Shown: positions 1-64,000 of the stretch, one piece after another
How the letters are laid out: the number at the start of each line of letters is the position of its first letter
Numbering within the stretch: the first letter of the stretch is position 1
Source of the DNA: Gammaproteobacteria bacterium
Lineage (GTDB): Bacteria; Pseudomonadota; Gammaproteobacteria; CAJXQU01
DNA: 64,000 bases
Assembly (NCBI GenBank): GCA_965238175.1
Contig: CBDEGZ010000003.1
Coordinates: 864,001 to 928,000 of the forward strand
Direction of reading: 5' to 3'
Position numbers and translations under genes: made by a program
Notes under the pieces: model-generated
What the model was told of the DNA's origin: nothing
What the model saw: the letters and a program-made list of their open reading frames with translations, nothing else
Database searches by the model: none

Positions 1-188
1 CTTACCTTAAGCGAGGACACGAATCGCAGCCGTCGGATCAAGGTGCACTCGTAGCTGTGTGTGTGTGTAGCTACGGGAGGTGTTGGATGTGCATTTGCTT
101 CACTGGTCGCCGATGGCGCAAGCGGTGGAGATGGAAGGTCGTGCCGATTTGTAGATGGACAGGTTCTATGTAGATGATAGATAGAGTT

Positions 189-2918
189 TTAATGAGCCTC
201 ATCCCAATTATCCCCAACTCCTGTATCAACCACTAACGGCACATTTAATTCTGCAGCAGAAGTCATAATCGATTCAATTTTTTCTTTGACTGGATCAATT
301 TCTTTTTCTGCAACTTCTAGTACTAGTTCATCGTGAACTTGCATGATCATTTTTGCATCAATGTTTTCTTCGTTTAACCATTGATCAACTTTTATCATCG
401 CGAGTTTTATGATGTCGGCGGCGGTGCCTTGCATGGGTGCATTGATCGCGGTGCGTTCTGCATATTGTCGGCGCTGGCCGTTTCGGGAATTGATCTCGGG
501 CAAGTACAAGCGTCGGCCAAAAACGGTTTCTACAAAACCTTGTTCGTGGGCAAGTGCGCGCGTGTCATCCATAAATGTTTTTACTGATGGATAACGATCA
601 AAATATAGATCGATATAGTCTTGCGCTTCACCGCGAGCGACATCTAATTGTTTGGCTAGGCCAAATGCAGACATGCCGTAGATCAAACCAAAATTAATCG
701 CTTTTGCGGCGCGGCGTTGGTTGGTTTCTACATCTGCAAGTTCGACATTAAACACTTCTGCTGCGGTGGCTTTATGAATATCCTCACCGTTTTTGAAGGC
801 TTCGAGTAAGCGCGCATCACCGGATAAATGCGCCATGATGCGCAACTCGATCTGCGAGTAATCCGAGGCGATTAGTTTGTAACCTTCTGGAGCGATAAAC
901 GCTTGTCTTATGCGTCGACCTTCTTCCGTTCTGATTGGAATATTTTGTAAGTTTGGATCAGATGATGAGAGTCGCCCTGTCGCAGCAACGGCTTGATGAT
1001 AGCTGGTATGAATACGATCGGTTTTTTGATTTATTTGTAGTGGCAGTTTATCGGTGTAGGTCGATTTTAATTTGCTTAAGCTTCGATTTTCGAGGATCAA
1101 TTTTGGTAGTAAATATTCCTGTGCAAGTTCTTGTAAAACATTTTCTGCGGTGGAGGGCTGGCCTTTGGGTGTTTTTGAAATGACCGGCAATTCTTTGTCT
1201 TCAAATAAGATTGCTTGGATCTGTTTTGGGGAATTCATGTTGAATGGTTTGCCAGCATCTTCGTAGGCTTGTTCTTCTATTTCCAGCATACGTTTGGCTA
1301 ATTGCTGACTTTGATTTTTCAACATTTTTGCATCAACTTTTACGCCGTTTCGTTCGATGCGAGAAAGAATCGAAACTAGCGGTAATTCAATCTTTTCAAG
1401 AATAGCGGTTTGATTTTCTCGTGCTCTTAATTCTGGAAAAAGTCTTTGGTGTAGTTGTAACGTGATGTCGGCATCTTCAGCAGCGTAAGGCCCAGCTTGT
1501 TCTAATGGGATTTGATTGAAGGTAAGTTGCTTTGCGCCCTTTCCGGCAATGTCTTCAAAATGGATCGTGTTTAAACCTAAATATTTTAACGCCAGTGCAT
1601 CCATATTATGTCGTGTCGCGGTGCTGTCCAGCACATAGGATTCGAGCATAGTGTCGAATTCAATACCATTTAGTTCGATGTCGTGATTGGCTAAAACATT
1701 TTTATCGTATTTTAAGTTTTGGCCAATTTTTTTCTGATCAGGATCTTCCAAAATTGGTTTTAACTTTCCGAGTAAAATGTCGCGACTAATTTGATCTGGT
1801 GCGCCGAGATAATTGTGACCACAGGGAACATAAGCGGCTGCGCCTGGTTTCACTGCAAAAGAAACGCCGACGATTTCAGCTTGCATATAATCAAGGCTGG
1901 TGGTTTCGGTATCAAATGCAAAATGATCGGAAGATTTAAGTTTTTCGATCCATCGATCTAATTGCTCTTCAGTAAGCACAGTTTCGTAGCCAGTTGTAAT
2001 GGATTCATTTTTTTCTGATTCTGATATATCAATATCAGATCCAGCTTGTGGCGTATAATCCTGAGCGCTTGATAATTCTCTTAACCAGGTTTTAAATTCG
2101 AGTTGAGTATATAAATCAATCAAGGTTTCTTTTTCTGCTGTTGTCGGGATTAACTCTATCGGTGTTTGATCTAGTGGGACATCCAGAACTATGGTCGCGA
2201 GTTGTTTTGACAAAGGAAGTTGATCCAAAGCGACGCGTAAATTTTCACCCACTTTGCCTTTTATATTTTCGGCATTTTCGATCACGCCATCAAGAGAGCC
2301 ATATTCGTTGATCCATTTGACTGCGGTTTTGGGGCCGACTTTTTCAACGCCAGGAATGTTGTCGACTTTGTCGCCCATCAATGTCAGGTAGTCAATTATT
2401 TGATCTGGCTTAACCCCAAATTTTTCTACAACACCTTCGTGATCCATCAACTTTCCATTATTCATGGTGTTGATCAAAAACACATTGTCATCAACTAATT
2501 GAGCCATGTCTTTGTCGCCGGTGGAAATAACCGTGTGTATGTTTTCTTTACTTGCTTGTGCGGACAGTGTGCCGATAACATCATCGGCTTCAACATTGTC
2601 GATGACTAATAATGGCCAACCACTTGCTATGATCAATTCATGTAAAGGCACAATCTGACATCGGAGATCTTCATCCATCGGTGGTCGGTTGGCTTTGTAG
2701 TCTGGAAAAAGATCATTACGAAATGTTTTTCCTTTTGCGTCGAAGATCACCGCTAGATATTTCGGATCAAAATCGTTGATCAATTTTCGCAGCATATTCA
2801 TTACGCCATGAATGGCACCGGTCGGTTGACCTTTGGAGTTTGTCAGCGGTGGAAGAGCATGAAAAGCGCGGAATAAATAGGACGAGCCATCAACTAATAT
2901 AAAGGTATCTTTTTTCAC
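189..2918 (-). CDS. polA: DNA polymerase I
   Basis: ILVDGSSYLFRAFHA 5'-3' exonuclease start, FDTETT 3'-5' exonuclease, DYSQIELR, KAINFGLIYG and QVHDEL polymerase motifs; GTG at 2918 preferred over the ORF-track start 2954. Confidence 0.97.
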   Translation of the reverse strand: MKKDTFILVDGSSYLFRAFHALPPLTNSKGQPTGAIHGVMNMLRKLINDFDPKYLAVIFDAKGKTFRNDLFPDYKANRPPMDEDLRCQIVPLHELIIASGWPLLVIDNVEADDVIGTLSAQASKENIHTVISTGDKDMAQLVDDNVFLINTMNNGKLMDHEGVVEKFGVKPDQIIDYLTLMGDKVDNIPGVEKVGPKTAVKWINEYGSLDGVIENAENIKGKVGENLRVALDQLPLSKQLATIVLDVPLDQTPIELIPTTAEKETLIDLYTQLEFKTWLRELSSAQDYTPQAGSDIDISESEKNESITTGYETVLTEEQLDRWIEKLKSSDHFAFDTETTSLDYMQAEIVGVSFAVKPGAAAYVPCGHNYLGAPDQISRDILLGKLKPILEDPDQKKIGQNLKYDKNVLANHDIELNGIEFDTMLESYVLDSTATRHNMDALALKYLGLNTIHFEDIAGKGAKQLTFNQIPLEQAGPYAAEDADITLQLHQRLFPELRARENQTAILEKIELPLVSILSRIERNGVKVDAKMLKNQSQQLAKRMLEIEEQAYEDAGKPFNMNSPKQIQAILFEDKELPVISKTPKGQPSTAENVLQELAQEYLLPKLILENRSLSKLKSTYTDKLPLQINQKTDRIHTSYHQAVAATGRLSSSDPNLQNIPIRTEEGRRIRQAFIAPEGYKLIASDYSQIELRIMAHLSGDARLLEAFKNGEDIHKATAAEVFNVELADVETNQRRAAKAINFGLIYGMSAFGLAKQLDVARGEAQDYIDLYFDRYPSVKTFMDDTRALAHEQGFVETVFGRRLYLPEINSRNGQRRQYAERTAINAPMQGTAADIIKLAMIKVDQWLNEENIDAKMIMQVHDELVLEVAEKEIDPVKEKIESIMTSAAELNVPLVVDTGVGDNWDEAH

Positions 2919-2955
2919 AGTGTTGTCTTCATTGGTTTGGGGTAAAATGCACATT

Positions 2956-3690
2956 ATGAATGATCAAACCAAAAGCCTCCATGCCTCTCGGTTGATGGAA
3001 GGAAAAGAAAAAGACAATGTATCTATGCCAGAATCTTGGAAAATTTTTCAGATCATGGCGGAATTTGTTGAAGGTTATGAAAAACTCGCAGGCATAAAAC
3101 CTTCGGTGAGTATTTTTGGATCGGCCAGGTTTAGCCCAGATCATAAATATTACAAATTGACAGAAGAGATTGCCTATAAACTTTCAGAGTCAGGGTTTTC
3201 TGTCGTTACTGGTGGTGGGCCGGGTGTGATGGAAGCAGGGAACAAAGGCGCATTTGCAGGACCATCGCCCAGTGTTGGTTTGAATATCGAGTTGCCACAC
3301 GAACAATCTGGTAACCCATATCAAGATATTGGAATTACTTTTCGGCATTTTTTCTCGCGCAAAGTGATGTTTGTGAAATATGCGTCGGCCTATGTTGTAT
3401 TGCCCGGTGGTTTTGGTACTTTGGATGAATTGGCTGAGATATTGACGTTAGTGCAAACAGGCAAGTCTGCAAAAATCCCCATTGTTCTGGTGGGTTCAGA
3501 TTTTTGGAAAGGTTTAGTGCAATGGTTTAAGGATTCACTGGTTGAAAATGGCACGATTAGTGCCAATGATTTAGCTCTATTCACTGTTGTCGATCGGGCG
3601 GACGAAGTGGTAGACACTATTTTTGAATATTACGATAAACGTGGCTTTGAACCGTCTGGGGAAGAGCAAGAAGCATTACTGCAACTTTAA
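2956..3690 (+). CDS. LOG-family (TIGR00730-like) Rossmann-fold nucleotide-binding protein
   Basis: SIFGSAR, TGGGPGVMEA and PGGFGTLDE motifs; divergent from polA; start ATG 2956 inferred. Confidence 0.9.
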   Translation: MNDQTKSLHASRLMEGKEKDNVSMPESWKIFQIMAEFVEGYEKLAGIKPSVSIFGSARFSPDHKYYKLTEEIAYKLSESGFSVVTGGGPGVMEAGNKGAFAGPSPSVGLNIELPHEQSGNPYQDIGITFRHFFSRKVMFVKYASAYVVLPGGFGTLDELAEILTLVQTGKSAKIPIVLVGSDFWKGLVQWFKDSLVENGTISANDLALFTVVDRADEVVDTIFEYYDKRGFEPSGEEQEALLQL

Positions 3691-3704
3691 GAGGGAAAAG
3701 AAAA

Positions 3705-4052
3705 ATGCAGAAGAAATTGCGACAATTAATTTTCATCACAGTTTTAGGTATCGCTGCAGGTTCACATGCAGAACAACCGGCAAATCTAGAACCATTACCA
3801 GATGCTCCTCGACCTCCTGATATTGTTGATTCAGGTGAAACACTAGAGCCGGAAATTACCATTATCGATAGAGAAGAAAAAGTCATTGAAGAATATCGAC
3901 TGAACGGCCATCTCTATATGATCAAAATCACACCTGCATTTGGTCCTTCCTATTACATACTTGATCAAGATGGTGATGGAAAAATGGAAACGAACATGAG
4001 CGAGATCTATTCTAATTTCGTTGTGCCTTCGTGGGTTATTTTCAGCTGGTAA
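3705..4052 (+). CDS. DUF2782-like exported protein
   Basis: Signal peptide, [33 protein letters not shown]-terminal VPSWVIFSW; common neighbour of polA/LOG. Confidence 0.8.
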
Positions 4053-4066
4053 AGGAAGTTATAGAA

Positions 4067-5149
4067 ATGGTTGATGTATGCGAAGTGACAGAAGGGTTTG
4101 CAGATAGGGGTTTGCCGTTTGATGTGCCGACAACTATTCCAGAAGATCTTGATGATGATCAAAAAGAAGAACTTTATGATCGAATAGCAAAACTCCTTAA
4201 GAAAGAGGATGCGATTCTTGTTGCACACTATTATGTGGATGCTGAGTTGCAAATTTTAGCCGAGAAAACAGGTGGCTATGTTTCTGATTCGCTAGACATG
4301 GCAAGATTTGGAACTGAAAGTGATGCTTCTACGCTAGTGGTAGTCGGTGTACGTTTTATGGGTGAAACGGCGAAGATCTTAAATCCTGAAAAAAGAATAT
4401 TAATGCCCGAGTTGGATGCTAACTGTTCACTCGATTTGGGTTGTGAAGCAGAGGAGTTTTCAATATTCTGCGATGAAAACCCTGACCGTACTGTGATTGT
4501 CTATGCTAATACCAGTGCAGCGGTTAAGGCGCGTGCAGACTGGATGGTGACGTCTGGGAGTGCCGTAGATGTTATAAATCATTTGCAAGAGAGGGGAGAA
4601 AAGATCCTTTGGGCACCCGATAAATATCTCGGTGATTATGTTCAGCGACAAACAAATGCGGATATGTTGCTTTGGGATGGATCTTGTATTGTTCATGAAT
4701 CTTTCAAGGGTTCTGAACTTGCAAAAATGAAAAAAGCTCGTCCAGAAACTAAAATTCTCGTTCACCCAGAATCCCCACCGAATGTGATCGAGCTTGCAGA
4801 TTTTGTTGGATCGACAACAGGTCTAATCAACTACGCTAAGGGTTCTGACGCTAAAGAATTTATCGTTGCAACTGATCGAGGGATCTTCCACAAAATGAAA
4901 CAAGCTGCGCCAGGGAAAGTGTTTCTTGAAGCGCCAACAGCAGGTGAAAGTGCAACTTGTCAGAGTTGTTCACATTGTCCATGGATGGCTATGAATAGCT
5001 TAACCAAATTAGCTGATTGTTTAGAAAAGGGTACTAATGAAATATTTGTCGATGAAGATGTTCGTGAAAAAGCGGTTAATTCTATTACTCGTCTACTCGA
5101 CTTTTCGAAGTCGCAAGGACATGTAATTTATGGCAATAACGACGCCTGA
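4067..5149 (+). CDS. nadA: Quinolinate synthase A
   Basis: [39 protein letters not shown] and CPWMAMN motifs; ATG 4067. Confidence 0.95.
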
Positions 5150-5784
5150 TGGTGGCAAATAATACTGAAGCTGTGGTTTTGATCCACGGTCTTTTTATGA
5201 ATGGCTGGGATATGTCATTACTGCGATCCCGAATTGCAGATGCAGGTTATTCTACGTATCAATTTTCATATCATTCGACAAGTGCCAATGTGGAAGAGAT
5301 TACGTCTGAACTAAATGAGTTTATTGAGAACATTCATTCAGAAACGATCCATTATGTTGGTCATAGCCTCGGTGGGCTTGTTATTCGTCACTTCCTAAAA
5401 CGATATCCAAACACGCCTAATGGTCGGGTCGTTACATTGGGCTCGCCACATAATGGTAGTAATGCGGCACATTTCTTAAATCGCTACGAGTTCACTTCAA
5501 AAATTCTCGGAGAAAGTTTGAATACAGGGCTTTTGGGAAATGCGCCTCCTTGGTCTGGCCGTAGAGAATTGGGTTCTATTGCGGGTAACGTTGGCTTCGG
5601 AATGGGGGTTATTTTTCCAGATTTAAAAGAACCTAATGATGGCACTGTCTCCGTTGATGAAACGAAGCTGGAAAACATGGCCGAGCACTTATTAATTCCA
5701 ACATCACATACAGGATTGTTGTTATCGAAGAGTGCAGCAGATCAGACACTTTATTTCCTCAAACACGTGAGATTTGCAAATTAA
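5149..5784 (+). CDS. Alpha/beta-hydrolase (lipase/esterase-like)
   Basis: VVLIHGL, GHSLGG nucleophile elbow, LGSPHNGS, NDGTV, SHTGLL; start overlaps nadA stop. Confidence 0.88.
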   Translation: MVANNTEAVVLIHGLFMNGWDMSLLRSRIADAGYSTYQFSYHSTSANVEEITSELNEFIENIHSETIHYVGHSLGGLVIRHFLKRYPNTPNGRVVTLGSPHNGSNAAHFLNRYEFTSKILGESLNTGLLGNAPPWSGRRELGSIAGNVGFGMGVIFPDLKEPNDGTVSVDETKLENMAEHLLIPTSHTGLLLSKSAADQTLYFLKHVRFAN

Positions 5785-5830
5785 TGGGTAAGATTTAGAA
5801 AAATACTTGATTTTAATCAAGCATTCGCGG

Positions 5831-5859
5831 TTGACACGGTTTTGAATATTTTTGATAAT
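5831..5859 (+). promoter_or_regulatory. Sigma70 promoter of the tRNA-tuf operon
   Basis: TTGACA-17 nt-GATAAT, 16 nt upstream of tRNA-Tyr. Confidence 0.8.
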
Positions 5860-5875
5860 AGTCGGCTGTCGGTTT

Positions 5876-5960
5876 GGAGGGGTGGCCGAGTGGTTAAAGG
5901 CGACGGACTGTAAATCCGTTCTCTCAGAGTACGCTGGTTCGAATCCAGCCCCCTCCACCA
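5876..5960 (+). tRNA. tRNA-Tyr(GTA)
   Basis: GGAGGGG/CCCCTCC acceptor stem, CTGTAAA anticodon loop, long variable arm, GGTTCGAATCC, encoded CCA. Confidence 0.96.
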
Positions 5961-6052
5961 TTGATGGAGATGAAGATCGCAAAGTGGGTTGCGGTGTGAA
6001 GATTAATTAAGGCTTTGGGATATGTAGTTTAAAATAAAGTGGTTTTAACGAT

Positions 6053-6126
6053 GCGGGTGTAGTTCAATGGTAGAACGTCAGCCTTCCAAGCTGAACACGT
6101 GGGTTCGATTCCCATCACCCGCTCCA
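6053..6126 (+). tRNA. tRNA-Gly(TCC)
   Basis: GCGGGTG/CACCCGC acceptor stem, CTTCCAA loop, GGTTCGATTCC, CCA. Confidence 0.96.
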
Positions 6127-6158
6127 AATACAATAAGGAAGATGCTGCAAGCTTCGTA

Positions 6159-6233
<75 letters not shown>

Positions 6234-6339
6234 CCTACTCCAAGCACATAAGAGTGAGATGATAGTTTTTATTATATCGATATTTAAGTGAAGTAAGCGT
6301 TAGGGAACATTTGTAATTAATTTCGGGGAGTGCCTCAAG

Positions 6340-7530
6340 ATGTCTAAGGAAAAATTTGAACGAACGAAACCACATGTAAACGTCGGAACGATCGGCCACG
6401 TAGATCATGGTAAGACGACGTTAACGGCGGCGATAACGACGCATCAAGCGAGCAAATTTGGTGGCGAAACCAAAGCATACGATCAAATCGACAACGCCCC
6501 TGAAGAACGAGAGCGAGGTATCACCATAGCAACGGCGCATGTGGAATACGAAAGTGAAAATCGACACTATGCCCATGTAGATTGCCCGGGACATGCGGAT
6601 TACGTCAAAAACATGATCACCGGCGCGGCGCAAATGGACGGCGCAATCCTTGTATGTTCAGCGGCCGATGGCCCAATGCCGCAAACGCGAGAACATATCC
6701 TATTGTCACGCCAGGTAGGTGTACCTTACATTCTTGTGTACATGAACAAAGCCGACATGGTCGATGACGAAGAACTGATCGAACTGGTCGAAATGGAAAT
6801 CCGAGAACTCCTCGACAGCTATGACTTTCCTGGAGATGACACGCCAATTATTATAGGCTCTGCGCTGAAAGCCCTAGAAGGCGACAGCAGTGACATCGGT
6901 ACACCGTCAATAGACAAACTGGTTGAAGCACTCGACAGCTACATCCCTGAGCCGGAACGTGCGGTAGACGGCGCCTTCATCATGCCGATAGAAGACGTGT
7001 TCTCTATTTCAGGCCGGGGTACAGTAGTGACCGGGCGAATCGAACGGGGAATAGTTCACGTTGGCGATGAAATAGAAATCGTTGGTATCAAAGACACCCA
7101 AATAACGACGTGTACCGGTGTTGAAATGTTCCGTAAACTACTCGACGAAGGTCAGGCAGGCGACAACGTTGGCGTACTGCTTCGCGGTACAAAACGGGAA
7201 GAAGTGGAACGAGGTCAGGTGTTAGCGGCGAAGGGCTCAATCAACCCCCATACTCACTTTGAAGCAGAGCTTTATATCTTGTCAAAAGATGAGGGAGGCC
7301 GACACACGCCCTTTTTCAACAACTACCGACCCCAGTTTTACTTCCGTACGACAGACGTAACGGGGGCCTGTGAATTACCTGAAGGAACTGAAATGGTGAT
7401 GCCGGGTGACAATGTGAAGATGACGATTAAATTAATCGCTCCGATAGCGATGGATGAGGGATTACGCTTTGCTATCCGTGAAGGTGGCCGTACTGTGGGT
7501 GCGGGTGTTGTTGCTAAGGTTATTGAATAA
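6340..7530 (+). CDS. tuf: Elongation factor Tu (copy 1)
   Basis: [14 protein letters not shown] and NKAD motifs; follows tRNA cluster. Confidence 0.99.
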
Positions 7531-7547
7531 TAATAAGTAAAGATCAG

Positions 7548-7578
7548 AAATGGCTCCCGGTTTTACCTGGAGCCATTT
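7548..7578 (+). terminator. Stem-loop after tuf (terminator or processing hairpin)
   Basis: AAATGGCTCC/GGAGCCATTT 10-bp stem followed by a T-rich stretch. Confidence 0.55.
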
Positions 7579-7607
7579 GTCATTTTTTGGGAAAGATAAA
7601 AAACAAC

Positions 7608-7683
7608 AGGCCAGTAGCTCAATTGGCAGAGCGACGGTCTCCAAAACCGTAGGTTGGGGGTTCGATTCCCTCCTGGCCTGCCA
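7608..7683 (+). tRNA. tRNA-Trp(CCA)
   Basis: AGGCCAG/CTGGCCT stem, CTCCAAA loop, GGTTCGATTCC, CCA; usual position before secE. Confidence 0.96.
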
Positions 7684-7749
7684 TCTTTAATCCCGAAGGG
7701 ATCGAGAAGGCGGGTTATACGAGTGACTGTTGTTGATATTGGGTAAATT

Positions 7750-8127
7750 ATGAATTCTAAGGTAGAAACAAAAGCTTCACCGCTTGATACAGTAAAGTTG
7801 GTTGTCGCATTATTGATCGTGATTACCGCAGTGGTAGGGTATTACTACTTTGCTGATCAATCGCAGCTTTTCAGGGTGTTAGGTATGCTTGCCGCAGTCG
7901 GTGTTGCGGTTGCAATTGCGTTTCAGACTGAAAAGGGTCGAGGGATTTGGAGTTTTATTCATGATGCTCAAATAGAAGTTCGTAAAGTAGTCTGGCCGAC
8001 AAAACAAGAAACCATTCAGACGACACTTATCGTATTATTCGTGGTATTCGTGGTAGGGGTTTTTCTCTTTTTCCTGGATATGGGCTTGTCCAAAATCGTT
8101 AGTCTAGTCACTGGGGTTGGGGGGTAG
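7750..8127 (+). CDS. secE: Preprotein translocase subunit SecE
   Basis: Three TM segments, EVRKVVWPT motif. Confidence 0.96.
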
Positions 8128-8131
8128 TTCG

Positions 8132-8665
8132 ATGTTACTAAAGTGGTATGTAGTACACGCCTATTCTGGCCATGAAGAGCGAGTTATGAACTCGTTAAAA
8201 GAGCGAGCTGAGCGGTTTGAAATGGAACACTTCTTCGGCGATATTCTTGTACCTACTGAAGAAGTAGTTGAAATGAAAGGTGGTGAAAAGAAAAGTAGTG
8301 AGAGAAAATTTTTCCCAGGCTATGTGTTAGTTCAAATGGAGATGAATGATGACACCTGGCACATGGTTAGAGACACTGATCGTGTAATGGGTTTTATAGG
8401 TGGAACTAGCGAAAAACCGGCGCCTATATCAGAAAAAGAAGCCGATGCAATTTTGCAACGAGTTCAAGAAGGTGTCGATCAACCGGCTCCAAAAGTATTG
8501 TTTGATGTTGGAGCTTTGGTACGAGTTATTGATGGCCCATTTGCGGATTTCAGTGGTGTTGTCGAAGATGTTAATTACGAGAAAAGTAAATTGACAGTAT
8601 CAGTTTCAATATTTGGACGATCAACTCCGGTAGAGTTGGGTTTTGATCAAGTAGAGAAAGAATAG
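8132..8665 (+). CDS. nusG: Transcription termination/antitermination factor NusG
   Basis: [20 protein letters not shown] domain; ATG 8132. Confidence 0.97.
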
Positions 8666-8726
8666 GGATTTGTTTTTTAATTGAGTTTGAAAAAGCAAGT
8701 CTAAAGATAAACATTTTTCAACTGAT

Positions 8727-8751
8727 GGGGAGCCGAAAGGCGTTTGAACCC
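8727..8751 (+). promoter_or_regulatory. Putative L1-binding autoregulatory site in the rplK leader
   Basis: GGGGAGCC-GAAA-GGC...AACCC structure just upstream of the rplK RBS; resembles the known L1 operator. Confidence 0.55.
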
Positions 8752-8764
8752 GGGGAGAAGAGAA

Positions 8765-9199
8765 GTGGCTAAGAAAATAGAAGCCTACATTAAGTTACAA
8801 GTGCCTGCTGGCCAGGCCAATCCAAGCCCGCCTGTTGGTCCTGCATTAGGACAACATGGTGTAAATATTATGGAATTTTGTAAAGCATTTAATGCTCAGA
8901 CTCAAGGCACTGAACCTGGTTTGCCGATCCCTGTCGTTATTACAGTCTATGCTGACAGAAGTTTTACTTATGTTACTAAAACACCACCTGCGGCTGTTTT
9001 GATTCTGAAGGCGGCTGGCCTTAAAAAAGGTAGTGGTACTCCAAATACTGACAAAGTTGGTAAGTTAAATCGTGCGCAACTTGAAGAGATTGCGAAAACT
9101 AAAGAGCCTGATTTAACCGCATCTGATGTTGATGCTGCAGTACGTACAATTGCAGGTACTGCCCGTAGCATGGGAATTGAGACGGAGGGCGTTAACTGA
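8765..9199 (+). CDS. rplK: 50S ribosomal protein L11
   Basis: [21 protein letters not shown]; GTG start 8765. Confidence 0.98.
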
Positions 9200-9891
9200 T
9201 GGCTAAGCTAACAAAGCGTGCGAAGTTAATCGCAGAAAAGGTTGAAGCAGAAAAGGTCTACACGATCGAAGAAGCGTTACAAATTTTAAAAGACGTTTCA
9301 TCTGTTAAGTTTGATGAAGGTGTCGATGTTTCAGTTAATTTGGGTATTAACCCAACTAAGTCGGATCAAAACGTCCGAGGTTCTACTGTTCTTCCTAATG
9401 GTACGGGTAAGACTGTACGTGTTGCTGTTTTTGCTGAAGGTGACAAAGCTGATGCTGCAAAAGAGGCAGGTGCAGATATTGTCGGTATGGATGAACTTGC
9501 TGATGAGATCAAAAAAGGCATGATGGATTTTGATGTGGTTGTCGCAGCACCAGAAGCTATGCGTGTTGTAGGCCAGTTGGGAACATTACTTGGGCCTCGA
9601 GGTTTGATGCCTAATCCTAAAGTTGGGACTGTAACACCCGATGTTGCCACGGCTGTTAAAAATGCTAAGGGTGGTCAGGTTCAATACAGAACAGAAAAAG
9701 GTGGCATTATCCATGGGACGATTGGTAAGCTTTCGTTTGATGTTAATGCATTAAAAGAAAACCTTGTGGCTCTTATGGAAGATTTGAAAAAAGCTAAGCC
9801 AAGTTCAGCAAAGGGTGTCTATTTGCAGAAGGTTTCCGTTAGCAGCACGATGGGGCCAGGCTTGGAAGTCGATATAGCATCGATTTCGTAA
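9199..9891 (+). CDS. rplA: 50S ribosomal protein L1
   Basis: [23 protein letters not shown]. Confidence 0.98.
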
Positions 9892-9963
9892 AATAAGATC
9901 TGCGATATCAAAATTTAGTAAAAAACTTTGGGCGGCTAGATCAAATATATATTTGTTTTAGTT

Positions 9964-10062
9964 GTCGTCAAAGACCGTAGGGGTTTTTTGTTCAGATTGA
10001 TGTTGAATTATTTGAATAGAAAGCTTAATTAGGAAATATATCTACCCCGCGCAGACGGTGCT
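9964..10062 (+). promoter_or_regulatory. Ribosomal protein L10 leader (cis-regulatory RNA), boundaries approximate
   Basis: CGTCAAAGACCGTAGG...GCTTAAT...CGCGCAGACGG blocks in the long rplA-rplJ spacer. Confidence 0.7.
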
Positions 10063-10201
10063 TCCAAAACAGATGAATACTCTGGTTGGGTGCCGTAAAT
10101 GGGTCTCATTAATATTTATTTTTAAACATTAATGGGGCATTTATGGAGAGAGTATATTTGTGGTCTAAAGACTACGGTGTACTCAATCAGGAGAAATAAA
10201 C

Positions 10202-10726
10202 GTGCTTAATCTTGAACAGAAAAAAGCAATTGTAGCGCAAGTTGCAGAGGTTGCATCAAGTGCACATTCTGCAATAGCGGCGGAATATGCCGGTGTCACT
10301 GTTGAGCAAATGACCAGCCTTCGTAATGCTGCACGAGGTGGAGGTGTTCACCTTCAAGTTGTGCGAAATACGCTTGCGAAAAGAGCACTGGAGGGCACTG
10401 ACTACGAATGTATGTTAGATGGCTTAACGGGGCAATTGGTTCTGGCATTTTCTCAGGAAGATCCAGGTGCGGCAGCGCGAGTTATTAAGGACTTTGCAAA
10501 GGATAATGACCAATTAGTAGTTAAGATGGTTTCTATCGGTGGCAAATTACTTGAGCCGGGCGATATTGCTGCGCTTGCAAAATTACCTACATACGATCAA
10601 GCAGTATCACTTTCAATGGCAGTTATGAAAGCACCAATCGAAAAATTCGTTCGTACGTTGAATGAACCGCATGCGAAATTGGTTCGAACTATCGCTGCTG
10701 TGCGTGATCAAAAACAAGCTGCTTAA
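10202..10726 (+). CDS. rplJ: 50S ribosomal protein L10
   Basis: [26 protein letters not shown]. Confidence 0.97.
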
Positions 10727-10766
10727 CGCTACAAAACAATTAATTAACAATTACGGAGTATTTATC

Positions 10767-11144
10767 ATGGCTGTAACTAAAGACGATATCCTGGAAGCGA
10801 TTTCCAATATGTCAGTAATGGACGTTGTTGAACTTGTTGAAGCAATGGAAGAAAAATTTGGCGTATCTGTTGCTGCAGTCGCAGCTGCACCTGCGGCCGC
10901 TGCTGCTGATGGCGGTGCTGCTGCTGAAGTTAAAGATGAGTTTGATGTTGTAATGACAAGTTTTGGCGAGAACAAAGTTGCTGCGATTAAAGTGGTTCGC
11001 GCAATTACTGGCTTAGGTCTTAAAGAAGCGAAAGAAATGGTTGAAGGTGTTCCTTCAACGATTAAAGAAGCTGCTACTAAAGACGAAGCAGAAGACATTA
11101 AGAAACAGCTCGAAGAAGCTGGCGCTGCTGTCGAGCTTAAGTGA
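10767..11144 (+). CDS. rplL: 50S ribosomal protein L7/L12
   Basis: EEKFGVS, Ala-rich hinge, GLGLKEAK; ATG 10767. Confidence 0.98.
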
Positions 11145-11170
11145 TATTTATTGCAATTAAGCAATAAGCT

Positions 11171-11200
11171 GGCTGGTGGTTTTTCGCTACCAGCCTTTTT
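11171..11200 (+). terminator. rplL-rpoB attenuator/terminator
   Basis: GGCTGGTGG...CTACCAGCC stem followed by TTTTT. Confidence 0.7.
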
Positions 11201-11254
11201 GCGCTTCCATAGCGCTGTTAAGTTTTAACACAGTCTTATTTTTAGAGGACGATC

Positions 11255-14200
11255 ATGGCATATTCATATACTGAGAAAAAGCGAATTCGTAAGGGTTTTG
11301 GACAACAGCAAGCCATTATGGAAGTACCCTATTTACTTGCAACTCAGATTGATTCTTTTCGCAAATTTCTTCAGGCAGAAGCAGATCCAGAGTCGCGCAC
11401 AAATGTAGGTTTACATGCTGCGTTTAAATCTGTATTCCCGATTGTTAGTCATTCAGGTTTTGCGATACTTGAATATGTTAGTTATCGACTCGGTAAACCC
11501 GTTTTTGACGTTAAAGAATGTCAAGTTCGTGGTTTGACTTATGCAGCGTCTTTACGAGTAAAGTGTCGTCTGGTTATTTATGACAAAGAGTCAGGCGCAG
11601 AAAAGAAAGTAAAAGATATTAAAGAACAAGAAGTTTATATGGGTGAACTACCATTGATGACTGATAACGGCACGTTTGTTATTAATGGTACTGAACGGGT
11701 TATCGTTTCTCAGCTACATCGATCACCAGGCGTATTTTTTGATCATGATCGTGGTAAAACGCATTCTTCTGGAAAGCTATTGTTCTCAGCACGTGTGATC
11801 CCATACCGTGGTTCATGGCTCGATTTTGAATTTGATCCAAAAGATTATGTTTACGTACGAATAGATCGTCGACGAAAAATCCCTGCGACGATATTGTTGC
11901 GGGCTCTCGGTTATAACAACGAACAAATCTTGGAAATGTTCTTCGACAATACCGAGTTTAAAGCAGTGAAAGAAGGTTATTCAATGGCGCTTATCTCAGA
12001 GCGGCTGCGAGGCGAAACGTTGTTTTTTGATCTTGTCGATAAAAAAGGCGAAGTTATTGTCGAAGCTGAGAAGAGAATCACTGCACGCCATATAAGACAA
12101 ATTGAAAAGGCTGGTCTGAAAACAATTTCCGTACCAGCGCAGTATTTGATCGAAAAGGTGATGGCTAAAGACATCATTGACACGTCAACGGGCGAATTAA
12201 TCTGTGAAGCAAATGCTGAGATCACTGAAGAATTGCTTGAAAAATTGGCAGAAGCCAAGATCAAAAAGTTCGAAACGATTTATACCAATGAACTTGATCA
12301 AGGTCCCTATATTTCTGATACATTGAAAATTGATCCTAGTAAATCTGATCTTGAAGCACAGGTTGAAATCTATCGAATGATGCGACCAGGTGAGCCACCA
12401 ACCAAAGACTCTGCTGAGAACTTGTTTAATAATTTGTTTTTTACCAGTGATCGGTACGATCTGTCAGCGGTAGGGCGAATGAAATTTAATCGTCGTCTTG
12501 GTAGAAATGAAGTAGAAGGTGAAGGTATTCTTTCTAAAGAAGATATCACCGATGTTTTAACGACATTGATCGATATTAGAAACGGAAATGGAATGGTCGA
12601 TGATATTGATCATTTAGGTAACAGGCGTGTTCGTAGTGTTGGTGAAATGGCGGAGAATCAATTCCGTGTTGGATTGGTTCGTGTAGAACGTGCGGTTAGA
12701 GAACGATTGACACTTGCAGATTCAGAAGGCTACATGCCGCAAGAATTGATTAATGCACGTCCGGTATCTGCAGTTGTTAAAGAGTTTTTCGGTTCAAGCC
12801 AACTTTCGCAGTTTATGGATCAAAATAATCCGTTGTCAGAAGTTACACACAAACGTCGTGTTTCTGCGTTAGGCCCTGGTGGCTTGACTAGAGAACGTGC
12901 TGGTTTTGAGGTACGTGACGTACACCCAACGCATTATGGCCGAGTCTGCCCGATTGAAACGCCAGAGGGTCCAAACATTGGTTTGATCAACTCTTTGGCT
13001 ATTTATGCAAGAACGAATGATTATGGTTTCTTAGAAACTCCATATCGTAAAGTGAAAAATGGCAAAGTGACTGATGATGTTGAATATCTTTCAGCCATTG
13101 AAGAGGGCCAGTTTGTAATCGCTCAAGCGAATGCTCAGACGGATAGTCGAGGTAAGATGATAGAAGATCTGGTTCCGTGTCGTCATTTGAACGAAACAAC
13201 ACTTTCGTCACCTGATAGAGTGGAATATATGGACGTTTCGCCACGTCAAATCGTATCAGTTGCGGCTTCATTAATTCCATTCTTAGAGCATGATGATGCA
13301 AATCGTGCGTTGATGGGTTCAAACATGCAGCGTCAAGCTGTACCTGTTTTGAAAGCTGAGAAACCATTATCAGGGACGGGTATGGAGCTTGCGGTTGCTC
13401 GTGATTCAGGTGTTACTGTTGTTGCATCACGAGGTGGTGTTGTCGATTCGGTAGACGCTAGCCGTATTGTGGTTAGAGTTAATGATAAAGAAACCGAAGC
13501 AGGTGAATCAGGTGTTGATATATACAATCTGACTAAGTATACGCGTTCAAATCAAAACACTTGTATAAATCAGCGGCCACTGGTATCTCTTGGTGATGAA
13601 ATATCCCGAGGTGATGTGCTTGCTGATGGGCCATCTACAGATATGGGTGAGCTTGCACTTGGACAAAATATGTTGGTGGCATTTATGCCATGGAATGGTT
13701 ACAACTTCGAGGATTCGATTTTAATCTCGGAAAGAGTTGTTCAGGAAGATCGTTATACCAGTATTCATATTGAAGAACTTACTTGTGTTGCTCGTGATAC
13801 TAAATTGGGCGCAGAAGAAATTTCTGGTGATATTCCTAATGTCAGCGAAAGTGCGCTTTCGAAGTTGGATGAATCAGGCATCGTTTATATCGGAGCTAAG
13901 GTTCAGCCTGGTGATATTCTGGTTGGTAAAGTGACACCTAAGGGTGAAACACAATTAACTCCAGAAGAAAAACTACTGCGAGCAATTTTTGGTGAGAAAG
14001 CCGCCGATGTTAAAGATACATCATTGCGTGTTGCTTCAGGCAAAAGTGGAACGATCATTGATGTCCAGGTATTTACTCGTGATGGCGTAGCAAAAGATGC
14101 TCGTGCAATTTCGATCGAAAAAACAGAAATGGCGAGAGTTAGACTGGATCTTGATGATCAGCAAAGAATTCTTTTGGAAGACGTTTATCAACGTGTTGAA

Positions 14201-15334
14201 AAATTATTATCAGGTGCGGTTGCAAACAAAGGTCCAAAAGGGCTTAAGAAAGGCACAAAGATCTCTAAGGATTACCTGCAAGATCTAGAAAGAGAAAAAT
14301 GGTTTGAGATTAGTCTTGAAAAAGATAAAGCAAACGAAGAACTCGAAAGTGCCGCTGCCCAAATTGAAGAGCAAAAGATTGCATTTGAAAAATTGTTTGA
14401 AGAAAAACGTATCAAACTAACCAGTGGTGATGATCTTGCTCCTGGTGTACTGAAAATGATCAAGGTTTACATGGCAGTAAGGCGCGTTACTCAACCGGGT
14501 GACAAAATGGCCGGTCGACATGGTAACAAAGGGGTTATTTCTAATATTGTACCTGTAGAAGATATGCCACACATGGAAGATGGTACACCAGTCGATATTG
14601 TTTTGAATCCACTTGGTGTTCCTTCTCGTATGAATATTGGACAAGTGCTAGAAACGCATTTGGGCTGGGCGGCGAAAGGGTTGGGTCTCAAGATTGGAAA
14701 AATGCTTGATGCACAAACGAAGATTGTTGAGCTCAGGAAATTCCTTGATTCGGTATATAACAAAACTGGGAAGCAAGAGGCGCTTAAAGAATTTTCGGAT
14801 CAAGAGGTTTTAACCTTGGCAGGAAACCTTAGAGGCGGTGTACCTATGGCTACGCCAGTATTTGATGGTGCAACTGAAGAAGACATTAAGGATATGCTTG
14901 AATTAGCTGATCTGCCACGAACCGGTCAAATGACACTTTTTGATGGCCAGACTGGTGAAAAATTTGAACGGCCGGTGACTGTTGGATACATGTATATGTT
15001 GAAGCTAAATCATCTTGTAGATGACAAAATGCACGCGCGTTCGACAGGGCCTTACAGCTTAGTAACTCAGCAACCACTGGGTGGTAAAGCTCAATTTGGT
15101 GGGCAGCGTTTTGGTGAAATGGAAGTTTGGGCATTAGAAGCCTACGGCGCATCTTATACTTTACAAGAGATGCTCACCGTTAAGTCGGATGACGTTCAAG
15201 GCAGAACTAAAATGTACAAAAATATTGTTGATGGTAATCACTTTATGGAGGCCGGTATGCCGGAATCATTCAATGTGCTACTGAAAGAGATTAGATCTTT
15301 GAGTATTGATATTGAACTTGAACGCCGCGACTAA
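11255..15334 (+). CDS. rpoB: RNA polymerase beta subunit
   Basis: [49 protein letters not shown]. Confidence 0.99.
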
Positions 15335-15376
15335 GCCCGACTACATAATTTTGGTCCTCAAACTGGAGGCAGTGAC

Positions 15377-18300
15377 TTGAAAGATTTATTAAATTTTCTT
15401 AGACAACAAACTCACGTTGAAGATTTCGATGCGATCAGCATTGGTCTTGCTTCACCGGAGAAGATCCGTTCTTGGTCCTATGGTGAAGTTAAAAAACCAG
15501 AGACGATTAATTATCGTACATTTAAACCAGAGCGTGACGGGTTATTTTGTGCAAAAACATTTGGTCCTGTAAAAGATTTTGAGTGTCTTTGTGGAAAATA
15601 TAAAAGACTTAAACATCGTGGTGTAGTTTGTGAAAAGTGTGGTGTTGAAGTCACACAGGCAAAAGTGCGTCGTGATCGAATGGGTCATATCGATCTCGCA
15701 AGTCCAGTAGCACATATCTGGTTTTTAAAATCGTTACCGTCACGTATGGGTCTTTTATTGGACATGACTTTGAGGGATATCGAACGGATTCTCTATTTTG
15801 AAGCATTTGTGATTGTCGATTCAGGGATGACAGGCTTGGAAGTAGGCCAGCTATTATCTGAAGAGAATTACTTGGAAGCTGTAGAAGAATATGGTGATGA
15901 CTTCACGGCAAAAATGGGTGCGGAAGCCGTTCTTGATCTTTTGAATGATCTTGATCTTAATGAAGAGATAGCAAGTATTCGTGAGGCATTACCTACAACA
16001 AGTTCTGAAACCAAACTCAAAAAGATGACTAAGCGCTTGAAGTTAATGGAAGCGTTTGTACATTCTGGTAATAAACCAGAATGGATGATCTTACGAGTGT
16101 TACCTGTTCTACCACCAGAATTACGACCGCTTGTTCCTTTGGACGGTGGACGTTTTGCTACTTCTGATCTGAATGATTTGTATCGGCGAGTTATTAACCG
16201 AAATAATCGTTTGAAACGCCTTTTAGATCTGAGTGCTCCAGATATTATCGTACGTAACGAAAAGCGTATGTTGCAGGAATCTGTTGATGCGCTTCTTGAT
16301 AATGGACGACGTGGTCGAGCGATTACAGGTACTAACAAACTGCCTCTAAAATCATTGGCAGATATGATCAAAGGTAAGCAGGGTCGTTTCCGTCAAAATT
16401 TGCTTGGAAAGCGTGTGGATTATTCAGGTCGTTCGGTTATCGTTGTTGGTCCAACGTTACGTTTACATCAATGTGGTCTACCTAAAAAAATGGCGCTTGA
16501 GTTGTTCAAACCATTTATTTTTAGCAAGCTCGAAAGGTTGGGTATTGCGACAACAATCAAGGCTGCCAAGAAAACTGTAGAACGTGAAGGGCCAGAAGTA
16601 TGGGACATTTTAGAAGATGTGATCCGCGAGCATCCGGTCATGTTGAATCGAGCTCCCACTCTACATAGATTAGGCATTCAAGCATTTGAACCAATATTGA
16701 TTGAAGGGAAAGCAATACAGCTTCACCCATTGGTTTGTACTGCGTTTAACGCTGATTTTGACGGTGACCAAATGGCTGTCCATGTACCTTTGTCTATTGA
16801 AGCACAGCTTGAAGCTCGAACGTTGATGATGTCGACCAATAATGTATTGTCGCCTGCGAACGGTGAACCGATTATTGTTCCTTCGCAAGATGTTGTACTT
16901 GGCCTTTACTATATGACTCGTGAATCTATTAACGCTAAGGGTGAAGGTATGATCTTTTCTGATCTTGCCGAAGTTGTTCGTGCTTATGAATCTCACGCAG
17001 TTGGTATTCACGCCAAAGTTAAAGTTCGAATAGAAGAAGTTCAGTTTGTAGCTGGCGAACGTAAGACAACTAGACGTATTGTCGATACAACTATCGGTAG
17101 AGCAATGTTGTCAGAAATTTTACCTGAAGGTCTTTCTTTTGACCTTGTAAATCGTGAGATGAACAAGAAAGCAATTTCGAATTTGATCAACAGTTGTTAT
17201 CGTGAGTTGGAAGTTAAAGACACAGTCGTCTTTGCTGATAAGTTGATGTATAAAGGTTTTAAAATGGCAACACGATCGGGTGTTTCAATTGGCATTGAAG
17301 ACATGGTTGTACCATCTACAAAACCAGAAATTATGGCACAAGCTGAAGCAGGTGTTCGTGAAATTGAAGATCAGTATGCAAACGGTCTTGTGACGAATGG
17401 TGAGCGATATAACAAGGTTGTTGATATTTGGTCTCATACTAATGATAAAGTTGCTAAAGCAATGATGGATGAGTTGGGATCAGAAACTGTTATTGATAGA
17501 GAAGGAAACGGTGTTAGTCAGGCTTCCTTTAACTCTATTTATATGATGGCTGATTCTGGTGCTCGTGGTTCCGCAGCACAGATTAGACAGTTGGCTGGTA
17601 TGCGTGGTCTTATGGCTAAACCTGATGGATCAATTATCGAAACACCTATTAAGGCAAATTTCCGGGAAGGACTCGATGTTTTGCAGTACTTCATATCTAC
17701 TCACGGTGCTCGAAAAGGCCTTGCTGATACCGCACTGAAAACAGCTAACTCAGGTTATTTAACACGTCGCTTAGTTGATGTTGCTCAAGATTTGGTTGTC
17801 ACTGAACCGGATTGTGGAACTGCAGATGGTATTGAAATGATTCCAATCATTGAAGGTGGTGATGTTGTAGAGCCACTACGTGAACGAGTGCTCGGACGAG
17901 TGGTTGCTGAAGACGTATACAAACCTGGTGGCGATGTGCTTGTTGCTGAACGAGGCGTACTATTAGATGAAGCATGGCTTGATAGGCTTGAGGAAAATAG
18001 CATTGATCAAATTAAGGTTAGATCAGCAATTACCTGCAAAACACATTACGGTGTATGTCAAGCTTGCTATGGCAGAGATCTTGCCCGCGGGAATGTAGTG
18101 AATATTGGTGAGGCTGTTGGGGTTATGGCAGCTCAATCAATTGGTGAGCCTGGTACACAGCTTACTATGCGTACTTTCCACATTGGTGGAGCTGCTTCTA
18201 GAGCAGCTGCAGTTAATAGTATCGAAGTAAAATCAAAAGGTAGTGTAAAACTCCATAACATCAAGCTTCTTGAGCGTGCTGATGGTAAATCTGTAACGGT

Positions 18301-19600
18301 TTCACGATCAGGAGGCCTTGCTGTAATCGATGAAAATGGTCGAGAAAAAGAACGTTATAAGGTTCCATATGGTGCAGAGCTGTCGATCAAAGACGGCGGT
18401 GAAATAGAGGCTGGTCAAGTTGTAGCTAACTGGGATCCGCATACTCATCCAGTTATTACAGAGGTAAAAGGTGTCGTTATATTCAGTGATATTATAGAAG
18501 GTTCAACGGTTGTCCGTGAAGTTGATGATATCACTGGAATGACCAGCTTGGTTATTACTGATCCAAAACAACGTGCTACAAGCACAAAAGATCTGAAACC
18601 TACGGTTAAATTAGTAGATGGGAAAGGAAAAGATCTAATGATACCGGGGACGAAAATCCCTGCTCATTATCCACTGCCAGCAAATGCTGTCATTGTTGTT
18701 TCTGAAAAGGGTGAAGTTAATGTAGGTGATGTTATTGCCCGCTTACCACAAGAGTCTGCTAAAACGCGTGATATAACCGGTGGATTACCAAGAGTTGCAG
18801 ATCTGTTTGAAGCAAGAAAACCTAAAGAACCTGCTATTCTTGCTGAAGCTACAGGTACAGTTAGTTTTGGTAAGGAAACAAAGGGTAAACAACGTCTAGT
18901 GATTACCGATTCCGAGGGCGATCAAAATGAAACGTTGATACCTAAATGGCGTCACGTTAATGTCTTTGAAGGAGAGCATGTTGAACGAGGTGAAGGTATT
19001 GTAGACGGTGCTTCTGATGCACACGATATACTCAGACTGAAAGGTATTTTACCATTGACTGAATACATCGTTAATGAGGTTCAGGACGTTTATCGCCTTC
19101 AGGGTGTAAAAATCAATGACAAGCATATAGAAGTTATTGTTCGTCAAATGCTGAGAAAGGTTGAGATTGAGGCTTCTGGTGATAGTCGTTATTTGAAAGG
19201 TGAACAGATAGAGAAAGAGGCTATTTTAATAGAGAACGAGACAATGGTAGCCGAAGGCAAAGAACCAGCTGTGTGGCAGCAACTCTTGCTTGGTATCACG
19301 AAGGCATCACTTGCAACAGAGTCATTTATTTCTGCTGCATCCTTTCAGGAAACCACCCGAGTCCTTACTGAGGCTTCTGTTACAGGAAAAAGTGATGAAC
19401 TGCGTGGCTTAAAAGAAAACGTTATTGTTGGGCGTTTAATACCTGCTGGGACGGGTTATGCATACCATCAAGAGCGACGTAAAAAACGTATTGATGAATT
19501 GCTTAACCTATCGGATATAGGTGATCTGGCTATTGCTAGCGATGTTACTGGTGGAATGGTATCAGACGGTGATACGGATTCAGCCATGACAGGATCATAG
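15377..19600 (+). CDS. rpoC: RNA polymerase beta' subunit
   Basis: [10 protein letters not shown] catalytic motif, N-terminal Zn ribbon; TTG start with GGAGG RBS. Confidence 0.99.
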
Positions 19601-19637
19601 AAATACCGGTCAACTGAAAAAATAATTGACGTTGGCC

Positions 19638-19666
19638 TTGACAGGGGAAGGTAAGAAAAATACAAT
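19638..19666 (+). promoter_or_regulatory. Sigma70 promoter of the str operon
   Basis: TTGACA-17 nt-TACAAT upstream of rpsL. Confidence 0.8.
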
Positions 19667-19821
19667 TCCGCCTCTTTGTTGACAGGGCATTATTTAATGC
19701 TTGGTCAGATGTATATAGACCATCGAAAGAATGTTGTGTAGCCATCATTATTTCGGTGGTTATTTTTTGTCTGATGACATTATATATACGTGTTATTTGG
19801 CATATGTGAAAGGATATTTGG

Positions 19822-20196
19822 ATGACAACTATTAATCAGCTAGTCAGGAATCCGCGCAAGCGGCAACGGGTAAAAAGTAATGTGCCTGCTTTGGAGAGCT
19901 GTCCGCAGAAAAGAGGGGTGTGCACTCGTGTATATACAACGACACCTAAGAAGCCTAATTCTGCGATGAGAAAAGTTGCTCGTGTAAGACTTACTAACGG
20001 GCATGAAGTTACAACGTACATTGGTGGTGAAGGGCATAATTTGCAAGAACATTCAGTAATACTTATTCGAGGTGGTCGTGTGAAAGATTTGCCTGGCGTG
20101 CGATACCACACAGTTCGTGGAACACTTGATACTTCTGGTGTGGCTGATCGTAAGAAGGGGCGCTCTAAGTATGGTACCAAGCGTCCTAAGTCTTAA
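19822..20196 (+). CDS. rpsL: 30S ribosomal protein S12
   Basis: [19 protein letters not shown]. Confidence 0.99.
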
Positions 20197-20250
20197 ACTA
20201 CAAACATAAAGAAAAATGAAGTAGTAAATTAAAGAGAAAGTAAATTAACC

Positions 20251-20721
20251 ATGTCTAGAAGAAGAGCTGCTGATAAAAGAACGATACTGCCTGATCCAAA
20301 ATTTGGAGATGAAACGCTTGCGAAATTTGTGAATATGGTAATGAAGGATGGCAAAAAATCAACAGCTGAAAAGATTGTTTATGGAGCACTAGATAAGATG
20401 AAGGACAAAGGTTTGAACGAACCTTTAGAAGCATTTGGGACTGCTTTAGAAAATATACGGCCACGCGTCGAAGTTAAATCTCGCCGTGTTGGTGGCGCAA
20501 CTTATCAGGTGCCTGTTGAAGTGCGTGCAAACCGCCGTACTGCGTTAGCAATGCGTTGGTTGGTCGAGGCTGCTCGGAAACGAGGAGAGCAAACAATGGG
20601 GCTTCGAATTGCAGGTGAGTTGATGGATGCATACGAAAATCGCGGTAATGCAGTAAAGAAAAAAGAAGATACGCACCGTATGGCTGAGGCAAACAGGGCT
20701 TTCTCCCATTTTCGCTGGTGA
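20251..20721 (+). CDS. rpsG: 30S ribosomal protein S7
   Basis: [22 protein letters not shown]. Confidence 0.99.
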
Positions 20722-20745
20722 TATTGTTGTAAGAGGGGTTTTCCT

Positions 20746-22848
20746 GTGGCACGTACCACTCCTATAGAACGTTATCGTAACGTTGGCATCATGGCTCATA
20801 TTGATGCAGGAAAAACGACGACGACGGAGAGGGTGCTTTTTTATACTGGGATATCTCATAAAATTGGTGAGGTTCATGATGGCGCTGCTGTCATGGATTG
20901 GATGGAACAAGAGCAAGAGCGTGGGATTACAATCACCTCTGCTGCAACAACCTGCTTTTGGCGGGGTATGGATAAGGGTTTTGATGAGCACCGTATAAAT
21001 ATCATCGATACTCCTGGGCATGTCGATTTTACTATTGAGGTAGAGAGATCGCTCAGAGTGCTTGATGGCGCGGTCGCTGTTTTTTGTGCTGTGGGTGGTG
21101 TTGAGCCACAGTCTGAAACGGTGTGGAGACAAGCCAATAAATATCAAGTGCCTCGAATGGCATTTGTAAATAAGATGGACAGGGCAGGAGCGGATTTCCT
21201 GAGAGTGGTTGATCAAATAAATGGCCGCTTAGGTAGCAGCCCAGTTTGTTTACAATTGCCAATAGGTGCTGAAGAAAATTTTGAAGGGGTTGTAGACCTC
21301 ATTAAAATGAAAGCGCTGTATTGGGATGAGGCGACTCAAGGCACACGATTTGAAGAGCAAGAAATTCCTGATGCTATGCAGGAAGAATGTTCCAGCAAGC
21401 GTGAGCTTTTGGTAGAGGCTGCGGCAGAAGCTTTTGATAGTTTGATGGAAAAGTATCTGGAAGGTGAAGATCTTACAGACGCAGAAATCAAAAAAGGCCT
21501 TCGAGCTAGAACACTAAAGAATGAAATAGTTCTGGTTTGCTGCGGATCGGCCTTTAAGAATAAGGGTGTTCAAGCAATGTTGGATGCCATAGTAGAGTAC
21601 ATGCCATCTCCAATTGATGTGCCGGCAATAAAAGGCATAGTAGATGGTAAGGAAGAGAATGAGGTAGAGCGACCCGCTGACGATGAAGCACCATTCGCAG
21701 CATTAGCTTTTAAGATTGCGACAGATTCGTTTGTTGGAACCCTAACTTTTTTTAGGGTTTATTCGGGTGTGTTGCAAACTGGGGATACAGTTTGCAATCC
21801 AATTAAAGGAAGGAAGGAAAGAATTGGCCGTATCCTGCAAATGCACGCCAATAGTCGTGAAGAGATTAAAGAGGTTCGGGCTGGCGATATAGCAGCTGCT
21901 GTAGGTTTGAAAGATGTAACAACGGGTGAGACCTTATGTGATATTAAGGAATCTATAACGTTGGAGCGTATGGAGTTTCCAGATCCTGTGATTTCGGTTG
22001 CAGTAGAGCCAAGAACAAAGGCCGATCAGGAAAAGATGGGTGTTGCATTAACTAAGTTAGCGCAAGAGGATCCATCGTTTAGAGTTAAGACTGACGAAGA
22101 ATCAGGGCAAACAATAATTTCAGGTATGGGTGAGTTGCATCTTGATATTATCGTCGACCGTATGGAGCGAGAGTTTGGTGTTGAGGCAAATATTGGTAAG
22201 CCTCAAGTTACCTACCGAGAAACTATACGAGAAGTAGTCGAGAAGGCTGAAGGTAAATTTGTTCGACAGTCTGGAGGTAGAGGCCAATATGGTCATGTAG
22301 TTTTTAAAATCGAGCCTGGTGAATTAGATTCTGGTTTTGATTTTGTAAACGATATAGTTGGTGGATCTGTACCCAAGGAATTTATTCCTGCTGTAGAAAA
22401 AGGGGTCCGAGAACAGATAGGAAACGGAGTTGTTGCTGGATATCCAATGGTTGATATCAAAGTAACACTCTACGATGGTTCTTATCATGATGTTGACTCG
22501 TCAGAAATGGCATTTAAAGTAGCTGGATCTATGGGGTTTAAAGAAGGGGTTACTAATGCAAGGCCTGTACTTTTAGAGCCGGTTATGAAAGTTGAAGTTG
22601 TTACTCCAGAAGAATATTTGGGGTCAGTGAATGGCGATTTAAACCGTCGTCGTGGAATATTGCAGGGTACGGAAGACAGTCCCTCGGGTAAGAATATTAG
22701 AGTTGAAGTTCCACTGAGTGAGATGTTTGGGTATGCAACAGCACTCAGGTCATCCACGCAGGGTAGGGCAACCTATTCGATGGAATTTGCTCGTTATGTG
22801 GAGGCTCCTCGAAATATCGCGGATGCAGTGATAAACCAATATAGTTAA
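20746..22848 (+). CDS. fusA: Elongation factor G
   Basis: [28 protein letters not shown]. Confidence 0.98.
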
Positions 22849-22896
22849 AAGATTTTGAAATTAAATTAATTGAGAGAATGAAAAGGGGTACCTGAC

Positions 22897-24087
22897 GTGT
22901 CTAAGGAAAAATTTGAACGAACGAAACCACACGTAAACGTCGGAACAATCGGCCACGTAGATCATGGCAAGACGACGTTAACGGCGGCGATAACGACGCA
23001 TCAAGCGAGCAAATTTGGTGGCGAAACTAAAGCATACGATCAAATCGACAACGCCCCTGAAGAACGAGAACGGGGTATTACTATCGCAACGGCGCATGTG
23101 GAATACGAAAGTGAAAATCGACACTATGCCCATGTAGATTGCCCGGGACATGCGGATTACGTCAAAAACATGATCACCGGCGCGGCGCAAATGGACGGCG
23201 CAATCCTTGTATGTTCAGCGGCCGATGGCCCAATGCCGCAAACGCGAGAACATATCCTATTGTCACGCCAGGTAGGTGTACCTTACATTCTTGTGTACAT
23301 GAACAAAGCCGACATGGTCGATGACGAAGAACTGATCGAACTGGTCGAAATGGAAATCCGAGAACTCCTCGACAGCTATGACTTTCCTGGAGATGACACG
23401 CCAATTATTATAGGCTCTGCGCTGAAAGCCCTAGAAGGCGACAGCAGTGACATCGGTACACCGTCAATAGACAAACTGGTTGAAGCACTCGACAGCTACA
23501 TCCCTGAGCCGGAACGTGCGGTAGACGGCGCCTTCATCATGCCGATAGAAGACGTGTTCTCTATTTCAGGCCGGGGTACAGTAGTGACCGGGCGAATCGA
23601 ACGGGGGATAGTTCACGTTGGTGATGAAATAGAAATCGTAGGTATCAAAGACACCCAAATAACGACGTGTACCGGTGTTGAAATGTTCCGCAAACTACTC
23701 GACGAAGGTCAGGCAGGCGACAACGTTGGCGTACTGCTTCGCGGTACAAAACGTGAAGAAGTGGAACGAGGTCAGGTATTAGCTGCCAAAGGCTCAATCA
23801 ACCCTCATACTCACTTTGAAGCAGAGCTTTATATCTTGTCAAAAGATGAGGGAGGCCGACACACGCCCTTTTTCAACAACTACCGACCCCAGTTTTACTT
23901 CCGTACGACAGACGTAACGGGGGCCTGTGAATTACCTGAAGGAACTGAAATGGTGATGCCGGGTGACAATGTGAAGATGACGATTAAATTAATCGCTCCG
24001 ATAGCGATGGATGAGGGATTACGCTTTGCTATCCGTGAAGGTGGCCGTACTGTGGGTGCGGGTGTTGTTGCTAAGGTTATTGAGTGA
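22897..24087 (+). CDS. tuf: Elongation factor Tu (copy 2)
   Basis: Protein identical to copy 1; GTG start. Confidence 0.99.
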
Positions 24088-24118
24088 TCATGACTAGAAT
24101 TGGAATAGGTAAAGGAAA

Positions 24119-24430
24119 ATGAGTGATCAAGTCATCAGAATTCGGCTCAAAGCGTTCGATCATCGTTTGATCGATGTTTCAACTAAGGAGATTATTGAAA
24201 CAGCGAAACGTACTGGGGCACAGGTGAAAGGTCCAATTCCTTTACCAACGAAAAAAGAACGTTTTACAATTTTGATCTCGCCACATGTAAATAAAGATGC
24301 TCGTGATCAATATGAAATAAGGACACACAAGCGGCTGCTAGATATCGTTAGCCCAACTGAAAAAACAGTTGACGCTTTAATGAAACTAGATCTTGCTGCT
24401 GGTGTAGATGTCCAGATTAAATTGAACTGA
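24119..24430 (+). CDS. rpsJ: 30S ribosomal protein S10
   Basis: [17 protein letters not shown]. Confidence 0.99.
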
Positions 24431-24450
24431 TAGATAGAAGGTTAAAGAAA

Positions 24451-25089
24451 ATGTCACTTGGATTAGTAGGGCAAAAACGAGGAATGACGCGTATTTTCAC
24501 AGAGGACGGAGTGTCGGTTCCTGTGACAGTCATTGAAGTTGAGCCAAATAGAGTTACCCAAATTAAGTCGACTGAAGCCGATGGATATCGTGCTGTTCAA
24601 GTTACTACTGGATCAAAACACAGGAATCGTTTGGATAAATCACAAGCAGGAATTTATGCTAAAGCAGGCACCGATACAGGTCGTGGTTTATGGGAGTTTA
24701 GACTAGGTGAAGGCGAAGCAGAAGAGCTTAAATCTGGTGAGGAAATTAAGCTTGATATTTTCGAGCAAGGTCAGAAAGTTGATGTTATAGGAACGACGAT
24801 TGGTAAAGGTTACGCAGGAGTTATAAAGCGACATAACTTTTCAATGCAAGATGCTACTCATGGTAATTCACTTGCGCATCGTCTTCCAGGTTCTATAGGG
24901 CAATGTCAAACACCTGGGCGTGTTTTAAAAGGCAAGAAAATGTCAGGTCATATGGGGAATGCAAGGCGTACTATGCAAAACCTTGAGATTGTAAGAATAG
25001 ATGTTGAAAAAAATATTTTGCTTGTCAAAGGGGCGGTTCCCGGAGCTAAAGGTGGTGACTTGTTAATCAAGCACACCACACGTGTTTAA
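24451..25089 (+). CDS. rplC: 50S ribosomal protein L3
   Basis: [23 protein letters not shown]. Confidence 0.98.
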
Positions 25090-25100
25090 GGAAACTAGAG

Positions 25101-25724
25101 ATGGATTTAAATTTACATTCATATAAAAAGGGTTCGGTCACAGGAAATGTTTCTGTCTCTGATAGTTTTTTCGGTGAAGAATATAACGAAGGATTAATTC
25201 ATCAGGTTTTGACCGCATACTCAGCAGCATCAAGAACAGGTAGTAAAGCCAATAAGTCACGTTCAGATGTTCGTGGGGGTGGTATAAAACCTTGGCGTCA
25301 AAAAGGTACAGGGCGTGCACGTTCAGGTACTTCGCGTAGTCCAATCTGGCGCAGTGGTGGTGTAACTTTCGCAGCAAGGCCTAGAAACTATTCGCAAAAA
25401 GTAAATCGTAAAATGTATCGTAAAGCGATGGCTAGTATATTTTCTGAACTAGTACGCCTTGAAAGACTTCACGTTATAGATAACTTTGATATAGAAGAAC
25501 CTAAAACAAAAGCATTGATCTCGAGTCTTAAAAAACTAAATGTAGGAGATGATGTTTTAATAATTACAGAAGAAATATCTGAGAATCTGTACCTTGCCTC
25601 GCGTAATCTTTATCACGTAGGCGTAGTAGATGTAGCAGGTATGGATCCTGTCAGTCTTGTAGGGTTTGGAAGTGTGATAATTAGCGAAGGTGCGGTTAAT
25701 GCGCTTGAGGCAAAATACTTATGA
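25101..25724 (+). CDS. rplD: 50S ribosomal protein L4
   Basis: [14 protein letters not shown]. Confidence 0.98.
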
Positions 25725-26017
25725 ATAGAGAGCAATTAAGCAGTATTTTGTTGTCACCACGAATTTCGGAAAAGACTGCCCGACTTGCTGATACGGCAAA
25801 TCAGTATGTGTTTGATGTGTCTAAATCAGCAACAAAACCCGATATAAAAAAAGCAGTGGAAATAATGTTTGACGTTGAGGTTGCATCTGTTCAAGTTGCT
25901 AACCTAAAAGGTAAAACAAAGATATTTAAGAGACGAACTGGTAAGAGAACAGACGTAAAGAAAGCGTATGTTCGATTGAAACCAGGTTCTGAAATCGAAT
26001 TTATAGCACCTGAGTAA
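25721..26017 (+). CDS. rplW: 50S ribosomal protein L23
   Basis: PRISEK, KKAYVRL; operon position. Confidence 0.97.
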
Positions 26018-26035
26018 GGATAAGGTTACAAACTA

Positions 26036-26863
26036 ATGGCACTTGTAAAAGCAAAACCAACATCGCCAGGACGCCGAGGTCTTGTACGGGTTGCGACACC
26101 CGAACTTCACAAAGGTGAACCATATCGTCCGCTGTTAGAACAACAATCTAAAAAGTCTGGGCGAAATAACAATGGTCGAATTACTGTACGACATCGAGGT
26201 GGTGGCCATAAACAACGTTACCGTATTATCGATTTCAAACGTAACAAAGACGATATCGTAGCTAGCGTTGAGCGCATTGAATACGATCCAAATCGCACGG
26301 CTCATATCGCACTTCTGTCATACGCAGATGGTGAAAAACGATATGTAATTGCTGCGAAGGGTATGAAAGCAGGTGATGAAGTGTCTTCAGGCGTTTCAGC
26401 AGCAATTAAAATAGGGAATACCCTTCCACTAAGGAGTATACCTGTAGGTAGTACAGTTCATTGTGTAGAACTTAAACCTAACAAAGGTGCGCAGATTGCA
26501 CGAAGTGCTGGTACATCAGTACAACTTGTTGCAAGAGAAGGCGCTCATGCCACTCTGAGATTAAGATCTGGTGAGATGAGAAAGGTTTTGGTAGATTGCC
26601 GTGCAACTATTGGTGAGGTTAGTAATAGTGAGCATTCATTACGTTCATTAGGTAAAGCGGGTGCTACACGTTGGAGAGGTGTCAGACCTACCGTCAGAGG
26701 TGTAGCAATGAATCCGGTAGATCATCCACATGGTGGTGGTGAAGGTAGAACATCTGGTGGCCGCCATCCAGTTAGTCCGTGGGGCTTACCTACCAAAGGT
26801 AAGAAAACTAGAAAGAACAAACGAACTGACAAGTTAATTGTTAGACGCAGAAGTAAGAGATAA
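26036..26863 (+). CDS. rplB: 50S ribosomal protein L2
   Basis: [17 protein letters not shown]. Confidence 0.99.
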
Positions 26864-26878
26864 TTAGGAGTAATAGCG

Positions 26879-27151
26879 GTGGCACGTTCCATAAAGAAAG
26901 GCCCATTTGTTGATCATCATCTTCAAGCTAAGATTGAAAAGGCGAGAGAGACAAACGACAAAAAACCAATCAAAACCTGGTCTCGGCGTTCCATGGTATT
27001 ACCAGACATGTTGGGATTAACGATTGCTGTACACAATGGTCGCCAACACATGCCAGTGTTCGTTACAGAGAATATGGTTGGACATAAACTAGGTGAGTTT
27101 GCGATGACGCGTACTTATCGTGGTCATGTAGCTGATAGAAAAGCCAAATAA
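26879..27151 (+). CDS. rpsS: 30S ribosomal protein S19
   Basis: [19 protein letters not shown]. Confidence 0.99.
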
Positions 27152-27168
27152 AGAGAAAGGTAAGAATT

Positions 27169-27504
27169 GTGGAAACTGTAGCAAAACTAAAACACGCAAG
27201 GATATCAGCTCAAAAGGCCAGGTTAGTCGCGGATCAAATCAGAGGTTTGAATGTTGATCAGGCAATTAACCTTTTGACTTTTAGCACAAAAAAAGGTGCC
27301 GGTATTATTAAAAAAATACTTGAGTCAGCAATTGCAAATGCAGAGCATAATGATGGCGCAGATATAGATGAATTAATCGTCAGCAAAATCCATGTAGATG
27401 AAGGCCCGATATCCAAGCGTTTTAGAGCTAGAGCGAAAGGTCGTGGTAATAGAATTTTAAAACGAACCAGCCATATTACGCTGGCTGTAGAAGAGCAGAC
27501 TTAG
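27169..27504 (+). CDS. rplV: 50S ribosomal protein L22
   Basis: [26 protein letters not shown]. Confidence 0.98.
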
Positions 27505-27513
27505 AGAGAACTT

Positions 27514-28194
27514 ATGGGACAGAAAGTACATCCAACAGGCATTCGACTTGGTATTGTGAAAGACTGGAATTCGACTTGGTATGCAGATAATCGTAACTAT
27601 GCGGAATATCTAAACACAGATTTGAAAGTCAGAGAGTTCTTACAGAATAAGTTAAAACATGCGTCAGTAAGTCATATTCAAATTGAACGGCCTGCAAACA
27701 ATGCTCGTATTATTATTCACACTGCTAGACCTGGAATTGTGATCGGTAAAAAAGGTGAAGATATAGAACAGTTAAGGAAAATAGTTTCTTCAATGATGGG
27801 GGTGCCCGCTCATGTAAGCGTTGAAGAAATCAGAAAACCAGAATTAGATGCATATTTAGTTGCTGAAGGTATTGCAAATCAGCTTGAGCGTCGTATTATG
27901 TTTCGCCGCGCAATGAAGCGAGCAGTTACAAATGCTATGCGTTTAGGTGCAGAAGGAATACGTATAAATGTTGCGGGTCGTCTAAATGGGGTCGAGATTG
28001 CGAGAACACAATGGTATAGAGAAGGTCGAGTACCTCTACATACATTAAGAGCCGATATTGACTATGGTACAGCTGAAGCGTTGACTACCTATGGAATAAT
28101 TGGAATTAAAGTCTGGATTTTTAAAGGTGAAATAGTCGACAAGGTCGAAGAAATTGCACCAATAGAAACAGAAGAAAGTAGCAAAGCTGGGTAA
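27514..28194 (+). CDS. rpsC: 30S ribosomal protein S3
   Basis: [27 protein letters not shown]. Confidence 0.99.
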
Positions 28195-28208
28195 ACAGGA
28201 GACTCTTA

Positions 28209-28622
28209 ATGCTGCAACCTAAGCGAACTAAATTTAGAAAACAACAAAAAGGAAGGAACCGAGGGCTCGCGTTACGTGGGAACAAGGTAAGTTTCGGTGA
28301 GTTTGGTCTTAAATCTACTACTCGTGGAAGAATAACTTCTAGGCAGATAGAAGCTGCTAGACGGGCTATAACTAGGCATGTGAAGCGTGGTGCTAAAGTT
28401 TGGATAAGGGTATTTCCAGACAAGCCAATTACTAAAAAGCCACTTGAAGTACGACAAGGTAAGGGTAAAGGTAATGTTGAGTATTGGGTAGCCGAAATTC
28501 AACCGGGTAAAGTACTTTATGAAATAGAAGGTGTCGATGAAGAGTTGGCACGTGAAGCATTCAGATTGGCCGCTGCCAAACTTCCTGTAAGAACAACTTT
28601 TACTATTAGGACAGTATTGTAA
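28209..28622 (+). CDS. rplP: 50S ribosomal protein L16
   Basis: [16 protein letters not shown]. Confidence 0.99.
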
Positions 28623-28816
28623 TGGAAGCTAAAGAATTGAAATCAAAGAATTCAGAAGAGCTAGAAAGATTACTTCTGGATCTCAGAAAAGAACAGTTTA
28701 GTTTACGTATGCAGCAAGGTACAGGTCAGGCTAATCATCCGCATTTATTCAAAAATTTGCGAAAAGATATTGCTAGAGTAAAAACTGTCTTGAATGAAAA
28801 CAATTCTGGTAACTAG
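28622..28816 (+). CDS. rpmC: 50S ribosomal protein L29
   Basis: [17 protein letters not shown]. Confidence 0.97.
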
Positions 28817-28817
28817 A

Positions 28818-29084
28818 ATGACTGAAGAAACTAAAACAGCTAAAACAGTGATTGGTGAAGTCGTAAGTAACGGTATGGAGAAATCAATAACTGTTAAAGT
28901 AGAGCGTCAGGTAAAACACCCTCTTTATAAAAAGTACATAAAGAGATCCACAAAATTGATGGCTCACGATGAGAACAATGAGTGTAATGTTGGCGACACA
29001 GTTGCTATTGAGGCATGTCGGCCATTATCGAAACAAAAATGTTGGCGGTTACAAAAAGTTGTGGAAAAAGCTGCACAACTATAA
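28818..29084 (+). CDS. rpsQ: 30S ribosomal protein S17
   Basis: [23 protein letters not shown]; ATG 28818. Confidence 0.97.
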
Positions 29085-29147
29085 AGCAGACATAATGTTA
29101 TATATATTCAGGTTCAACCTGATCAAAAAGTTTAGCGGAGAAATTCA

Positions 29148-29516
29148 ATGATACAGATGCAGTCAATGCTTGATGCCGCAGATAATAGCGGTGCGCGACG
29201 ATTGATGTGTATCAAGGTGCTTGGAGGTTCAGGCATACGTTACGCGGCTATCGGTGATGTTATAAAAGTCACAGTAAAAGAGGCTATACCTCGAGGTAAA
29301 GTAAAAAAAGGCGATGTATACAACGCAGTTGTTGTACGTACTCGTAAAGGAGTTAGGCGGCCAGATGGTTCTTTGATACGATTTGATGGTAACGCAGCTG
29401 TTTTACTAGACAAACAATTAAATCCAATTGGTACTCGAATTTTTGGTCCAGTGACGCGTGAACTAAGAAGTGAAAAATTCATGAGAATCGTCTCGTTAGC
29501 ACCTGAAGTACTTTAA
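29148..29516 (+). CDS. rplN: 50S ribosomal protein L14
   Basis: [22 protein letters not shown]. Confidence 0.99.
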
Positions 29517-29533
29517 GGTTCGTAGAAATAGTT

Positions 29534-29851
29534 ATGAATAAAATAATTAAAGGTGATGAAGTTGTTGTTCTTACTGGCAGAAATAAAGGAGCCAGGGGAG
29601 CAGTATTACAAATCGTTTCAACAGATACAGTAATTGTTGAAAATGTAAATCTCATTAAAAAACACACAAAACCTAATCCTCAAGTAGGTGAGCCAGGTGG
29701 CATTGTAGAAAAGGAGGCGGCCATTAATATTTCCAATGTCGCAATCTACAATCCAGCGACGGGAAAATCTGACAGAGTGGGAATAAAAATACTTGAAGAT
29801 GGGAAAAAAGTTAGATATTTCAAATCGAATAACGAAGTTGTTGATATCTGA
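29534..29851 (+). CDS. rplX: 50S ribosomal protein L24
   Basis: [13 protein letters not shown] motif, GGIVEKEA. Confidence 0.98.
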
Positions 29852-29866
29852 TATACAGGCTGAATT

Positions 29867-30406
29867 ATGACTAGATTACAACAAACCTATAAAGAGACTA
29901 TTGTACCTAAACTACAAGAACAGTTTGGTTTCAAAAGTTCTATGGAAATACCTAAAATTACTAAAGTCACACTTAATATGGGTTTGGGTGAAGCTGTTAC
30001 TGATAAAAAGGTAATTGAGCACGCTGTGAGAGATTTGGAAAACATATCAGGTCAAAAAGCTCAAGTAATAATGGCTAAGAAATCTGTTGCGAACTTCAAA
30101 ATTAGAGAAGGGTGGCCAAACGGAGCAAAAGTAACATTGCGAAGAGAGCGAATGTATGAATTTCTTGATCGTTTGATCAGTGTTTCTATTCCACGTATTC
30201 GTGATTTTAGAGGGCTTAATGGTAAATCATTCGATGGACGTGGCAATTATTCTTTCGGAGTAAAAGAGCAGATCATTTTCCCTGAAATCGATTACGATAA
30301 AATAGATACATTGCGTGGACTCGACATATGTATAACAACAACTGCTAAAAACGATGAAGAAGGTCGGGCACTGTTAAGTGCGTTCAACTTTCCGATCAAA
30401 AGCTAA
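29867..30406 (+). CDS. rplE: 50S ribosomal protein L5
   Basis: [15 protein letters not shown]. Confidence 0.99.
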
Positions 30407-30427
30407 TTTTTCGGAGTAAAGTTTCTA

Positions 30428-30733
30428 ATGGCAAAGTCATCCATGGTAAATAGAGAGCGAAAAAGAGCTCGTCTAGTAAAGCAATATTCAACAAAACGTG
30501 CAAAACTCAAAGCAATGTCAATAGACGAAAATCTGAGTGAAGAAGAGAGAATTAAAGCTAGAGTTGATCTGCAAAAACTACCAAGAGACTCAAGTGCCTC
30601 AAGAAAAAGAAATCGTTGCCAAGTTACAGGCAGACCACATGGGTACTATCGTAAATTTGGTCTATCTAGAAATAGATTGCGTATAGCGGCAATGAATGGT
30701 GATGTCCCAGGTTTGGTTAAGGCAAGTTGGTAG
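30428..30733 (+). CDS. rpsN: 30S ribosomal protein S14 (long, non-zinc type)
   Basis: [20 protein letters not shown]. Confidence 0.98.
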
Positions 30734-30769
30734 AGATAGATAATTAATATAGATTACGGAAGTTTAATT

Positions 30770-31165
30770 ATGAGTATGCAAGACCCAATTTCAGATATGT
30801 TAACTCAAATACGCAATGGGCTTAGTGCTTCAAAACGTTCGGTTACTTTACCTGCATCTAGTAAAAAAGTTCGAATAGCAAACCTTTTAAAAGAAGAAGG
30901 ATACATAACAGATTGCACTACTGACACAGTAGATAAGAAACCCGTTATGACTATAGAACTTAAATATCAAGATGATAAGCCTGTAATAGATATGATTAAA
31001 AGAGTTAGCAAACCTAGTCGACGAGTTTATTGTGGCAGTAACGAACTTCCAGAAGTACAAGGCGGTTTTGGTGTTGCAGTTATTTCTACATCAGAAGGTG
31101 TGATGAGTGACCGAGTAGCGCGTAAGCGCGGTATCGGTGGTGAAGTCATCTGTGCTGTATATTAA
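30770..31165 (+). CDS. rpsH: 30S ribosomal protein S8
   Basis: MQDPISDMLT, IGGEVIC. Confidence 0.98.
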   Translation: MSMQDPISDMLTQIRNGLSASKRSVTLPASSKKVRIANLLKEEGYITDCTTDTVDKKPVMTIELKYQDDKPVIDMIKRVSKPSRRVYCGSNELPEVQGGFGVAVISTSEGVMSDRVARKRGIGGEVICAVY

Positions 31166-31189
31166 AACTAATTAATGGAAAGATAAGAG

Positions 31190-31723
31190 ATGTCTCGTGT
31201 ATCTAACAACCCAGTTTCTCTCCCTACAGGTGTTAAAGTAGGCTTGTCTGGACAGAATATAAAAATCGAAGGCTCGAAAGGATCACTTGAGCATGCAGTT
31301 CATGATTTAGTCAAAGTTATTCAAGAAGATGCAAGTTTAAAGTTCTCAGCTAATAGCTCTTCGAAACAAGCAAATGCACTTGCCGGTACAACACGAGCGG
31401 TTGTACAAAATATGGTTACTGGTGTTTCAGATGGTTTTGAAAAGAAGCTTGAAATAAACGGAGTTGGTTATCGTGCACAAGTACAGGGTAAAGTGCTAAA
31501 CCTCACTCTTGGTTTATCTCATCCAGTAAATTATGAAATTCCTGATGGTATTTCAATTGAGGCACCAAGCCAGACTGAGATTATTGTTAAAGGAATTGAT
31601 AAACAGAAAGTAGGTCAGGTTTCAGCAGAAATTCGTGCCTACAGAAGACCAGAACCATATAAAGGTAAAGGTATTAAATATGCGGATGAAGTCATCGTTC
31701 GTAAGGAAGCGAAAAAGGCCTAG
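31190..31723 (+). CDS. rplF: 50S ribosomal protein L6
   Basis: GVGYRA, PEPYKGKG. Confidence 0.98.
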   Translation: MSRVSNNPVSLPTGVKVGLSGQNIKIEGSKGSLEHAVHDLVKVIQEDASLKFSANSSSKQANALAGTTRAVVQNMVTGVSDGFEKKLEINGVGYRAQVQGKVLNLTLGLSHPVNYEIPDGISIEAPSQTEIIVKGIDKQKVGQVSAEIRAYRRPEPYKGKGIKYADEVIVRKEAKKA

Positions 31724-31732
31724 GTAAAAGAA

Positions 31733-32086
31733 ATGAGTAAAAAAGCTTCAAGAATACGCCGTTCAGTAAAGACACGTGCAAAAATTAAAGAGTTGAGAAT
31801 ACACAGGTTAACTGTGCACCGAACTCCAAGGCATATATATGCACAAATTATTGCACCAGACAATGGCTCAGTAGTCGCATGTGCATCATCGTTAGATAAA
31901 GAAGTGAAGGCTGATATCAAAAATGGTGGCAACGTCGATGCGGCAATATTTGTAGGAAAAGTAATTGCTGCTCGCAGCGTAAAATCGGGTGTTGAATCGG
32001 TCGCATTTGATCGATCAGGTTTTAAATATCATGGTCGTGTAAAAGCTCTAGCTGACGCTGCGCGCGAAGCTGGTCTGAAGTTCTAG
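31733..32086 (+). CDS. rplR: 50S ribosomal protein L18
   Basis: [19 protein letters not shown]. Confidence 0.98.
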
Positions 32087-32111
32087 TTGAATACTAGGGA
32101 AAAGGTAAATT

Positions 32112-32612
32112 ATGGCAGTTAATACAGAACAAGGTGAAGGTTACATAGAAAAATTGGTTCATGTGAATCGCGTAGCTAAAGTAGTCAAAGGTGGCCGAAT
32201 TTTTGGTTTCTCTGCCCTAACAGTCGTTGGTGATGGTGAAGGTAAAGTTGGTTTCGGAAGAGGCAAGGCTCGAGAGGTTCCTGTTGCTATCCAAAAAGCA
32301 ATGGAAAACGCACGGCGAAATATGAAAAAAGTTCCACTTAAAGAAGGAACGCTTCAATATTCAATCACCTCTGAATTTGGTGCGGCTAAAGTTCATATGC
32401 AACCAGCATCAGAAGGAACCGGGATAATTGCCGGTGGTCCAATGCGCGCTGTTTTCGAAGCTGTTGGTATACACAATGTTCTTGCCAAGTGCATCGGTAC
32501 AAATAATCCGATTAACGTAGTTCGTGCTACTATCAAAGGTCTTGTTGAAATGAATGATCCGAACTATTACGCCAGCAAGCGTGGAAAAACAGTAGAAGAA
32601 ATTACGGAATAA
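32112..32612 (+). CDS. rpsE: 30S ribosomal protein S5
   Basis: [18 protein letters not shown]. Confidence 0.99.
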
Positions 32613-32614
32613 TA

Positions 32615-32803
32615 ATGGCTAAGCAAAACGAACTGAAAGTAACTTTGTTGAAAAGTTTGAATGGTCGAAAGGTATCTCACAAGGCTTGTGTTAGAGGCTT
32701 AGGGCTAAGACGCATTCGTCACAGTGTTGTTGTGGCAGATACTCCTGAAAACCGTGGGATGATCAATGCAGTGACGTATTTGTTACAGGTTGAGGAAGTA
32801 TAA
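32615..32803 (+). CDS. rpmD: 50S ribosomal protein L30
   Basis: [16 protein letters not shown]. Confidence 0.97.
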
Positions 32804-32804
32804 A

Positions 32805-33239
32805 ATGCAATTAAATACGATTAAGCCAAGTGCAGGCGCAAAACGATCTCGAAAAAGAGTTGGACGAGGGATCGGTTGTGGTCAAGGTAAAACTTGTGGT
32901 CGAGGTCATAAAGGACAACATTCAAGATCTGGTGGTTATCATAAAGTTGGTTTTGAAGGTGGTCAAATGCCATTACAACGACGCCTTCCTAAATTTGGTT
33001 TTAGATCTAGAAAGTCTCTAACAAGAGCAGAGATCAGGTTAAACGAACTTGTTATTGCAAATGTGGATGTGGTTGATCTAGATGCATTAAAAAACGCCGA
33101 CATTATTTCTAATAAAATTAAAACAGTAAAAGTAATCCTATCTGGCGAAATTAATAAAGCAATTACACTGAAAGGAATTAAAGCAACAAAAGGTGCTAAA
33201 GAAGCTATCGAGGCTGCTGGCGGGAATTTGGAAAACTAG
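32805..33239 (+). CDS. rplO: 50S ribosomal protein L15
   Basis: [25 protein letters not shown]; ATG 32805. Confidence 0.98.
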
Positions 33240-34585
33240 TGGCAAAAAAGAAACAACAAGCAGCATTACCAGGCGGGTTATCAGGTGTTGGTGAGGTGTC
33301 GGAGTTAAGGCAAAGGCTTTTATTTTTATTAGGAGCATTAATTGTATTTAGGATCTGTACTCACATACCGGTACCAGGAATAAACCCTTATGCATTAGCT
33401 GCGTTATTCGAGCAGCAGCGCGGCACCATTTTAGATATGTTTAACATGTTTTCTGGTGGTGCATTAGAAAGGTTCTCAGTAGTTGCCTTAGGAATAATGC
33501 CTTACATTTCTGCATCAATCATAATGCAGTTATTAACGGTTGTTCATCCTAAACTCGAACAATTGAAAAAAGAAGGTGAAGCTGGTCGGAGAAAGATTAC
33601 TCAATACACTCGCTACGGAACAGTTGTATTAGCTACATTCCAAGCTTTAGGGATTGCTATTGCATTAGAAGGACAATCGGCGGGTGCACAAGGGTTAGTT
33701 ATAGATCCTGGAATGGCGTTTAGATTGACAGCTGTAACCACATTAGTGACAGGTACGCTTTTTCTGATGTGGCTAGGAGAGCAGATCACTGAACGAGGCA
33801 TTGGTAATGGCATATCAATAATTATTTTTGCTGGAATTGTGGCAGGTTTACCAGCTGCAATTGGTGGAACATTAGAGTTAGCAAGAACTGGTGAATTGCA
33901 TTGGTTGATGGTGTTTGGTCTGTTTGGACTTGCTTTATTAGTGACTGCATTTGTAATTTTTGTCGAAAGAGCACAAAGAAGAATTACGGTTAATTATGCG
34001 AAAAAGCAGGTCGGGCGGAAAATGTATGGTGGGCAATCTAGTCATCTACCATTGAAATTAAATATGGCTGGTGTTATTCCACCAATTTTCGCATCTAGTA
34101 TTATTTTATTTCCGAGTACTATTGCAGGTTGGTTTGGAAGTAAAGATGGCATGGGTTGGCTGAAGGATATTAGTACAACACTTTCACCAGGTCAGCCACT
34201 TTACGTAATGTTTTATGCAGCTGCGATAATATTTTTCTGTTTCTTTTATACAGCATTGGTTTTTAATCCACGAGAAACTGCGGACAATTTAAAGAAGTCT
34301 GGTGCATTTATCCCTGGAATAAGACCTGGTGAACAAACATCAAATTATATTGACGGTGTAATGACACGGCTGACAATGGCCGGTGCTATATATATAACCT
34401 TGGTTTGCTTGCTACCAGAGTTCTTAATATTAAAATTCAATGTGCCATTTTATTTTGGTGGCACATCATTACTGATAATTGTTGTTGTGGTTATGGACTT
34501 TATGGCTCAAGTTCAATCCCATCTAATGTCACATCAATATGAAGGTCTGATGAAAAAGGCTAACCTAAAAGGTTATGGTCGTTAA
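33239..34585 (+). CDS. secY: Preprotein translocase subunit SecY
   Basis: [36 protein letters not shown]. Confidence 0.99.
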
Positions 34586-34604
34586 GGTTGTTTGAGGAAT
34601 AGAA

Positions 34605-34718
34605 ATGAAAGTAAGAGCATCAGTAAAAAAAATGTGCAGAAACTGTAAAGTAGTACGTCGCAAAGGTGTAGTTAGAGTAATTTGCAAAGATGGCAGACAT
34701 AAACAAAGGCAAGGTTAA
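34605..34718 (+). CDS. rpmJ: 50S ribosomal protein L36 (zinc-ribbon type); not in the ORF track
   Basis: Manual translation [37 protein letters not shown]. Confidence 0.97.
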
Positions 34719-34722
34719 ACCC

Positions 34723-34751
34723 TTGATTAAATGCGCATTAAAGAATAAAAT
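34723..34751 (+). promoter_or_regulatory. Putative alpha-operon promoter
   Basis: TTGATT-17 nt-TAAAAT between rpmJ and rpsM. Confidence 0.6.
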
Positions 34752-34797
34752 TTCGCGCTTTTTCAGTATTAAACGGCAAGGTTAGGAGATTATAAGC

Positions 34798-35154
34798 ATG
34801 GCTCGTGTTGCAGGGGTAAACATCCCGGATCAAAAACACACCGTAATAGCATTAACATATATATACGGTGTTGGGCGTAGTCGAGCTCAAGATATTTGCT
34901 TGAATACAGGAGTTGCTCCGAACCAAAAGGTTAAAGAGTTGACTGAAGAACAGCTTGAAAAGTTAAGAACTGCAGTTGCTAGTTTTCAGGTGGAAGGTGA
35001 TCTTCGTCGAGAAGTTTCAATGAACATTAAACGTCTTATGGATTTAGGCTGCTTCAGAGGTATTCGCCATCGAAGAGGGTTACCTTTACGTGGTCAAAGA
35101 ACGAAGACAAACGCAAGGACTAGAAAAGGTCCTAGAAAGCCAATCCGTAAATAA
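34798..35154 (+). CDS. rpsM: 30S ribosomal protein S13
   Basis: [23 protein letters not shown]. Confidence 0.99.
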
Positions 35155-35178
35155 TTAATAGAGCAGGTTTTTGTAAAT

Positions 35179-35568
35179 ATGGCTAAATCACCAGGACGAG
35201 TTAAAAAAAGAGCGAAAAGAACAGTAGTAGATGCTGCAGCTCATGTGCATTCTTCGTTTAATAATACGATTATCACGATTACAGATCGTCAGGGTAATGC
35301 TTTAGGTTGGTCTACTGCTGGAGGTAGTGGATTTCGCGGCTCCCGGAAAAGTACACCATTTGCTGCTCAAGTAGCTGCAGAAAACTTGGCTGATACTATG
35401 AACGAATACGGAATTAAAAATCTTGAAGTTTATATAAAAGGACCTGGGCCTGGCCGTGATTCGGCCGTTCGTGCACTAAACAATGCAGGATTTAAAGTTA
35501 TTAACATAACCGATGTTACACCGATACCACACAATGGGTGTCGGCCACCAAAGAAAAGAAGAGTATAG
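35179..35568 (+). CDS. rpsK: 30S ribosomal protein S11
   Basis: [24 protein letters not shown]. Confidence 0.99.
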
Positions 35569-35580
35569 AGTAGATACCCC

Positions 35581-36204
35581 ATGGCTAGATACATAGGACC
35601 AAAATGTAAGTTAAGTAGACGACACGGTGTCGACCTTTTTTTAAAAAGTCACGCTCGTCCGTTAGAATCTAAATGTCAGCTAGAAAAAGCACCAGGCCAA
35701 CATGGAGATAGCAGACAAAGAAGAATGTCTGATTATGCTGTGCAGCTAAATGAGAAACAAAAATTACGACAGATTTATGGCGTACTTGAGCGTCAGTTTA
35801 GGAATTACTACAAAAAAGCCTCAAAAATAAAAGGCTCTACAGGTGAAAACCTACTTAAACTATTGGAATGTAGATTAGACAACGTTGTGTACCGTATGGG
35901 TTTTGGCGCAACACGTGCTGAATCAAGGCAACTTGTCAGTCACAAGGCTATCTTGGTAAATGGTCAATCTGTAAATATTCCTTCTTATACAGTTAAGGCG
36001 GATGATGTTATTTCGGTTAGAGAAAAAAGTCGTAAACAGGTTCGCATACAAGATTCTTTAGTACTAGCAGAACAATTCGGTATCCCAGAATGGATGCAAG
36101 TGGATGCTAAGAAAATGGAAGGTTTATTTAAATCGGTTCCTGATCGTAGTGATTTACCTGCGGATATCAATGAATCACTTGTTGTCGAATTATATTCTAA
36201 ATAA
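35581..36204 (+). CDS. rpsD: 30S ribosomal protein S4
   Basis: [24 protein letters not shown]. Confidence 0.99.
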
Positions 36205-36227
36205 TACTGGTTAGGAGAGATTACCAT

Positions 36228-37226
36228 ATGGGCACATCCGCTACGGAATTTTTAAAACCACGTGTTGTTGACGTTGAATTTGTCGAAGACAAGGTTGCGA
36301 AGCTAGTTCTTGAGCCACTGGATAGAGGCTTTGGACATACGATGGGGAATGCACTTCGTCGAGTACTTTTATCTTCTATCACTGGTGCAGCTGTTGTAGA
36401 AGTAGAAATTGAAGGTGTTCTTCATGAATATACTACGATTGAAGGCGTACAAGAAGATGTGACAGATATTTTGCTCAATCTCAAAGGTCTCGCAATTGAG
36501 ATGCATGCAAAAGAAGAGTCAACGATAACAATAAACAAGAAAGGTCCAACTAATGTTGTTGCTGGAGATATTACAGTCGATCATGATGTTGAGATAGTAA
36601 ATAAAGAGCATCATATTGCTACTCTCACTGAAGGTGCTGAGCTCAACATGACGATGAAAGTCAAGTCTGGTCGAGGATATGTTGCAGCTACAACACAAGT
36701 AAATGATGAAGACGAAGATCAAGCAATTGGAAGTTTGAAATTAGATGCTTCTTTTAGTCCGATACGCAGAGTTGCTTATGAAGTACAGAGTGCACGTGTT
36801 GATCAAAGAACTGACCTTGATCGTCTCGTTCTGGAAATTGAAACAAATGGTGCGGTTGATCCAGAAGAAGCATTGAAAGGCGCTGTTAAAATACTAATTG
36901 ATCAATTAGCAGTTTTTGTAGATTTAAGTACTATGGAAGCAAGTGTTCCAGAGAAAGAGGAAGAAGTTGAAATTGATCCTATTCTATTACGATCAATTGA
37001 TGATTTAGAATTGACTGTCAGATCAGCCAATTGTCTTAAAGCAGAAAGTATTTGTTACATCGGCGATTTGATACAAAGAACAGAAGTAGAGTTACTGAAG
37101 ACGCCTAATCTTGGTAAGAAGTCATTGACTGAAATTAAGAGTGTACTCGCTGCACGAGGGCTTTCATTAGGTATGCGGCTTGAAAATTGGCCACCAAAAG
37201 ATTTGATCGGTACGCTTACAGCTTAA
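36228..37226 (+). CDS. rpoA: RNA polymerase alpha subunit
   Basis: [30 protein letters not shown]. Confidence 0.99.
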
Positions 37227-37267
37227 TTATTGATCAAAAATAAAGATAACATCAGGAAGTAAAGAAA

Positions 37268-37654
37268 ATGCGCCATTTAAAAAGCGGACGAAAGCTAAAT
37301 AGAAATAGTAGTCATAGAAAAGCTATGTTTAAAAACATGTCTAATTCACTGTTTCGTCATGAACTGATCAAAACAACTTTACCAAAAGCAAAAGAATTAC
37401 GACGCACAGCTGAACCTCTTATTACACTCGCAAAAAAAGATTCGGTTGCTAATCGACGACTTGCCTTTGCTAGATTACGCGATAAAGAAATGGTCGCGAA
37501 ACTTTTTACGGAGCTTGGTCCAAGGTATGCAAATCGTCCTGGTGGATATATCCGAATACTTAAATGTGGTTTCCGAGCTGGTGATGCGGCACCTATGGCA
37601 ATCGTTGAGTTAGTCGATCGTCCAGAAGAAGTTGAAGAGGATATAGAAGAGTAA
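37268..37654 (+). CDS. rplQ: 50S ribosomal protein L17
   Basis: [19 protein letters not shown]. Confidence 0.99.
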
Positions 37655-37678
37655 AGGTTACCTGGATATATTAAAATT

Positions 37679-37708
37679 AAAAAGCCGGTATAAAACCGGC
37701 TTTTTTTT
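37679..37708. terminator. Rho-independent, potentially bidirectional terminator after rplQ
   Basis: A5-GCCGGT-loop-ACCGGC-T8. Confidence 0.85.
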
Positions 37709-37729
37709 GATCATTCCACTGTTATCAAG

Positions 37730-38955
37730 TGTAGAAGTTTAGACCCAATCTGACACATCACTAAATCAAGCGGAGCGTAGCGACGCTTGATTTAGTGAGA
37801 GTTACCCGCTTTGATGTAACTGCAACGTAAACATCAAAACACAAAGAGGTAACTCTCATGATTCATACTAATGACAAAGTTATAAAACATAAAGTTGGTC
37901 TACTCAATCTCGCTGAAGAACTCGGCAATGTCTCAAAAGCCTGCAAGATGATGGGTTTGTCCAGAGATACATTTTATCGCTACAAAGAAGCGGCTGATGA
38001 AGGCGGTGTAGAAGCCTTGTTTGATCGTAATCGGCGTACCCCAAATCTTAAAAACAGAATCGACCCGGCTATTGAAACCGTTGTGCTCGAGTATGCACTG
38101 GAAGAGCCCGCACATGGTCAAACGCGCACCAGTAACGAGCTGCGCAAACGGGGAACATTTGTCTCACCCAGTGGCGTTCGTTGTATCTGGCTTCGTCATG
38201 GTCTTGCTTGCTTTAAAGATCGCCTGAAGGCATTGTCTGATAAGGTAGCTGGTGAAGGCTTGATCCTCACTGAGTCTCAAGTCGCGGCGATGGAACGCAA
38301 GAAAGACGACGATGAGGCTTGTGGCGAGATAGAGACGGCACACCCTGGTTATCTTGGCTCGCAAGATACTTACTATGTCGGTACTTTCAAAGGCATTGGT
38401 CGGGTTTATCAACAAACGTTTGTTGATACTTACAGCAAGGTCGCTCACGCGAAACTGTACCCGACTAAAACACCGATTACGGCAGCTGACATGCTCAATG
38501 ACCGCGTCCTCCCATTCTACGAAGAACAACGTTTGCCTATGTTGCGCATTTTGACAGATAGAGGGACGGAGTATTGTGGGCGAGCTGACCAGCATGATTA
38601 TCAGCTTTATATGGCGTTGAACAATATCGAACACACCAAAACCAAGGTCAAATCACCTCAGACGAATGGTATTTGTGAGCGATTCCATAAGACGATCCTC
38701 AATGAGTTTTATCAAGTCGCTTTGCGTAAGAAAATTTACCAATCGATTGATGAACTGCAACTCGACCTTGACGAATGGTTGCTCAAATACAATACTCAAC
38801 GAACTCACCAAGGCAAAATGTGCTGCGGGAGGACGCCGATGGAAACACTCATCGACGGACAAGCTATCTGGAAGGAAAAGTTTGTGAATTAAACTTAACC
38901 TGACAGTCGGTTACTGATAATTGGGTAACTGTCAGATCAAATCTGAATTTCTACA
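37730..38955 (+). mobile_element. Complete IS481-family insertion sequence (1226 bp)
   Basis: TGT...ACA ends; 26-bp imperfect IRs (TGTAGAAGTTTAGACCCAATCTGACA vs TGTAGAAATTCAGATTTGATCTGACA); 7-bp direct repeat TATCAAG at 37723-37729 and 38956-38962. Confidence 0.92.
37858..38892 (+). CDS. IS481-family DDE transposase
   Basis: N-terminal HTH (LGNVSKACK..SRDTFYRY), QDT..TDRGTEY..NGICERF rve core. Confidence 0.95.
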   Translation: MIHTNDKVIKHKVGLLNLAEELGNVSKACKMMGLSRDTFYRYKEAADEGGVEALFDRNRRTPNLKNRIDPAIETVVLEYALEEPAHGQTRTSNELRKRGTFVSPSGVRCIWLRHGLACFKDRLKALSDKVAGEGLILTESQVAAMERKKDDDEACGEIETAHPGYLGSQDTYYVGTFKGIGRVYQQTFVDTYSKVAHAKLYPTKTPITAADMLNDRVLPFYEEQRLPMLRILTDRGTEYCGRADQHDYQLYMALNNIEHTKTKVKSPQTNGICERFHKTILNEFYQVALRKKIYQSIDELQLDLDEWLLKYNTQRTHQGKMCCGRTPMETLIDGQAIWKEKFVN

Positions 38956-38957
38956 TA

Positions 38958-40628
38958 TCAAGGTAATGGGCGATATTTAACTCGTCGAGGTTGATCTGCA
39001 TCATCCCCCAAGCGTTTCTTTCGATCTTTCTCATAATCAGAATAATCACCTTCAAACCAAGTAATCTGACTATCCCCTTCAAAGGCTAGAATATGAGTTG
39101 CTATTCGATCTAGAAACCAGCGGTCATGCGATATAACAACGACACAACCTGGGAAATTAAGTATTGCTTCTTCTAATGCCCGCAGTGTTTCAACATCAAG
39201 ATCATTTGTAGGCTCATCAAGGAGTAAAACATTACCTCCTGAGCGTAACATTTTAGCGAGATGTACTCTATTTCGTTCTCCACCTGAAAGTTGTCCAATT
39301 TGTTTTTGTTGATCACCGCCTTTGAAGTTGAAGCGTCCGACATAACTTCTAGACGGGCATTCATAAGTGTCGACTTTAATAATATCTTGTCCATCAGAGA
39401 TCTCTTCCCAGACAGTTTTTGTATCATCAAGTGAATCTCTAGATTGATCAACATAAGCAAACTTAACAGAATCGCCTACTTTTATTTCTCCTCCATCAGG
39501 ACTTTCTTGTTCAGTCATAAGTCTAAATAAGGTTGATTTACCCGCACCATTTGGACCAATAATTCCAACAATACCCCCTGGAGGTAAATTAAACGTTAGT
39601 TGATCATAGAGAAGCTTATCTCCATAGGCTTTTTTAAGATTTGTTGCCGTTACAACAACATCGCCAAGCCGTGGACCTGGTGGAATGTATATTTCATTAG
39701 TCTCATTACGCTGTTGGAAATCTTTTGAATTAAGATCATTAAATTGTTGCAGTCGAGCCTTACTTTTTGCATGTCTTCCCTTAGCCCCTTTTCTTACCCA
39801 TTCTAATTCTGCTTTAATTGCCTTCTGATGAGAGCGTTGTTGTTTTTCTTCATTAGCCAAACGATCATCTTTTTGTTCTAGCCAAGATGAATAGTTTCCT
39901 TCCCAAGGAATTCCATGACCTCTATCAAGTTCTAAAATCCAACCAGCGACATTATCTAAAAAGTAACGATCATGTGTAACCGCAACGACAGTGCCTTCGA
40001 ATTGTTCGAGAAAACGTTCTAACCAGGCGACTGATTCCGCATCTAAATGATTAGTTGGTTCATCAAGCAATAACATATCTGGAGAAGATAATAGTAATCG
40101 ACAGAGTGCGACTCGTCGACGTTCGCCACCGGATAATGTTGTAACATCAGCATCCCAAGGTGGTAATCGCAAAGCATCAGCAGCCATTTCAAGTTTTCGA
40201 TCTAATTCCCAAGCACCTGCAGCATCAATGGCTGTCTGAACTTTTGATTGTTCTTCAAGTAACTGAGTCATTTGATCATCATCCATAGGCTCTGCAAAAC
40301 GAGCATTGATGTCATCAAATTGTTTTAATAGTAATGCAATTTCAGCTACAGCTTCCTCGACATTCCCTCGAACATCTTTTGTAGGGTCAAGTTGCGGTTC
40401 TTGTGGTAGATAGCCTATATTTAGCTGCTTCATGGGGATGGCTTCACCATCAAATTCTTTATCTACACCTGCCATAATTTTTAGAAGAGTAGATTTTCCA
40501 GAACCATTAAGTCCAAGTACGCCGATTTTTGCACCAGGGAAAAAACTTAGTGAAATATCACGCAGGATTGTCCGCTTGGGTGGAACAATCTTATTGACGC
40601 GATTCATTGAAAACACATATTGTGCCAT
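38958..40628 (-). CDS. ettA: Energy-dependent translational throttle ABC-F ATPase
   Basis: [22 protein letters not shown] start, two ABC domains, ELEWVR linker. Confidence 0.96.
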
Positions 40629-40658
40629 TAAATTACCTCATTTATTGAACAGGATTAA

Positions 40659-41432
40659 CTAGGCTGTGATTTGATCTCGAGTAAAGACCCAATTATTATT
40701 TTCGGACAAAGCAGGGTCAAATTTATATCCATTTAAGCTAAAACTTTTGATCTTGTCAGGATCTTTGATTTTATTCTCAATAATAAAGCGACTCATTAGT
40801 CCACGCGCTTTTTTTGCATAAAAGCTGATCAACTTATAAGTACCATTTTTGTTATCTTTAAAGATCGGAGTAATTATTTCTGCTTCAATATTTTTAGTTT
40901 TTAATACTTTTGAATATTCGTTTGAAGCTAAATTAATAAGGACAGAATTTTTATCAAATTCATGGTTAATGGCCTCTGTTAATTTGTTGCCCCAGAATTC
41001 ATACAAATTAGATCCTCGTAGGTTCGTAAAACGAGTCCCCATTTCAAGACGATAGGCTTGTATTAAGTCTAAAGGTTTTAATAAACCGTATAATCCTGAC
41101 AAAACTTTCAAATGTTTTTGTGCAAATTGAATATCTTTTTTGTTTAGCGATTCGGCATCAAGACCAGTATAAACATCACCTTTAAAAGCATAGATACATT
41201 GTTTTGAATTTTTAGGTGTAAAAGGTGTTTGCCAAGACTGATTTCGATTGTAATTAAGTTCGCCCAGTTTTTCGCTGATCTTCATAAGTGAACTGAGATC
41301 GTGAGGACCGAGTTGTTTTAACTCATCCATTAACTGACAACTGTCTTCTAGAAAATCAGGTGTAGTATAGTCCTCGAACTTAGGTTTTGATTCAAAATCC
41401 AGTGTTTTAGCCGGAGAGATAATAATTTGCAT
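40659..41432 (-). CDS. yaaA: Peroxide stress resistance protein YaaA
   Basis: IISPAKTLD, FKGDVY, LSGLYGLL, YRLEMG, NLASNEY, AKKARG; ATG 41432. Confidence 0.93.
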   Translation of the reverse strand: MQIIISPAKTLDFESKPKFEDYTTPDFLEDSCQLMDELKQLGPHDLSSLMKISEKLGELNYNRNQSWQTPFTPKNSKQCIYAFKGDVYTGLDAESLNKKDIQFAQKHLKVLSGLYGLLKPLDLIQAYRLEMGTRFTNLRGSNLYEFWGNKLTEAINHEFDKNSVLINLASNEYSKVLKTKNIEAEIITPIFKDNKNGTYKLISFYAKKARGLMSRFIIENKIKDPDKIKSFSLNGYKFDPALSENNNWVFTRDQITA

Positions 41433-41497
41433 GAGTAATCTCCATAAGTGATGTACCCTATTGTACAACTTTTTAGCATTATATTTGGAGGCACATT

Positions 41498-42181
41498 ATG
41501 GTTGATGAAACCGAAAAATTAGCTCAAGCAATGTATGATCTTGGCGAAATCACCTTAGTAGAGATTACAGATAATCTAAAACAAGATCCTTTTGATCAAC
41601 AAAAGATATACGAAAAATGGATTAAAGAAGAAGAATGGCAGTTACGTGATCAAGGTTTACCATTAGCAATTGGTTTGGATCCCGGCAAATGGCAAGAACT
41701 TTTTAAACTTGCTGGATTTGAAGAAATTGAAAATGCGGCATGGAATGCTTTGAAGCAATTATCCCCTACAGATCAAGGCCCAAATGTTCTTAATCCTGAA
41801 GATGAAGTTGAAAACTGGAAAGTAAACTCAGCTGAGTTTTATCGATGGTTGAATCAACAGGGGATTAGCGTACCAGATGCACTAGATAGCTTGATGCAGT
41901 TTGTAATGACTATCGTTAAAAAGCCCGTGAGCGAAGCAATGGCGGCTGATCAGGCTGGTGCAATTCCGCAAACTCGATCAAGCGATAGAGAGAAGGTACT
42001 AGGTGCGGCATTTAATATAGTCTCCAAAGAGCCCAATGCTTGTCGTGATGATTCAGGTTTAACCAATGGCAGTAAATTAGCCGAAATGATCGCAGCGCAA
42101 TCTGTGCTCTGGTTTGAATCTTCAAAACCACCGATGAGTGTTAAAGACATGGGCGAGTTTTTGGAAAAATGGCTGGAGTGA
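41498..42181 (+). CDS. Hypothetical protein
   Basis: 227-aa ORF with GGAGG RBS and host-like codon usage; no family recognised with confidence. Confidence 0.75.
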   Translation: MVDETEKLAQAMYDLGEITLVEITDNLKQDPFDQQKIYEKWIKEEEWQLRDQGLPLAIGLDPGKWQELFKLAGFEEIENAAWNALKQLSPTDQGPNVLNPEDEVENWKVNSAEFYRWLNQQGISVPDALDSLMQFVMTIVKKPVSEAMAADQAGAIPQTRSSDREKVLGAAFNIVSKEPNACRDDSGLTNGSKLAEMIAAQSVLWFESSKPPMSVKDMGEFLEKWLE

Positions 42182-42224
42182 TCTTTCTAAAATGAATTTT
42201 ATGGCAAAATCAAAGGTTAAAAAT

Positions 42225-42641
42225 TTAAGGAGTAATCTGCAACTCAACTTTTTCAAATGAGTCACCTGTAAATAGAAATGAACCTAATACAGGCTCACCG
42301 TTCATCAGCGAAATAATAAAATAAGCGGTGCCAGGATATGCGGCTTCTTGCAAATCTTGATTCGATGGTAATGCTTCACTCCTGGGATGTGAATGATAAA
42401 TTCCACACAGATGTTCTCCATGTTCACGCATGGTTTTCAGTGCAGAAATTTGTGATTGAGGCTGCATAAAAAAGGAAGTTGCGGGATCAACGGCAATGTT
42501 TGGAATTCGATATAAACTTACTGGTAGCTGTTCTTCGATAGCCATATGAGTTGCCAGTAAACCGCATACTTCTTCATCTGGTGTTTCTAAAGCATGATTG
42601 AACATATGCTTTTTGAGTTGCTGCGGTAATTTAAATAACAT
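42225..42641 (-). CDS. JAMM/MPN+ (M67) metalloprotease
   Basis: EEVCGLL and YHSHP..PS..D JAMM motif. Confidence 0.92.
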   Translation of the reverse strand: MLFKLPQQLKKHMFNHALETPDEEVCGLLATHMAIEEQLPVSLYRIPNIAVDPATSFFMQPQSQISALKTMREHGEHLCGIYHSHPRSEALPSNQDLQEAAYPGTAYFIISLMNGEPVLGSFLFTGDSFEKVELQITP

Positions 42642-42648
42642 TTAGTGG

Positions 42649-43395
42649 CTAACTGGATCCACAAACAGGACAGTTAGGATCTTTTTTGTAATTCATCGTT
42701 TGAAATTCTGACGTTGTTGCATCAAACAGCATTAATTTACCGATTAGACTATTACCAATGTTGGTTATTAATTTGATTGCCTCCAAAGCTTGCATCGATC
42801 CGATAATGCCTAATAGTGGGGCAATCACACCCGTCAGGCTACAAGTCTCGTCTGAAAATTCATCATCATTGTATAAACAGCGATAACAAGGAGTAGCAGA
42901 ATCACGATGATCAAAAACACTTAACTGCCCTTCGAAACGAATTGCCGCGCCAGAAACCAGTGGCGTTTTTGTTTCATGACATGCCTTGTTAACAGAAAAT
43001 CGAGTTGCAAAATTATCACTACCATCGATAACGACAGCAACATTTTTTGTTTGCTGGATTAGTTCTTTATCATCCAGCTGTTTGTTAATAGTGGTAATTT
43101 TGCAATCAGGGTTTAATTCAAGAAGTCGATCTCTGGCTGATTCAACTTTTGCGCGATCTATATCATTCGTAGAGTGGACAATCTGTCTTTGTAAATTAGA
43201 TAATTCAACGATATCAAAATCGACCAAAATCAAATGGCCTACACCTGCCGACGCCAGATACATAGAAACAGGAGAGCCTAGACCGCCCAAGCCGATCAAT
43301 AAAACGGACGAATTCAGGAGTTTTTGTTGGCCTTCAATATCGATTTTCGGCAGCATGATCTGTCGGCTATATCGAAGTAATTGTTCGTCTTTCAT
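42649..43395 (-). CDS. moeB: MoeB/ThiF-family E1-like adenylyltransferase
   Basis: RYSRQI, GLGGLG, SNLQRQ, CYRC and CPVC zinc sites; no rhodanese domain. Confidence 0.88.
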   Translation of the reverse strand: MKDEQLLRYSRQIMLPKIDIEGQQKLLNSSVLLIGLGGLGSPVSMYLASAGVGHLILVDFDIVELSNLQRQIVHSTNDIDRAKVESARDRLLELNPDCKITTINKQLDDKELIQQTKNVAVVIDGSDNFATRFSVNKACHETKTPLVSGAAIRFEGQLSVFDHRDSATPCYRCLYNDDEFSDETCSLTGVIAPLLGIIGSMQALEAIKLITNIGNSLIGKLMLFDATTSEFQTMNYKKDPNCPVCGSS

Positions 43396-43559
43396 TGATC
43401 TAAATATTGATGCCAGTGCCGCGGACGATCATCTTTTTTGGTTTTATTTTGACGTAATTGATAATAACAAACATAAACAGTTTGGACGTGCGTTTCCCAC
43501 CCGCGTGGTGTTTCTTGCCACGCTTCATCTATTTTCTTTTTCCAGTCTGATATTTTCAT
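43392..43559 (-). CDS. Small hypothetical protein (55 aa) overlapping the moeB start
   Basis: MKISDWKKKIDEAWQETPRGWETHVQTVYVCYYQLRQNKTKKDDRPRHWHQYLDQ*; ATGA stop/start overlap with moeB. Confidence 0.5.
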   Translation of the reverse strand: MKISDWKKKIDEAWQETPRGWETHVQTVYVCYYQLRQNKTKKDDRPRHWHQYLDQ

Positions 43560-43605
43560 AGAATGATCTTACAGAAAATTATTATGAGAATTATTCCAGC
43601 TCCAA

Positions 43606-44442
43606 TCAAGGCCATTGCCCAAGTGTTACTCTATCAAGGTTAGCATAATCTTGCAGTGTTTCGATCGCTCGGAAACCACGACTATCCAATAATTTCTGAA
43701 CAGTTTGTTTTTGATCATAACCGTGTTCAAGAACTAACCAGCCATTTTTATTTAAATGTTCAGGTGTTTCTTGAATGATTTCTCGTATGGCATCTAAACC
43801 ATCCGGTCCACTTGTTAGCGCCAGCAAGGGTTCATATTGAACATCGCCTTGTTTCAAACAGGAATGATCGTCAGCAATATAGGGAGGGTTACTGACGATA
43901 AGATCAAAACTAGACAGCCCTAACGCCTCACACCAATGCCCTTGCTGTAGTTTGATATTTTTCAGCTGCAGTTGATCAATATTTTTAGCCGTAACCTTTA
44001 AAGTGTCTTCGAATATATCTGTCGCAAGGATTTCACAATCAGAATTCTCCGTGGCTATTGAAACTGCAATTGCACCGCTTCCTGTTCCTAGATCAGCAAT
44101 AGTTTTGATTGAATGTTTTGTGAGCAAAGAATTTGCCAGTGCAACCAGATGCTCAGTTTCCGGGCGCGGAATCAGCGTGTTTTGATCAACAAATAAATCA
44201 AGCGACCAGAATTCGCGGTGTCCGGTTAGATGAGCAATAGGAATTCCTGAAACTCTTTTTTCTACCAGATCAGAGAATTGTTTCTGTTTTTGATCAGAAA
44301 TAATTTCTTCAGGATATTTATATAAATAACTGCGATCAATATTGAAGACATGGCAAAGTAAAACCTGTGCATCAATCTGAGGAGATTCTGATCCGTACAG
44401 TTTTTTTTGACCCTGCTCAAGCAAGGTCGCGATGGAACTCAT
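43606..44442 (-). CDS. prmC: Release factor glutamine methyltransferase
   Basis: [27 protein letters not shown]. Confidence 0.97.
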
Positions 44443-45524
44443 GCGGAGGCCATAGAGGCAAATAGATCGGCCTGATGTTCCTGAATAAGTGGCTCGATAA
44501 TTTGATCAAGATCACCTTCTAAAATTTGATCAAGTTTATACAGCGTCAAATTAATTCGATGATCGGTAATGCGACCTTGAGGGAAATTATAAGTTCGGAT
44601 CCGTTCGGAACGATCACCACTTCCAACCAGACTACGACGATTTTCAGCTTGTTCCGATTCTTGTTTTTCGCGTTCGGCCGAAAGCAATCTTGATTTCAGA
44701 AAGTTCATCGCGTGCGCTTTGTTTTTATGCTGCGAACGCTCATCCTGACATTCAACAACAACACCAGTAGGTAGATGAGTGATCCGGATGGCAGAATCGG
44801 TTTTATTAACATGTTGCCCACCCGCGCCAGATGCACGAAATGTATCAATGCGAAGATCAGCCGGATTAATTTCTATGTCATCGACTTCTTCAACTTCTGG
44901 CAAAATCGCGACAGTACAAGCGGAGGTATGAATACGACCTTGAGATTCTGTTTCAGGTACACGCTGAACTCGATGTGCACCAGATTCAAACTTCATTCTG
45001 GAATAGGCACCTTGCCCAATAACACGAATAATTACCTCTTTGTAGCCACCGATTTCACTAATGCTCTGACTGATGGGTTCTATTTTCCAGTTTCGAGATT
45101 CCGTATAACGTGTATACATGCGTAAAAGAGCGCCAACAAACAGCGCCGCTTCATCGCCGCCCGTTCCAGCGCGTATCTCAAGAAAAATATTACTGTCATC
45201 GGAAGGATCTTTAGGTAATAACAAGATCTGTAATTCGTGTTCTAGTGCTTTAATTTGGTCTTCAGCTTCTTTCAATTCTTCTGCCGCGAGTTCTCGCATA
45301 TCAGGGTCAGAATCTTTGAGCATTTCCTGAGAACTAGTAATGGTTTCCTGATTCTCCTGATATTTCTGAAAGCAGAAAACGACAGGTTCTACTTCGGAAT
45401 ATTCACGTGAAAGTTCACGGAATTTATTTTGATCATTAATAATCTCTGGTGCAGAAAGCATGCCTTCCAGCTCTGTCTTACGTTCGGACAGGTTTTCCAG
45501 TTTTAGAATCAGGGAGTTTTTCAT
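44439..45524 (-). CDS. prfA: Peptide chain release factor 1
   Basis: [15 protein letters not shown] (PxT), [17 protein letters not shown]. Confidence 0.98.
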
Positions 45525-45672
45525 GAATAAAGTTCAGGTTGTTGTAGAAAAAGGGTAAAGCGTATCTTATAGATCAAGCAAGCCATTTTACCTGAAATAA
45601 AGATGAATTTGGGGCTTATCCCGAACCACGAAAAATCACGGGTTCGGATGCTTAAAAATGTTTTAGATATTA

Positions 45673-46035
45673 TTAATCAGAACTGCTGAGTTTTTTCGTA
45701 TCAGAATTTTGATCTTTAGCCATTACAAGGTTACCTTCGAAAATCGCACCTTCTGCGATGACTAAATCACGCGTGCTGACTTTGCCTTTGATCTTGCCTG
45801 TTTTAGCAATCTCAACCCGCGTAGCCGCAGTAATATCCCCTTCAAAGGTACCTTCTACAATACAAATATTTGTGACAACATTCGCCTCAACAGAACCAGC
45901 CTCACTAATTAAAAGTGTGCCGTTAATCCCTTTGATGGAACCATTCACCTTCCCATCAATATTAAGCGAGCCTTCAAAATTAATCTCACCCGAAAACTCA
46001 AAGCCTTGTCCCACAAGACCAATAGAATCCTTCAT
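45673..46035 (-). CDS. Bactofilin (polymer-forming cytoskeletal) protein
   Basis: Beta-helix pattern F.G.I...GSLNIDG.V.G.I, L.IAEGAIFEG. Confidence 0.9.
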   Translation of the reverse strand: MKDSIGLVGQGFEFSGEINFEGSLNIDGKVNGSIKGINGTLLISEAGSVEANVVTNICIVEGTFEGDITAATRVEIAKTGKIKGKVSTRDLVIAEGAIFEGNLVMAKDQNSDTKKLSSSD

Positions 46036-46077
46036 TACCTTTCCTCTAATAAATATTTAATACCGTAGGAAATATTC

Positions 46078-46094
46078 AGCATCTTTTATGCCAG
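46078..46094 (-). promoter_or_regulatory. Putative sigma54 (-24/-12) promoter for the bactofilin gene
   Basis: Minus strand CTGGCATAAAAGATGCT = GG-N10-GC, about 43 nt upstream of the ATG. Confidence 0.5.
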
Positions 46095-46492
46095 CTAAGC
46101 AAGATATGGGCTAATAACATTTGTGAACGTGATGTTAAAGAGTAATTTTCCAAATTGGCCTATAAATAGAGGAAGCAGAAAATTTGAGTGTTCGTTATAA
46201 ATACCACACCCAAATTAAGCTTGATTAGTTAGTATGAAACAAACTTAAGGTATTTTTTATTGTCGAGTTTTAAGATCTACTATTTGTATTTATATAGGTC
46301 AGTGGAACAGGCTTATTTTTTAGTACAGCTACTCCTAAAAAAATGGCACAAAAATTGAATGTACAAACACAGAAGCACCAAACATTGACACAACAGTCAG
46401 GCTAAAAAACTGAACAACATAATCTAAGACAACCCCTGGGGCAGACCGTATTTGTGGACTCCCTGGGTCTGCATAGGAGAGCCGCATTGAAC

Positions 46493-49400
46493 ATGCACCG
46501 CACATCTGCCCCAAGAACGCCACTCCCGACTTTCTTTCTCCTCAGTATTTTAATGAGTGCCAGCCAATCGGCATTTGCCGTCTGCGGCCCCTTAACCCAA
46601 GAAGCCGAAACAGGGACATTAAATGGTGATTTTGGTGTAGTCGCCGACAGCACCGCCAGCGGTGGCCAATACGTGGAAGTCCCGGCCAACAGCACCTCCA
46701 CCCAAAGCGGACTCTCCAATCACTATACCGAATATTGCTTTAATGTCACCCAAGCCGGCACCTACCGAATTGAAGGCACCGCCCGCGCATCAAACAGCTC
46801 ATACAACTCCTTCCGCGTGACCGTGAACGACAACCCAAGCAGTGGTCATGCCTGGGCCTTCAGCCACGGTAATGGCTTTGTGACCGAAGAAATAGCCGGT
46901 GGCAATGGCAGTGGCAGCCCCGAAGACTTCAGCCTAAACGCCGGTGACAACACCGTGCGCTTCTACCTGCGCGAAGACGGTGCCCAATTAGACAAAGTCC
47001 GCCTTGTCCTACAAGGTGGTAGTTCAAACAACACCGCCCCCAATGTCACCATCAGCAGCCCCAACAACGGCACCAACGTCACCCAAGGCAGCAATATAAC
47101 CTTAACCGCCACCGCCAATGACACCGAAGACGGCAGCCTAACCAACACTATCAGCTGGAGCTCAAACCACGATGGCAGCTTAGGCACCGGTGGCAGCGTG
47201 AGCCTAAGTAATTTAAGTGCAAACACCCATACGATAACCGCCAGCGTCACCGACAGTGGCGGATTGTCTGGAAACAGCACTATCAGTCTTACCGTCACCG
47301 TCACGACTACCGGTGGCAGTACCGTCACCGACATCATCGTCGACAACAGCGATAACAACACCCACACAACCGGCACCTGGTTAAACTCAAGCACAACACC
47401 AACACACGATGGAAGCAACTCTGTTTATAGCAATACCAATGGCAGCTTTCGGTGGACACCGAACATTATCACCGCCGGAGAATACACCGTCTATGCCTGG
47501 TGGACCTATTACGCAAGCCGACCTTCGGCCGCGTCCTACACCCTTCAACACAGTAGTGGCAGCAGTGTGGTGACCAAAGCCCAGAACGATCAATCACTGG
47601 GCGGACAATGGGTTGAATTAGGCACCTACACCTTCGCCGCCGGTAGTGCAGGCTATGTTGAACTCACCAGTAACACCAGCGGCAACTTCAGTGCTGATGC
47701 GATTAGATTAGTCCATAGCGGTGGTGGGAGTGAGCCGAGCGGTGGTGGCGGCAGCTGCGGCCCCTTAACCCAAGAAGCCGAAACAGGGACATTAAATGGT
47801 GATTTTGGTGTAGTCGCCGACAGCACCGCCAGCGGTGGCCAATACGTGGAAGTCCCGGCCAACAGCACCTCCACCCAAAGCGGACTCTCCAATCACTATA
47901 CCGAATATTGCTTTAATGTCACCCAAGCCGGCACCTACCGAATTGAAGGCACCGCCCGCGCATCAAACAGCTCATACAACTCCTTCCGCGTGACCGTGAA
48001 CGACAACCCAAGCAGTGGTCATGCCTGGGCCTTCAGCCACGGTAATGGCTTTGTGACCGAAGAAATAGCCGGTGGCAATGGCAGTGGCAGCCCCGAAGAC
48101 TTCAGCCTAAACGCCGGCGACAACACCGTGCGCTTCTACCTACGCGAAGACGGTGCTCAACTGGACAAAGTCCGCCTTGTCCTACAAGGTGGCGGTAACA
48201 CCGCCCCCAGTGTCACCATCAGCAACCCCAACAACGGCACCAACGTCACCCAAGGCAGCAATATAACCTTAACCGCCACCGCCAATGACACCGAAGACGG
48301 CAGCCTAACCAACACTATCAGCTGGAGCTCAAACCACGATGGCAGCTTAGGCACCGGTGGCAGCGTGAGCCTAAGTAATTTAAGTGCAAACACCCATACG
48401 ATAACCGCCAGCGTCACCGACAGTGGCGGATTGTCTGGAAACAGCACTATCAGTCTTACCGTCACCGTCACGACTACCGGTGGCAGTACCGTCACCGACA
48501 TCATCGTCGACAACAGCGATAACAACACCCACACAACCGGCACCTGGTTAAACTCAAGCACAACACCAACACACGATGGAAGCAACTCTGTTTATAGCAA
48601 TACCAATGGCAGCTTTCGGTGGACACCGAACATTATCACCGCCGGAGAATACACCGTCTATGCCTGGTGGACCTATTACGCAAGCCGACCTTCGGCCGCG
48701 TCCTACACCCTTCAACACAATGGTGGCAGCAGTGTGGTGACCAAAGCCCAGAACGATCAATCACTGGGCGGACAATGGGTTGAATTAGGCACCTACACCT
48801 TCGCCGCCGGTAGTGCAGGCTATGTTGAACTCACCAGTAACACCAGCGGTAACTTCAGTGCCGATGCAATTAAATTAGTCCATGGTGGTGGGAGTAGGCC
48901 GAGCAGTAGTAATGCTGATCCAGTAATCAGCACAATTGGTACCCAAACGGCGACGGTGGGCAGTAGCAAGACCATCAATGTGAGTGCCAGCGACAGTGAT
49001 AGTGGTGACACCTTGAGCTTTATTCTGGAGAGTGCGCCGAGTTTTGTGAGCTTGACCGACAATGGCAATCGCACCGCCACTCTCGCTGTGAGTAGCAACA
49101 GTACATCAGGTCATCACAACATTGTTGTGAGTGTACGTGATGCTAACGGTAGCAGTGACAGCGAGAGCGTTGTGTTGACAGTGAGTGGTCAAATTGCCGC
49201 AAACCTCGTTGACTGGCAAGTAGTTGGAACGAATGATTTTGATGGCGATGGCAAGTTCGACACCTTGTTACACAACTTCAGTACGGGTGAAGTTTGGATG
49301 TATCTCATGGACGCGGCTCAAGTGAGCACGAGTGCCCATGTTACCAATGTTGGCGCGAATTGGCGCGTTGCAGGAACGGGTGATTTTAATGGCGACGGCA

Positions 49401-50491
49401 AAGCGGATGTTCTGTGGCGAGAAACAATCACACATAAGACCCGAGTCTACCTGATGAATGGAACAACGGTGAGTGCAGATCAAGCGGTCAGTAATGCTAC
49501 GGAACTTCCAGAGTGGCAGATAAGAGGCGTCGATGATTTTGACGGTGATGGTAAAGCAGATATTTTGTGGCGCAATATCAATACAGAACGAAGCTGGATG
49601 TACTTAATGAATGGTTCCACCATCGTTAGTCAGGGGATTGTCGCTGATCACGGACCTAATTGGAGAATTAAAGGGACAGGTGATTTTAATGGCGATGGCA
49701 AGGCCGATATCTTATTTAGAAATACGGTATCAGACAAGAATATTATCTTCCTGATGAACGGCAACAGCATCTTGCAGCAAAGCGCAGAGCTCACGTTTGC
49801 CGCCTTGGTTTGGGAAGTTCGCGGTGTTGCTGACTTCAATGGCGATGGTAAAGCAGACATCCTGTGGCGACACAAGACGACCGGTGAAAATCGGATCTAT
49901 ATGATGAATTCCTTCACGGTAACGTCCAACCAGAGCGTGAATACAGAAGCGGATCTCGCCTGGAAGATTGTGGGTGTCGGTGATTTTAATGGCGATGGTA
50001 AATCGGATATCTATTGGCGTTATGACACGGATGGTCAGCACCGTTTGTACTTAATGAATGGCGCTAGCATCAATGCGAGTGTGCTTATCGATCAAACCCT
50101 TCCTCAGCAGACACTTACGGTTAGTGTTTCCACGCTCTCCTTTACATTAGACGAAGGGACTACTGGAACGCAGAGCATCTTTTTTACTAGCACGAGCAAT
50201 GACGGTGTGAGTAGTCTACCTGACTTAATATCGCTAGAGGGATGGTTATCGTCAACGAATGGAAGATTTTCAAATGGCGCCAAGATCACGGTTGATACGA
50301 CGGGATTAGCACTAGGCACCTACACCAGTGATGTCATCGCAATATTAGCGAATCATACAACGGCCACGATACGCGTAACGTTAGAGGTCACGCAAGCATC
50401 AGGCCTAGGCCCAGGACCCGTCCTCGTCTTTGTCGAAAACGACTGCCCTACTGAGCCGGATGTTGCGTTCCCAACGCCCCTGACACCCTAA
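46493..50491 (+). CDS. Large secreted multi-domain protein: 2x(CBM-like, Ig-like, golvesin/CBD-like), Ig-like, six FG-GAP repeats, C-terminal BACON/Ig-like domain
   Basis: Signal peptide ending AFA; QEAE..G CBM-type start, NTAP.VTI Ig starts, IIVDN domain, six DF(N/D)GDGK.D repeats; start ATG 46493 (or TTG 46487). Confidence 0.8.
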   Translation: MHRTSAPRTPLPTFFLLSILMSASQSAFAVCGPLTQEAETGTLNGDFGVVADSTASGGQYVEVPANSTSTQSGLSNHYTEYCFNVTQAGTYRIEGTARASNSSYNSFRVTVNDNPSSGHAWAFSHGNGFVTEEIAGGNGSGSPEDFSLNAGDNTVRFYLREDGAQLDKVRLVLQGGSSNNTAPNVTISSPNNGTNVTQGSNITLTATANDTEDGSLTNTISWSSNHDGSLGTGGSVSLSNLSANTHTITASVTDSGGLSGNSTISLTVTVTTTGGSTVTDIIVDNSDNNTHTTGTWLNSSTTPTHDGSNSVYSNTNGSFRWTPNIITAGEYTVYAWWTYYASRPSAASYTLQHSSGSSVVTKAQNDQSLGGQWVELGTYTFAAGSAGYVELTSNTSGNFSADAIRLVHSGGGSEPSGGGGSCGPLTQEAETGTLNGDFGVVADSTASGGQYVEVPANSTSTQSGLSNHYTEYCFNVTQAGTYRIEGTARASNSSYNSFRVTVNDNPSSGHAWAFSHGNGFVTEEIAGGNGSGSPEDFSLNAGDNTVRFYLREDGAQLDKVRLVLQGGGNTAPSVTISNPNNGTNVTQGSNITLTATANDTEDGSLTNTISWSSNHDGSLGTGGSVSLSNLSANTHTITASVTDSGGLSGNSTISLTVTVTTTGGSTVTDIIVDNSDNNTHTTGTWLNSSTTPTHDGSNSVYSNTNGSFRWTPNIITAGEYTVYAWWTYYASRPSAASYTLQHNGGSSVVTKAQNDQSLGGQWVELGTYTFAAGSAGYVELTSNTSGNFSADAIKLVHGGGSRPSSSNADPVISTIGTQTATVGSSKTINVSASDSDSGDTLSFILESAPSFVSLTDNGNRTATLAVSSNSTSGHHNIVVSVRDANGSSDSESVVLTVSGQIAANLVDWQVVGTNDFDGDGKFDTLLHNFSTGEVWMYLMDAAQVSTSAHVTNVGANWRVAGTGDFNGDGKADVLWRETITHKTRVYLMNGTTVSADQAVSNATELPEWQIRGVDDFDGDGKADILWRNINTERSWMYLMNGSTIVSQGIVADHGPNWRIKGTGDFNGDGKADILFRNTVSDKNIIFLMNGNSILQQSAELTFAALVWEVRGVADFNGDGKADILWRHKTTGENRIYMMNSFTVTSNQSVNTEADLAWKIVGVGDFNGDGKSDIYWRYDTDGQHRLYLMNGASINASVLIDQTLPQQTLTVSVSTLSFTLDEGTTGTQSIFFTSTSNDGVSSLPDLISLEGWLSSTNGRFSNGAKITVDTTGLALGTYTSDVIAILANHTTATIRVTLEVTQASGLGPGPVLVFVENDCPTEPDVAFPTPLTP
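46582..48904 (+). repeat. Near-identical intragenic tandem duplication (46582-47740 / 47755-48904)
   Basis: Both units begin CTGCGGCCCCTTAACCCAAG; offsets 1173/1167/1164 nt; differences are few and mostly in linkers. Confidence 0.95.
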
Positions 50492-50597
50492 AGGATACAC
50501 ACACAACAACCGATAAAGACAGCCGCCTCAACACATTGTGCTGAGGAAGCCTAAAGAGACACGGCACAGACGTGCCACACACGACAGGAAAATGCAG

Positions 50598-53500
50598 ATG
50601 ACACGCCAAACACAGACAGGCCTTGGAACTCACCCACGCAGAGTTAACGCTTTTGTTGCCAGCTTAATTTTCGCCTTAATGTCATTAACCACATCGGTGA
50701 TGCAAGCGGCAGTGCCGGGCCTCACCCCGGGAGAGCTGAGTGTTGGTCAGTCGGGTGCGGCAGAATACAATGTGCCGATTGCAGTGCCACCGGGCACGGC
50801 TGGCATGGCACCGATCTTATCGTTGAACTACAGCAGCAACAGCGGCAATGGGCCGCTAGGGGTCGGGTGGTCATTAAGTGGTCTATCGGCGATTACCCGC
50901 TGTCCACAGACCCTGGCACAAGATGGACAAATACGCGCAGTGAAGTTTGACACTCAGGATAAGTTTTGTCTGGATGGCCAGCGTCTAGTCGTCTCAAACG
51001 GCGGTGCCTATGGTGCCAATGGTACACAATATCGCACTGAGATGGATAACTTTAGTTTGATTACTTCGCACGGCAGTGGCTCAGGCTCACCTGTCAGTGG
51101 ACCAAACTACTTCACCGTCAAAACCAAAGCCGGTCAAACGATGTTTTACGGCACGACAACGGACTCAAACATTGACAGCCTCAACGGCGGACACGTGCGC
51201 ACCTGGGCCTTAAACCAGCTCCACGACACGGTCGGTAACTACATCAATTTCACTTATGAAGAAGATACCGACAAGCAAGATTACCGGATAGCGCGGATAG
51301 ATTACACCGGCAACGTTAATGGCAGGGGCCCCTACAGCTCGGTACGGTTTGCGTACATGCCACGGCCAAGACTGGCCAAAGGTTACATTGCAGGCCACCC
51401 CTTTGCACAACGTAAGCTGATGACAAACATCAAGACCTATGCAGGTGAGACGCAGGTGAAAGACTATCGGCTGCATTATGAGATGACCGGTGTGGTGGGG
51501 CAACCGCGCATCGAAGAAATCAAAGAGTGTGATGGTGGTGGTCAGTGTTTTAATCCGTTGACGTTTGACTGGTCGCCGGAGTTGATGGGGTATAGTGATT
51601 CGCGGAGTATTTTCCTAGTGCCGCTTAAAGAAAGCGACGGTGTACAGTGGGTCGATCATAATGGCGATGGCAACACCGATTTTTGTTATATCAACAAATA
51701 CGGTACGCCTATCTGTCATGTCTCTAATGGCACAATGCTTAATCAAACCCCCATCAGCGCCGGTTTTACCGTTAATAAAGGCTATGATGAAGGCCGTGAA
51801 TGGATCGACGTTAATGGCGATGGCAAGGCGGATTTTTGTCGCGTCGTTGGAAACTCAAGTAATCCACAGATAGCCTGTAACACATCAACTGGTAATGGGT
51901 TAAATAGCGCGTTCTCAGGTAGCCTCTCACCGGAAGGCTGGGGGCAGGGGCAGGGTCGCCGATGGGTGGATTTTAATGGTGATGGACGAGCGGATTATTG
52001 TCGAGTGACAGGATCTAACCGTGCCGCCTGTACGCTCTCAACCGGTACTGGCTTTGGTCAGACTATTATCGGCACAGGTTTAGTTTATGGAACCGGTGCG
52101 AATGGAAAAAATATCCGTGACTGGGAAGACGTCAATGGCGATGGTCTGGTGGATTTTTGTCGGACGCTGACGGATAACAGTAAGGTTTGTAACCTTTCTA
52201 CCGGTACCGGGTTTGATCCCACTCCCTATCAAACGGCAGCCCATGCAGTAAGTGGTTACTCTGGCTCCACCGCCTGGGTGGATATCAATGGCGATGGCAA
52301 TAAAGATCTCTGTGGCCTCTTCAAAGAAGGAGAAATCCAAAGCAAGACCCCCCTCGTTCCAGGCCTTTTGGAGAATCAACAATATAAATTCACCATTAGT
52401 GAAGCTCGATTTTATGCTAAGTGTAATTTGTATACCGGTACGGGTTTCGCCAACACCATTGAAAAAGAAATGTTATATGTTCCTGAGAAATCGTGTTTCA
52501 GCTATGAAGGTATTTCATGTGACATATTGCAAAGGGAACCCGAAACAAACGTTAAACTTAAGTGGAAAGACGTCAACAACGATGGGCTTGTTGATGCGTG
52601 TAGATTTGGTGCATGCGCACTCTCTAATGGCAGTGGCTTTGGGCCACTGGTGACTGGGGTAAACACACATTTTGAGAATAGCAAGACAACCGATGAGATT
52701 TTTGCCGATGTCAACGGCGATGCCATCGCCGACGCTTGTTACATTCGTTTTCGTAGTCAAAAAGACGATAATATCACTTGCAGAATCGGCAACACCCGCC
52801 CCCAGATGCGCATTATCAAAGTCACCAACAGCCTTGGTAGCCCCACCGAGATTGAATACAAACCGATGACCGACAGCAGCGTCTACAGTAAATCTGCGGA
52901 TGTGGTTCCGAAAACAACAGGCTACCCTTACCTTGACGTCCAAGCCCCGATGTACGTAGTCTCCAAGGTTAAAAATGACAATGGCCTCGGCCTCGGCATC
53001 ACCAACGACGTCGACTACACCTATGCAGGCGCCAAAGTCCACCTAAAAGGCCGTGGTTTTGCTGGTTTTCGTTGGATGTTTGCCTACAACAGAGCCCAAG
53101 GCACCTATGCGGCGACCGAGTTCCATCAAGACTTCCCACTCGCCGGCATGGTCGCCTACACACGTAGCAACCTGATTGCAGACAATAGCCTGATTAGTCA
53201 AACCAACAACACCTATAACGTTGTGGCAAGAACCGACGGCAGCTATTTTCCCTATCTTCAAACCAGTAACCAAGTCACATACGAACTCGGCGGAGCCATG
53301 GTCAAACAAACCGTTACAGACTACGTCTACGATGATTATGGTAACCCGATCTCGATTAAAGTGGCCACCGCAGGCCTCGACCAAAATACCTTCCGCACAG
53401 AAACCACCAACACCTACGACGCGTCCAGTACCGCCATCAGCAAATGGTACCTAGGCCGCTTAACCACCACCGCCGTCACGCAAACCGCCAACGGCAAGAC

Positions 53501-56500
53501 CGCAACCCGTAAATCAGCGTTTGAATACGACATCAATGGTCACGGCATGCTGATGAAAGAAATCATCGAGCCGAATAACCCCGCACTTCGATTAGAAACC
53601 GCCTATCAATACGACGCCTACGGTAACAAAACCCGCGTCACCGCCTTGGGCGGCAGCGGATCTACCGCCATCACCGCCCGCAGCACACGAACAGAATATA
53701 GCGGCGGCGGTCACAACACCGGGCAATTCCCGATCAAAATCACCAATGCGATGGGCGAATCTGAAACCCATACCTACGATGCGCGCTTTGGCGTCATGAC
53801 CAAACTCACCGGCCCCAATGGTCTGGAGACCACCTGGCAATACGATAGCTTTGGACGCAAGATAAAAGAGACACGGGCAGATAGCACGACAACCACCTTT
53901 ACTCGTAACTGGTGTGCTAAATACTGTAAGACCTCCCTGACCACCCAAAGCACTGGCAGTGCGCCTGCTCTGGAAGCCTTTGACCGACTCGGCCGAATTC
54001 AATATGTCAATACCTATGGTCTTGGAAATGATCTGTCTGGCAGCAATGTCTACACAGATCTAAATATCATTAACCCCCGCATTATCAGTGTAGCAACCCA
54101 ATACAATATTCGCGGTGAAATCAAACGAACCTCACAACCCTTCTATCTTCAGAGCCCCATTCACTGGACCAACTTCACCTACGACGCCCTCGGCCGGCCG
54201 CTAACCGAAACCGACGCCAACGGCACCACCGGTTATGAATATAAGGGACTAACATCAACCCTCACCAACCGCCTCAACCAAAAAACCACCCGGCGAGTTA
54301 ATGCGCGTGACGAATTGATCCAAACCACCGACAACCTAGGCTTCAACACCTATTACCAATATGATGCACAGGGCAACCAAACCCAAGTCACTGACCACCT
54401 CGGCAACATCACCACCATTGACTACGACGCCCGTGGTCGCAAAATCGCCATGAACGACCCCGACATGGGCGACTGGGAATACAGCTACAACGCCCTCGGA
54501 GAGCTGATAAGCCAAACCGACGCCAAAGGCCAAATCACCCGCATGGAATACGATATTCTAGGGCGCATGATCACACGCACAGACGCGGAATGTAACAGCT
54601 TCTGGGTCTATGGCTCACACAGCAACACCGGCGCAAGTGATAAGGCCATCGGCAAACTCATCTACAGCCAAAAAGGCCAGCAAGAAAAAATCTTCACTCG
54701 CTACGACAGCCTAGGCCGTCCGAATGAAATTGAAACAAGACTACAGTTTGAAGCCACCAACAAAACCTACCTCACCCAAACAAATTACGACACGCTCGGA
54801 CGAGTACAAGACATCACCTATCCGGCCAGCAACGACTACCCAACAGGCCTCGTAGTCAGAAACCACTACGACGCCAACGGCCATATGCACAAAGTCACCG
54901 GCCCCAACAACATCACCTACTGGCAAGCCACCAAACAAAATGCGCGAGGCCAGATAACCGAGTTCCGTATGGGCAATGGCGCCACCGAAACCCAACGGTC
55001 TTATAATGCAATAAACGGCCTGGTAAGCAACATCAACACCCGTAACGATAATGGAACTGACAACATTCAGAAACTTGGCTTTACCTTTGACGTCGCCGGC
55101 AACCTCAAAACCCGCCGAGGCTACGACCAAGGCAATAACACCAACCTCGAAGAAAACTTCCATTATGACGGCATCAATCGCCTCATCGTGTCACAGCTTG
55201 GCGATGGGTCACATCGAAAGCAATACGACTACGACGCGCTCGGCAACCTCACCTTCAAAACCGGGGTTGGCACCTACGACTACACCAACGGCCGTCCACA
55301 TGCGGTGAGCAACACCTCGATTGGGAGTAAACAATACCAATACGACGACAATGGCAACATGATGAGCGGTGATGGTCGAACCATCACCTGGTCACCGTAC
55401 AACAAACCGATCAAAATTGAGAAAGACGGTGTACAAACCGCCACCCAATTTGACTACGGCGCGAACCGCAACCGCATTCGGCAGGTAAATGATCAAAAAA
55501 TCATTTATTACGTCAACGGCCTGTTTGAGCAGGAATACGATGGCACCACCACCACCGACGTGCACTACATCAAAGCCGGTGGCAGCACCATTGCGATTGT
55601 TAAATCCAAAGGCACCAACGACCCACTAGAAACCCGCTACCTGCACAAAGACCACTTAGGCGGCATTGAGTCGATTACAAATGAACAAGGTAACCTAGTC
55701 CAACAGTTTAGCTATGACCCGCATGGCAAACGCCGGGCGGTTAACTGGACCGATGATGACAATGTCAGCAACCCGGCTATTTATCAATTTGACACCCAAC
55801 GTGGCTTTACCGGGCATGAACACCTGGACGAGGTGGGGCTAATTCACATGAACGGCCGAGTCTATGACCCGACGCTTGGACGGTTTATCAGTGCAGATCC
55901 GTTTGTGCAGTTCCCGGACAATGGCCAGTCATTGAACCGCTATTCGTATGTGTTGAACAATCCACTCAGTTATTCTGACCCCAGTGGGTTCTTTTTTAAG
56001 AAGTTGTTTAGGAATAAGATTTTTAGGATTGTGGCGAGTATTGCAGTTAACTTTTTACCCGGGTTTCAAGCACTTGGGCCTTTATTGAATGCTGCACTGA
56101 AAGGGTTTGCGGCAAGTTTTATAGGCAGCGGCGGTGATTTAAGATCAGGGTTTATTGGTGCAGTGACGATGGGCGCATTCCAGAAACTGGGAGGTGCCGG
56201 TGCAATTGCAGGGAAAATTGGAGGTTTTACAGGTGATGTTGTCGAGGTCGTGGCTCATGGTGTTGTTGGAGGTGTCTCTGCCATCGCCCGTGGTGGTAGG
56301 TTTATCCAGGGGTTCTTGCCTGCCGGGTTGAGTAGTGCAACGAGCTTGTCTGGTTTCTTAAGGAACTTAGATGATGTGACGCAAGGTTTTGCGCAGGCTG
56401 TTATTGGTGGAACCGCTTCTGTGTTGGGTGGCGGTAAGTTTGCTAATGGCGCGGTGACGAGTGCGTTTGTTTATGCGGCGGGGAGGGTTGGGCAGGCGAG

Positions 56501-56999
56501 AGCGGGAGCCGGTGGGGGGGCTGGGGCTGGGGGGGATGCTGGTGGGTTTGCTCGGGGGAAGAGAGCTGGTCAGGGCGTGAAATCTGCTGGAGTGGAAGTT
56601 GATAATAATCTATTATTAAGGAAACTTGGTGAGGTAAATGGGAAAGGTGATGTTCTTATTGTTGATGCAGGTACAGAAATCTTTATTGAACCATATGGCA
56701 ATAGTTTAGGTGGAGAAGGTTTTTCATATAACATCAATTACCATTATTATGACGCAGTTGGTAATATAATCCCACAAATGGCTCCTCTCAATGCCTTTGG
56801 GAGAGGAATTCCTGCATTCACCGGACAGGCATTTGTTGGTCAAAATGGAGGTGGTCCTGATTTGCCATTTAGTGCTCCAAATGTGGGGGGGAATAACTAT
56901 AACGGGAGTGTAAGATGGTCAATCTCAATACCTAGACAAGCCTCGTCACATGATGCAAGCTTGGGAGTGAATTTGAGAGTTTACGAGGTAATAAGGTGA
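50598..56999 (+). CDS. RHS/YD-repeat polymorphic toxin with signal peptide, SpvB-like N-terminus, FG-GAP propeller, RHS core and variable C-terminus
   Basis: G.LSV..SGAAEY.VPI.VPPG..GM.P.LSL.YSS..GNG.LG.GWSL (SpvB/TcB-like), YD repeats, RGFTGHE..HMNGRVYDP..GRF..DP..NRYSYV.NNP...DPSG; ATG 50598 with AGGAA RBS. Confidence 0.93.
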   Translation: MTRQTQTGLGTHPRRVNAFVASLIFALMSLTTSVMQAAVPGLTPGELSVGQSGAAEYNVPIAVPPGTAGMAPILSLNYSSNSGNGPLGVGWSLSGLSAITRCPQTLAQDGQIRAVKFDTQDKFCLDGQRLVVSNGGAYGANGTQYRTEMDNFSLITSHGSGSGSPVSGPNYFTVKTKAGQTMFYGTTTDSNIDSLNGGHVRTWALNQLHDTVGNYINFTYEEDTDKQDYRIARIDYTGNVNGRGPYSSVRFAYMPRPRLAKGYIAGHPFAQRKLMTNIKTYAGETQVKDYRLHYEMTGVVGQPRIEEIKECDGGGQCFNPLTFDWSPELMGYSDSRSIFLVPLKESDGVQWVDHNGDGNTDFCYINKYGTPICHVSNGTMLNQTPISAGFTVNKGYDEGREWIDVNGDGKADFCRVVGNSSNPQIACNTSTGNGLNSAFSGSLSPEGWGQGQGRRWVDFNGDGRADYCRVTGSNRAACTLSTGTGFGQTIIGTGLVYGTGANGKNIRDWEDVNGDGLVDFCRTLTDNSKVCNLSTGTGFDPTPYQTAAHAVSGYSGSTAWVDINGDGNKDLCGLFKEGEIQSKTPLVPGLLENQQYKFTISEARFYAKCNLYTGTGFANTIEKEMLYVPEKSCFSYEGISCDILQREPETNVKLKWKDVNNDGLVDACRFGACALSNGSGFGPLVTGVNTHFENSKTTDEIFADVNGDAIADACYIRFRSQKDDNITCRIGNTRPQMRIIKVTNSLGSPTEIEYKPMTDSSVYSKSADVVPKTTGYPYLDVQAPMYVVSKVKNDNGLGLGITNDVDYTYAGAKVHLKGRGFAGFRWMFAYNRAQGTYAATEFHQDFPLAGMVAYTRSNLIADNSLISQTNNTYNVVARTDGSYFPYLQTSNQVTYELGGAMVKQTVTDYVYDDYGNPISIKVATAGLDQNTFRTETTNTYDASSTAISKWYLGRLTTTAVTQTANGKTATRKSAFEYDINGHGMLMKEIIEPNNPALRLETAYQYDAYGNKTRVTALGGSGSTAITARSTRTEYSGGGHNTGQFPIKITNAMGESETHTYDARFGVMTKLTGPNGLETTWQYDSFGRKIKETRADSTTTTFTRNWCAKYCKTSLTTQSTGSAPALEAFDRLGRIQYVNTYGLGNDLSGSNVYTDLNIINPRIISVATQYNIRGEIKRTSQPFYLQSPIHWTNFTYDALGRPLTETDANGTTGYEYKGLTSTLTNRLNQKTTRRVNARDELIQTTDNLGFNTYYQYDAQGNQTQVTDHLGNITTIDYDARGRKIAMNDPDMGDWEYSYNALGELISQTDAKGQITRMEYDILGRMITRTDAECNSFWVYGSHSNTGASDKAIGKLIYSQKGQQEKIFTRYDSLGRPNEIETRLQFEATNKTYLTQTNYDTLGRVQDITYPASNDYPTGLVVRNHYDANGHMHKVTGPNNITYWQATKQNARGQITEFRMGNGATETQRSYNAINGLVSNINTRNDNGTDNIQKLGFTFDVAGNLKTRRGYDQGNNTNLEENFHYDGINRLIVSQLGDGSHRKQYDYDALGNLTFKTGVGTYDYTNGRPHAVSNTSIGSKQYQYDDNGNMMSGDGRTITWSPYNKPIKIEKDGVQTATQFDYGANRNRIRQVNDQKIIYYVNGLFEQEYDGTTTTDVHYIKAGGSTIAIVKSKGTNDPLETRYLHKDHLGGIESITNEQGNLVQQFSYDPHGKRRAVNWTDDDNVSNPAIYQFDTQRGFTGHEHLDEVGLIHMNGRVYDPTLGRFISADPFVQFPDNGQSLNRYSYVLNNPLSYSDPSGFFFKKLFRNKIFRIVASIAVNFLPGFQALGPLLNAALKGFAASFIGSGGDLRSGFIGAVTMGAFQKLGGAGAIAGKIGGFTGDVVEVVAHGVVGGVSAIARGGRFIQGFLPAGLSSATSLSGFLRNLDDVTQGFAQAVIGGTASVLGGGKFANGAVTSAFVYAAGRVGQARAGAGGGAGAGGDAGGFARGKRAGQGVKSAGVEVDNNLLLRKLGEVNGKGDVLIVDAGTEIFIEPYGNSLGGEGFSYNINYHYYDAVGNIIPQMAPLNAFGRGIPAFTGQAFVGQNGGGPDLPFSAPNVGGNNYNGSVRWSISIPRQASSHDASLGVNLRVYEVIR

Positions 57000-57439
57000 A
57001 AAATCTAAATATTGGCACTTTATCATTTTGGGTTGTTATTTTATTAATCACAGGTTGTAGTAAACAGCAGGAAAATAAGGAGCCCAGAAATCTGACATAT
57101 GGAAAGTATTCGTTGCAAGAATGTGTTGTGCAAGTAAATCTAAATTGGGAGGATGATATTGGGAGTGCTGAGAAGTATGAAGCAATTAAGAATATAGGGC
57201 ATCAAATAGTTTTAGCAATGAATTCTAGAGAATTTCCATTATTTGGTTCAAATACAACTCGCTCTATGAATTACTATCTTTTCTACTACGCTGATAAGTG
57301 CGAAAAAAGAGAAAGGTATACTGAGAGTATAATTAATGATTTTATACTTAATAAAGTAACTAATTTTCCTCCGTATAAAATTCTAACTAAACCTATTAAG
57401 TTTGAAAATGGTGCAGAACCAAGAGGTTGGTGGAAATAA
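56996..57439 (+). CDS. Putative immunity lipoprotein for RHS tip 1
   Basis: GTGA overlap with the toxin stop, AT-rich, lipobox LITG-C. Confidence 0.75.
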   Translation: MKNLNIGTLSFWVVILLITGCSKQQENKEPRNLTYGKYSLQECVVQVNLNWEDDIGSAEKYEAIKNIGHQIVLAMNSREFPLFGSNTTRSMNYYLFYYADKCEKRERYTESIINDFILNKVTNFPPYKILTKPIKFENGAEPRGWWK

Positions 57440-57562
57440 AATCAAGGGGTCAGCCAGCTTGATTATCTCGATAAGCCTTACTTTTCCTATCTCCACCGTG
57501 CGAGGTTAATTTTGTCGGTCTCGATAATTTTGCAGCCATTTGTGTATGAAAACCCGCCTTAC
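57438..57562 (-). repeat. Inverted 125-bp copy of the Y1 transposase 3' end and right TIR
   Basis: Reverse complement of 61845-61969 with 3 mismatches. Confidence 0.93.
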
Positions 57563-57582
57563 TGAATTAAATAGGGTCAGAC

Positions 57583-57708
57583 TAAGGTAGCCCAGGTATT
57601 CCGGACACTTCAAAAGAGAGACAATACTTTTAGAGGTGAGCCATGTCAAAACGTCAAAGTTATACCCGAGAATTCAAGTTAGAGGCCGTGCGACTGCTTG
57701 AGCAGAAA
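57583..57708 (+). pseudogene. IS3-family (IS600-like) left end with truncated orfA
   Basis: TAAGGTAGCCCAGGTATTCCGGACAC resembles the IS600 IRL as I recall it; ATG 57643 MSKRQSYTREFKLEAVRLLEQ. Confidence 0.75.
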
Positions 57709-57718
57709 ATAAGTGGGG

Positions 57719-57802
57719 TCAGCAACTGTCTTGAGCCAGCTGCTCATTCCAGGGTTTATCATCTCTCACCATCGCGTTAATCATGACCAATAATTTGCGC
57801 AT
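57719..57802 (-). pseudogene. IS110-family transposase C-terminal remnant
   Basis: Minus-strand MRKLLVMINAMVRDDKPWNEQLAQDSC*, typical of IS110 C-termini. Confidence 0.72.
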
Positions 57803-57835
57803 GAGAAATCAAGGGGTCAGCCAGCTTGATTATCT

Positions 57836-60685
57836 CAATACAATATTCGCGGTGAAATCAAACGAACCTCACAACCCTTCTATCTTCAGAGCCCCATTCA
57901 CTGGACCAACTTCACCTACGACGCCCTCGGCCGGCCGCTAACCGAAACCGACGCCAACGGCACCACCGGTTATGAATATAAGGGACTAACATCAACCCTC
58001 ACCAACCGCCTCAACCAAAAAACCACCCGGCGAGTTAATGCGCGTGACGAATTGATCCAAACCACCGACAACCTAGGCTTCAACACCTATTACCAATATG
58101 ATGCACAGGGCAACCAAACCCAAGTCACTGACCACCTCGGCAACATCACCACCATTGACTACGACGCCCGTGGTCGCAAAATCGCCATGAACGACCCCGA
58201 CATGGGCGACTGGGAATACAGCTACAACGCCCTCGGAGAGCTGATAAGCCAAACCGACGCCAAAGGCCAAATCACCCGCATGGAATACGATATTCTAGGG
58301 CGCATGATCACACGCACAGACGCGGAATGTAACAGCTTCTGGGTCTATGGCTCACACAGCAACACCGGCGCAAGTGATAAGGCCATCGGCAAACTCATCT
58401 ACAGCCAAAAAGGCCAGCAAGAAAAAATCTTCACTCGCTACGACAGCCTAGGCCGTCCGAATGAAATTGAAACAAGACTACAGTTTGAAGCCACCAACAA
58501 AACCTACCTCACCCAAACAAATTACGACACGCTCGGACGAGTACAAGACATCACCTATCCGGCCAGCAACGACTACCCAACAGGCCTCGTAGTCAGAAAC
58601 CACTACGACGCCAACGGCCATATGCACAAAGTCACCGGCCCCAACAACATCACCTACTGGCAAGCCACCAAACAAAATGCGCGAGGCCAGATAACCGAGT
58701 TCCGTATGGGCAATGGCGCCACCGAAACCCAACGGTCTTATAATGCAATAAACGGCCTGGTAAGCAACATCAACACCCGTAACGATAATGGAACTGACAA
58801 CATTCAGAAACTTGGCTTTACCTTTGACGTCGCCGGCAACCTCAAAACCCGCCGAGGCTACGACCAAGGCAATAACACCAACCTCGAAGAAAACTTCCAT
58901 TATGACGGCATCAATCGCCTCATCGTGTCACAGCTTGGCGATGGGTCACATCGAAAGCAATACGACTACGACGCGCTCGGCAACCTCACCTTCAAAACCG
59001 GGGTTGGCACCTACGACTACACCAACGGCCGTCCACATGCGGTGAGCAACACCTCGATTGGGAGTAAACAATACCAATACGACGACAATGGCAACATGAT
59101 GAGCGGTGATGGTCGAACCATCACCTGGTCACCGTACAACAAACCGATCAAAATTGAGAAAGACGGTGTACAAACCGCCACCCAATTTGACTACGGCGCG
59201 AACCGCAACCGTATTCGGCAGGTAAATGATCAAAAAATCATTTATTACATCAACGGCCTGTATGAACAAGAGTTTGATGGCACCACCACCACCGACGTGC
59301 ACTACATCAAAGCCGGTGGCAGCACCATTGCGATTGTTAAATCCAAAAAATCTAAAGGCACCAACGACCCACTAGAAACCCGCTACCTGCACAAAGACCA
59401 CTTAGGCGGCATTGAGTCGATTACAAATGAACAAGGTAACCTAGTCCAACAGTTTAGCTATGACCCGCATGGCAAACGCCGGGCGGTTAACTGGACCGAT
59501 GATGACAATGTCAGCAACCCGGCTATTTATCAATTTGACACCCAACGTGGCTTTACCGGGCATGAACACCTGGACGAGGTGGGGCTAATTCACATGAACG
59601 GCCGAGTCTATGACCCGACGCTTGGACGGTTTATCAGTGCAGATCCGTTTATACAAGCACCGGAAAATGGCCAGTCGTTGAATCGCTATTCGTATGTGTT
59701 GAACAATCCACTCAGTTATTCTGACCCCAGTGGGTTCTTTTTTAAGAAATTGTTTAAGAATAAGATTTTTAGGATTGTGGCTCAGGTAGTGCTTGCCTAC
59801 TTCACTGCTGGTCAGTCATTACTGTTTGAACAAGCTGTTGCCTTAGGGTTTGTGAGTGGGTTTGTATTCAGTGGCGGTGATTTTAAGGCCGGGTTTATTG
59901 GAGGGTTAACGGCCGGGGCGTTTCATGGAGTGGGGACATATTTTAAGGGGTTGGCTGGAAAAATAAGCGCTGGAACGCTCAAGGCCTTGAAGGTTGTCGC
60001 CCACGGTGTCGTGGGAGGTGTGTCTCAGGTTGCAAGCGGCGGTAAGTTTGCGGCAGGGTTCTTGTCGGCGGGAGTTACTCAGGCCGCTTCGAATATCGAA
60101 GGTTTGTTTACTGAGGGGGAAGGTATTACACTCGGCAATACGGTGAAAGCGGCGGTCATTGGTGGGACAGCGTCGGTGATTGGTGGGGGTAAGTTTGCAA
60201 ATGGGGCCATTACGGGGGCGTTTTCTAGGTTGTTTAATGATGATGCGGCAGGTCATAGTGGGGAAATAAAGAAAAGTGTTTTCTCAACAGAAGCATCATG
60301 TACTGTTCCTAGCCAATGCGAGCGTGAAAAATTCTACGGTAGGGAGCGAGTAAATAGATACGAAACATTACCGATGTTGACGTCACCATCAAGACCTGGA
60401 AAACCTACTATTATTGATGGCATTGTCTTGGCGATAGATGGAGTCACTCAATCATTTAGTTCTCATTATATAGATACAGTAAAGGTGACTTATACAGAAC
60501 GTCTATATGATGTAACAGAAACACAGTGGGCAGACGGTGGTGAACTAATCGGTCAAAGGACTTATCAGTCATGGTTTCCTGGAGAACGTGTTGGAGATGG
60601 TTTTACACGAAACGTGATTAATAGTGAATGGCAAGGTCTTGTTCATTCCAGTGACAGAAGGAATAAATATAATGTTGATAATTAA
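57836..60685 (+). pseudogene. Orphan 5'-truncated RHS module with an alternative C-terminal toxin tip
   Basis: Frame open from the duplication start (in-frame TGA at 57827); lacks signal, SpvB and propeller parts; diverges from RHS1 after IFRIVA. Confidence 0.88.
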
Positions 60686-60689
60686 GCAT

Positions 60690-61148
60690 ATGAAAAAATT
60701 AAATATTTATATTACTATTTTTAGTTTTATAGTCATTGTAATCGCTGGTTGTGATGGCTCTTCAATAGAAGATAATGAAAGTTTCAAATTTATAGTATTA
60801 AAAGAATGTGAAGAACATGTCATAAGCTATCTATCATCTATATCTGAGGATATGGGGTTATCAGTTGAATATTTTCCTTTTGATTTCCAAGTTCCCTCAC
60901 ACTCAGAGGTTGTAGGGTATATTGAATTATCCAGTAAATATGAAGGAAAAGAAGAACTAGAAACATATGCAAATGCAGTATGGTTAGATTGTTATCCTAC
61001 GGCTACTGAGCGAATTTCTAGGGGTAATCCTGATTATCCCTCTGAGGTTTTTAGGTCTGTTGAATTAGGTGAAAAATTTGGTGATAAGTCTCGTTATTTT
61101 CAGGTGGGTAAAGATGAGGTTATTATTCATTTTAGACAGAATAAATGA
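60690..61148 (+). CDS. Putative immunity lipoprotein for RHS tip 2
   Basis: ATG 4 nt after the orphan stop, AT-rich, MKKLNIYITIFSFIVIVIAG-C lipobox. Confidence 0.75.
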   Translation: MKKLNIYITIFSFIVIVIAGCDGSSIEDNESFKFIVLKECEEHVISYLSSISEDMGLSVEYFPFDFQVPSHSEVVGYIELSSKYEGKEELETYANAVWLDCYPTATERISRGNPDYPSEVFRSVELGEKFGDKSRYFQVGKDEVIIHFRQNK

Positions 61149-61190
61149 TCGGAGATCGGTCAGGGTCAGGCTATCTTTTATCAATTAAAT

Positions 61191-61969
61191 AAAACCAAGG
61201 GGTCAGCCATCTTGATATTTCACTTTGAAGCAAGTAATCTACCCAAATGGCGCGCCTACCAAGAATAGTTATCCCAGACCAAGCACTGCATATCATGCAC
61301 AGAGGCAATAATCGTCAAGTCATCTTTGAAACAGAAGAAGATTTTATAAGGCTTAAGGATGATATTAACCACACCTTATTAAAAGCAGACTGTCAGCTTC
61401 ATGCCTATGTGATAATGAATAACCACCTACACTTACTACTTACACCCAAAGATAAAGAGCAGCTCAAAGTCTTTATGCAATCGTTGAGTAATCGCTATGT
61501 GCGTTACTTCAATGCTGTACGAAAACGAACCGGCACTCTTTGGGAAGGACGCTATAAATCTTGCTTAATCGACAGTGACAACTACCTGTTCACGCTCTAT
61601 AAATACATCGAAATGAACCCGGTGAAAGCCAATATTGTTGATAACTTAGAAGCCTATCGATGGTCGAGTTATCACCACAATGCGTTAGGAAAGAAAGACA
61701 AGCTCATCGCTACCCATCCACTCTATAAGAAATTAGGAAAGACATTTGATCAACAAACAGCTGCCTACAAGGCTTTGTTTGAAGGGTTAGACCTATCGCA
61801 AGATGTTGACATTACCCAAGCGACTCAAAAGGGTGAGGTTTTTGGTAAGGCGGGTTTTCATACACAAATGGCTGCAAAATTATCGAGACCGACAAAATTA
61901 ACCTCGCACGGTGGAGATAGGAAAAGTGAGGCTTATCGAGATAATCATGCTGGCTGACCCCTTGGTTTT
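61191..61969 (+). mobile_element. TIR-bounded HUH Y1 transposase element (RAYT/TIRYT-like), 779 bp
   Basis: 26-bp inverted repeats with 19 bp perfect (AAAACCAAGGGGTCAGCCA) at 61191-61216 and 61944-61969; no target duplication seen. Confidence 0.85.
61247..61957 (+). CDS. REP-associated-type tyrosine (HUH Y1) transposase
   Basis: MARLPR, HIMHRGNNRQVIF, MNNHLHLL (HUH), GTLWEGRYKS, YIEMNPVKA (catalytic Tyr), YRWSSY. Confidence 0.93.
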   Translation: MARLPRIVIPDQALHIMHRGNNRQVIFETEEDFIRLKDDINHTLLKADCQLHAYVIMNNHLHLLLTPKDKEQLKVFMQSLSNRYVRYFNAVRKRTGTLWEGRYKSCLIDSDNYLFTLYKYIEMNPVKANIVDNLEAYRWSSYHHNALGKKDKLIATHPLYKKLGKTFDQQTAAYKALFEGLDLSQDVDITQATQKGEVFGKAGFHTQMAAKLSRPTKLTSHGGDRKSEAYRDNHAG

Positions 61970-62285
61970 CGAGGAATTAATTAATAACTATGGCTGGTTT
62001 TCAGCTAATAGACATGACTTTAAAGGTGTTGAAAACATCTTGACCTTTGTAGCAATTTTACTACCGAAGTGGAGTCCAAAAGATATATCACTCATTGAAT
62101 CACAGGGAGATTACATTAACGATTTTGGTCATGATGTATATGTGTTTGATATTGATAACTTTGAAACACAAGCGCAAATAGAGGAAACCTTAATTGGTTT
62201 CCCTAAGGTAAGTCAGACTCCTATAGTTGGGGTGTACGAGGATGGAATTCTTAAAAGCTTTGTATGTGGAATGGAAGAAAAATAA
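61970..62285 (+). pseudogene. 5'-truncated gene fragment, possibly thioredoxin-like fold
   Basis: Open frame runs from the right TIR; ..ILLPKWSP..YVFDID..TPIVGVYEDG..; no own start or RBS evident. Confidence 0.45.
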
Positions 62286-62411
62286 AATGGCAAAAGAAAT
62301 AAGTGGGCGGCTTCAACTCCAAAGCGCGCCACTAGCCGTGATTAAAAAGACATGACTTTCCGTCTTGCTAGAATGAGATTGTCGAGATCTTATTCTATTG
62401 GAGAAAAAGCC

Positions 62412-62644
62412 ATGCCTTATCATCATTTTAGCGCAAAAGAACGTCACACCTTAATGTATTTATTGTACTGGGGATTAAGCTATCGAGACATTGGACGACG
62501 CCTCAATCGTCACCACAGTACCATTGCCCGAGAAGTCACACGCAATGGTCGCCTACGAAACTTATCTTACTGTAACGAATTTGCTGATAGACAAGCCTGT
62601 CTTCGTAAGACACAGGCTCGCCATTATCGAAAACGTGGGCCGAG
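62412..62644 (+). pseudogene. IS30-family transposase N-terminal remnant
   Basis: MPYHHFSAKER..SYRDIGRRLNRHHSTIAREVTRN HTH; truncated at the mini-element; IS left end probably near 62306. Confidence 0.85.
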
Positions 62645-62721
62645 CAGGGTCAGGCCTTACATTTCACATAAAATAGAAACATAGAAGCTGTAGAAAATGT
62701 CAATTGTAAGGCCTGACCCTG
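62645..62721. repeat. 77-bp non-autonomous mini-element with GGGTCAG-core inverted repeats
   Basis: Perfect 17-bp IR CAGGGTCAGGCCTTACA / TGTAAGGCCTGACCCTG, extendable to 25 bp with 2 mismatches. Confidence 0.85.
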
Positions 62722-63010
62722 ATGAATCCTAATAGATCATAACCTCCTAATTCACCAAATCCTGCTTGCGCCCCAGCAGCATAAAACCCAGCAAGAAAAT
62801 CTTCACCGGAAAGTTCAGCAGAAACACCCCCGATCGCCCCATGAGCGAGTACTTTTGTAAATCCTTCGGTGTTATGGACCCCATTAAATGCACTAGTAGT
62901 GGCGTATGATATCGCTGCAGATTTAGCAATATCACCAAGACTACCCCCATTCACTGCCGTATTAAAAGCCGAAGAAGCTGCCGCGCATTGAGCGGCATAT
63001 GGACCGCCCC
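62722..63010 (-). pseudogene. Inverted fragment of a third RHS C-terminal (Gly/Ala-rich pre-toxin) region
   Basis: AVNGGSLGDIAK..KVLAHGAIGGVSAELSGEDFLAGF parallels VVAHGVVGGVS..GG.F..GF in both RHS C-termini. Confidence 0.7.
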
Positions 63011-63112
63011 AAAATATATTTCCAAATTCATGTTGCTGAGGCGTGGTGATGTAGCTAGAATTCCCGTTCTTTTGTTAAACCCACATTTCGGGCTTGGAAA
63101 CCACATAGTTAC

Positions 63113-64000
63113 ATGACGAAAATTATCAATAATATCGAGCCTTTGGTTCTTAACATCTCTGGGTTTGAGTACGCGGATCTTTATGATCCTTTGCGTCTTG
63201 AAGATCTTTCGGATCAATTTAATCGTAGCGTTGAAAAGCTTGATCCTGAGCTTGCTCGAGCATTTACAGAGTATCGAGATTGTCAGGGAGAAGGTATGTC
63301 GCCCCAGGCAATTTCTGAGCTGCTGGTTCGCATGGCACCATACGTGGGTACTTTTATCGCAAAGTTATTCAACATTGTCAGTGAACAAGCACAACAGAAG
63401 GCTGAAATTCTTGCAGATGTTGAGAGTATTTTTGTGCTTAAAAAGGAAGTCTTGGCTAAACTCGTCGCTAAATTCCGTGGTGAGGATTGTTCTGAATGGG
63501 ATATTGCAGATGTCAAAAATAATCTCGATCGTTTGACGGAAATCGCTTTCCCGGACACCTACGCAGCATATGTAAAAGATGGTGATCAAGAACGCGCAAT
63601 TGGACGTGTTGGTGCTGTTCTCGGCAAGCTTGCGAATCATTTCAAATTGATTGCTAAGGGTAAAGAAGGTGACTACGTTGGTGCTGATAAAGAGGTTTCG
63701 AGATTAAGAAATGTCGTTTTTTCCGATCAGATTTTTTCACGTGCAGCTGAACTTGATAATGACGCTGAATTTATAGATACGCTGTTGGAGGTAGTGCAGC
63801 GTTGGTGCTTTATCGCTCAAAATGATGAAGAATTAAAACAAGAAGTTGCCAGTTGGGTACTTTTTAAAACGCCGCATAAAACTGATTTTGATCATCTTGT
63901 TCATCATTTAACGATCGAAAAAGACGGTTACACCGTTTGGATGGGACCGGAGCAACGTCGCCGTCGCCGCGATGGGTTTGGCCTAACTGATCAGCGTTTC
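63113..64000 (+). CDS. Large FAD-dependent pyridine nucleotide-disulfide oxidoreductase (GltD-related), N-terminal part, runs off the window
   Basis: Manual translation MTKIINNIEPLVLNISGFEYADLYDP...WVLFKTPHKTDFDHLV...RRRRDGFGLTD, open to the window end; catalytic motifs not yet reached. Confidence 0.65.
   Translation, partial: MTKIINNIEPLVLNISGFEYADLYDPLRLEDLSDQFNRSVEKLDPELARAFTEYRDCQGEGMSPQAISELLVRMAPYVGTFIAKLFNIVSEQAQQKAEILADVESIFVLKKEVLAKLVAKFRGEDCSEWDIADVKNNLDRLTEIAFPDTYAAYVKDGDQERAIGRVGAVLGKLANHFKLIAKGKEGDYVGADKEVSRLRNVVFSDQIFSRAAELDNDAEFIDTLLEVVQRWCFIAQNDEELKQEVASWVLFKTPHKTDFDHLVHHLTIEKDGYTVWMGPEQRRRRRDGFGLTDQRF

Follow-up and report, generated by a model that had tools for sequence, protein, structure and literature searches.

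The spaces between the modules of an rhs polymorphic-toxin locus are occupied by TIRYT elements, that is by Y1/HUH genes bounded by hairpin end units of approximately 28 nt with GGGGTCAG in the loop. These elements are genuinely linked to rhs cassettes, on their 3′ side and in a preferred orientation; the linkage is found across genera and has apparently not been described before. We assign a probability of roughly 0.55 to the explanation that TIRYT elements lodged between rhs modules provide portable repeats and possible nick sites, toxin exchange itself proceeding by recombination through the rhs core. A preliminary description of the same DNA had attributed cassette shuffling to the resident enzyme, and is partly supported: the association is real and the mechanism unproven. 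Anatomy, family assignments, association and recurrent breakpoints are shown, whereas a contribution of the elements to cassette turnover is inferred.

Anatomy of the rhs locus

The region of interest lies within a stretch of 64,000 nucleotides (the window) and constitutes the 3′ part of an rhs polymorphic-toxin locus of the SpvB/FG-GAP/YD-repeat type. It comprises a main gene with C-terminal region CT1 and its immunity gene 1, an orphan whose C-terminal region, CT2, is followed by immunity gene 2, and an inverted C-terminal remnant (Table 1). Pfam analysis of the main gene revealed RHS_repeat (7.4e-34), SpvB (1.8e-18) and FG-GAP_3 (4.9e-13). Its core ends in ...NNPLSYSDPSGF, with 'SDPSGF' at residue 1812, and is followed by CT1. 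The signature of an Rhs protein (a YD/RHS-repeat core with a PxxxxDPxG-type end, then a C-terminus that varies, with a small gene downstream) is present, the toxin and immunity functions being putative, as is that of an orphan cassette, namely a downstream part-core with a different C-terminus. Positions 57836-59781 of the orphan are 98.6% identical to 54099-56035 of the main gene and diverge thereafter, giving a repeat of 1,946 bp. Gene 1 is termed a putative immunity gene from its position alone, and neither immunity gene matched a Pfam or NCBIfam family. The inverted remnant, like CT1 and CT2, has a weak match to DUF637 (7.8e-04). There are eight TIGR03696 matches in the genome, and the GC content of the rhs genes is approximately 50% compared with 40% genome-wide.

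Table 1. Features of the rhs locus and its intervening elements, in window coordinates.
Feature	Position	Strand	Basis and details
Main rhs-type polymorphic toxin gene	50538..56999	+	ORF; SpvB, FG-GAP, RHS repeats
Putative immunity gene 1	56996..57439	+	ORF, 147 aa; lipoprotein-like N-terminus
A-type right-end fragment, 125 bp	57438..57562	+	97.6% identical to 61969-61845; motif 57447
F-type-like tip	57563..57583	+	aattaaataGGGTCAGact, motif 57574; joined to IS3 fragment
IS3-family 5′ fragment, orfA start	57584..57704	+	97.7% identical to full copy C3:2070709-2070838
IS110-family 3′ end, last 27 codons	57705..57802	-	Stop codon inside CTGACCCC; abuts TIR-like tip, motif 57716
Solo A-type right-end hairpin unit, 29-30 nt	57806..57835	+	Sequence comparison; motif 57814
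Orphan rhs	57836..60685	+	1,946 bp core and distinct CT2; ORFs, sequence comparison
Putative immunity gene 2	60690..61148	+	ORF 60624-61148, in-frame ATG 60690; lipoprotein-like N-terminus
Short B-type-like remnant (candidate)	61155..61175	+	caGGGTCAGGC, 14 nt past immunity-2 stop
Complete A-type TIRYT element ('TIRtron')	61192..61967	+	776 bp; left unit 61192-61220, right unit 61939-61967
Y1/HUH gene of A-type element	61247-61957	+	236 aa; Pfam Y1_Tnp PF01797 1.6e-13
IS30-family 5′ fragment, HTH part only	62306..62637	+	99.1% identical to 4 full copies; Pfam HTH_38 5.7e-15
B-type mini-element, 80 bp	62642..62721		Two B-type TIRYT ends; motifs 62647, 62713
Inverted remnant of rhs C-terminal region	62722..63217	-	ORFs; ends at mini-element

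TIRYT families and the repeated motif

An exact search of both strands of the window returned 13 copies of GGGTCAG/CTGACCC. Eleven are clustered within 55975-62719, at 55975(-), 57447(+), 57574(+), 57716(+), 57814(+), 59721(-), 61163(+), 61200(+), 61954(-), 62647(+) and 62713(-), and two lie outside the cluster at 22621 and 45304. The search bore out the earlier claim of 11 copies in about 6.8 kb; all of the copies previously listed exist, five of them having been placed one base off (57446, 57715, 57813, 61199 and 22620). The genome holds 156 copies in 3,352,323 bases, and comparison of the genome-wide count with that of the rhs locus revealed enrichment, since the density of the remaining genome predicts approximately 0.3 copies in a 6.75-kb stretch against the 11 observed. 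The notion that local base composition makes the motif frequent has the higher GC content of the rhs genes as its only support and is already refuted, as none of 100 shuffles of the window attained 13 copies (mean 4.04, sd 1.99, maximum 9) and nine copies reside within longer repeats common to other loci.

Sequence comparison assigns eight or nine of the 11 copies to TIRYT families and their solo end units, and the remaining two to coding coincidence at the rhs core end. Four belong to the hairpin end units of the 776-bp A-type TIRYT Y1/HUH element; two or three to a second (B-type) family, including the 80-bp mini-element; and two resemble the tips of a third (F-type) family, joined to IS3 and IS110 fragments. 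The last two, at 55975 in the main core end (reading tCT GAC CCc) and at 59721 in the duplicated orphan core, are Ser-Asp-Pro codons and not junctions, because the homology between main gene and orphan continues approximately 55 nt beyond the motif. The proposal that the motif forms the core of Y1-transposase terminal inverted repeats was correct, in that three TIRYT families share it as the conserved core of their hairpin ends; its use as a marker of module junctions holds for most copies but not for 55975 and 59721. Its reported position beside both immunity genes and the orphan start was evident from the sequence and ORFs: the immunity-1 stop (57437-57439) precedes the motif at 57447, the immunity-2 stop (61146-61148) that at 61163, and the orphan homology starts 22 nt beyond that at 57814.

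The complete A-type element carries the motif at 61200 (left) and 61954 (right), with GGGGTCAG in both ends, and has a 99.9% identical copy at C3:631058-631833. Its Y1 enzyme is, judged by its sequence, intact and TnpA_REP-like. Residues H60, H62 and Y120 were invariant in an alignment of 18 sequences, which also showed a conserved C-terminal extension of approximately 110 residues. In TnpA_REP subclass 2.1 such an extension carries a domain of helix-turn-helix type; Pfam found no HTH family in the present one. A profile search matched TnpA_REP (4ER8, 2.2e-07) and ISDra2 TnpA (4.8e-04), while a single-sequence search of solved structures with the Y1 protein gave no match. The match to NF047646 (REP-associated tyrosine transposase; E 1.6e-20) scored 73.5 bits against a curated cut-off of 80. 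IS200/IS605 elements have no terminal inverted repeats, possess unlike subterminal hairpins at their two ends and often carry tnpB; this identity was rejected, as the ends of the element are clearly inverted and its 776 bp contain no second gene.

The arrangement found, a gene between terminal inverted repeats and not REP arrays, is the TIRYT signature, and an inverted repeat derived from the A-type end unit flanked 45 of 53 related loci scanned. The TIRYT literature invoked in the preliminary description is real: TIRYT/TIRtron elements with the consensus GGGGWSAS are described by Di Nocera et al. 2013 (PMC3733652), from which the name 'STIR' is absent, and the work of Quentin et al. 2018 (PMC6006769) links GGGG[AT][CG]A[CG] to subclass 2.1 of the TnpA_REP-like Y1 proteins, to which the A-type enzyme probably belongs. 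This repeat consensus is present at the A-type ends, and the B-type ends (aGGGTCAG) carry one mismatch. Our elements share with TIRtrons a Y1/HUH protein of approximately 236 aa with a C-terminal extension, the inverted repeats, and end units that occur solo, dimeric or clustered. They differ in that three families coexist in one genome, concentrated in rhs loci, and the available parts of both papers make no mention of a toxin-cassette linkage, a hairpin unit or fixed breakpoints. REP/RAYT systems are likewise similar in their related enzyme (profile E 2.2e-07) and short extragenic hairpin units, which often lie directly after stop codons and can be targeted by IS110-type elements; here, however, the units number tens instead of hundreds, are clustered instead of dispersed, and form the terminal inverted repeats around the gene in near-identical element copies.

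The 125-bp A-type fragment includes a hairpin unit of canonical form (dG -5.7 kcal/mol, z -2.9), and its tip shares bases with the stop codon of immunity gene 1. The solo A-type unit (dG -8.8 kcal/mol, z -4.3; equalled by 0 of 200 shuffles) meets the orphan core at its inner edge. The mini-element has a folding dG of -20.4 kcal/mol (z -7.0) and copies of 95-96% identity at C3:3039641 and C3:2528103; the B-type parent (C3:971098-972048) spans 950 bp with a 284-aa Y1 gene. The B-type-like remnant, an 11-nt match to a B-type end, is of uncertain assignment and may be either a remnant or chance. The F-type-like tip aattaaataGGGTCAGact was judged against the F-type units that lie at C3:3182614 and 3183393. 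With three families present, and an intact gene in the window for only one, the earlier picture of one resident enzyme acting at one site does not hold.

Fragments of IS3, IS110 and IS30, together with the inverted C-terminal remnant, each end at or beside a motif copy. The IS3 fragment lacks the first ~10 nt of the intact IS3 left end TGGTCACTTTAAGGTAGCCC, and orfA of the full copy matches HTH_Tnp_1 (Pfam, 2.8e-13). The 27-aa IS110 fragment itself had no Pfam match; a paralogue 72% identical over 25 aa matches Transposase_20 (2.7e-05), and the 60-bp junction of fragment and tip recurs at C3:3183411-3183470. These breakpoints had been taken for joints made by the enzyme. The IS3, IS110, IS4 and IS30 junctions are more simply explained if copies landed in or beside hairpin units and were then truncated. 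An IS4 is truncated at or beside a unit in sister locus C.

Linkage to rhs cassettes within and between genomes

All ten A-type and all five F-type units of this genome lie within its three rhs loci, as do only three of approximately 16 B-type units; no toxin genes were found near three B-type sites away from rhs. Of 80 Y1 loci, 6 had an rhs gene in the flanking sequence fetched, and among the matches listed rhs adjoined at least 8 of 146 Y1 matches. Most TIRYT genes are consequently not beside rhs, and the elements are not dedicated to it. Approached from the other side, the association of the Y1 clade with RHS recurs: a Y1 gene or fragment occurs ≤4 kb downstream of the Rhs core end in 9-11 of 62 other genomes (one core end per genome) against ~0.06 expected from the class-wide density, a rough enrichment given that the sampled genomes are related to differing, uncontrolled degrees. 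The figure is 10 of 47 for core ends with ≥2 kb of downstream sequence, and, in addition to the six loci above, seven further genomes among the matches listed have a Y1 within 5 kb of a core end. The tallies include an unpublished genome, G146, on which no co-location claim depends.

The Y1 gene and rhs were co-oriented in 13 of 16 examined pairs and in 10 of 11 sample matches, with a tight spacing of 0.8-2 kb downstream of the core end. In genome G070, 19 of 54 end units fall no more than 5 kb from an Rhs core end, a zone that covers ~3% of the genome; such units are present in six of ten rhs clusters, and the unit strand matches that of rhs. Genome G113 has 8 of 15 units in a single rhs locus, and an orphan core begins at an end-unit tip. 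Both genomes have end units after each immunity gene, and in several genomes units lie 0-50 nt from immunity stop codons. The placement of end units at cassette borders, proposed from the window, is thereby confirmed here and elsewhere.

These observations bear on the possibility that the rhs 3′ flank is a dispensable, horizontally acquired graveyard in which any mobile element survives, the shared motif reflecting family kinship only. Fragments of four other IS families (IS3, IS110, IS30 and IS4), the deviant GC content of the rhs genes and the B-type units scattered elsewhere would all fit, as would the finding that joints in public contigs match paralogous loci only (the region occurs in only two runs of one sample, as contigs). 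Neutral accumulation, however, does not predict the co-orientation, the spacing after the core end, the proximity to immunity stops or the absence of A- and F-type units (15 in total) from the rest of the genome, and we regard this explanation as unlikely.

Recurrent breakpoints and cassette exchange

Breakpoints recur directly after GGGGTCAG and 27-29 nt from the unit tip. Three independent examples, at 27, 28 and 29 nt, all fall 4-7 nt beyond the hairpin foot: the solo left unit of locus B, the deletion inside the locus C element, and the joint at 57835/57836 between the solo right unit and the orphan core. Many genomes contain tandem partial units that end right after GGGGTCA(G) and precede a full unit. 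Same-strand motif pairs 10-45 nt apart numbered 53 in 1.72 Mb of fetched loci compared with 0 for the reversed motif, a count that speaks of activity at units and not of cassette movement, as the loci were chosen for Y1 or rhs. Moreover, in loci B and C and in genome G113, the edges of units adjoin rhs fragments whose breakpoints in the core are arbitrary. Such recurrence at fixed unit positions suggests cutting and joining there.

Capture, inversion and deletion of cassettes by the resident enzyme had been proposed; no such movement was shown, and homologous (RecA-type) exchange through the 1,946-bp, 98.6% identical core repeat is sufficient. Activation of an orphan by recombination was reportedly observed in Salmonella by Koskiniemi et al. 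in 2014. The 1,946-bp core repeat fits the recombination model of Jackson et al. 2009 (PMC2935791), in which rhs C-termini are displaced with orphan arrays and a circle is proposed whose source is left open; the word 'transposase' does not occur in that paper. Our locus shares with that system a main gene with a downstream orphan (core fragment, alternative C-terminus and immunity gene) and a long core repeat for homologous exchange, and differs in that Y1 elements or end units separate the modules, as they also do in at least two other genomes. We favour a scheme in which TIRYT elements either home to rhs-CT/immunity cassettes or travel with them, and in which they would most likely act as portable repeats at cassette borders and possibly as nick sites, and in which the expressed toxin would be exchanged by homologous recombination through the conserved core ('C-terminal displacement'). 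Against this scheme, most TIRYT genes and most B-type units lie away from rhs, and the IS3, IS110 and IS30 debris is as in a plain mobile-DNA graveyard. The orphan core, furthermore, adjoins the inner edge of the solo unit in the window but the outer tip in G113, and one uniform joining event does not fit both.

A more direct role can be envisaged, whereby the Y1 enzyme cuts and rejoins single-stranded DNA at hairpin units, freeing circles of core fragment, C-terminus and immunity gene that re-enter at a unit or the rhs core, with cassettes captured, deleted and reshuffled as in an integron. The locus resembles an integron in that its cassettes look promoterless and stand in an array, a structured element like a single-strand recombination site follows each of them, and a recombinase gene lies at one end. 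It differs in having an HUH/Y1 recombinase where integrons have a tyrosine integrase, and in the rhs core fragment, which gives the cassettes a homology arm; site-specific excision is a proposal only. The three breakpoints, the tandem pairs, the rhs fragments at unit edges and, in G070 and G113, the units that follow every immunity gene would be expected of such activity, and the circle of Jackson et al. (PMC2935791) would gain an origin. In marine picocyanobacteria, an enzyme of subclass 2.1 has also been reported beside variable prochlorosin (procA) genes (bioRxiv 10.1101/2020.03.09.984088). There, TnpA_REP likewise accompanies families with a conserved 5′ and hypervariable 3′ part, interspersed with transposase gene fragments, and diversifying recombination is proposed; the two genes point towards one another and a search for inverted repeats found none, whereas ours are co-oriented with clear end units and concern another toxin family and phylum. 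Conversely, the contigs of the two runs showed neither excised circles nor empty sites nor differences between strains, and the tandem pairs come from loci picked for Y1 or rhs. Unit orientation at orphan borders is unlike between the window and G113, the G070 spacer element occurs in both orientations, as with independent insertion, and the available parts of the cited TIRYT papers contain no assay of any TIRYT. We consider this direct role doubtful.

With similarly low confidence, it may be suggested that GGGGTCAG hairpin units and TIRYT enzymes together make up an integron-like system that is widespread and serves Rhs toxins, perhaps along with other polymorphic toxins, the enzyme nicking after each immunity gene to release single-stranded circles of core fragment, toxin tip and immunity gene that displace the expressed tip via the rhs core. 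An integron-like mechanism, if true, would supply a source for the circular intermediate invoked by the 2009 model of C-terminal displacement. On the preferred reading, in which exchange proceeds through the core and TIRYT ends are portable repeats, the presence of hairpin transposon ends at toxin/immunity cassette borders may still bear on how cassettes are exchanged.

The motif cluster comprises mainly units of three TIRYT families

The motif GGGTCAG/CTGACCC occurs 13 times in the window, against a mean of 4.0 and a maximum of 9 in shuffled versions (0 of 100 shuffles reached 13), and 11 of the copies lie in 55975-62719. A genome-wide count gave 156 copies in 3.35 Mb (three contigs), so that approximately 0.3 would be expected in this 6.75-kb stretch. 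The cluster described in the preliminary description was thus recovered with 11 copies and with positions correct to within one base. Its placement with respect to both immunity genes, the orphan rhs (a downstream core fragment with another variable C-terminal toxin region, CT, and an immunity gene) and IS fragments was likewise borne out by ORFs, sequence and genome comparison.

The context of each genomic copy was inspected, the region was compared with the whole genome and the copies were sorted into four groups. This established the anatomy of the locus and its three TIRYT families (A-, B- and F-type), each a Y1/HUH transposase gene with hairpin end units of ~28 nt.

Features of the rhs locus that carry the motif or A-type end sequence (window coordinates)
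Feature	Position	Description
A-type units	57447, 57814, 61200, 61954	end units of the 776-bp element at 61192-61967
A-type right-end fragment	57438-57562	125 bp; tip overlaps the immunity-1 stop codon
Solo A-type right-end unit	57806-57835	
B-type units	62647, 62713	two ends of an 80-bp palindromic mini-element
Possible B-type remnant	61163	11-nt match to B-type end
F-type-like tips	57574, 57716	similar to the upstream end of the third Y1 gene, which is truncated and lies in a different rhs locus
Coding copies	55975, 59721	codons tCT GAC CCc of ...LSYSDPSGF, end of the rhs core

There are two coding copies because the rhs core is duplicated. Identity between the main and orphan genes runs ~55 nt past both, so no junctions lie there, and the core-end copy was rejected as a target of the enzyme. 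Additionally, CTGACCC falls at the Thr-Asp-Pro codons of rhs in one fetched locus (L090) but not in another (L085); the core-end copy therefore follows codon choice. The copy at 61163 may be a B-type remnant.

The A-type element encodes a 236-aa Y1/HUH protein (Pfam Y1_Tnp, 1.6e-13; 73.5 bits against NF047646, cut-off 80) and its ends read AACCAAGGGGTCAGCCA.... More than 7,800 relatives were found, the nearest being 62-75% identical. Residues H60, H62 and Y120 do not vary across an 18-sequence alignment, and a profile built from it matched TnpA_REP 4ER8 at 2.2e-07; a single-sequence search of solved structures gave no match, the profile being needed. Judged by its sequence, the A-type Y1 enzyme is intact. 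An inverted repeat from the A-type unit flanks the Y1 gene in 45 of 53 related loci scanned and takes the form ATCAAGGGGTCAGCCAGCTTGAT in nearer relatives, with a 6-7-bp stem and GGGGTCAG in the loop. Both the fragment unit (dG -5.7 kcal/mol, z -2.9) and the solo unit (-8.8 kcal/mol, z -4.3) of the window fold as hairpins; in the complete copy, the ends are degenerate and adopt no such fold. Among 41 genomes, a DNA-level search found the element only in this one, besides one weak 67% stretch.

A 124-aa frame at 61911-62285, matching no family, starts inside the A-type right end and extends beyond it; insertion of the element may have displaced the 5' end of a gene here. In a 412-aa database protein (P0005), a ShlB-type POTRA domain (PF08479, a two-partner-secretion transporter domain) is joined to a Y1 protein without its first ~20 residues, which suggests insertion into a TpsB/CdiB-like gene, beside another polymorphic-toxin system.

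The B-type parent spans 950 bp at C3:971098-972048 (C3 being the contig of the window, itself C3:864001-928000) and encodes another Y1 protein of 284 aa (Pfam 8e-13). No toxin gene was recognisable beside B-type units at three sites inspected outside the rhs loci. The patch around the parent, C3:964001-976000, is a second accumulation of mobile DNA: besides the intact B-type element it holds three more B-type ends, a pair of IS481-like copies, one FG-GAP fragment and several ORFs of no known kind.

The truncated F-type gene matches Pfam at 7.3e-08. In the window, the tip at 57574 is fused to an IS3 fragment missing its own first ~10 nt, and that at 57716 abuts the final 27 codons of an IS110-type gene, a junction found again in locus C, another rhs locus of this genome. 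The 27-aa remnant had no Pfam match and owes its IS110 label to a paralogue (Transposase_20, 2.7e-05); this third IS110 copy also ends in TGACCCGTTGAT, again end-unit-like. Three IS110-family 3' ends of this genome (C3:3170582-3170905, or 2582-2905 of fetched locus L167; window 57705-57802; 9414-9470 of fetched locus L002) all finish in (C/T)TGACCC followed by end-unit-like sequence, which points to the conserved TIRYT end core as the apparent target of these IS110 elements.

Arrangement of units in rhs loci

The genome holds two rhs loci besides that of the window, locus B (C3:615-632 kb) and the fragmentary locus C (C3:3178.7-3189 kb). Each of the three has an A-type element, 99.3-99.9% identical in differing flanks, and together they contain all of the genome's A-type (10/10) and F-type (5/5) units and only 3 of its ~16 B-type units. 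In locus B, the immunity gene is followed within ~10 nt by a truncated unit and a solo left unit, and an rhs N-terminal fragment lies between the latter and the A-type element. Locus C has a 3.1-kb rhs fragment lying between a B-type end and the A-type left tip; its A-type element retains 413 bp plus exactly 28 nt of the right end. Four joints in public reads (contigs from two runs of one sample) match loci B and C or the core repeat, and were rejected as a sign of rearrangement within a population.

The rhs gene of locus B (C3:620423-630419; 6424-16419 of fetched locus L001) is a single 3,331-aa frame with two Rhs core domains, the second starting where the window's gene diverges (equivalent to 56503). 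A frameshift in the window's main rhs was considered and dropped, locus B having the identical two-gene layout. Upstream of rhs, the gene at 46582-48910 (Golvesin_C / FG-GAP / TcdB_midN) contains a ~1.16-kb segment twice in tandem, both copies mapping to a single locus B segment (C3:617626-618795). GC content is ~50% across the two large toxin-locus genes (46001-60000) vs ~40% elsewhere, and returns to ~40% in the CT and immunity parts.

Comparable arrays exist in other genomes. In G113, the main rhs and its small genes are followed after 33 nt by a unit, two more ORFs and a complete element, and the orphan rhs core starts within a few bases of this element's right tip; then come the orphan's small genes, a unit ~50 nt on, Y1 fragments accompanied by solo units and, last, another complete element. 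This one locus holds 8 of the genome's 15 units. In G070, a 224-bp derivative of the element's ends, in either orientation, sets three orphans apart from one another, and the module they share (spacer and core fragment) starts directly after ...GGGGTCAGGCTAG. The derivative comes from the local Y1 element and is non-autonomous (19549-19772 and 21708-21931 of fetched loci L102+L103, reverse-complemented); in successive spacers it lies in opposite orientations, with the flanking module in direct orientation. Of the 54 units of G070, 19 are within 5 kb of Rhs core ends, zones that make up ~3% of the genome; units occur 1-3 kb downstream in 6 of 10 rhs clusters, and their strand tracks that of the rhs gene, not chromosome position.

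Linkage of Y1 genes and rhs across the class

Of 80 Y1 loci, 6 had an rhs gene inside the flank that was fetched, the Y1 gene always lying 3' of the rhs-CT/immunity module. Across 300 genomes sampled from the class, 133 have Y1 relatives and 108 have Rhs core domains (the unpublished G146 is counted in both), and among the matches listed (150 of 289 Y1, 150 of 330 Rhs) the two lie within 5 kb in at least 7 further genomes. Sampling from the rhs side used one Rhs core end per genome, the top-scoring one, in 62 genomes; that of the window and G146 were left out. The preliminary description had proposed a search for co-occurrence. Y1 sequences lie within 4 kb downstream of 11 of these 62 ends (5 genes and 6 fragments, two of them weak); among the 47 ends whose flank reaches 2 kb or more, the number is 10. 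They occur at a distance of 0.8-2 kb and are co-oriented in 10 of 11. The 200 kb examined would be expected to yield approximately 0.06 matches (from 289 matches in ~900 Mb), and 13 of 16 rhs/Y1 pairs inspected overall are co-oriented, the enrichment and orientation figures being rough owing to kinship among genomes. TIRYT elements are associated, in an oriented manner, with rhs 3' flanks.

Breakpoints at the units and the exchange of toxin tips

Breakpoints at the units are fixed and suggest cutting there: three independent ones, at distances of 27, 28 and 29 nt from the tip, lie 4-7 nt beyond the hairpin foot. Furthermore, tandem partial units (the tip, GGGGTCA(G) and at most 3 more bases, then a full unit) recur in locus B and at ~20 loci from a range of genomes. 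A count of motif pairs lying 10-45 nt apart on the same strand gave 53 in 1.72 Mb and none for the reversed motif; as the loci scanned were chosen for Y1 or rhs, this count speaks for unit activity, not cassette movement.

We propose that TIRYT elements would home to rhs cassettes or move together with them, supplying repeats, perhaps nicks, at cassette borders. For exchange of the toxin tip itself, recombination through the 1,946-bp, 98.6% identical core repeat would suffice. Acquisition and swapping of rhs toxin tips has been explained only by homologous recombination via a hypothetical circle (PMC2935791); Jackson et al. propose excision and insertion through this intermediate and pose its origin as a question. 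If a circle of core fragment, CT, immunity gene and element were to integrate through the core, the G113 order would result, but this does not alone yield the window's junction at the inner edge of the solo unit. Direct catalysis of cassette capture by the enzyme, as the preliminary description had it, is unlikely. The interpretation given there is supported in part.

The TIRYT family and motif named there agree with the available text of two papers, in which Di Nocera et al. name RAYT-like genes flanked by inverted repeats TIRYT/TIRtrons, with motif GGGGWSAS and end units occurring singly, in dimers and in clusters (PMC3733652), and Quentin et al. assign most TIRYT to subclass 2.1 (PMC6006769). 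The A-type element is of a known type; supplementary lists of both papers may already include some of these loci. The nearest precedent for the cassette idea, from the available part of a preprint, is the adjacency of subclass-2.1 TnpA_REP genes to hypervariable prochlorosin genes, for which its authors later saw no strong evidence for or against causality (bioRxiv 10.1101/2020.03.09.984088). No literature linking Rhs with RAYT, TIRYT or IS200-type enzymes was found in a search that left most subscription journals and supplements outside. In the text available, 'transposase' occurs once in PMC3482391, in an unrelated context, and nowhere in PMC2935791; a mobilome preprint (10.1101/2024.07.17.603846) mentions rhs and RAYT and draws no connection. 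The oriented association of TIRYT with rhs cassette borders thus appears undescribed. It is also recurrent, in three loci of one genome and about one-sixth of the sampled rhs loci of the class, and provides a testable handle on toxin-tip exchange and on the role of TIRYT and RAYT-like 'domesticated' transposases.

Follow-up and report, generated by a model that had tools for sequence, protein, structure and literature searches.

How did a truncated rhs gene come to begin at the exact border of a fragment of a transposon end, and is the transposon family concerned connected to Rhs modules more widely? The locus that raises this question lies in a 64,000-nt stretch of a gammaproteobacterial genome (the window), to which all coordinates refer unless a contig is named. 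In the window is an rhs gene of full length (50538..56999, plus strand) that encodes 2153 aa, identified as an ORF with SpvB (66.6 bits), FG-GAP (FG-GAP_3, 49 bits), and RHS repeats (RHS_repeat, 106 bits) by Pfam. Its core ends near 56035 and is followed by a variable C-terminal part, CT1. Next comes imm1 (56996..57439, plus strand), a 147-aa ORF whose position after CT1 makes it a candidate immunity gene, and which matched no Pfam or NCBIfam family. Farther downstream is a second, shorter rhs (57836..60685, plus strand) consisting of a core fragment (57836-59781) and a different C-terminal part, CT2. It is followed by imm2 (60690..61148, plus strand), a 152-aa immunity candidate that also matched no Pfam or NCBIfam family and had relatives in 0/399 other genomes, so that it offers no second context for comparing cassette mobility.

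Sequence comparison matched the core fragment of the shorter gene to positions 54099..56035 (plus strand) of the main rhs with 98.6% identity over 1946 nt. The first 1300 nt are 100% identical and the following 100 nt contain one mismatch, while past the shared core ungapped identity drops to 19-44%. Cores this similar make recombination between the two genes possible. The shorter gene carries the Rhs core-end domain TIGR03696 (70.6 bits), its first start codon is the TTG at position 58052, upstream of which the hairpin unit described below contains an in-frame stop. With a 5'-truncated, start-less core fragment and an unlike C-terminal part, 57836..60685 can be classed from its sequence as an orphan module. 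The layout is that of known Rhs orphan modules, in which a full-length rhs precedes a start-less core fragment that has a C-terminal part unlike the main gene's and is accompanied by a small ORF of its own. We know of no description of such modules in which the orphan's 5' border is tied to a particular transposon end; the modules themselves, and C-terminal displacement, were reportedly described by Jackson et al. 2009, Poole et al. 2011, and Koskiniemi et al. 2014.

Directly upstream of the orphan is the 31-mer AAATCAAGGGGTCAGCCAGCTTGATTATCTC, which occurs without mismatches at 57439-57469 and 57806-57836 and with 2 mismatches on the minus strand at 61938-61968, against a chance expectation for such a repeat of 0.00. 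It corresponds, in inverted orientation, to the outermost 31 nt at the right end of a Y1 transposon located at 61191-61969. The copy beside the orphan (57806..57836, with no strand assigned) is a solo hairpin unit with the stem AATCAAG/CTTGATT, its tip at 57806, and its inner border at 57835/57836. Folded as DNA, the unit reached -5.7 kcal/mol (z -3.3), and 0/200 shuffles folded equally well. Homology to the main rhs sets in at 57836, equivalent to 54099, overlapping the 31-mer by 1 nt; as the preceding base differs between the partners, the sole shared base is the C at 57836. A first-pass annotation had reported the same 31 nt at both places, with the second copy fused to rhs across 1 shared nucleotide in a non-homologous junction, and these statements proved exact.

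The same annotation described the joining as anchored at the terminal inverted repeat. The joint does coincide with a point of the transposon end that is defined by structure, but rhs adjoins the unit's inner side, at 5-7 nt beyond the hairpin stem, and not the tip, which faces a fragment of an IS110 transposase gene. The start of the orphan is thus not the outer end of the element, and simple end-anchored insertion does not describe it. The acceptor site in rhs (..AGCAAC(C)^CAATAC) is also unlike the break sites of the element (TATCT^ / TATTT^), which leaves a second enzymatic cut within rhs unsupported.

A misassembly that joined the copies of the 31-nt repeat and the 1.9-kb repeat could produce such a joint, given that it is flanked by these two repeats and that no contig spans the whole stretch, Logan contigs being interrupted at repeats. 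Against this, a 60-nt unitig of run X4 over 57806-57865 contains all 31-mers across the joint, and the neighboring unitigs on both sides stop exactly at 57835/57836, as a true branch point predicts. The genome is assembled in 3 contigs, one of which is 3.33 Mb. We consider an artefact very improbable. As to the check by spanning reads that had been suggested earlier, the unitig crosses the joint with 30 nt per side, one short of the bridging rule, and runs X3 and X4 are a single sample and possibly the source of the assembly. The junction was not found in 40 relatives, with same-genus genomes matching only the IS110 or rhs core-end pieces, and its 31-mer had 0 matches in metagenome_contigs.

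The transposon from which the unit derives is present intact as copy B (61191..61969, plus strand), which begins 43 nt past the imm2 stop. Its left (61191-61216) and right (61944-61969) ends are 26-nt inverted repeats with 92% complementarity. They enclose an ORF (61247-61957) for a transposase of 236 aa that contains HLH at aa 60-62 and matches Pfam PF01797 (Y1_Tnp) at aa 13-123 with 51.3 bits (cut-off 23). Tyr 118 and Tyr 120, in LYKYIEMNP downstream of the HUH motif, are candidates for the catalytic Tyr. On these predicted features, the stretch 61191-61969 represents a transposon of the Y1/HUH type, RAYT-like and bounded by inverted hairpins. A copy at C3:631058-631833 is 99.9% identical to copy B, and identities among the copies in this genome are 99.9% and 99.3%. 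In all, the genome has 2 intact copies (A and B), 1 deleted copy (C), and fragments, giving about 9-10 units in 3.35 Mb; the possibility that the junction involves merely one of hundreds of REPs was rejected because the unit is low-copy in this genome. Solo units are located at 57439, 57806, and C3:630771, and doublets were found in genomes G005 and G125. In about 35 related loci, one and the same hairpin unit is found at both element ends. Both intact copies, A and B, have ends that fold poorly, so that the present Y1 copy may no longer be active. Neither a target duplication (flanking direct repeat) at copies A, B, and C nor a shared target motif flanking these copies and the solo units was seen. 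Inverted element ends (57806-57840 and 61934-61968, 91% over 35 nt) flank cargo in the window, as in a composite transposon; searches using imm2, the junction 31-mer, and the 40 relatives found no second place or genome with the same bounded unit.

This element combines traits of two known classes. IS200/IS605 elements (e.g., IS608 and ISDra2) encode a Y1 HUH transposase, have sub-terminal single-strand hairpins, and are cut at a fixed short distance from them; by definition they lack terminal inverted repeats, and their left and right hairpins differ. The element in the window likewise encodes a Y1 HUH transposase and exists in several near-identical copies, the three in this genome being without target duplication. 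Unlike IS200/IS605, its ends are inverted repeats of one hairpin rather than two different hairpins on one strand, and the putative break is on the end's inner side. A further source on the IS200/IS605 family is bioRxiv 10.1101/279083. In REPtrons, RAYT genes lie between inverted REP/REPIN hairpins, as set out in portions of Nunvar 2010 (PMC2817692), Bertels & Rainey 2011 (PMC3116915), and Bertels 2017 (PMC5581495). Compared with those portions, the present family shares a Y1/HUH gene between inverted short hairpins and the dispersal of solo units and doublets. It differs in having about 9-10 units rather than tens to hundreds, in having more than a single gene copy, and in scoring 73.5 bits against NCBIfam NF047646 (the RAYT equivalog), below the cut-off of 80. 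Moreover, the near-identity of its gene copies (99.9%) shows mobility of the entire element in the manner of an insertion sequence, unlike the REPtrons of these excerpts. The excerpts contain no link to Rhs modules.

Within this genome, all Y1 copies adjoin Rhs DNA. Copy A lies behind an Rhs fragment that is itself downstream of rhs2-imm, copy B lies behind imm2, and copy C meets, at its left tip, an rhs fragment of 3139 nt with 99.87% identity to the main gene. Viewed from the Rhs side, a gene or fragment of the Y1 family is found ≤ 2 kb downstream of 4/5 module ends. Across an even sample of the class, the family was found in 131/400 genomes, usually at 1-3 gene copies per genome. Rhs was present at 8/60 sampled Y1 loci, and in all eight (8/8) the Y1 gene lay 0.8-2.2 kb downstream of the core end, in the same orientation. 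Only 0.74 of 60 loci were expected by chance (P about 1e-6), with the qualification that kin genomes in these counts are not independent. An IS3 control from the same draw gave 1/60 loci with Rhs (Fisher two-sided P 0.03). When Rhs arrays were chosen regardless of Y1, 5/20 contained Y1 genes or units.

The other 52/60 sampled Y1 loci were unrelated to Rhs. The closest relatives of the transposase (60-72% identity) had Rhs at about 1 in 35 loci (L033). Among 128 metagenome loci with the exact 23-nt hairpin, 42 had a Y1 gene and only 1 had Rhs (L187), although metagenome contigs average 2 kb, so that 1/128 is weak evidence against generality in the sub-clade. A general rule that toxin-immunity genes precede Y1 genes beyond Rhs did not emerge from a scan of 103 upstream ORFs, which were a mixture of genes with housekeeping functions, transposases, three toxin-antitoxin pairs, and many that matched no family. 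The strong enrichment of Y1 genes directly behind Rhs modules partly supports the earlier linking of the transposase to Rhs module formation, and we conclude that the link between this transposon family and Rhs modules is real. A full-text search outside subscription journals found no literature linking RAYT, IS200, or REP with Rhs orphans. Two features distinguish the present case from the orphan modules familiar to us, namely an orphan border formed by a defined Y1 hairpin unit and a Y1 family that closes Rhs modules in many genomes.

The region between imm1 and the orphan (57438-57805) is composed of nested debris. It opens with a Y1 right-end remnant (57438..57562, minus strand), the inverted terminal 125 nt of the element, whose tip at 57438 is overlapped by the imm1 stop codon. 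The remnant is 98% complementary to 61845-61969 and holds the final 38 transposase codons (tblastn 92% over aa 199-236). It is interrupted by the left end and orfA start (ATG 57644) of an IS3-family element (57563..57704, plus strand), which is itself interrupted; 57575-57704 has 97.7% identity to C3:2070709-2070838, where a full copy includes HTH_Tnp_1 and rve ORFs. The last piece is the 3' fragment of an IS110-family transposase gene (57707..57805, minus strand), comprising the last ~30 codons and the element end ..GTTGCTGACCCC, with the gene cut internally at 57805. This fragment is 88-90% identical to loci in genome G002, in which the ORF L085:592-1584 has DEDD_Tnp_IS110 and Transposase_20 domains.

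The junction break recurs elsewhere in this genome. Counting from CAAGGGG, the unit at 57806-57836 is broken after 26-27 nt, a solo left-end unit (C3:630771-630800) after 25 nt where it joins a foreign SpvB-like Rhs fragment, and copy C (C3:3181881-3182317) after 25-26 nt by an internal deletion. These three independent truncations all fall within one 2-3 nt window located 5-7 nt past the hairpin stem, a pattern of just three cases that was noticed after the fact. The deletion in copy C fuses TTATCT^ to an internal GTATTT^A, a look-alike of the left end's ATATTT^C. The stems of the left-end unit (ACCAAG..CTTGAT) and of copy C's right end (ATCAAG..CATGAT) are weakened, yet the position of the break is unchanged.

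A 31-nt scrap of Y1 might have come to rest by coincidence beside an orphan formed earlier through classical C-terminal displacement. Fragments of IS3, IS110, IS4-like elements, and several Y1 paralogues are nested around the Rhs loci of this genome, and 5/60 IS3 control loci were also near a Y1 gene, which indicates that insertion sequences cluster. We nonetheless regard coincidence as improbable: three break points lie ≤ 2-3 nt apart, both borders of the scrap are the exact borders of the conserved unit, and the cross-genome enrichment and geometry argue against chance.

The data show the anatomy of the locus, the repeated break point, and, across the family, a place for Y1 behind Rhs modules. 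The explanation that we favor is that the Y1 nuclease cut at the foot of the hairpin and the end was then joined to rhs, leaving the junction as a scar. We give this origin a little less than an even chance. Transposons of this RAYT-like Y1 kind habitually occupy the place right behind Rhs toxin-immunity cassettes; one copy stands behind imm1, now reduced to the 125-nt remnant under IS3 and IS110 debris, and another behind imm2. Arrival of a CT1-imm1 cassette at the head of the locus would have stranded the older C-terminus downstream as a start-less orphan. The nuclease would act on single-stranded DNA at the usual cleavage site next to the hairpin, breaking the strand reading GGGGTCAG at 5-7 nt 3' of the stem. 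The free end would then join rhs at the position equivalent to 54099 through 1 nt of microhomology, with the intervening DNA deleted. Catalysis of the strand transfer by Y1, the maker of the cut, and the sequence of events are inferred from the features above.

The breaks, which fall at the foot of a stem that is 7 bp long and stable, may also have arisen without any enzyme, when replication stalled at a hairpin or cruciform resumed through illegitimate slippage or template switching and left a deletion that ended there. The Y1 element would then be present merely because the DNA behind immunity genes tolerates insertions. The microhomology of 1 nt, the dissimilarity of the rhs acceptor to the element's own sites, and the crowding of the region with nested IS debris are all in keeping with such a deletion, which we judge unlikely but deserving of weight. 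It does not readily account for identical break positions at weakened stems or for the union of two similar T-rich sites in copy C, and mere tolerance of insertions is at odds with Y1 genes being co-oriented and closely spaced behind Rhs in 8/8 loci when IS3 was found with Rhs in 1/60.

If Y1 cutting made the window's orphan, the 5' ends of orphans in other genomes might also carry Y1 ends, as the first-pass annotation had suggested examining. The sequence of the local Y1 end varies from genome to genome. A copy of it was found at the start of 3/4 orphans in G005, adjoining 2/2 orphans at the Rhodanobacter locus L058, and adjoining the 1 orphan examined at G125:C15. No unit was present at the 5' border of orphans near Y1 genes in L047, L101, L107, L126, and L142, and the short orphans of L101, L107, L126, and L142 had no 10-mer in common with the local ends save one chance match. 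In G070, units were about 130 nt upstream of two orphans. The tally is 7 orphans that abut a unit, 5 without a border unit, and 2 (G070) with units about 130 nt upstream, meaning that the expectation held in some genomes and failed in others. Furthermore, rhs in G005, L058, and G125 meets the tip of the unit, unlike the inner-side join in the window. These tip-side junctions need another route and are not replicas of the window junction.

One such route treats the unit as a complete, REP-like solo unit rather than a truncated end, which serves as portable 3' homology while the rhs core serves as 5' homology. The unit would land in an rhs core, and a core-CT1-imm1-unit cassette would later enter through two homologous crossovers, in core and unit, so that the former 3' portion would remain behind the unit as an orphan. 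Solo units and REPIN doublets of the Y1 family do exist without an adjoining transposase, the two window 31-mers are identical to one another and 2 nt different from the resident intact copy, and Y1 copies A and B (99.9%) are closer than their adjoining rhs cores (95-97%). This route also accounts for the tip-to-rhs junctions of G005, L058, and G125 without odd chemistry. We consider it unlikely for the window, where it calls for a single unit from imm1 to the orphan but two are present, separated by 336 nt of unrelated IS debris, and where contact on the inner side fits only if solo units are bounded there. A length of 31 nt is also near the lower limit for RecA-type exchange.

Insertion sequences at the ends of Rhs elements have precedent. 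H-rpt (ISAs1-family) habitually occupies the downstream end of E. coli Rhs elements but has a DDE transposase and no hairpin ends, whereas the element that takes up this position here is Y1 with hairpin ends. To our knowledge, H-rpt has no defined relation to orphan borders. For Xenorhabdus and Photorhabdus, IS sites and Xer-dependent recombination beside poly-immunity arrays are cited in bioRxiv 10.64898/2026.07.13.738213. As there, site-specific or transposon sequences adjoin Rhs-linked immunity arrays and are proposed drivers of exchange, although the system is Y1/REP here and Xer or IS there.

Beyond the origin of a single scar, it is doubtful, though conceivable, that RAYT-like Y1 genes and their hairpin units constitute an Rhs cassette system in which an HUH enzyme captures, strands, and moves rhs-CT/immunity cassettes. 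The units would be cassette borders, and at them single-stranded DNA would be cut and joined by the HUH enzyme whose gene is at the array's distal end. Such moves would extend to sites without a full-length rhs, including the G005 array and L101, L107, and L142, which are stand-alone islets of orphan, immunity gene, and Y1 with no full-length rhs. Integrons offer an analogy, in that their attC cassettes, which lack promoters, form arrays with hairpin sites handled as single strands by a tyrosine recombinase of another superfamily. Here promoter-less cassettes are likewise separated by hairpin sites and the enzyme gene is at one array end in G005, G235, and the window; unlike in integrons, this gene is distal and units are absent at many cassette borders.

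The non-homologous borders of orphan Rhs and polymorphic-toxin cassettes have so far been ascribed to unspecified illegitimate recombination, and the collection of orphan cassettes in arrays is likewise unexplained. With a defined hairpin and enzyme family at a border, the question of how orphan borders form becomes testable. A cassette system of the kind considered above, if true, would be integron-like in function while using another enzyme superfamily, and RAYT-like genes, whose role is debated, would gain a concrete activity in the genome. Even a passive link would supply a useful annotation rule, in which a Y1 gene of this family directly behind a small ORF points to a toxin-immunity module in about 1/8 of cases. 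Together, the adjacency of Y1 genes to Rhs modules and the hairpin-bordered orphan offer a hint as to the way in which spare toxin cassettes arise or are exchanged.

In the window (contig C3:864001-928000), a full-length rhs gene (50538-56999, + strand; 2153 aa, with SpvB, FG-GAP and RHS repeats) is followed on the same strand by imm1, a 147-aa candidate immunity ORF ending at 57439; by 398 nt of transposon debris; by an orphan rhs without a start (57836-60685); by imm2, a 152-aa candidate immunity ORF (60690-61148) having no match among 399 other genomes; and by a 779-nt Y1 element (copy B, 61191-61969) with 26-nt inverted ends and one 236-aa ORF. A 125-nt right-end remnant opens the debris with the first copy of the element's 31-nt hairpin unit, on the imm1 stop codon. 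In this nested debris, the left end of an IS3 interrupts the Y1 remnant and is itself interrupted by an IS110 fragment. Upstream of the main rhs, an ORF of 1345 aa (Golvesin_C/FG-GAP) contains a tandem 1.17-kb duplication (46582-47746 and 47755-48910, 97.6% identity), a 94% copy of which recurs near the second rhs. Beyond copy B, 332 nt (62306-62637) encode an HTH_38 (IS30-type) domain, with 99% identical repeats at four other genome sites.

The first-pass annotation had described two identical 31-nt transposase-end copies, the second fused to rhs with 1 nt of common sequence, and this observation was confirmed. The copies at 57439-57469 and 57806-57836 have zero mismatches, where none would be expected by chance, and a third with 2 mismatches is the right end of copy B itself. 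Homology of the orphan to the main rhs begins at 57836, equivalent to 54099; the initial 1300 nt are 100% identical, the following 100 nt contain 1 mismatch, and identity across 1946 nt is 98.6%. The partners overlap by a single C at 57836. A solo unit serving as downstream homology in cassette exchange is an unlikely origin of the joint. That the orphan begins at a transposase end held, with one important correction: the adjoining unit is the terminal 31 nt of the right end, inverted, its inner border meets rhs, and its tip (57806) points leftward. What lies there is the closing portion of a minus-strand IS110-family transposase gene, broken internally.

Short-read unitigs from two sequencing runs on a single sample, which may be the assembly source, tile the junction region and end at 57835/57836, as expected where a repeat is common to two paths. 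In run X4, a 60-nt unitig (57806-57865) comprises all joint-spanning 31-mers and crosses the joint with 30 nt per side. These flanks are one nucleotide short of the bridging rule applied. Mis-assembly seems very improbable.

The 236-aa ORF matched Pfam Y1_Tnp at 51.3 bits (cut-off 23) and carries an HLH motif at aa 60-62. The element has the Y1 profile and REPtron layout, but its 73.5 bits against the NCBI RAYT equivalog model fall just below the cut-off of 80, and it departs from the RAYT/REPtron habit of a single gene with many REPs. It also breaks the IS200/IS605 rule of unlike left and right ends. The unit, ATCAAGGGGTCAGCCAGCTTGAT, lies at both ends of Y1 genes at ~35 loci of other bacteria, encoding proteins with 60-72% identity; conservation stops a few bases beyond the stem. 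Folding of the solo unit gives a stem of 7 bp (AATCAAG/CTTGATT; -5.7 kcal/mol, z -3.3). Two copies in the genome are intact and 99.9% identical; besides these there are an internally deleted copy, a diverged fragment, and three ends that are solo or truncated. In the intact copies, base changes at the ends (61191-61222 and 61938-61969 in copy B) weaken the stem to -1.9 and -1.2 kcal/mol, no better than shuffles; both copies may thus be crippled, while solo units retain the canonical stem. Partial tandem copies of the unit's first 11-17 nt (ATCAAGGGGTC plus 2-5 nt) are frequent at element tips (e.g., loci L009, L014, L022, L034, L036 and L074, and C3:631834-631850 on the contig under study), suggestive of element insertion into the loop of a pre-existing unit. 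Nested RAYT-like elements, with one Y1 type inside the 5' part of another type's Y1 gene, occurred in three genomes (L126 9300-9500; L158 3660-3960; C3:3182318-3182560), and another genome has four Y1-family matches inside 17 kb of one chromosome (G316:C3:901759-919090, partly covered by L144).

Counting from CAAGGGG, three independent truncations in the genome end at one place: after 25 nt in a solo left end (C3:630771-630800), after 26-27 nt in the window's unit, and after 25-26 nt in the internal deletion of copy C (C3:3181881-3182317). A fixed break 5-7 nt 3' of a hairpin, as here, matches the action of Y1/HUH enzymes of the IS200/IS605 kind. The deletion in copy C joined TTATCT^ to an internal GTATTT^A, which resembles the left end's ATATTT^C. 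The rhs acceptor, AGCAAC(C)^, is unlike the element's break sites. The strand transfer proposed by the first-pass annotation is partly supported. Tentatively, the likeliest route to the junction is that the Y1 enzyme would have cut at its usual site beside the hairpin, and that the cut end would then have been joined, untemplated, to the rhs core. Deletions can also be directed by a hairpin alone, and a hairpin-directed replication error is a lesser possibility.

Rhs DNA adjoins every Y1 copy in this genome, and a Y1-family gene or fragment lies ≤ 2 kb downstream at 4 of 5 Rhs module ends. Copy B starts 43 nt after imm2. Copy A (C3:631058-631833) sits behind a second rhs gene and its small ORF, and just ahead of it come a lone left-end unit and 257 nt of the N-terminal domain of a foreign Rhs, which shares 40% aa identity with the main gene. 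At the left tip of copy C is an internal stretch of rhs (3139 nt, matching the main gene at 99.87%), the far end of which is 10 nt from another GGGGTCAG-type repeat. A second Y1 paralogue is downstream of another orphan (C3:3184258). An inverted, REPIN-like doublet of a third repeat type, CAGGGTCAGGCCTTACA, occupies 62645-62721, with two more copies in the genome and a single unit 10 nt from where the rhs fragment ends at C3:3178740. The IS110-family 3' end always carries ..GTTGCTGACCCC, against GGGGTCAG-type repeats (57700-57722; C3:3183395-3183475; L092), and the target of IS110 appears to be hairpin repeats of Y1 families. The second rhs gene (C3 ~620400-630418; L001 1-8419) is a single open frame of ~3300 aa with two Rhs core-end domains (C3:625421-625957 and C3:629603-629980), as though one rhs had been fused in frame onto the C-terminal side of another.

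Across an even sample of the class, the Y1 family was present in 131/400 genomes and Rhs core ends in 139/400, tallies that include two unpublished genomes (G146 and G312). Among 79 loci retained from 324 transposase relatives, six had Rhs within 10 kb, with the Y1 gene downstream of the module in all six and co-oriented in four. We then considered the 60 best Y1 loci, with at most two per genome and excluding our own and unpublished genomes. Rhs occurred in 8/60, counted with one Rhs query that may miss distant Rhs, and over best matches that include non-independent kin rather than a random draw; 0.74 loci were expected by chance from Rhs counts and genome sizes (P about 1e-6). In all eight, Y1 was downstream of the core end and co-oriented, 0.8-2.2 kb off and right after the last small ORF, a geometry for which chance predicts 0.055 loci. 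An IS3 control from the same draw, whose tally includes unpublished genomes G300 and G045, gave Rhs in 1/60 loci, that one also having a Y1 gene (Fisher two-sided P 0.03). Conversely, 5 of 20 Rhs arrays chosen blind to Y1 had Y1 genes or units. Against a general rule, 52/60 sampled Y1 loci had non-Rhs neighbours, the closest transposase relatives had Rhs at L033 only, and Rhs was present at just one of the 128 metagenome loci that carry the hairpin exactly.

The junction itself was not seen in 40 relatives, and the joint 31-mer had no matches in metagenome_contigs. Local units at orphan 5' ends, a check that the first-pass annotation had proposed, were found in some genomes but not others. In G005, a genome of the same genus where the Y1 protein shares just 38% identity and the unit is unlike the window's, three of four orphans each come after a 66-nt doublet built from the local unit, with the rhs-derived frame beginning within ~15 nt; the fourth is preceded by IS110, itself preceded by the local doublet, and a Y1 gene closes the array. 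Both orphans at a Rhodanobacter locus (L058) begin ~13 nt after a local right-end copy, and one in G125 (contig C15) begins ≤ 25 nt from a 100-nt doublet. In these three cases rhs meets the unit's tip, unlike in the window, where it meets the inner side. Units lie ~130 nt upstream of two orphans in G070, and comparison with local ends found none at orphan borders in L047, L101, L107, L126 and L142. Coincidence is quite improbable as the source of the window's junction. Of the eight sampled loci with both Rhs and Y1, four are short orphans lacking a full-length rhs within 7-9 kb, one of them beside a tRNA gene. An islet at L107 (7150-10220), immediately downstream of a tRNA gene, consists of a frameshifted rhs orphan that stands alone, a small ORF and a Y1 element.

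Earlier work has established orphan Rhs modules and C-terminal displacement, REPtrons, and the guidance of IS200/IS605 chemistry by hairpins. Full-text literature searches found no paper tying RAYT, IS200 or REP to Rhs orphans. A preprint (bioRxiv 10.64898/2026.07.13.738213) cites Xer recombination and IS sites next to poly-immunity arrays. The best supported reading of our results is that a RAYT-like Y1 transposon family habitually sits right behind Rhs toxin-immunity cassettes, and that DNA breaks and rejoins at its hairpin units when cassettes become stranded orphans.
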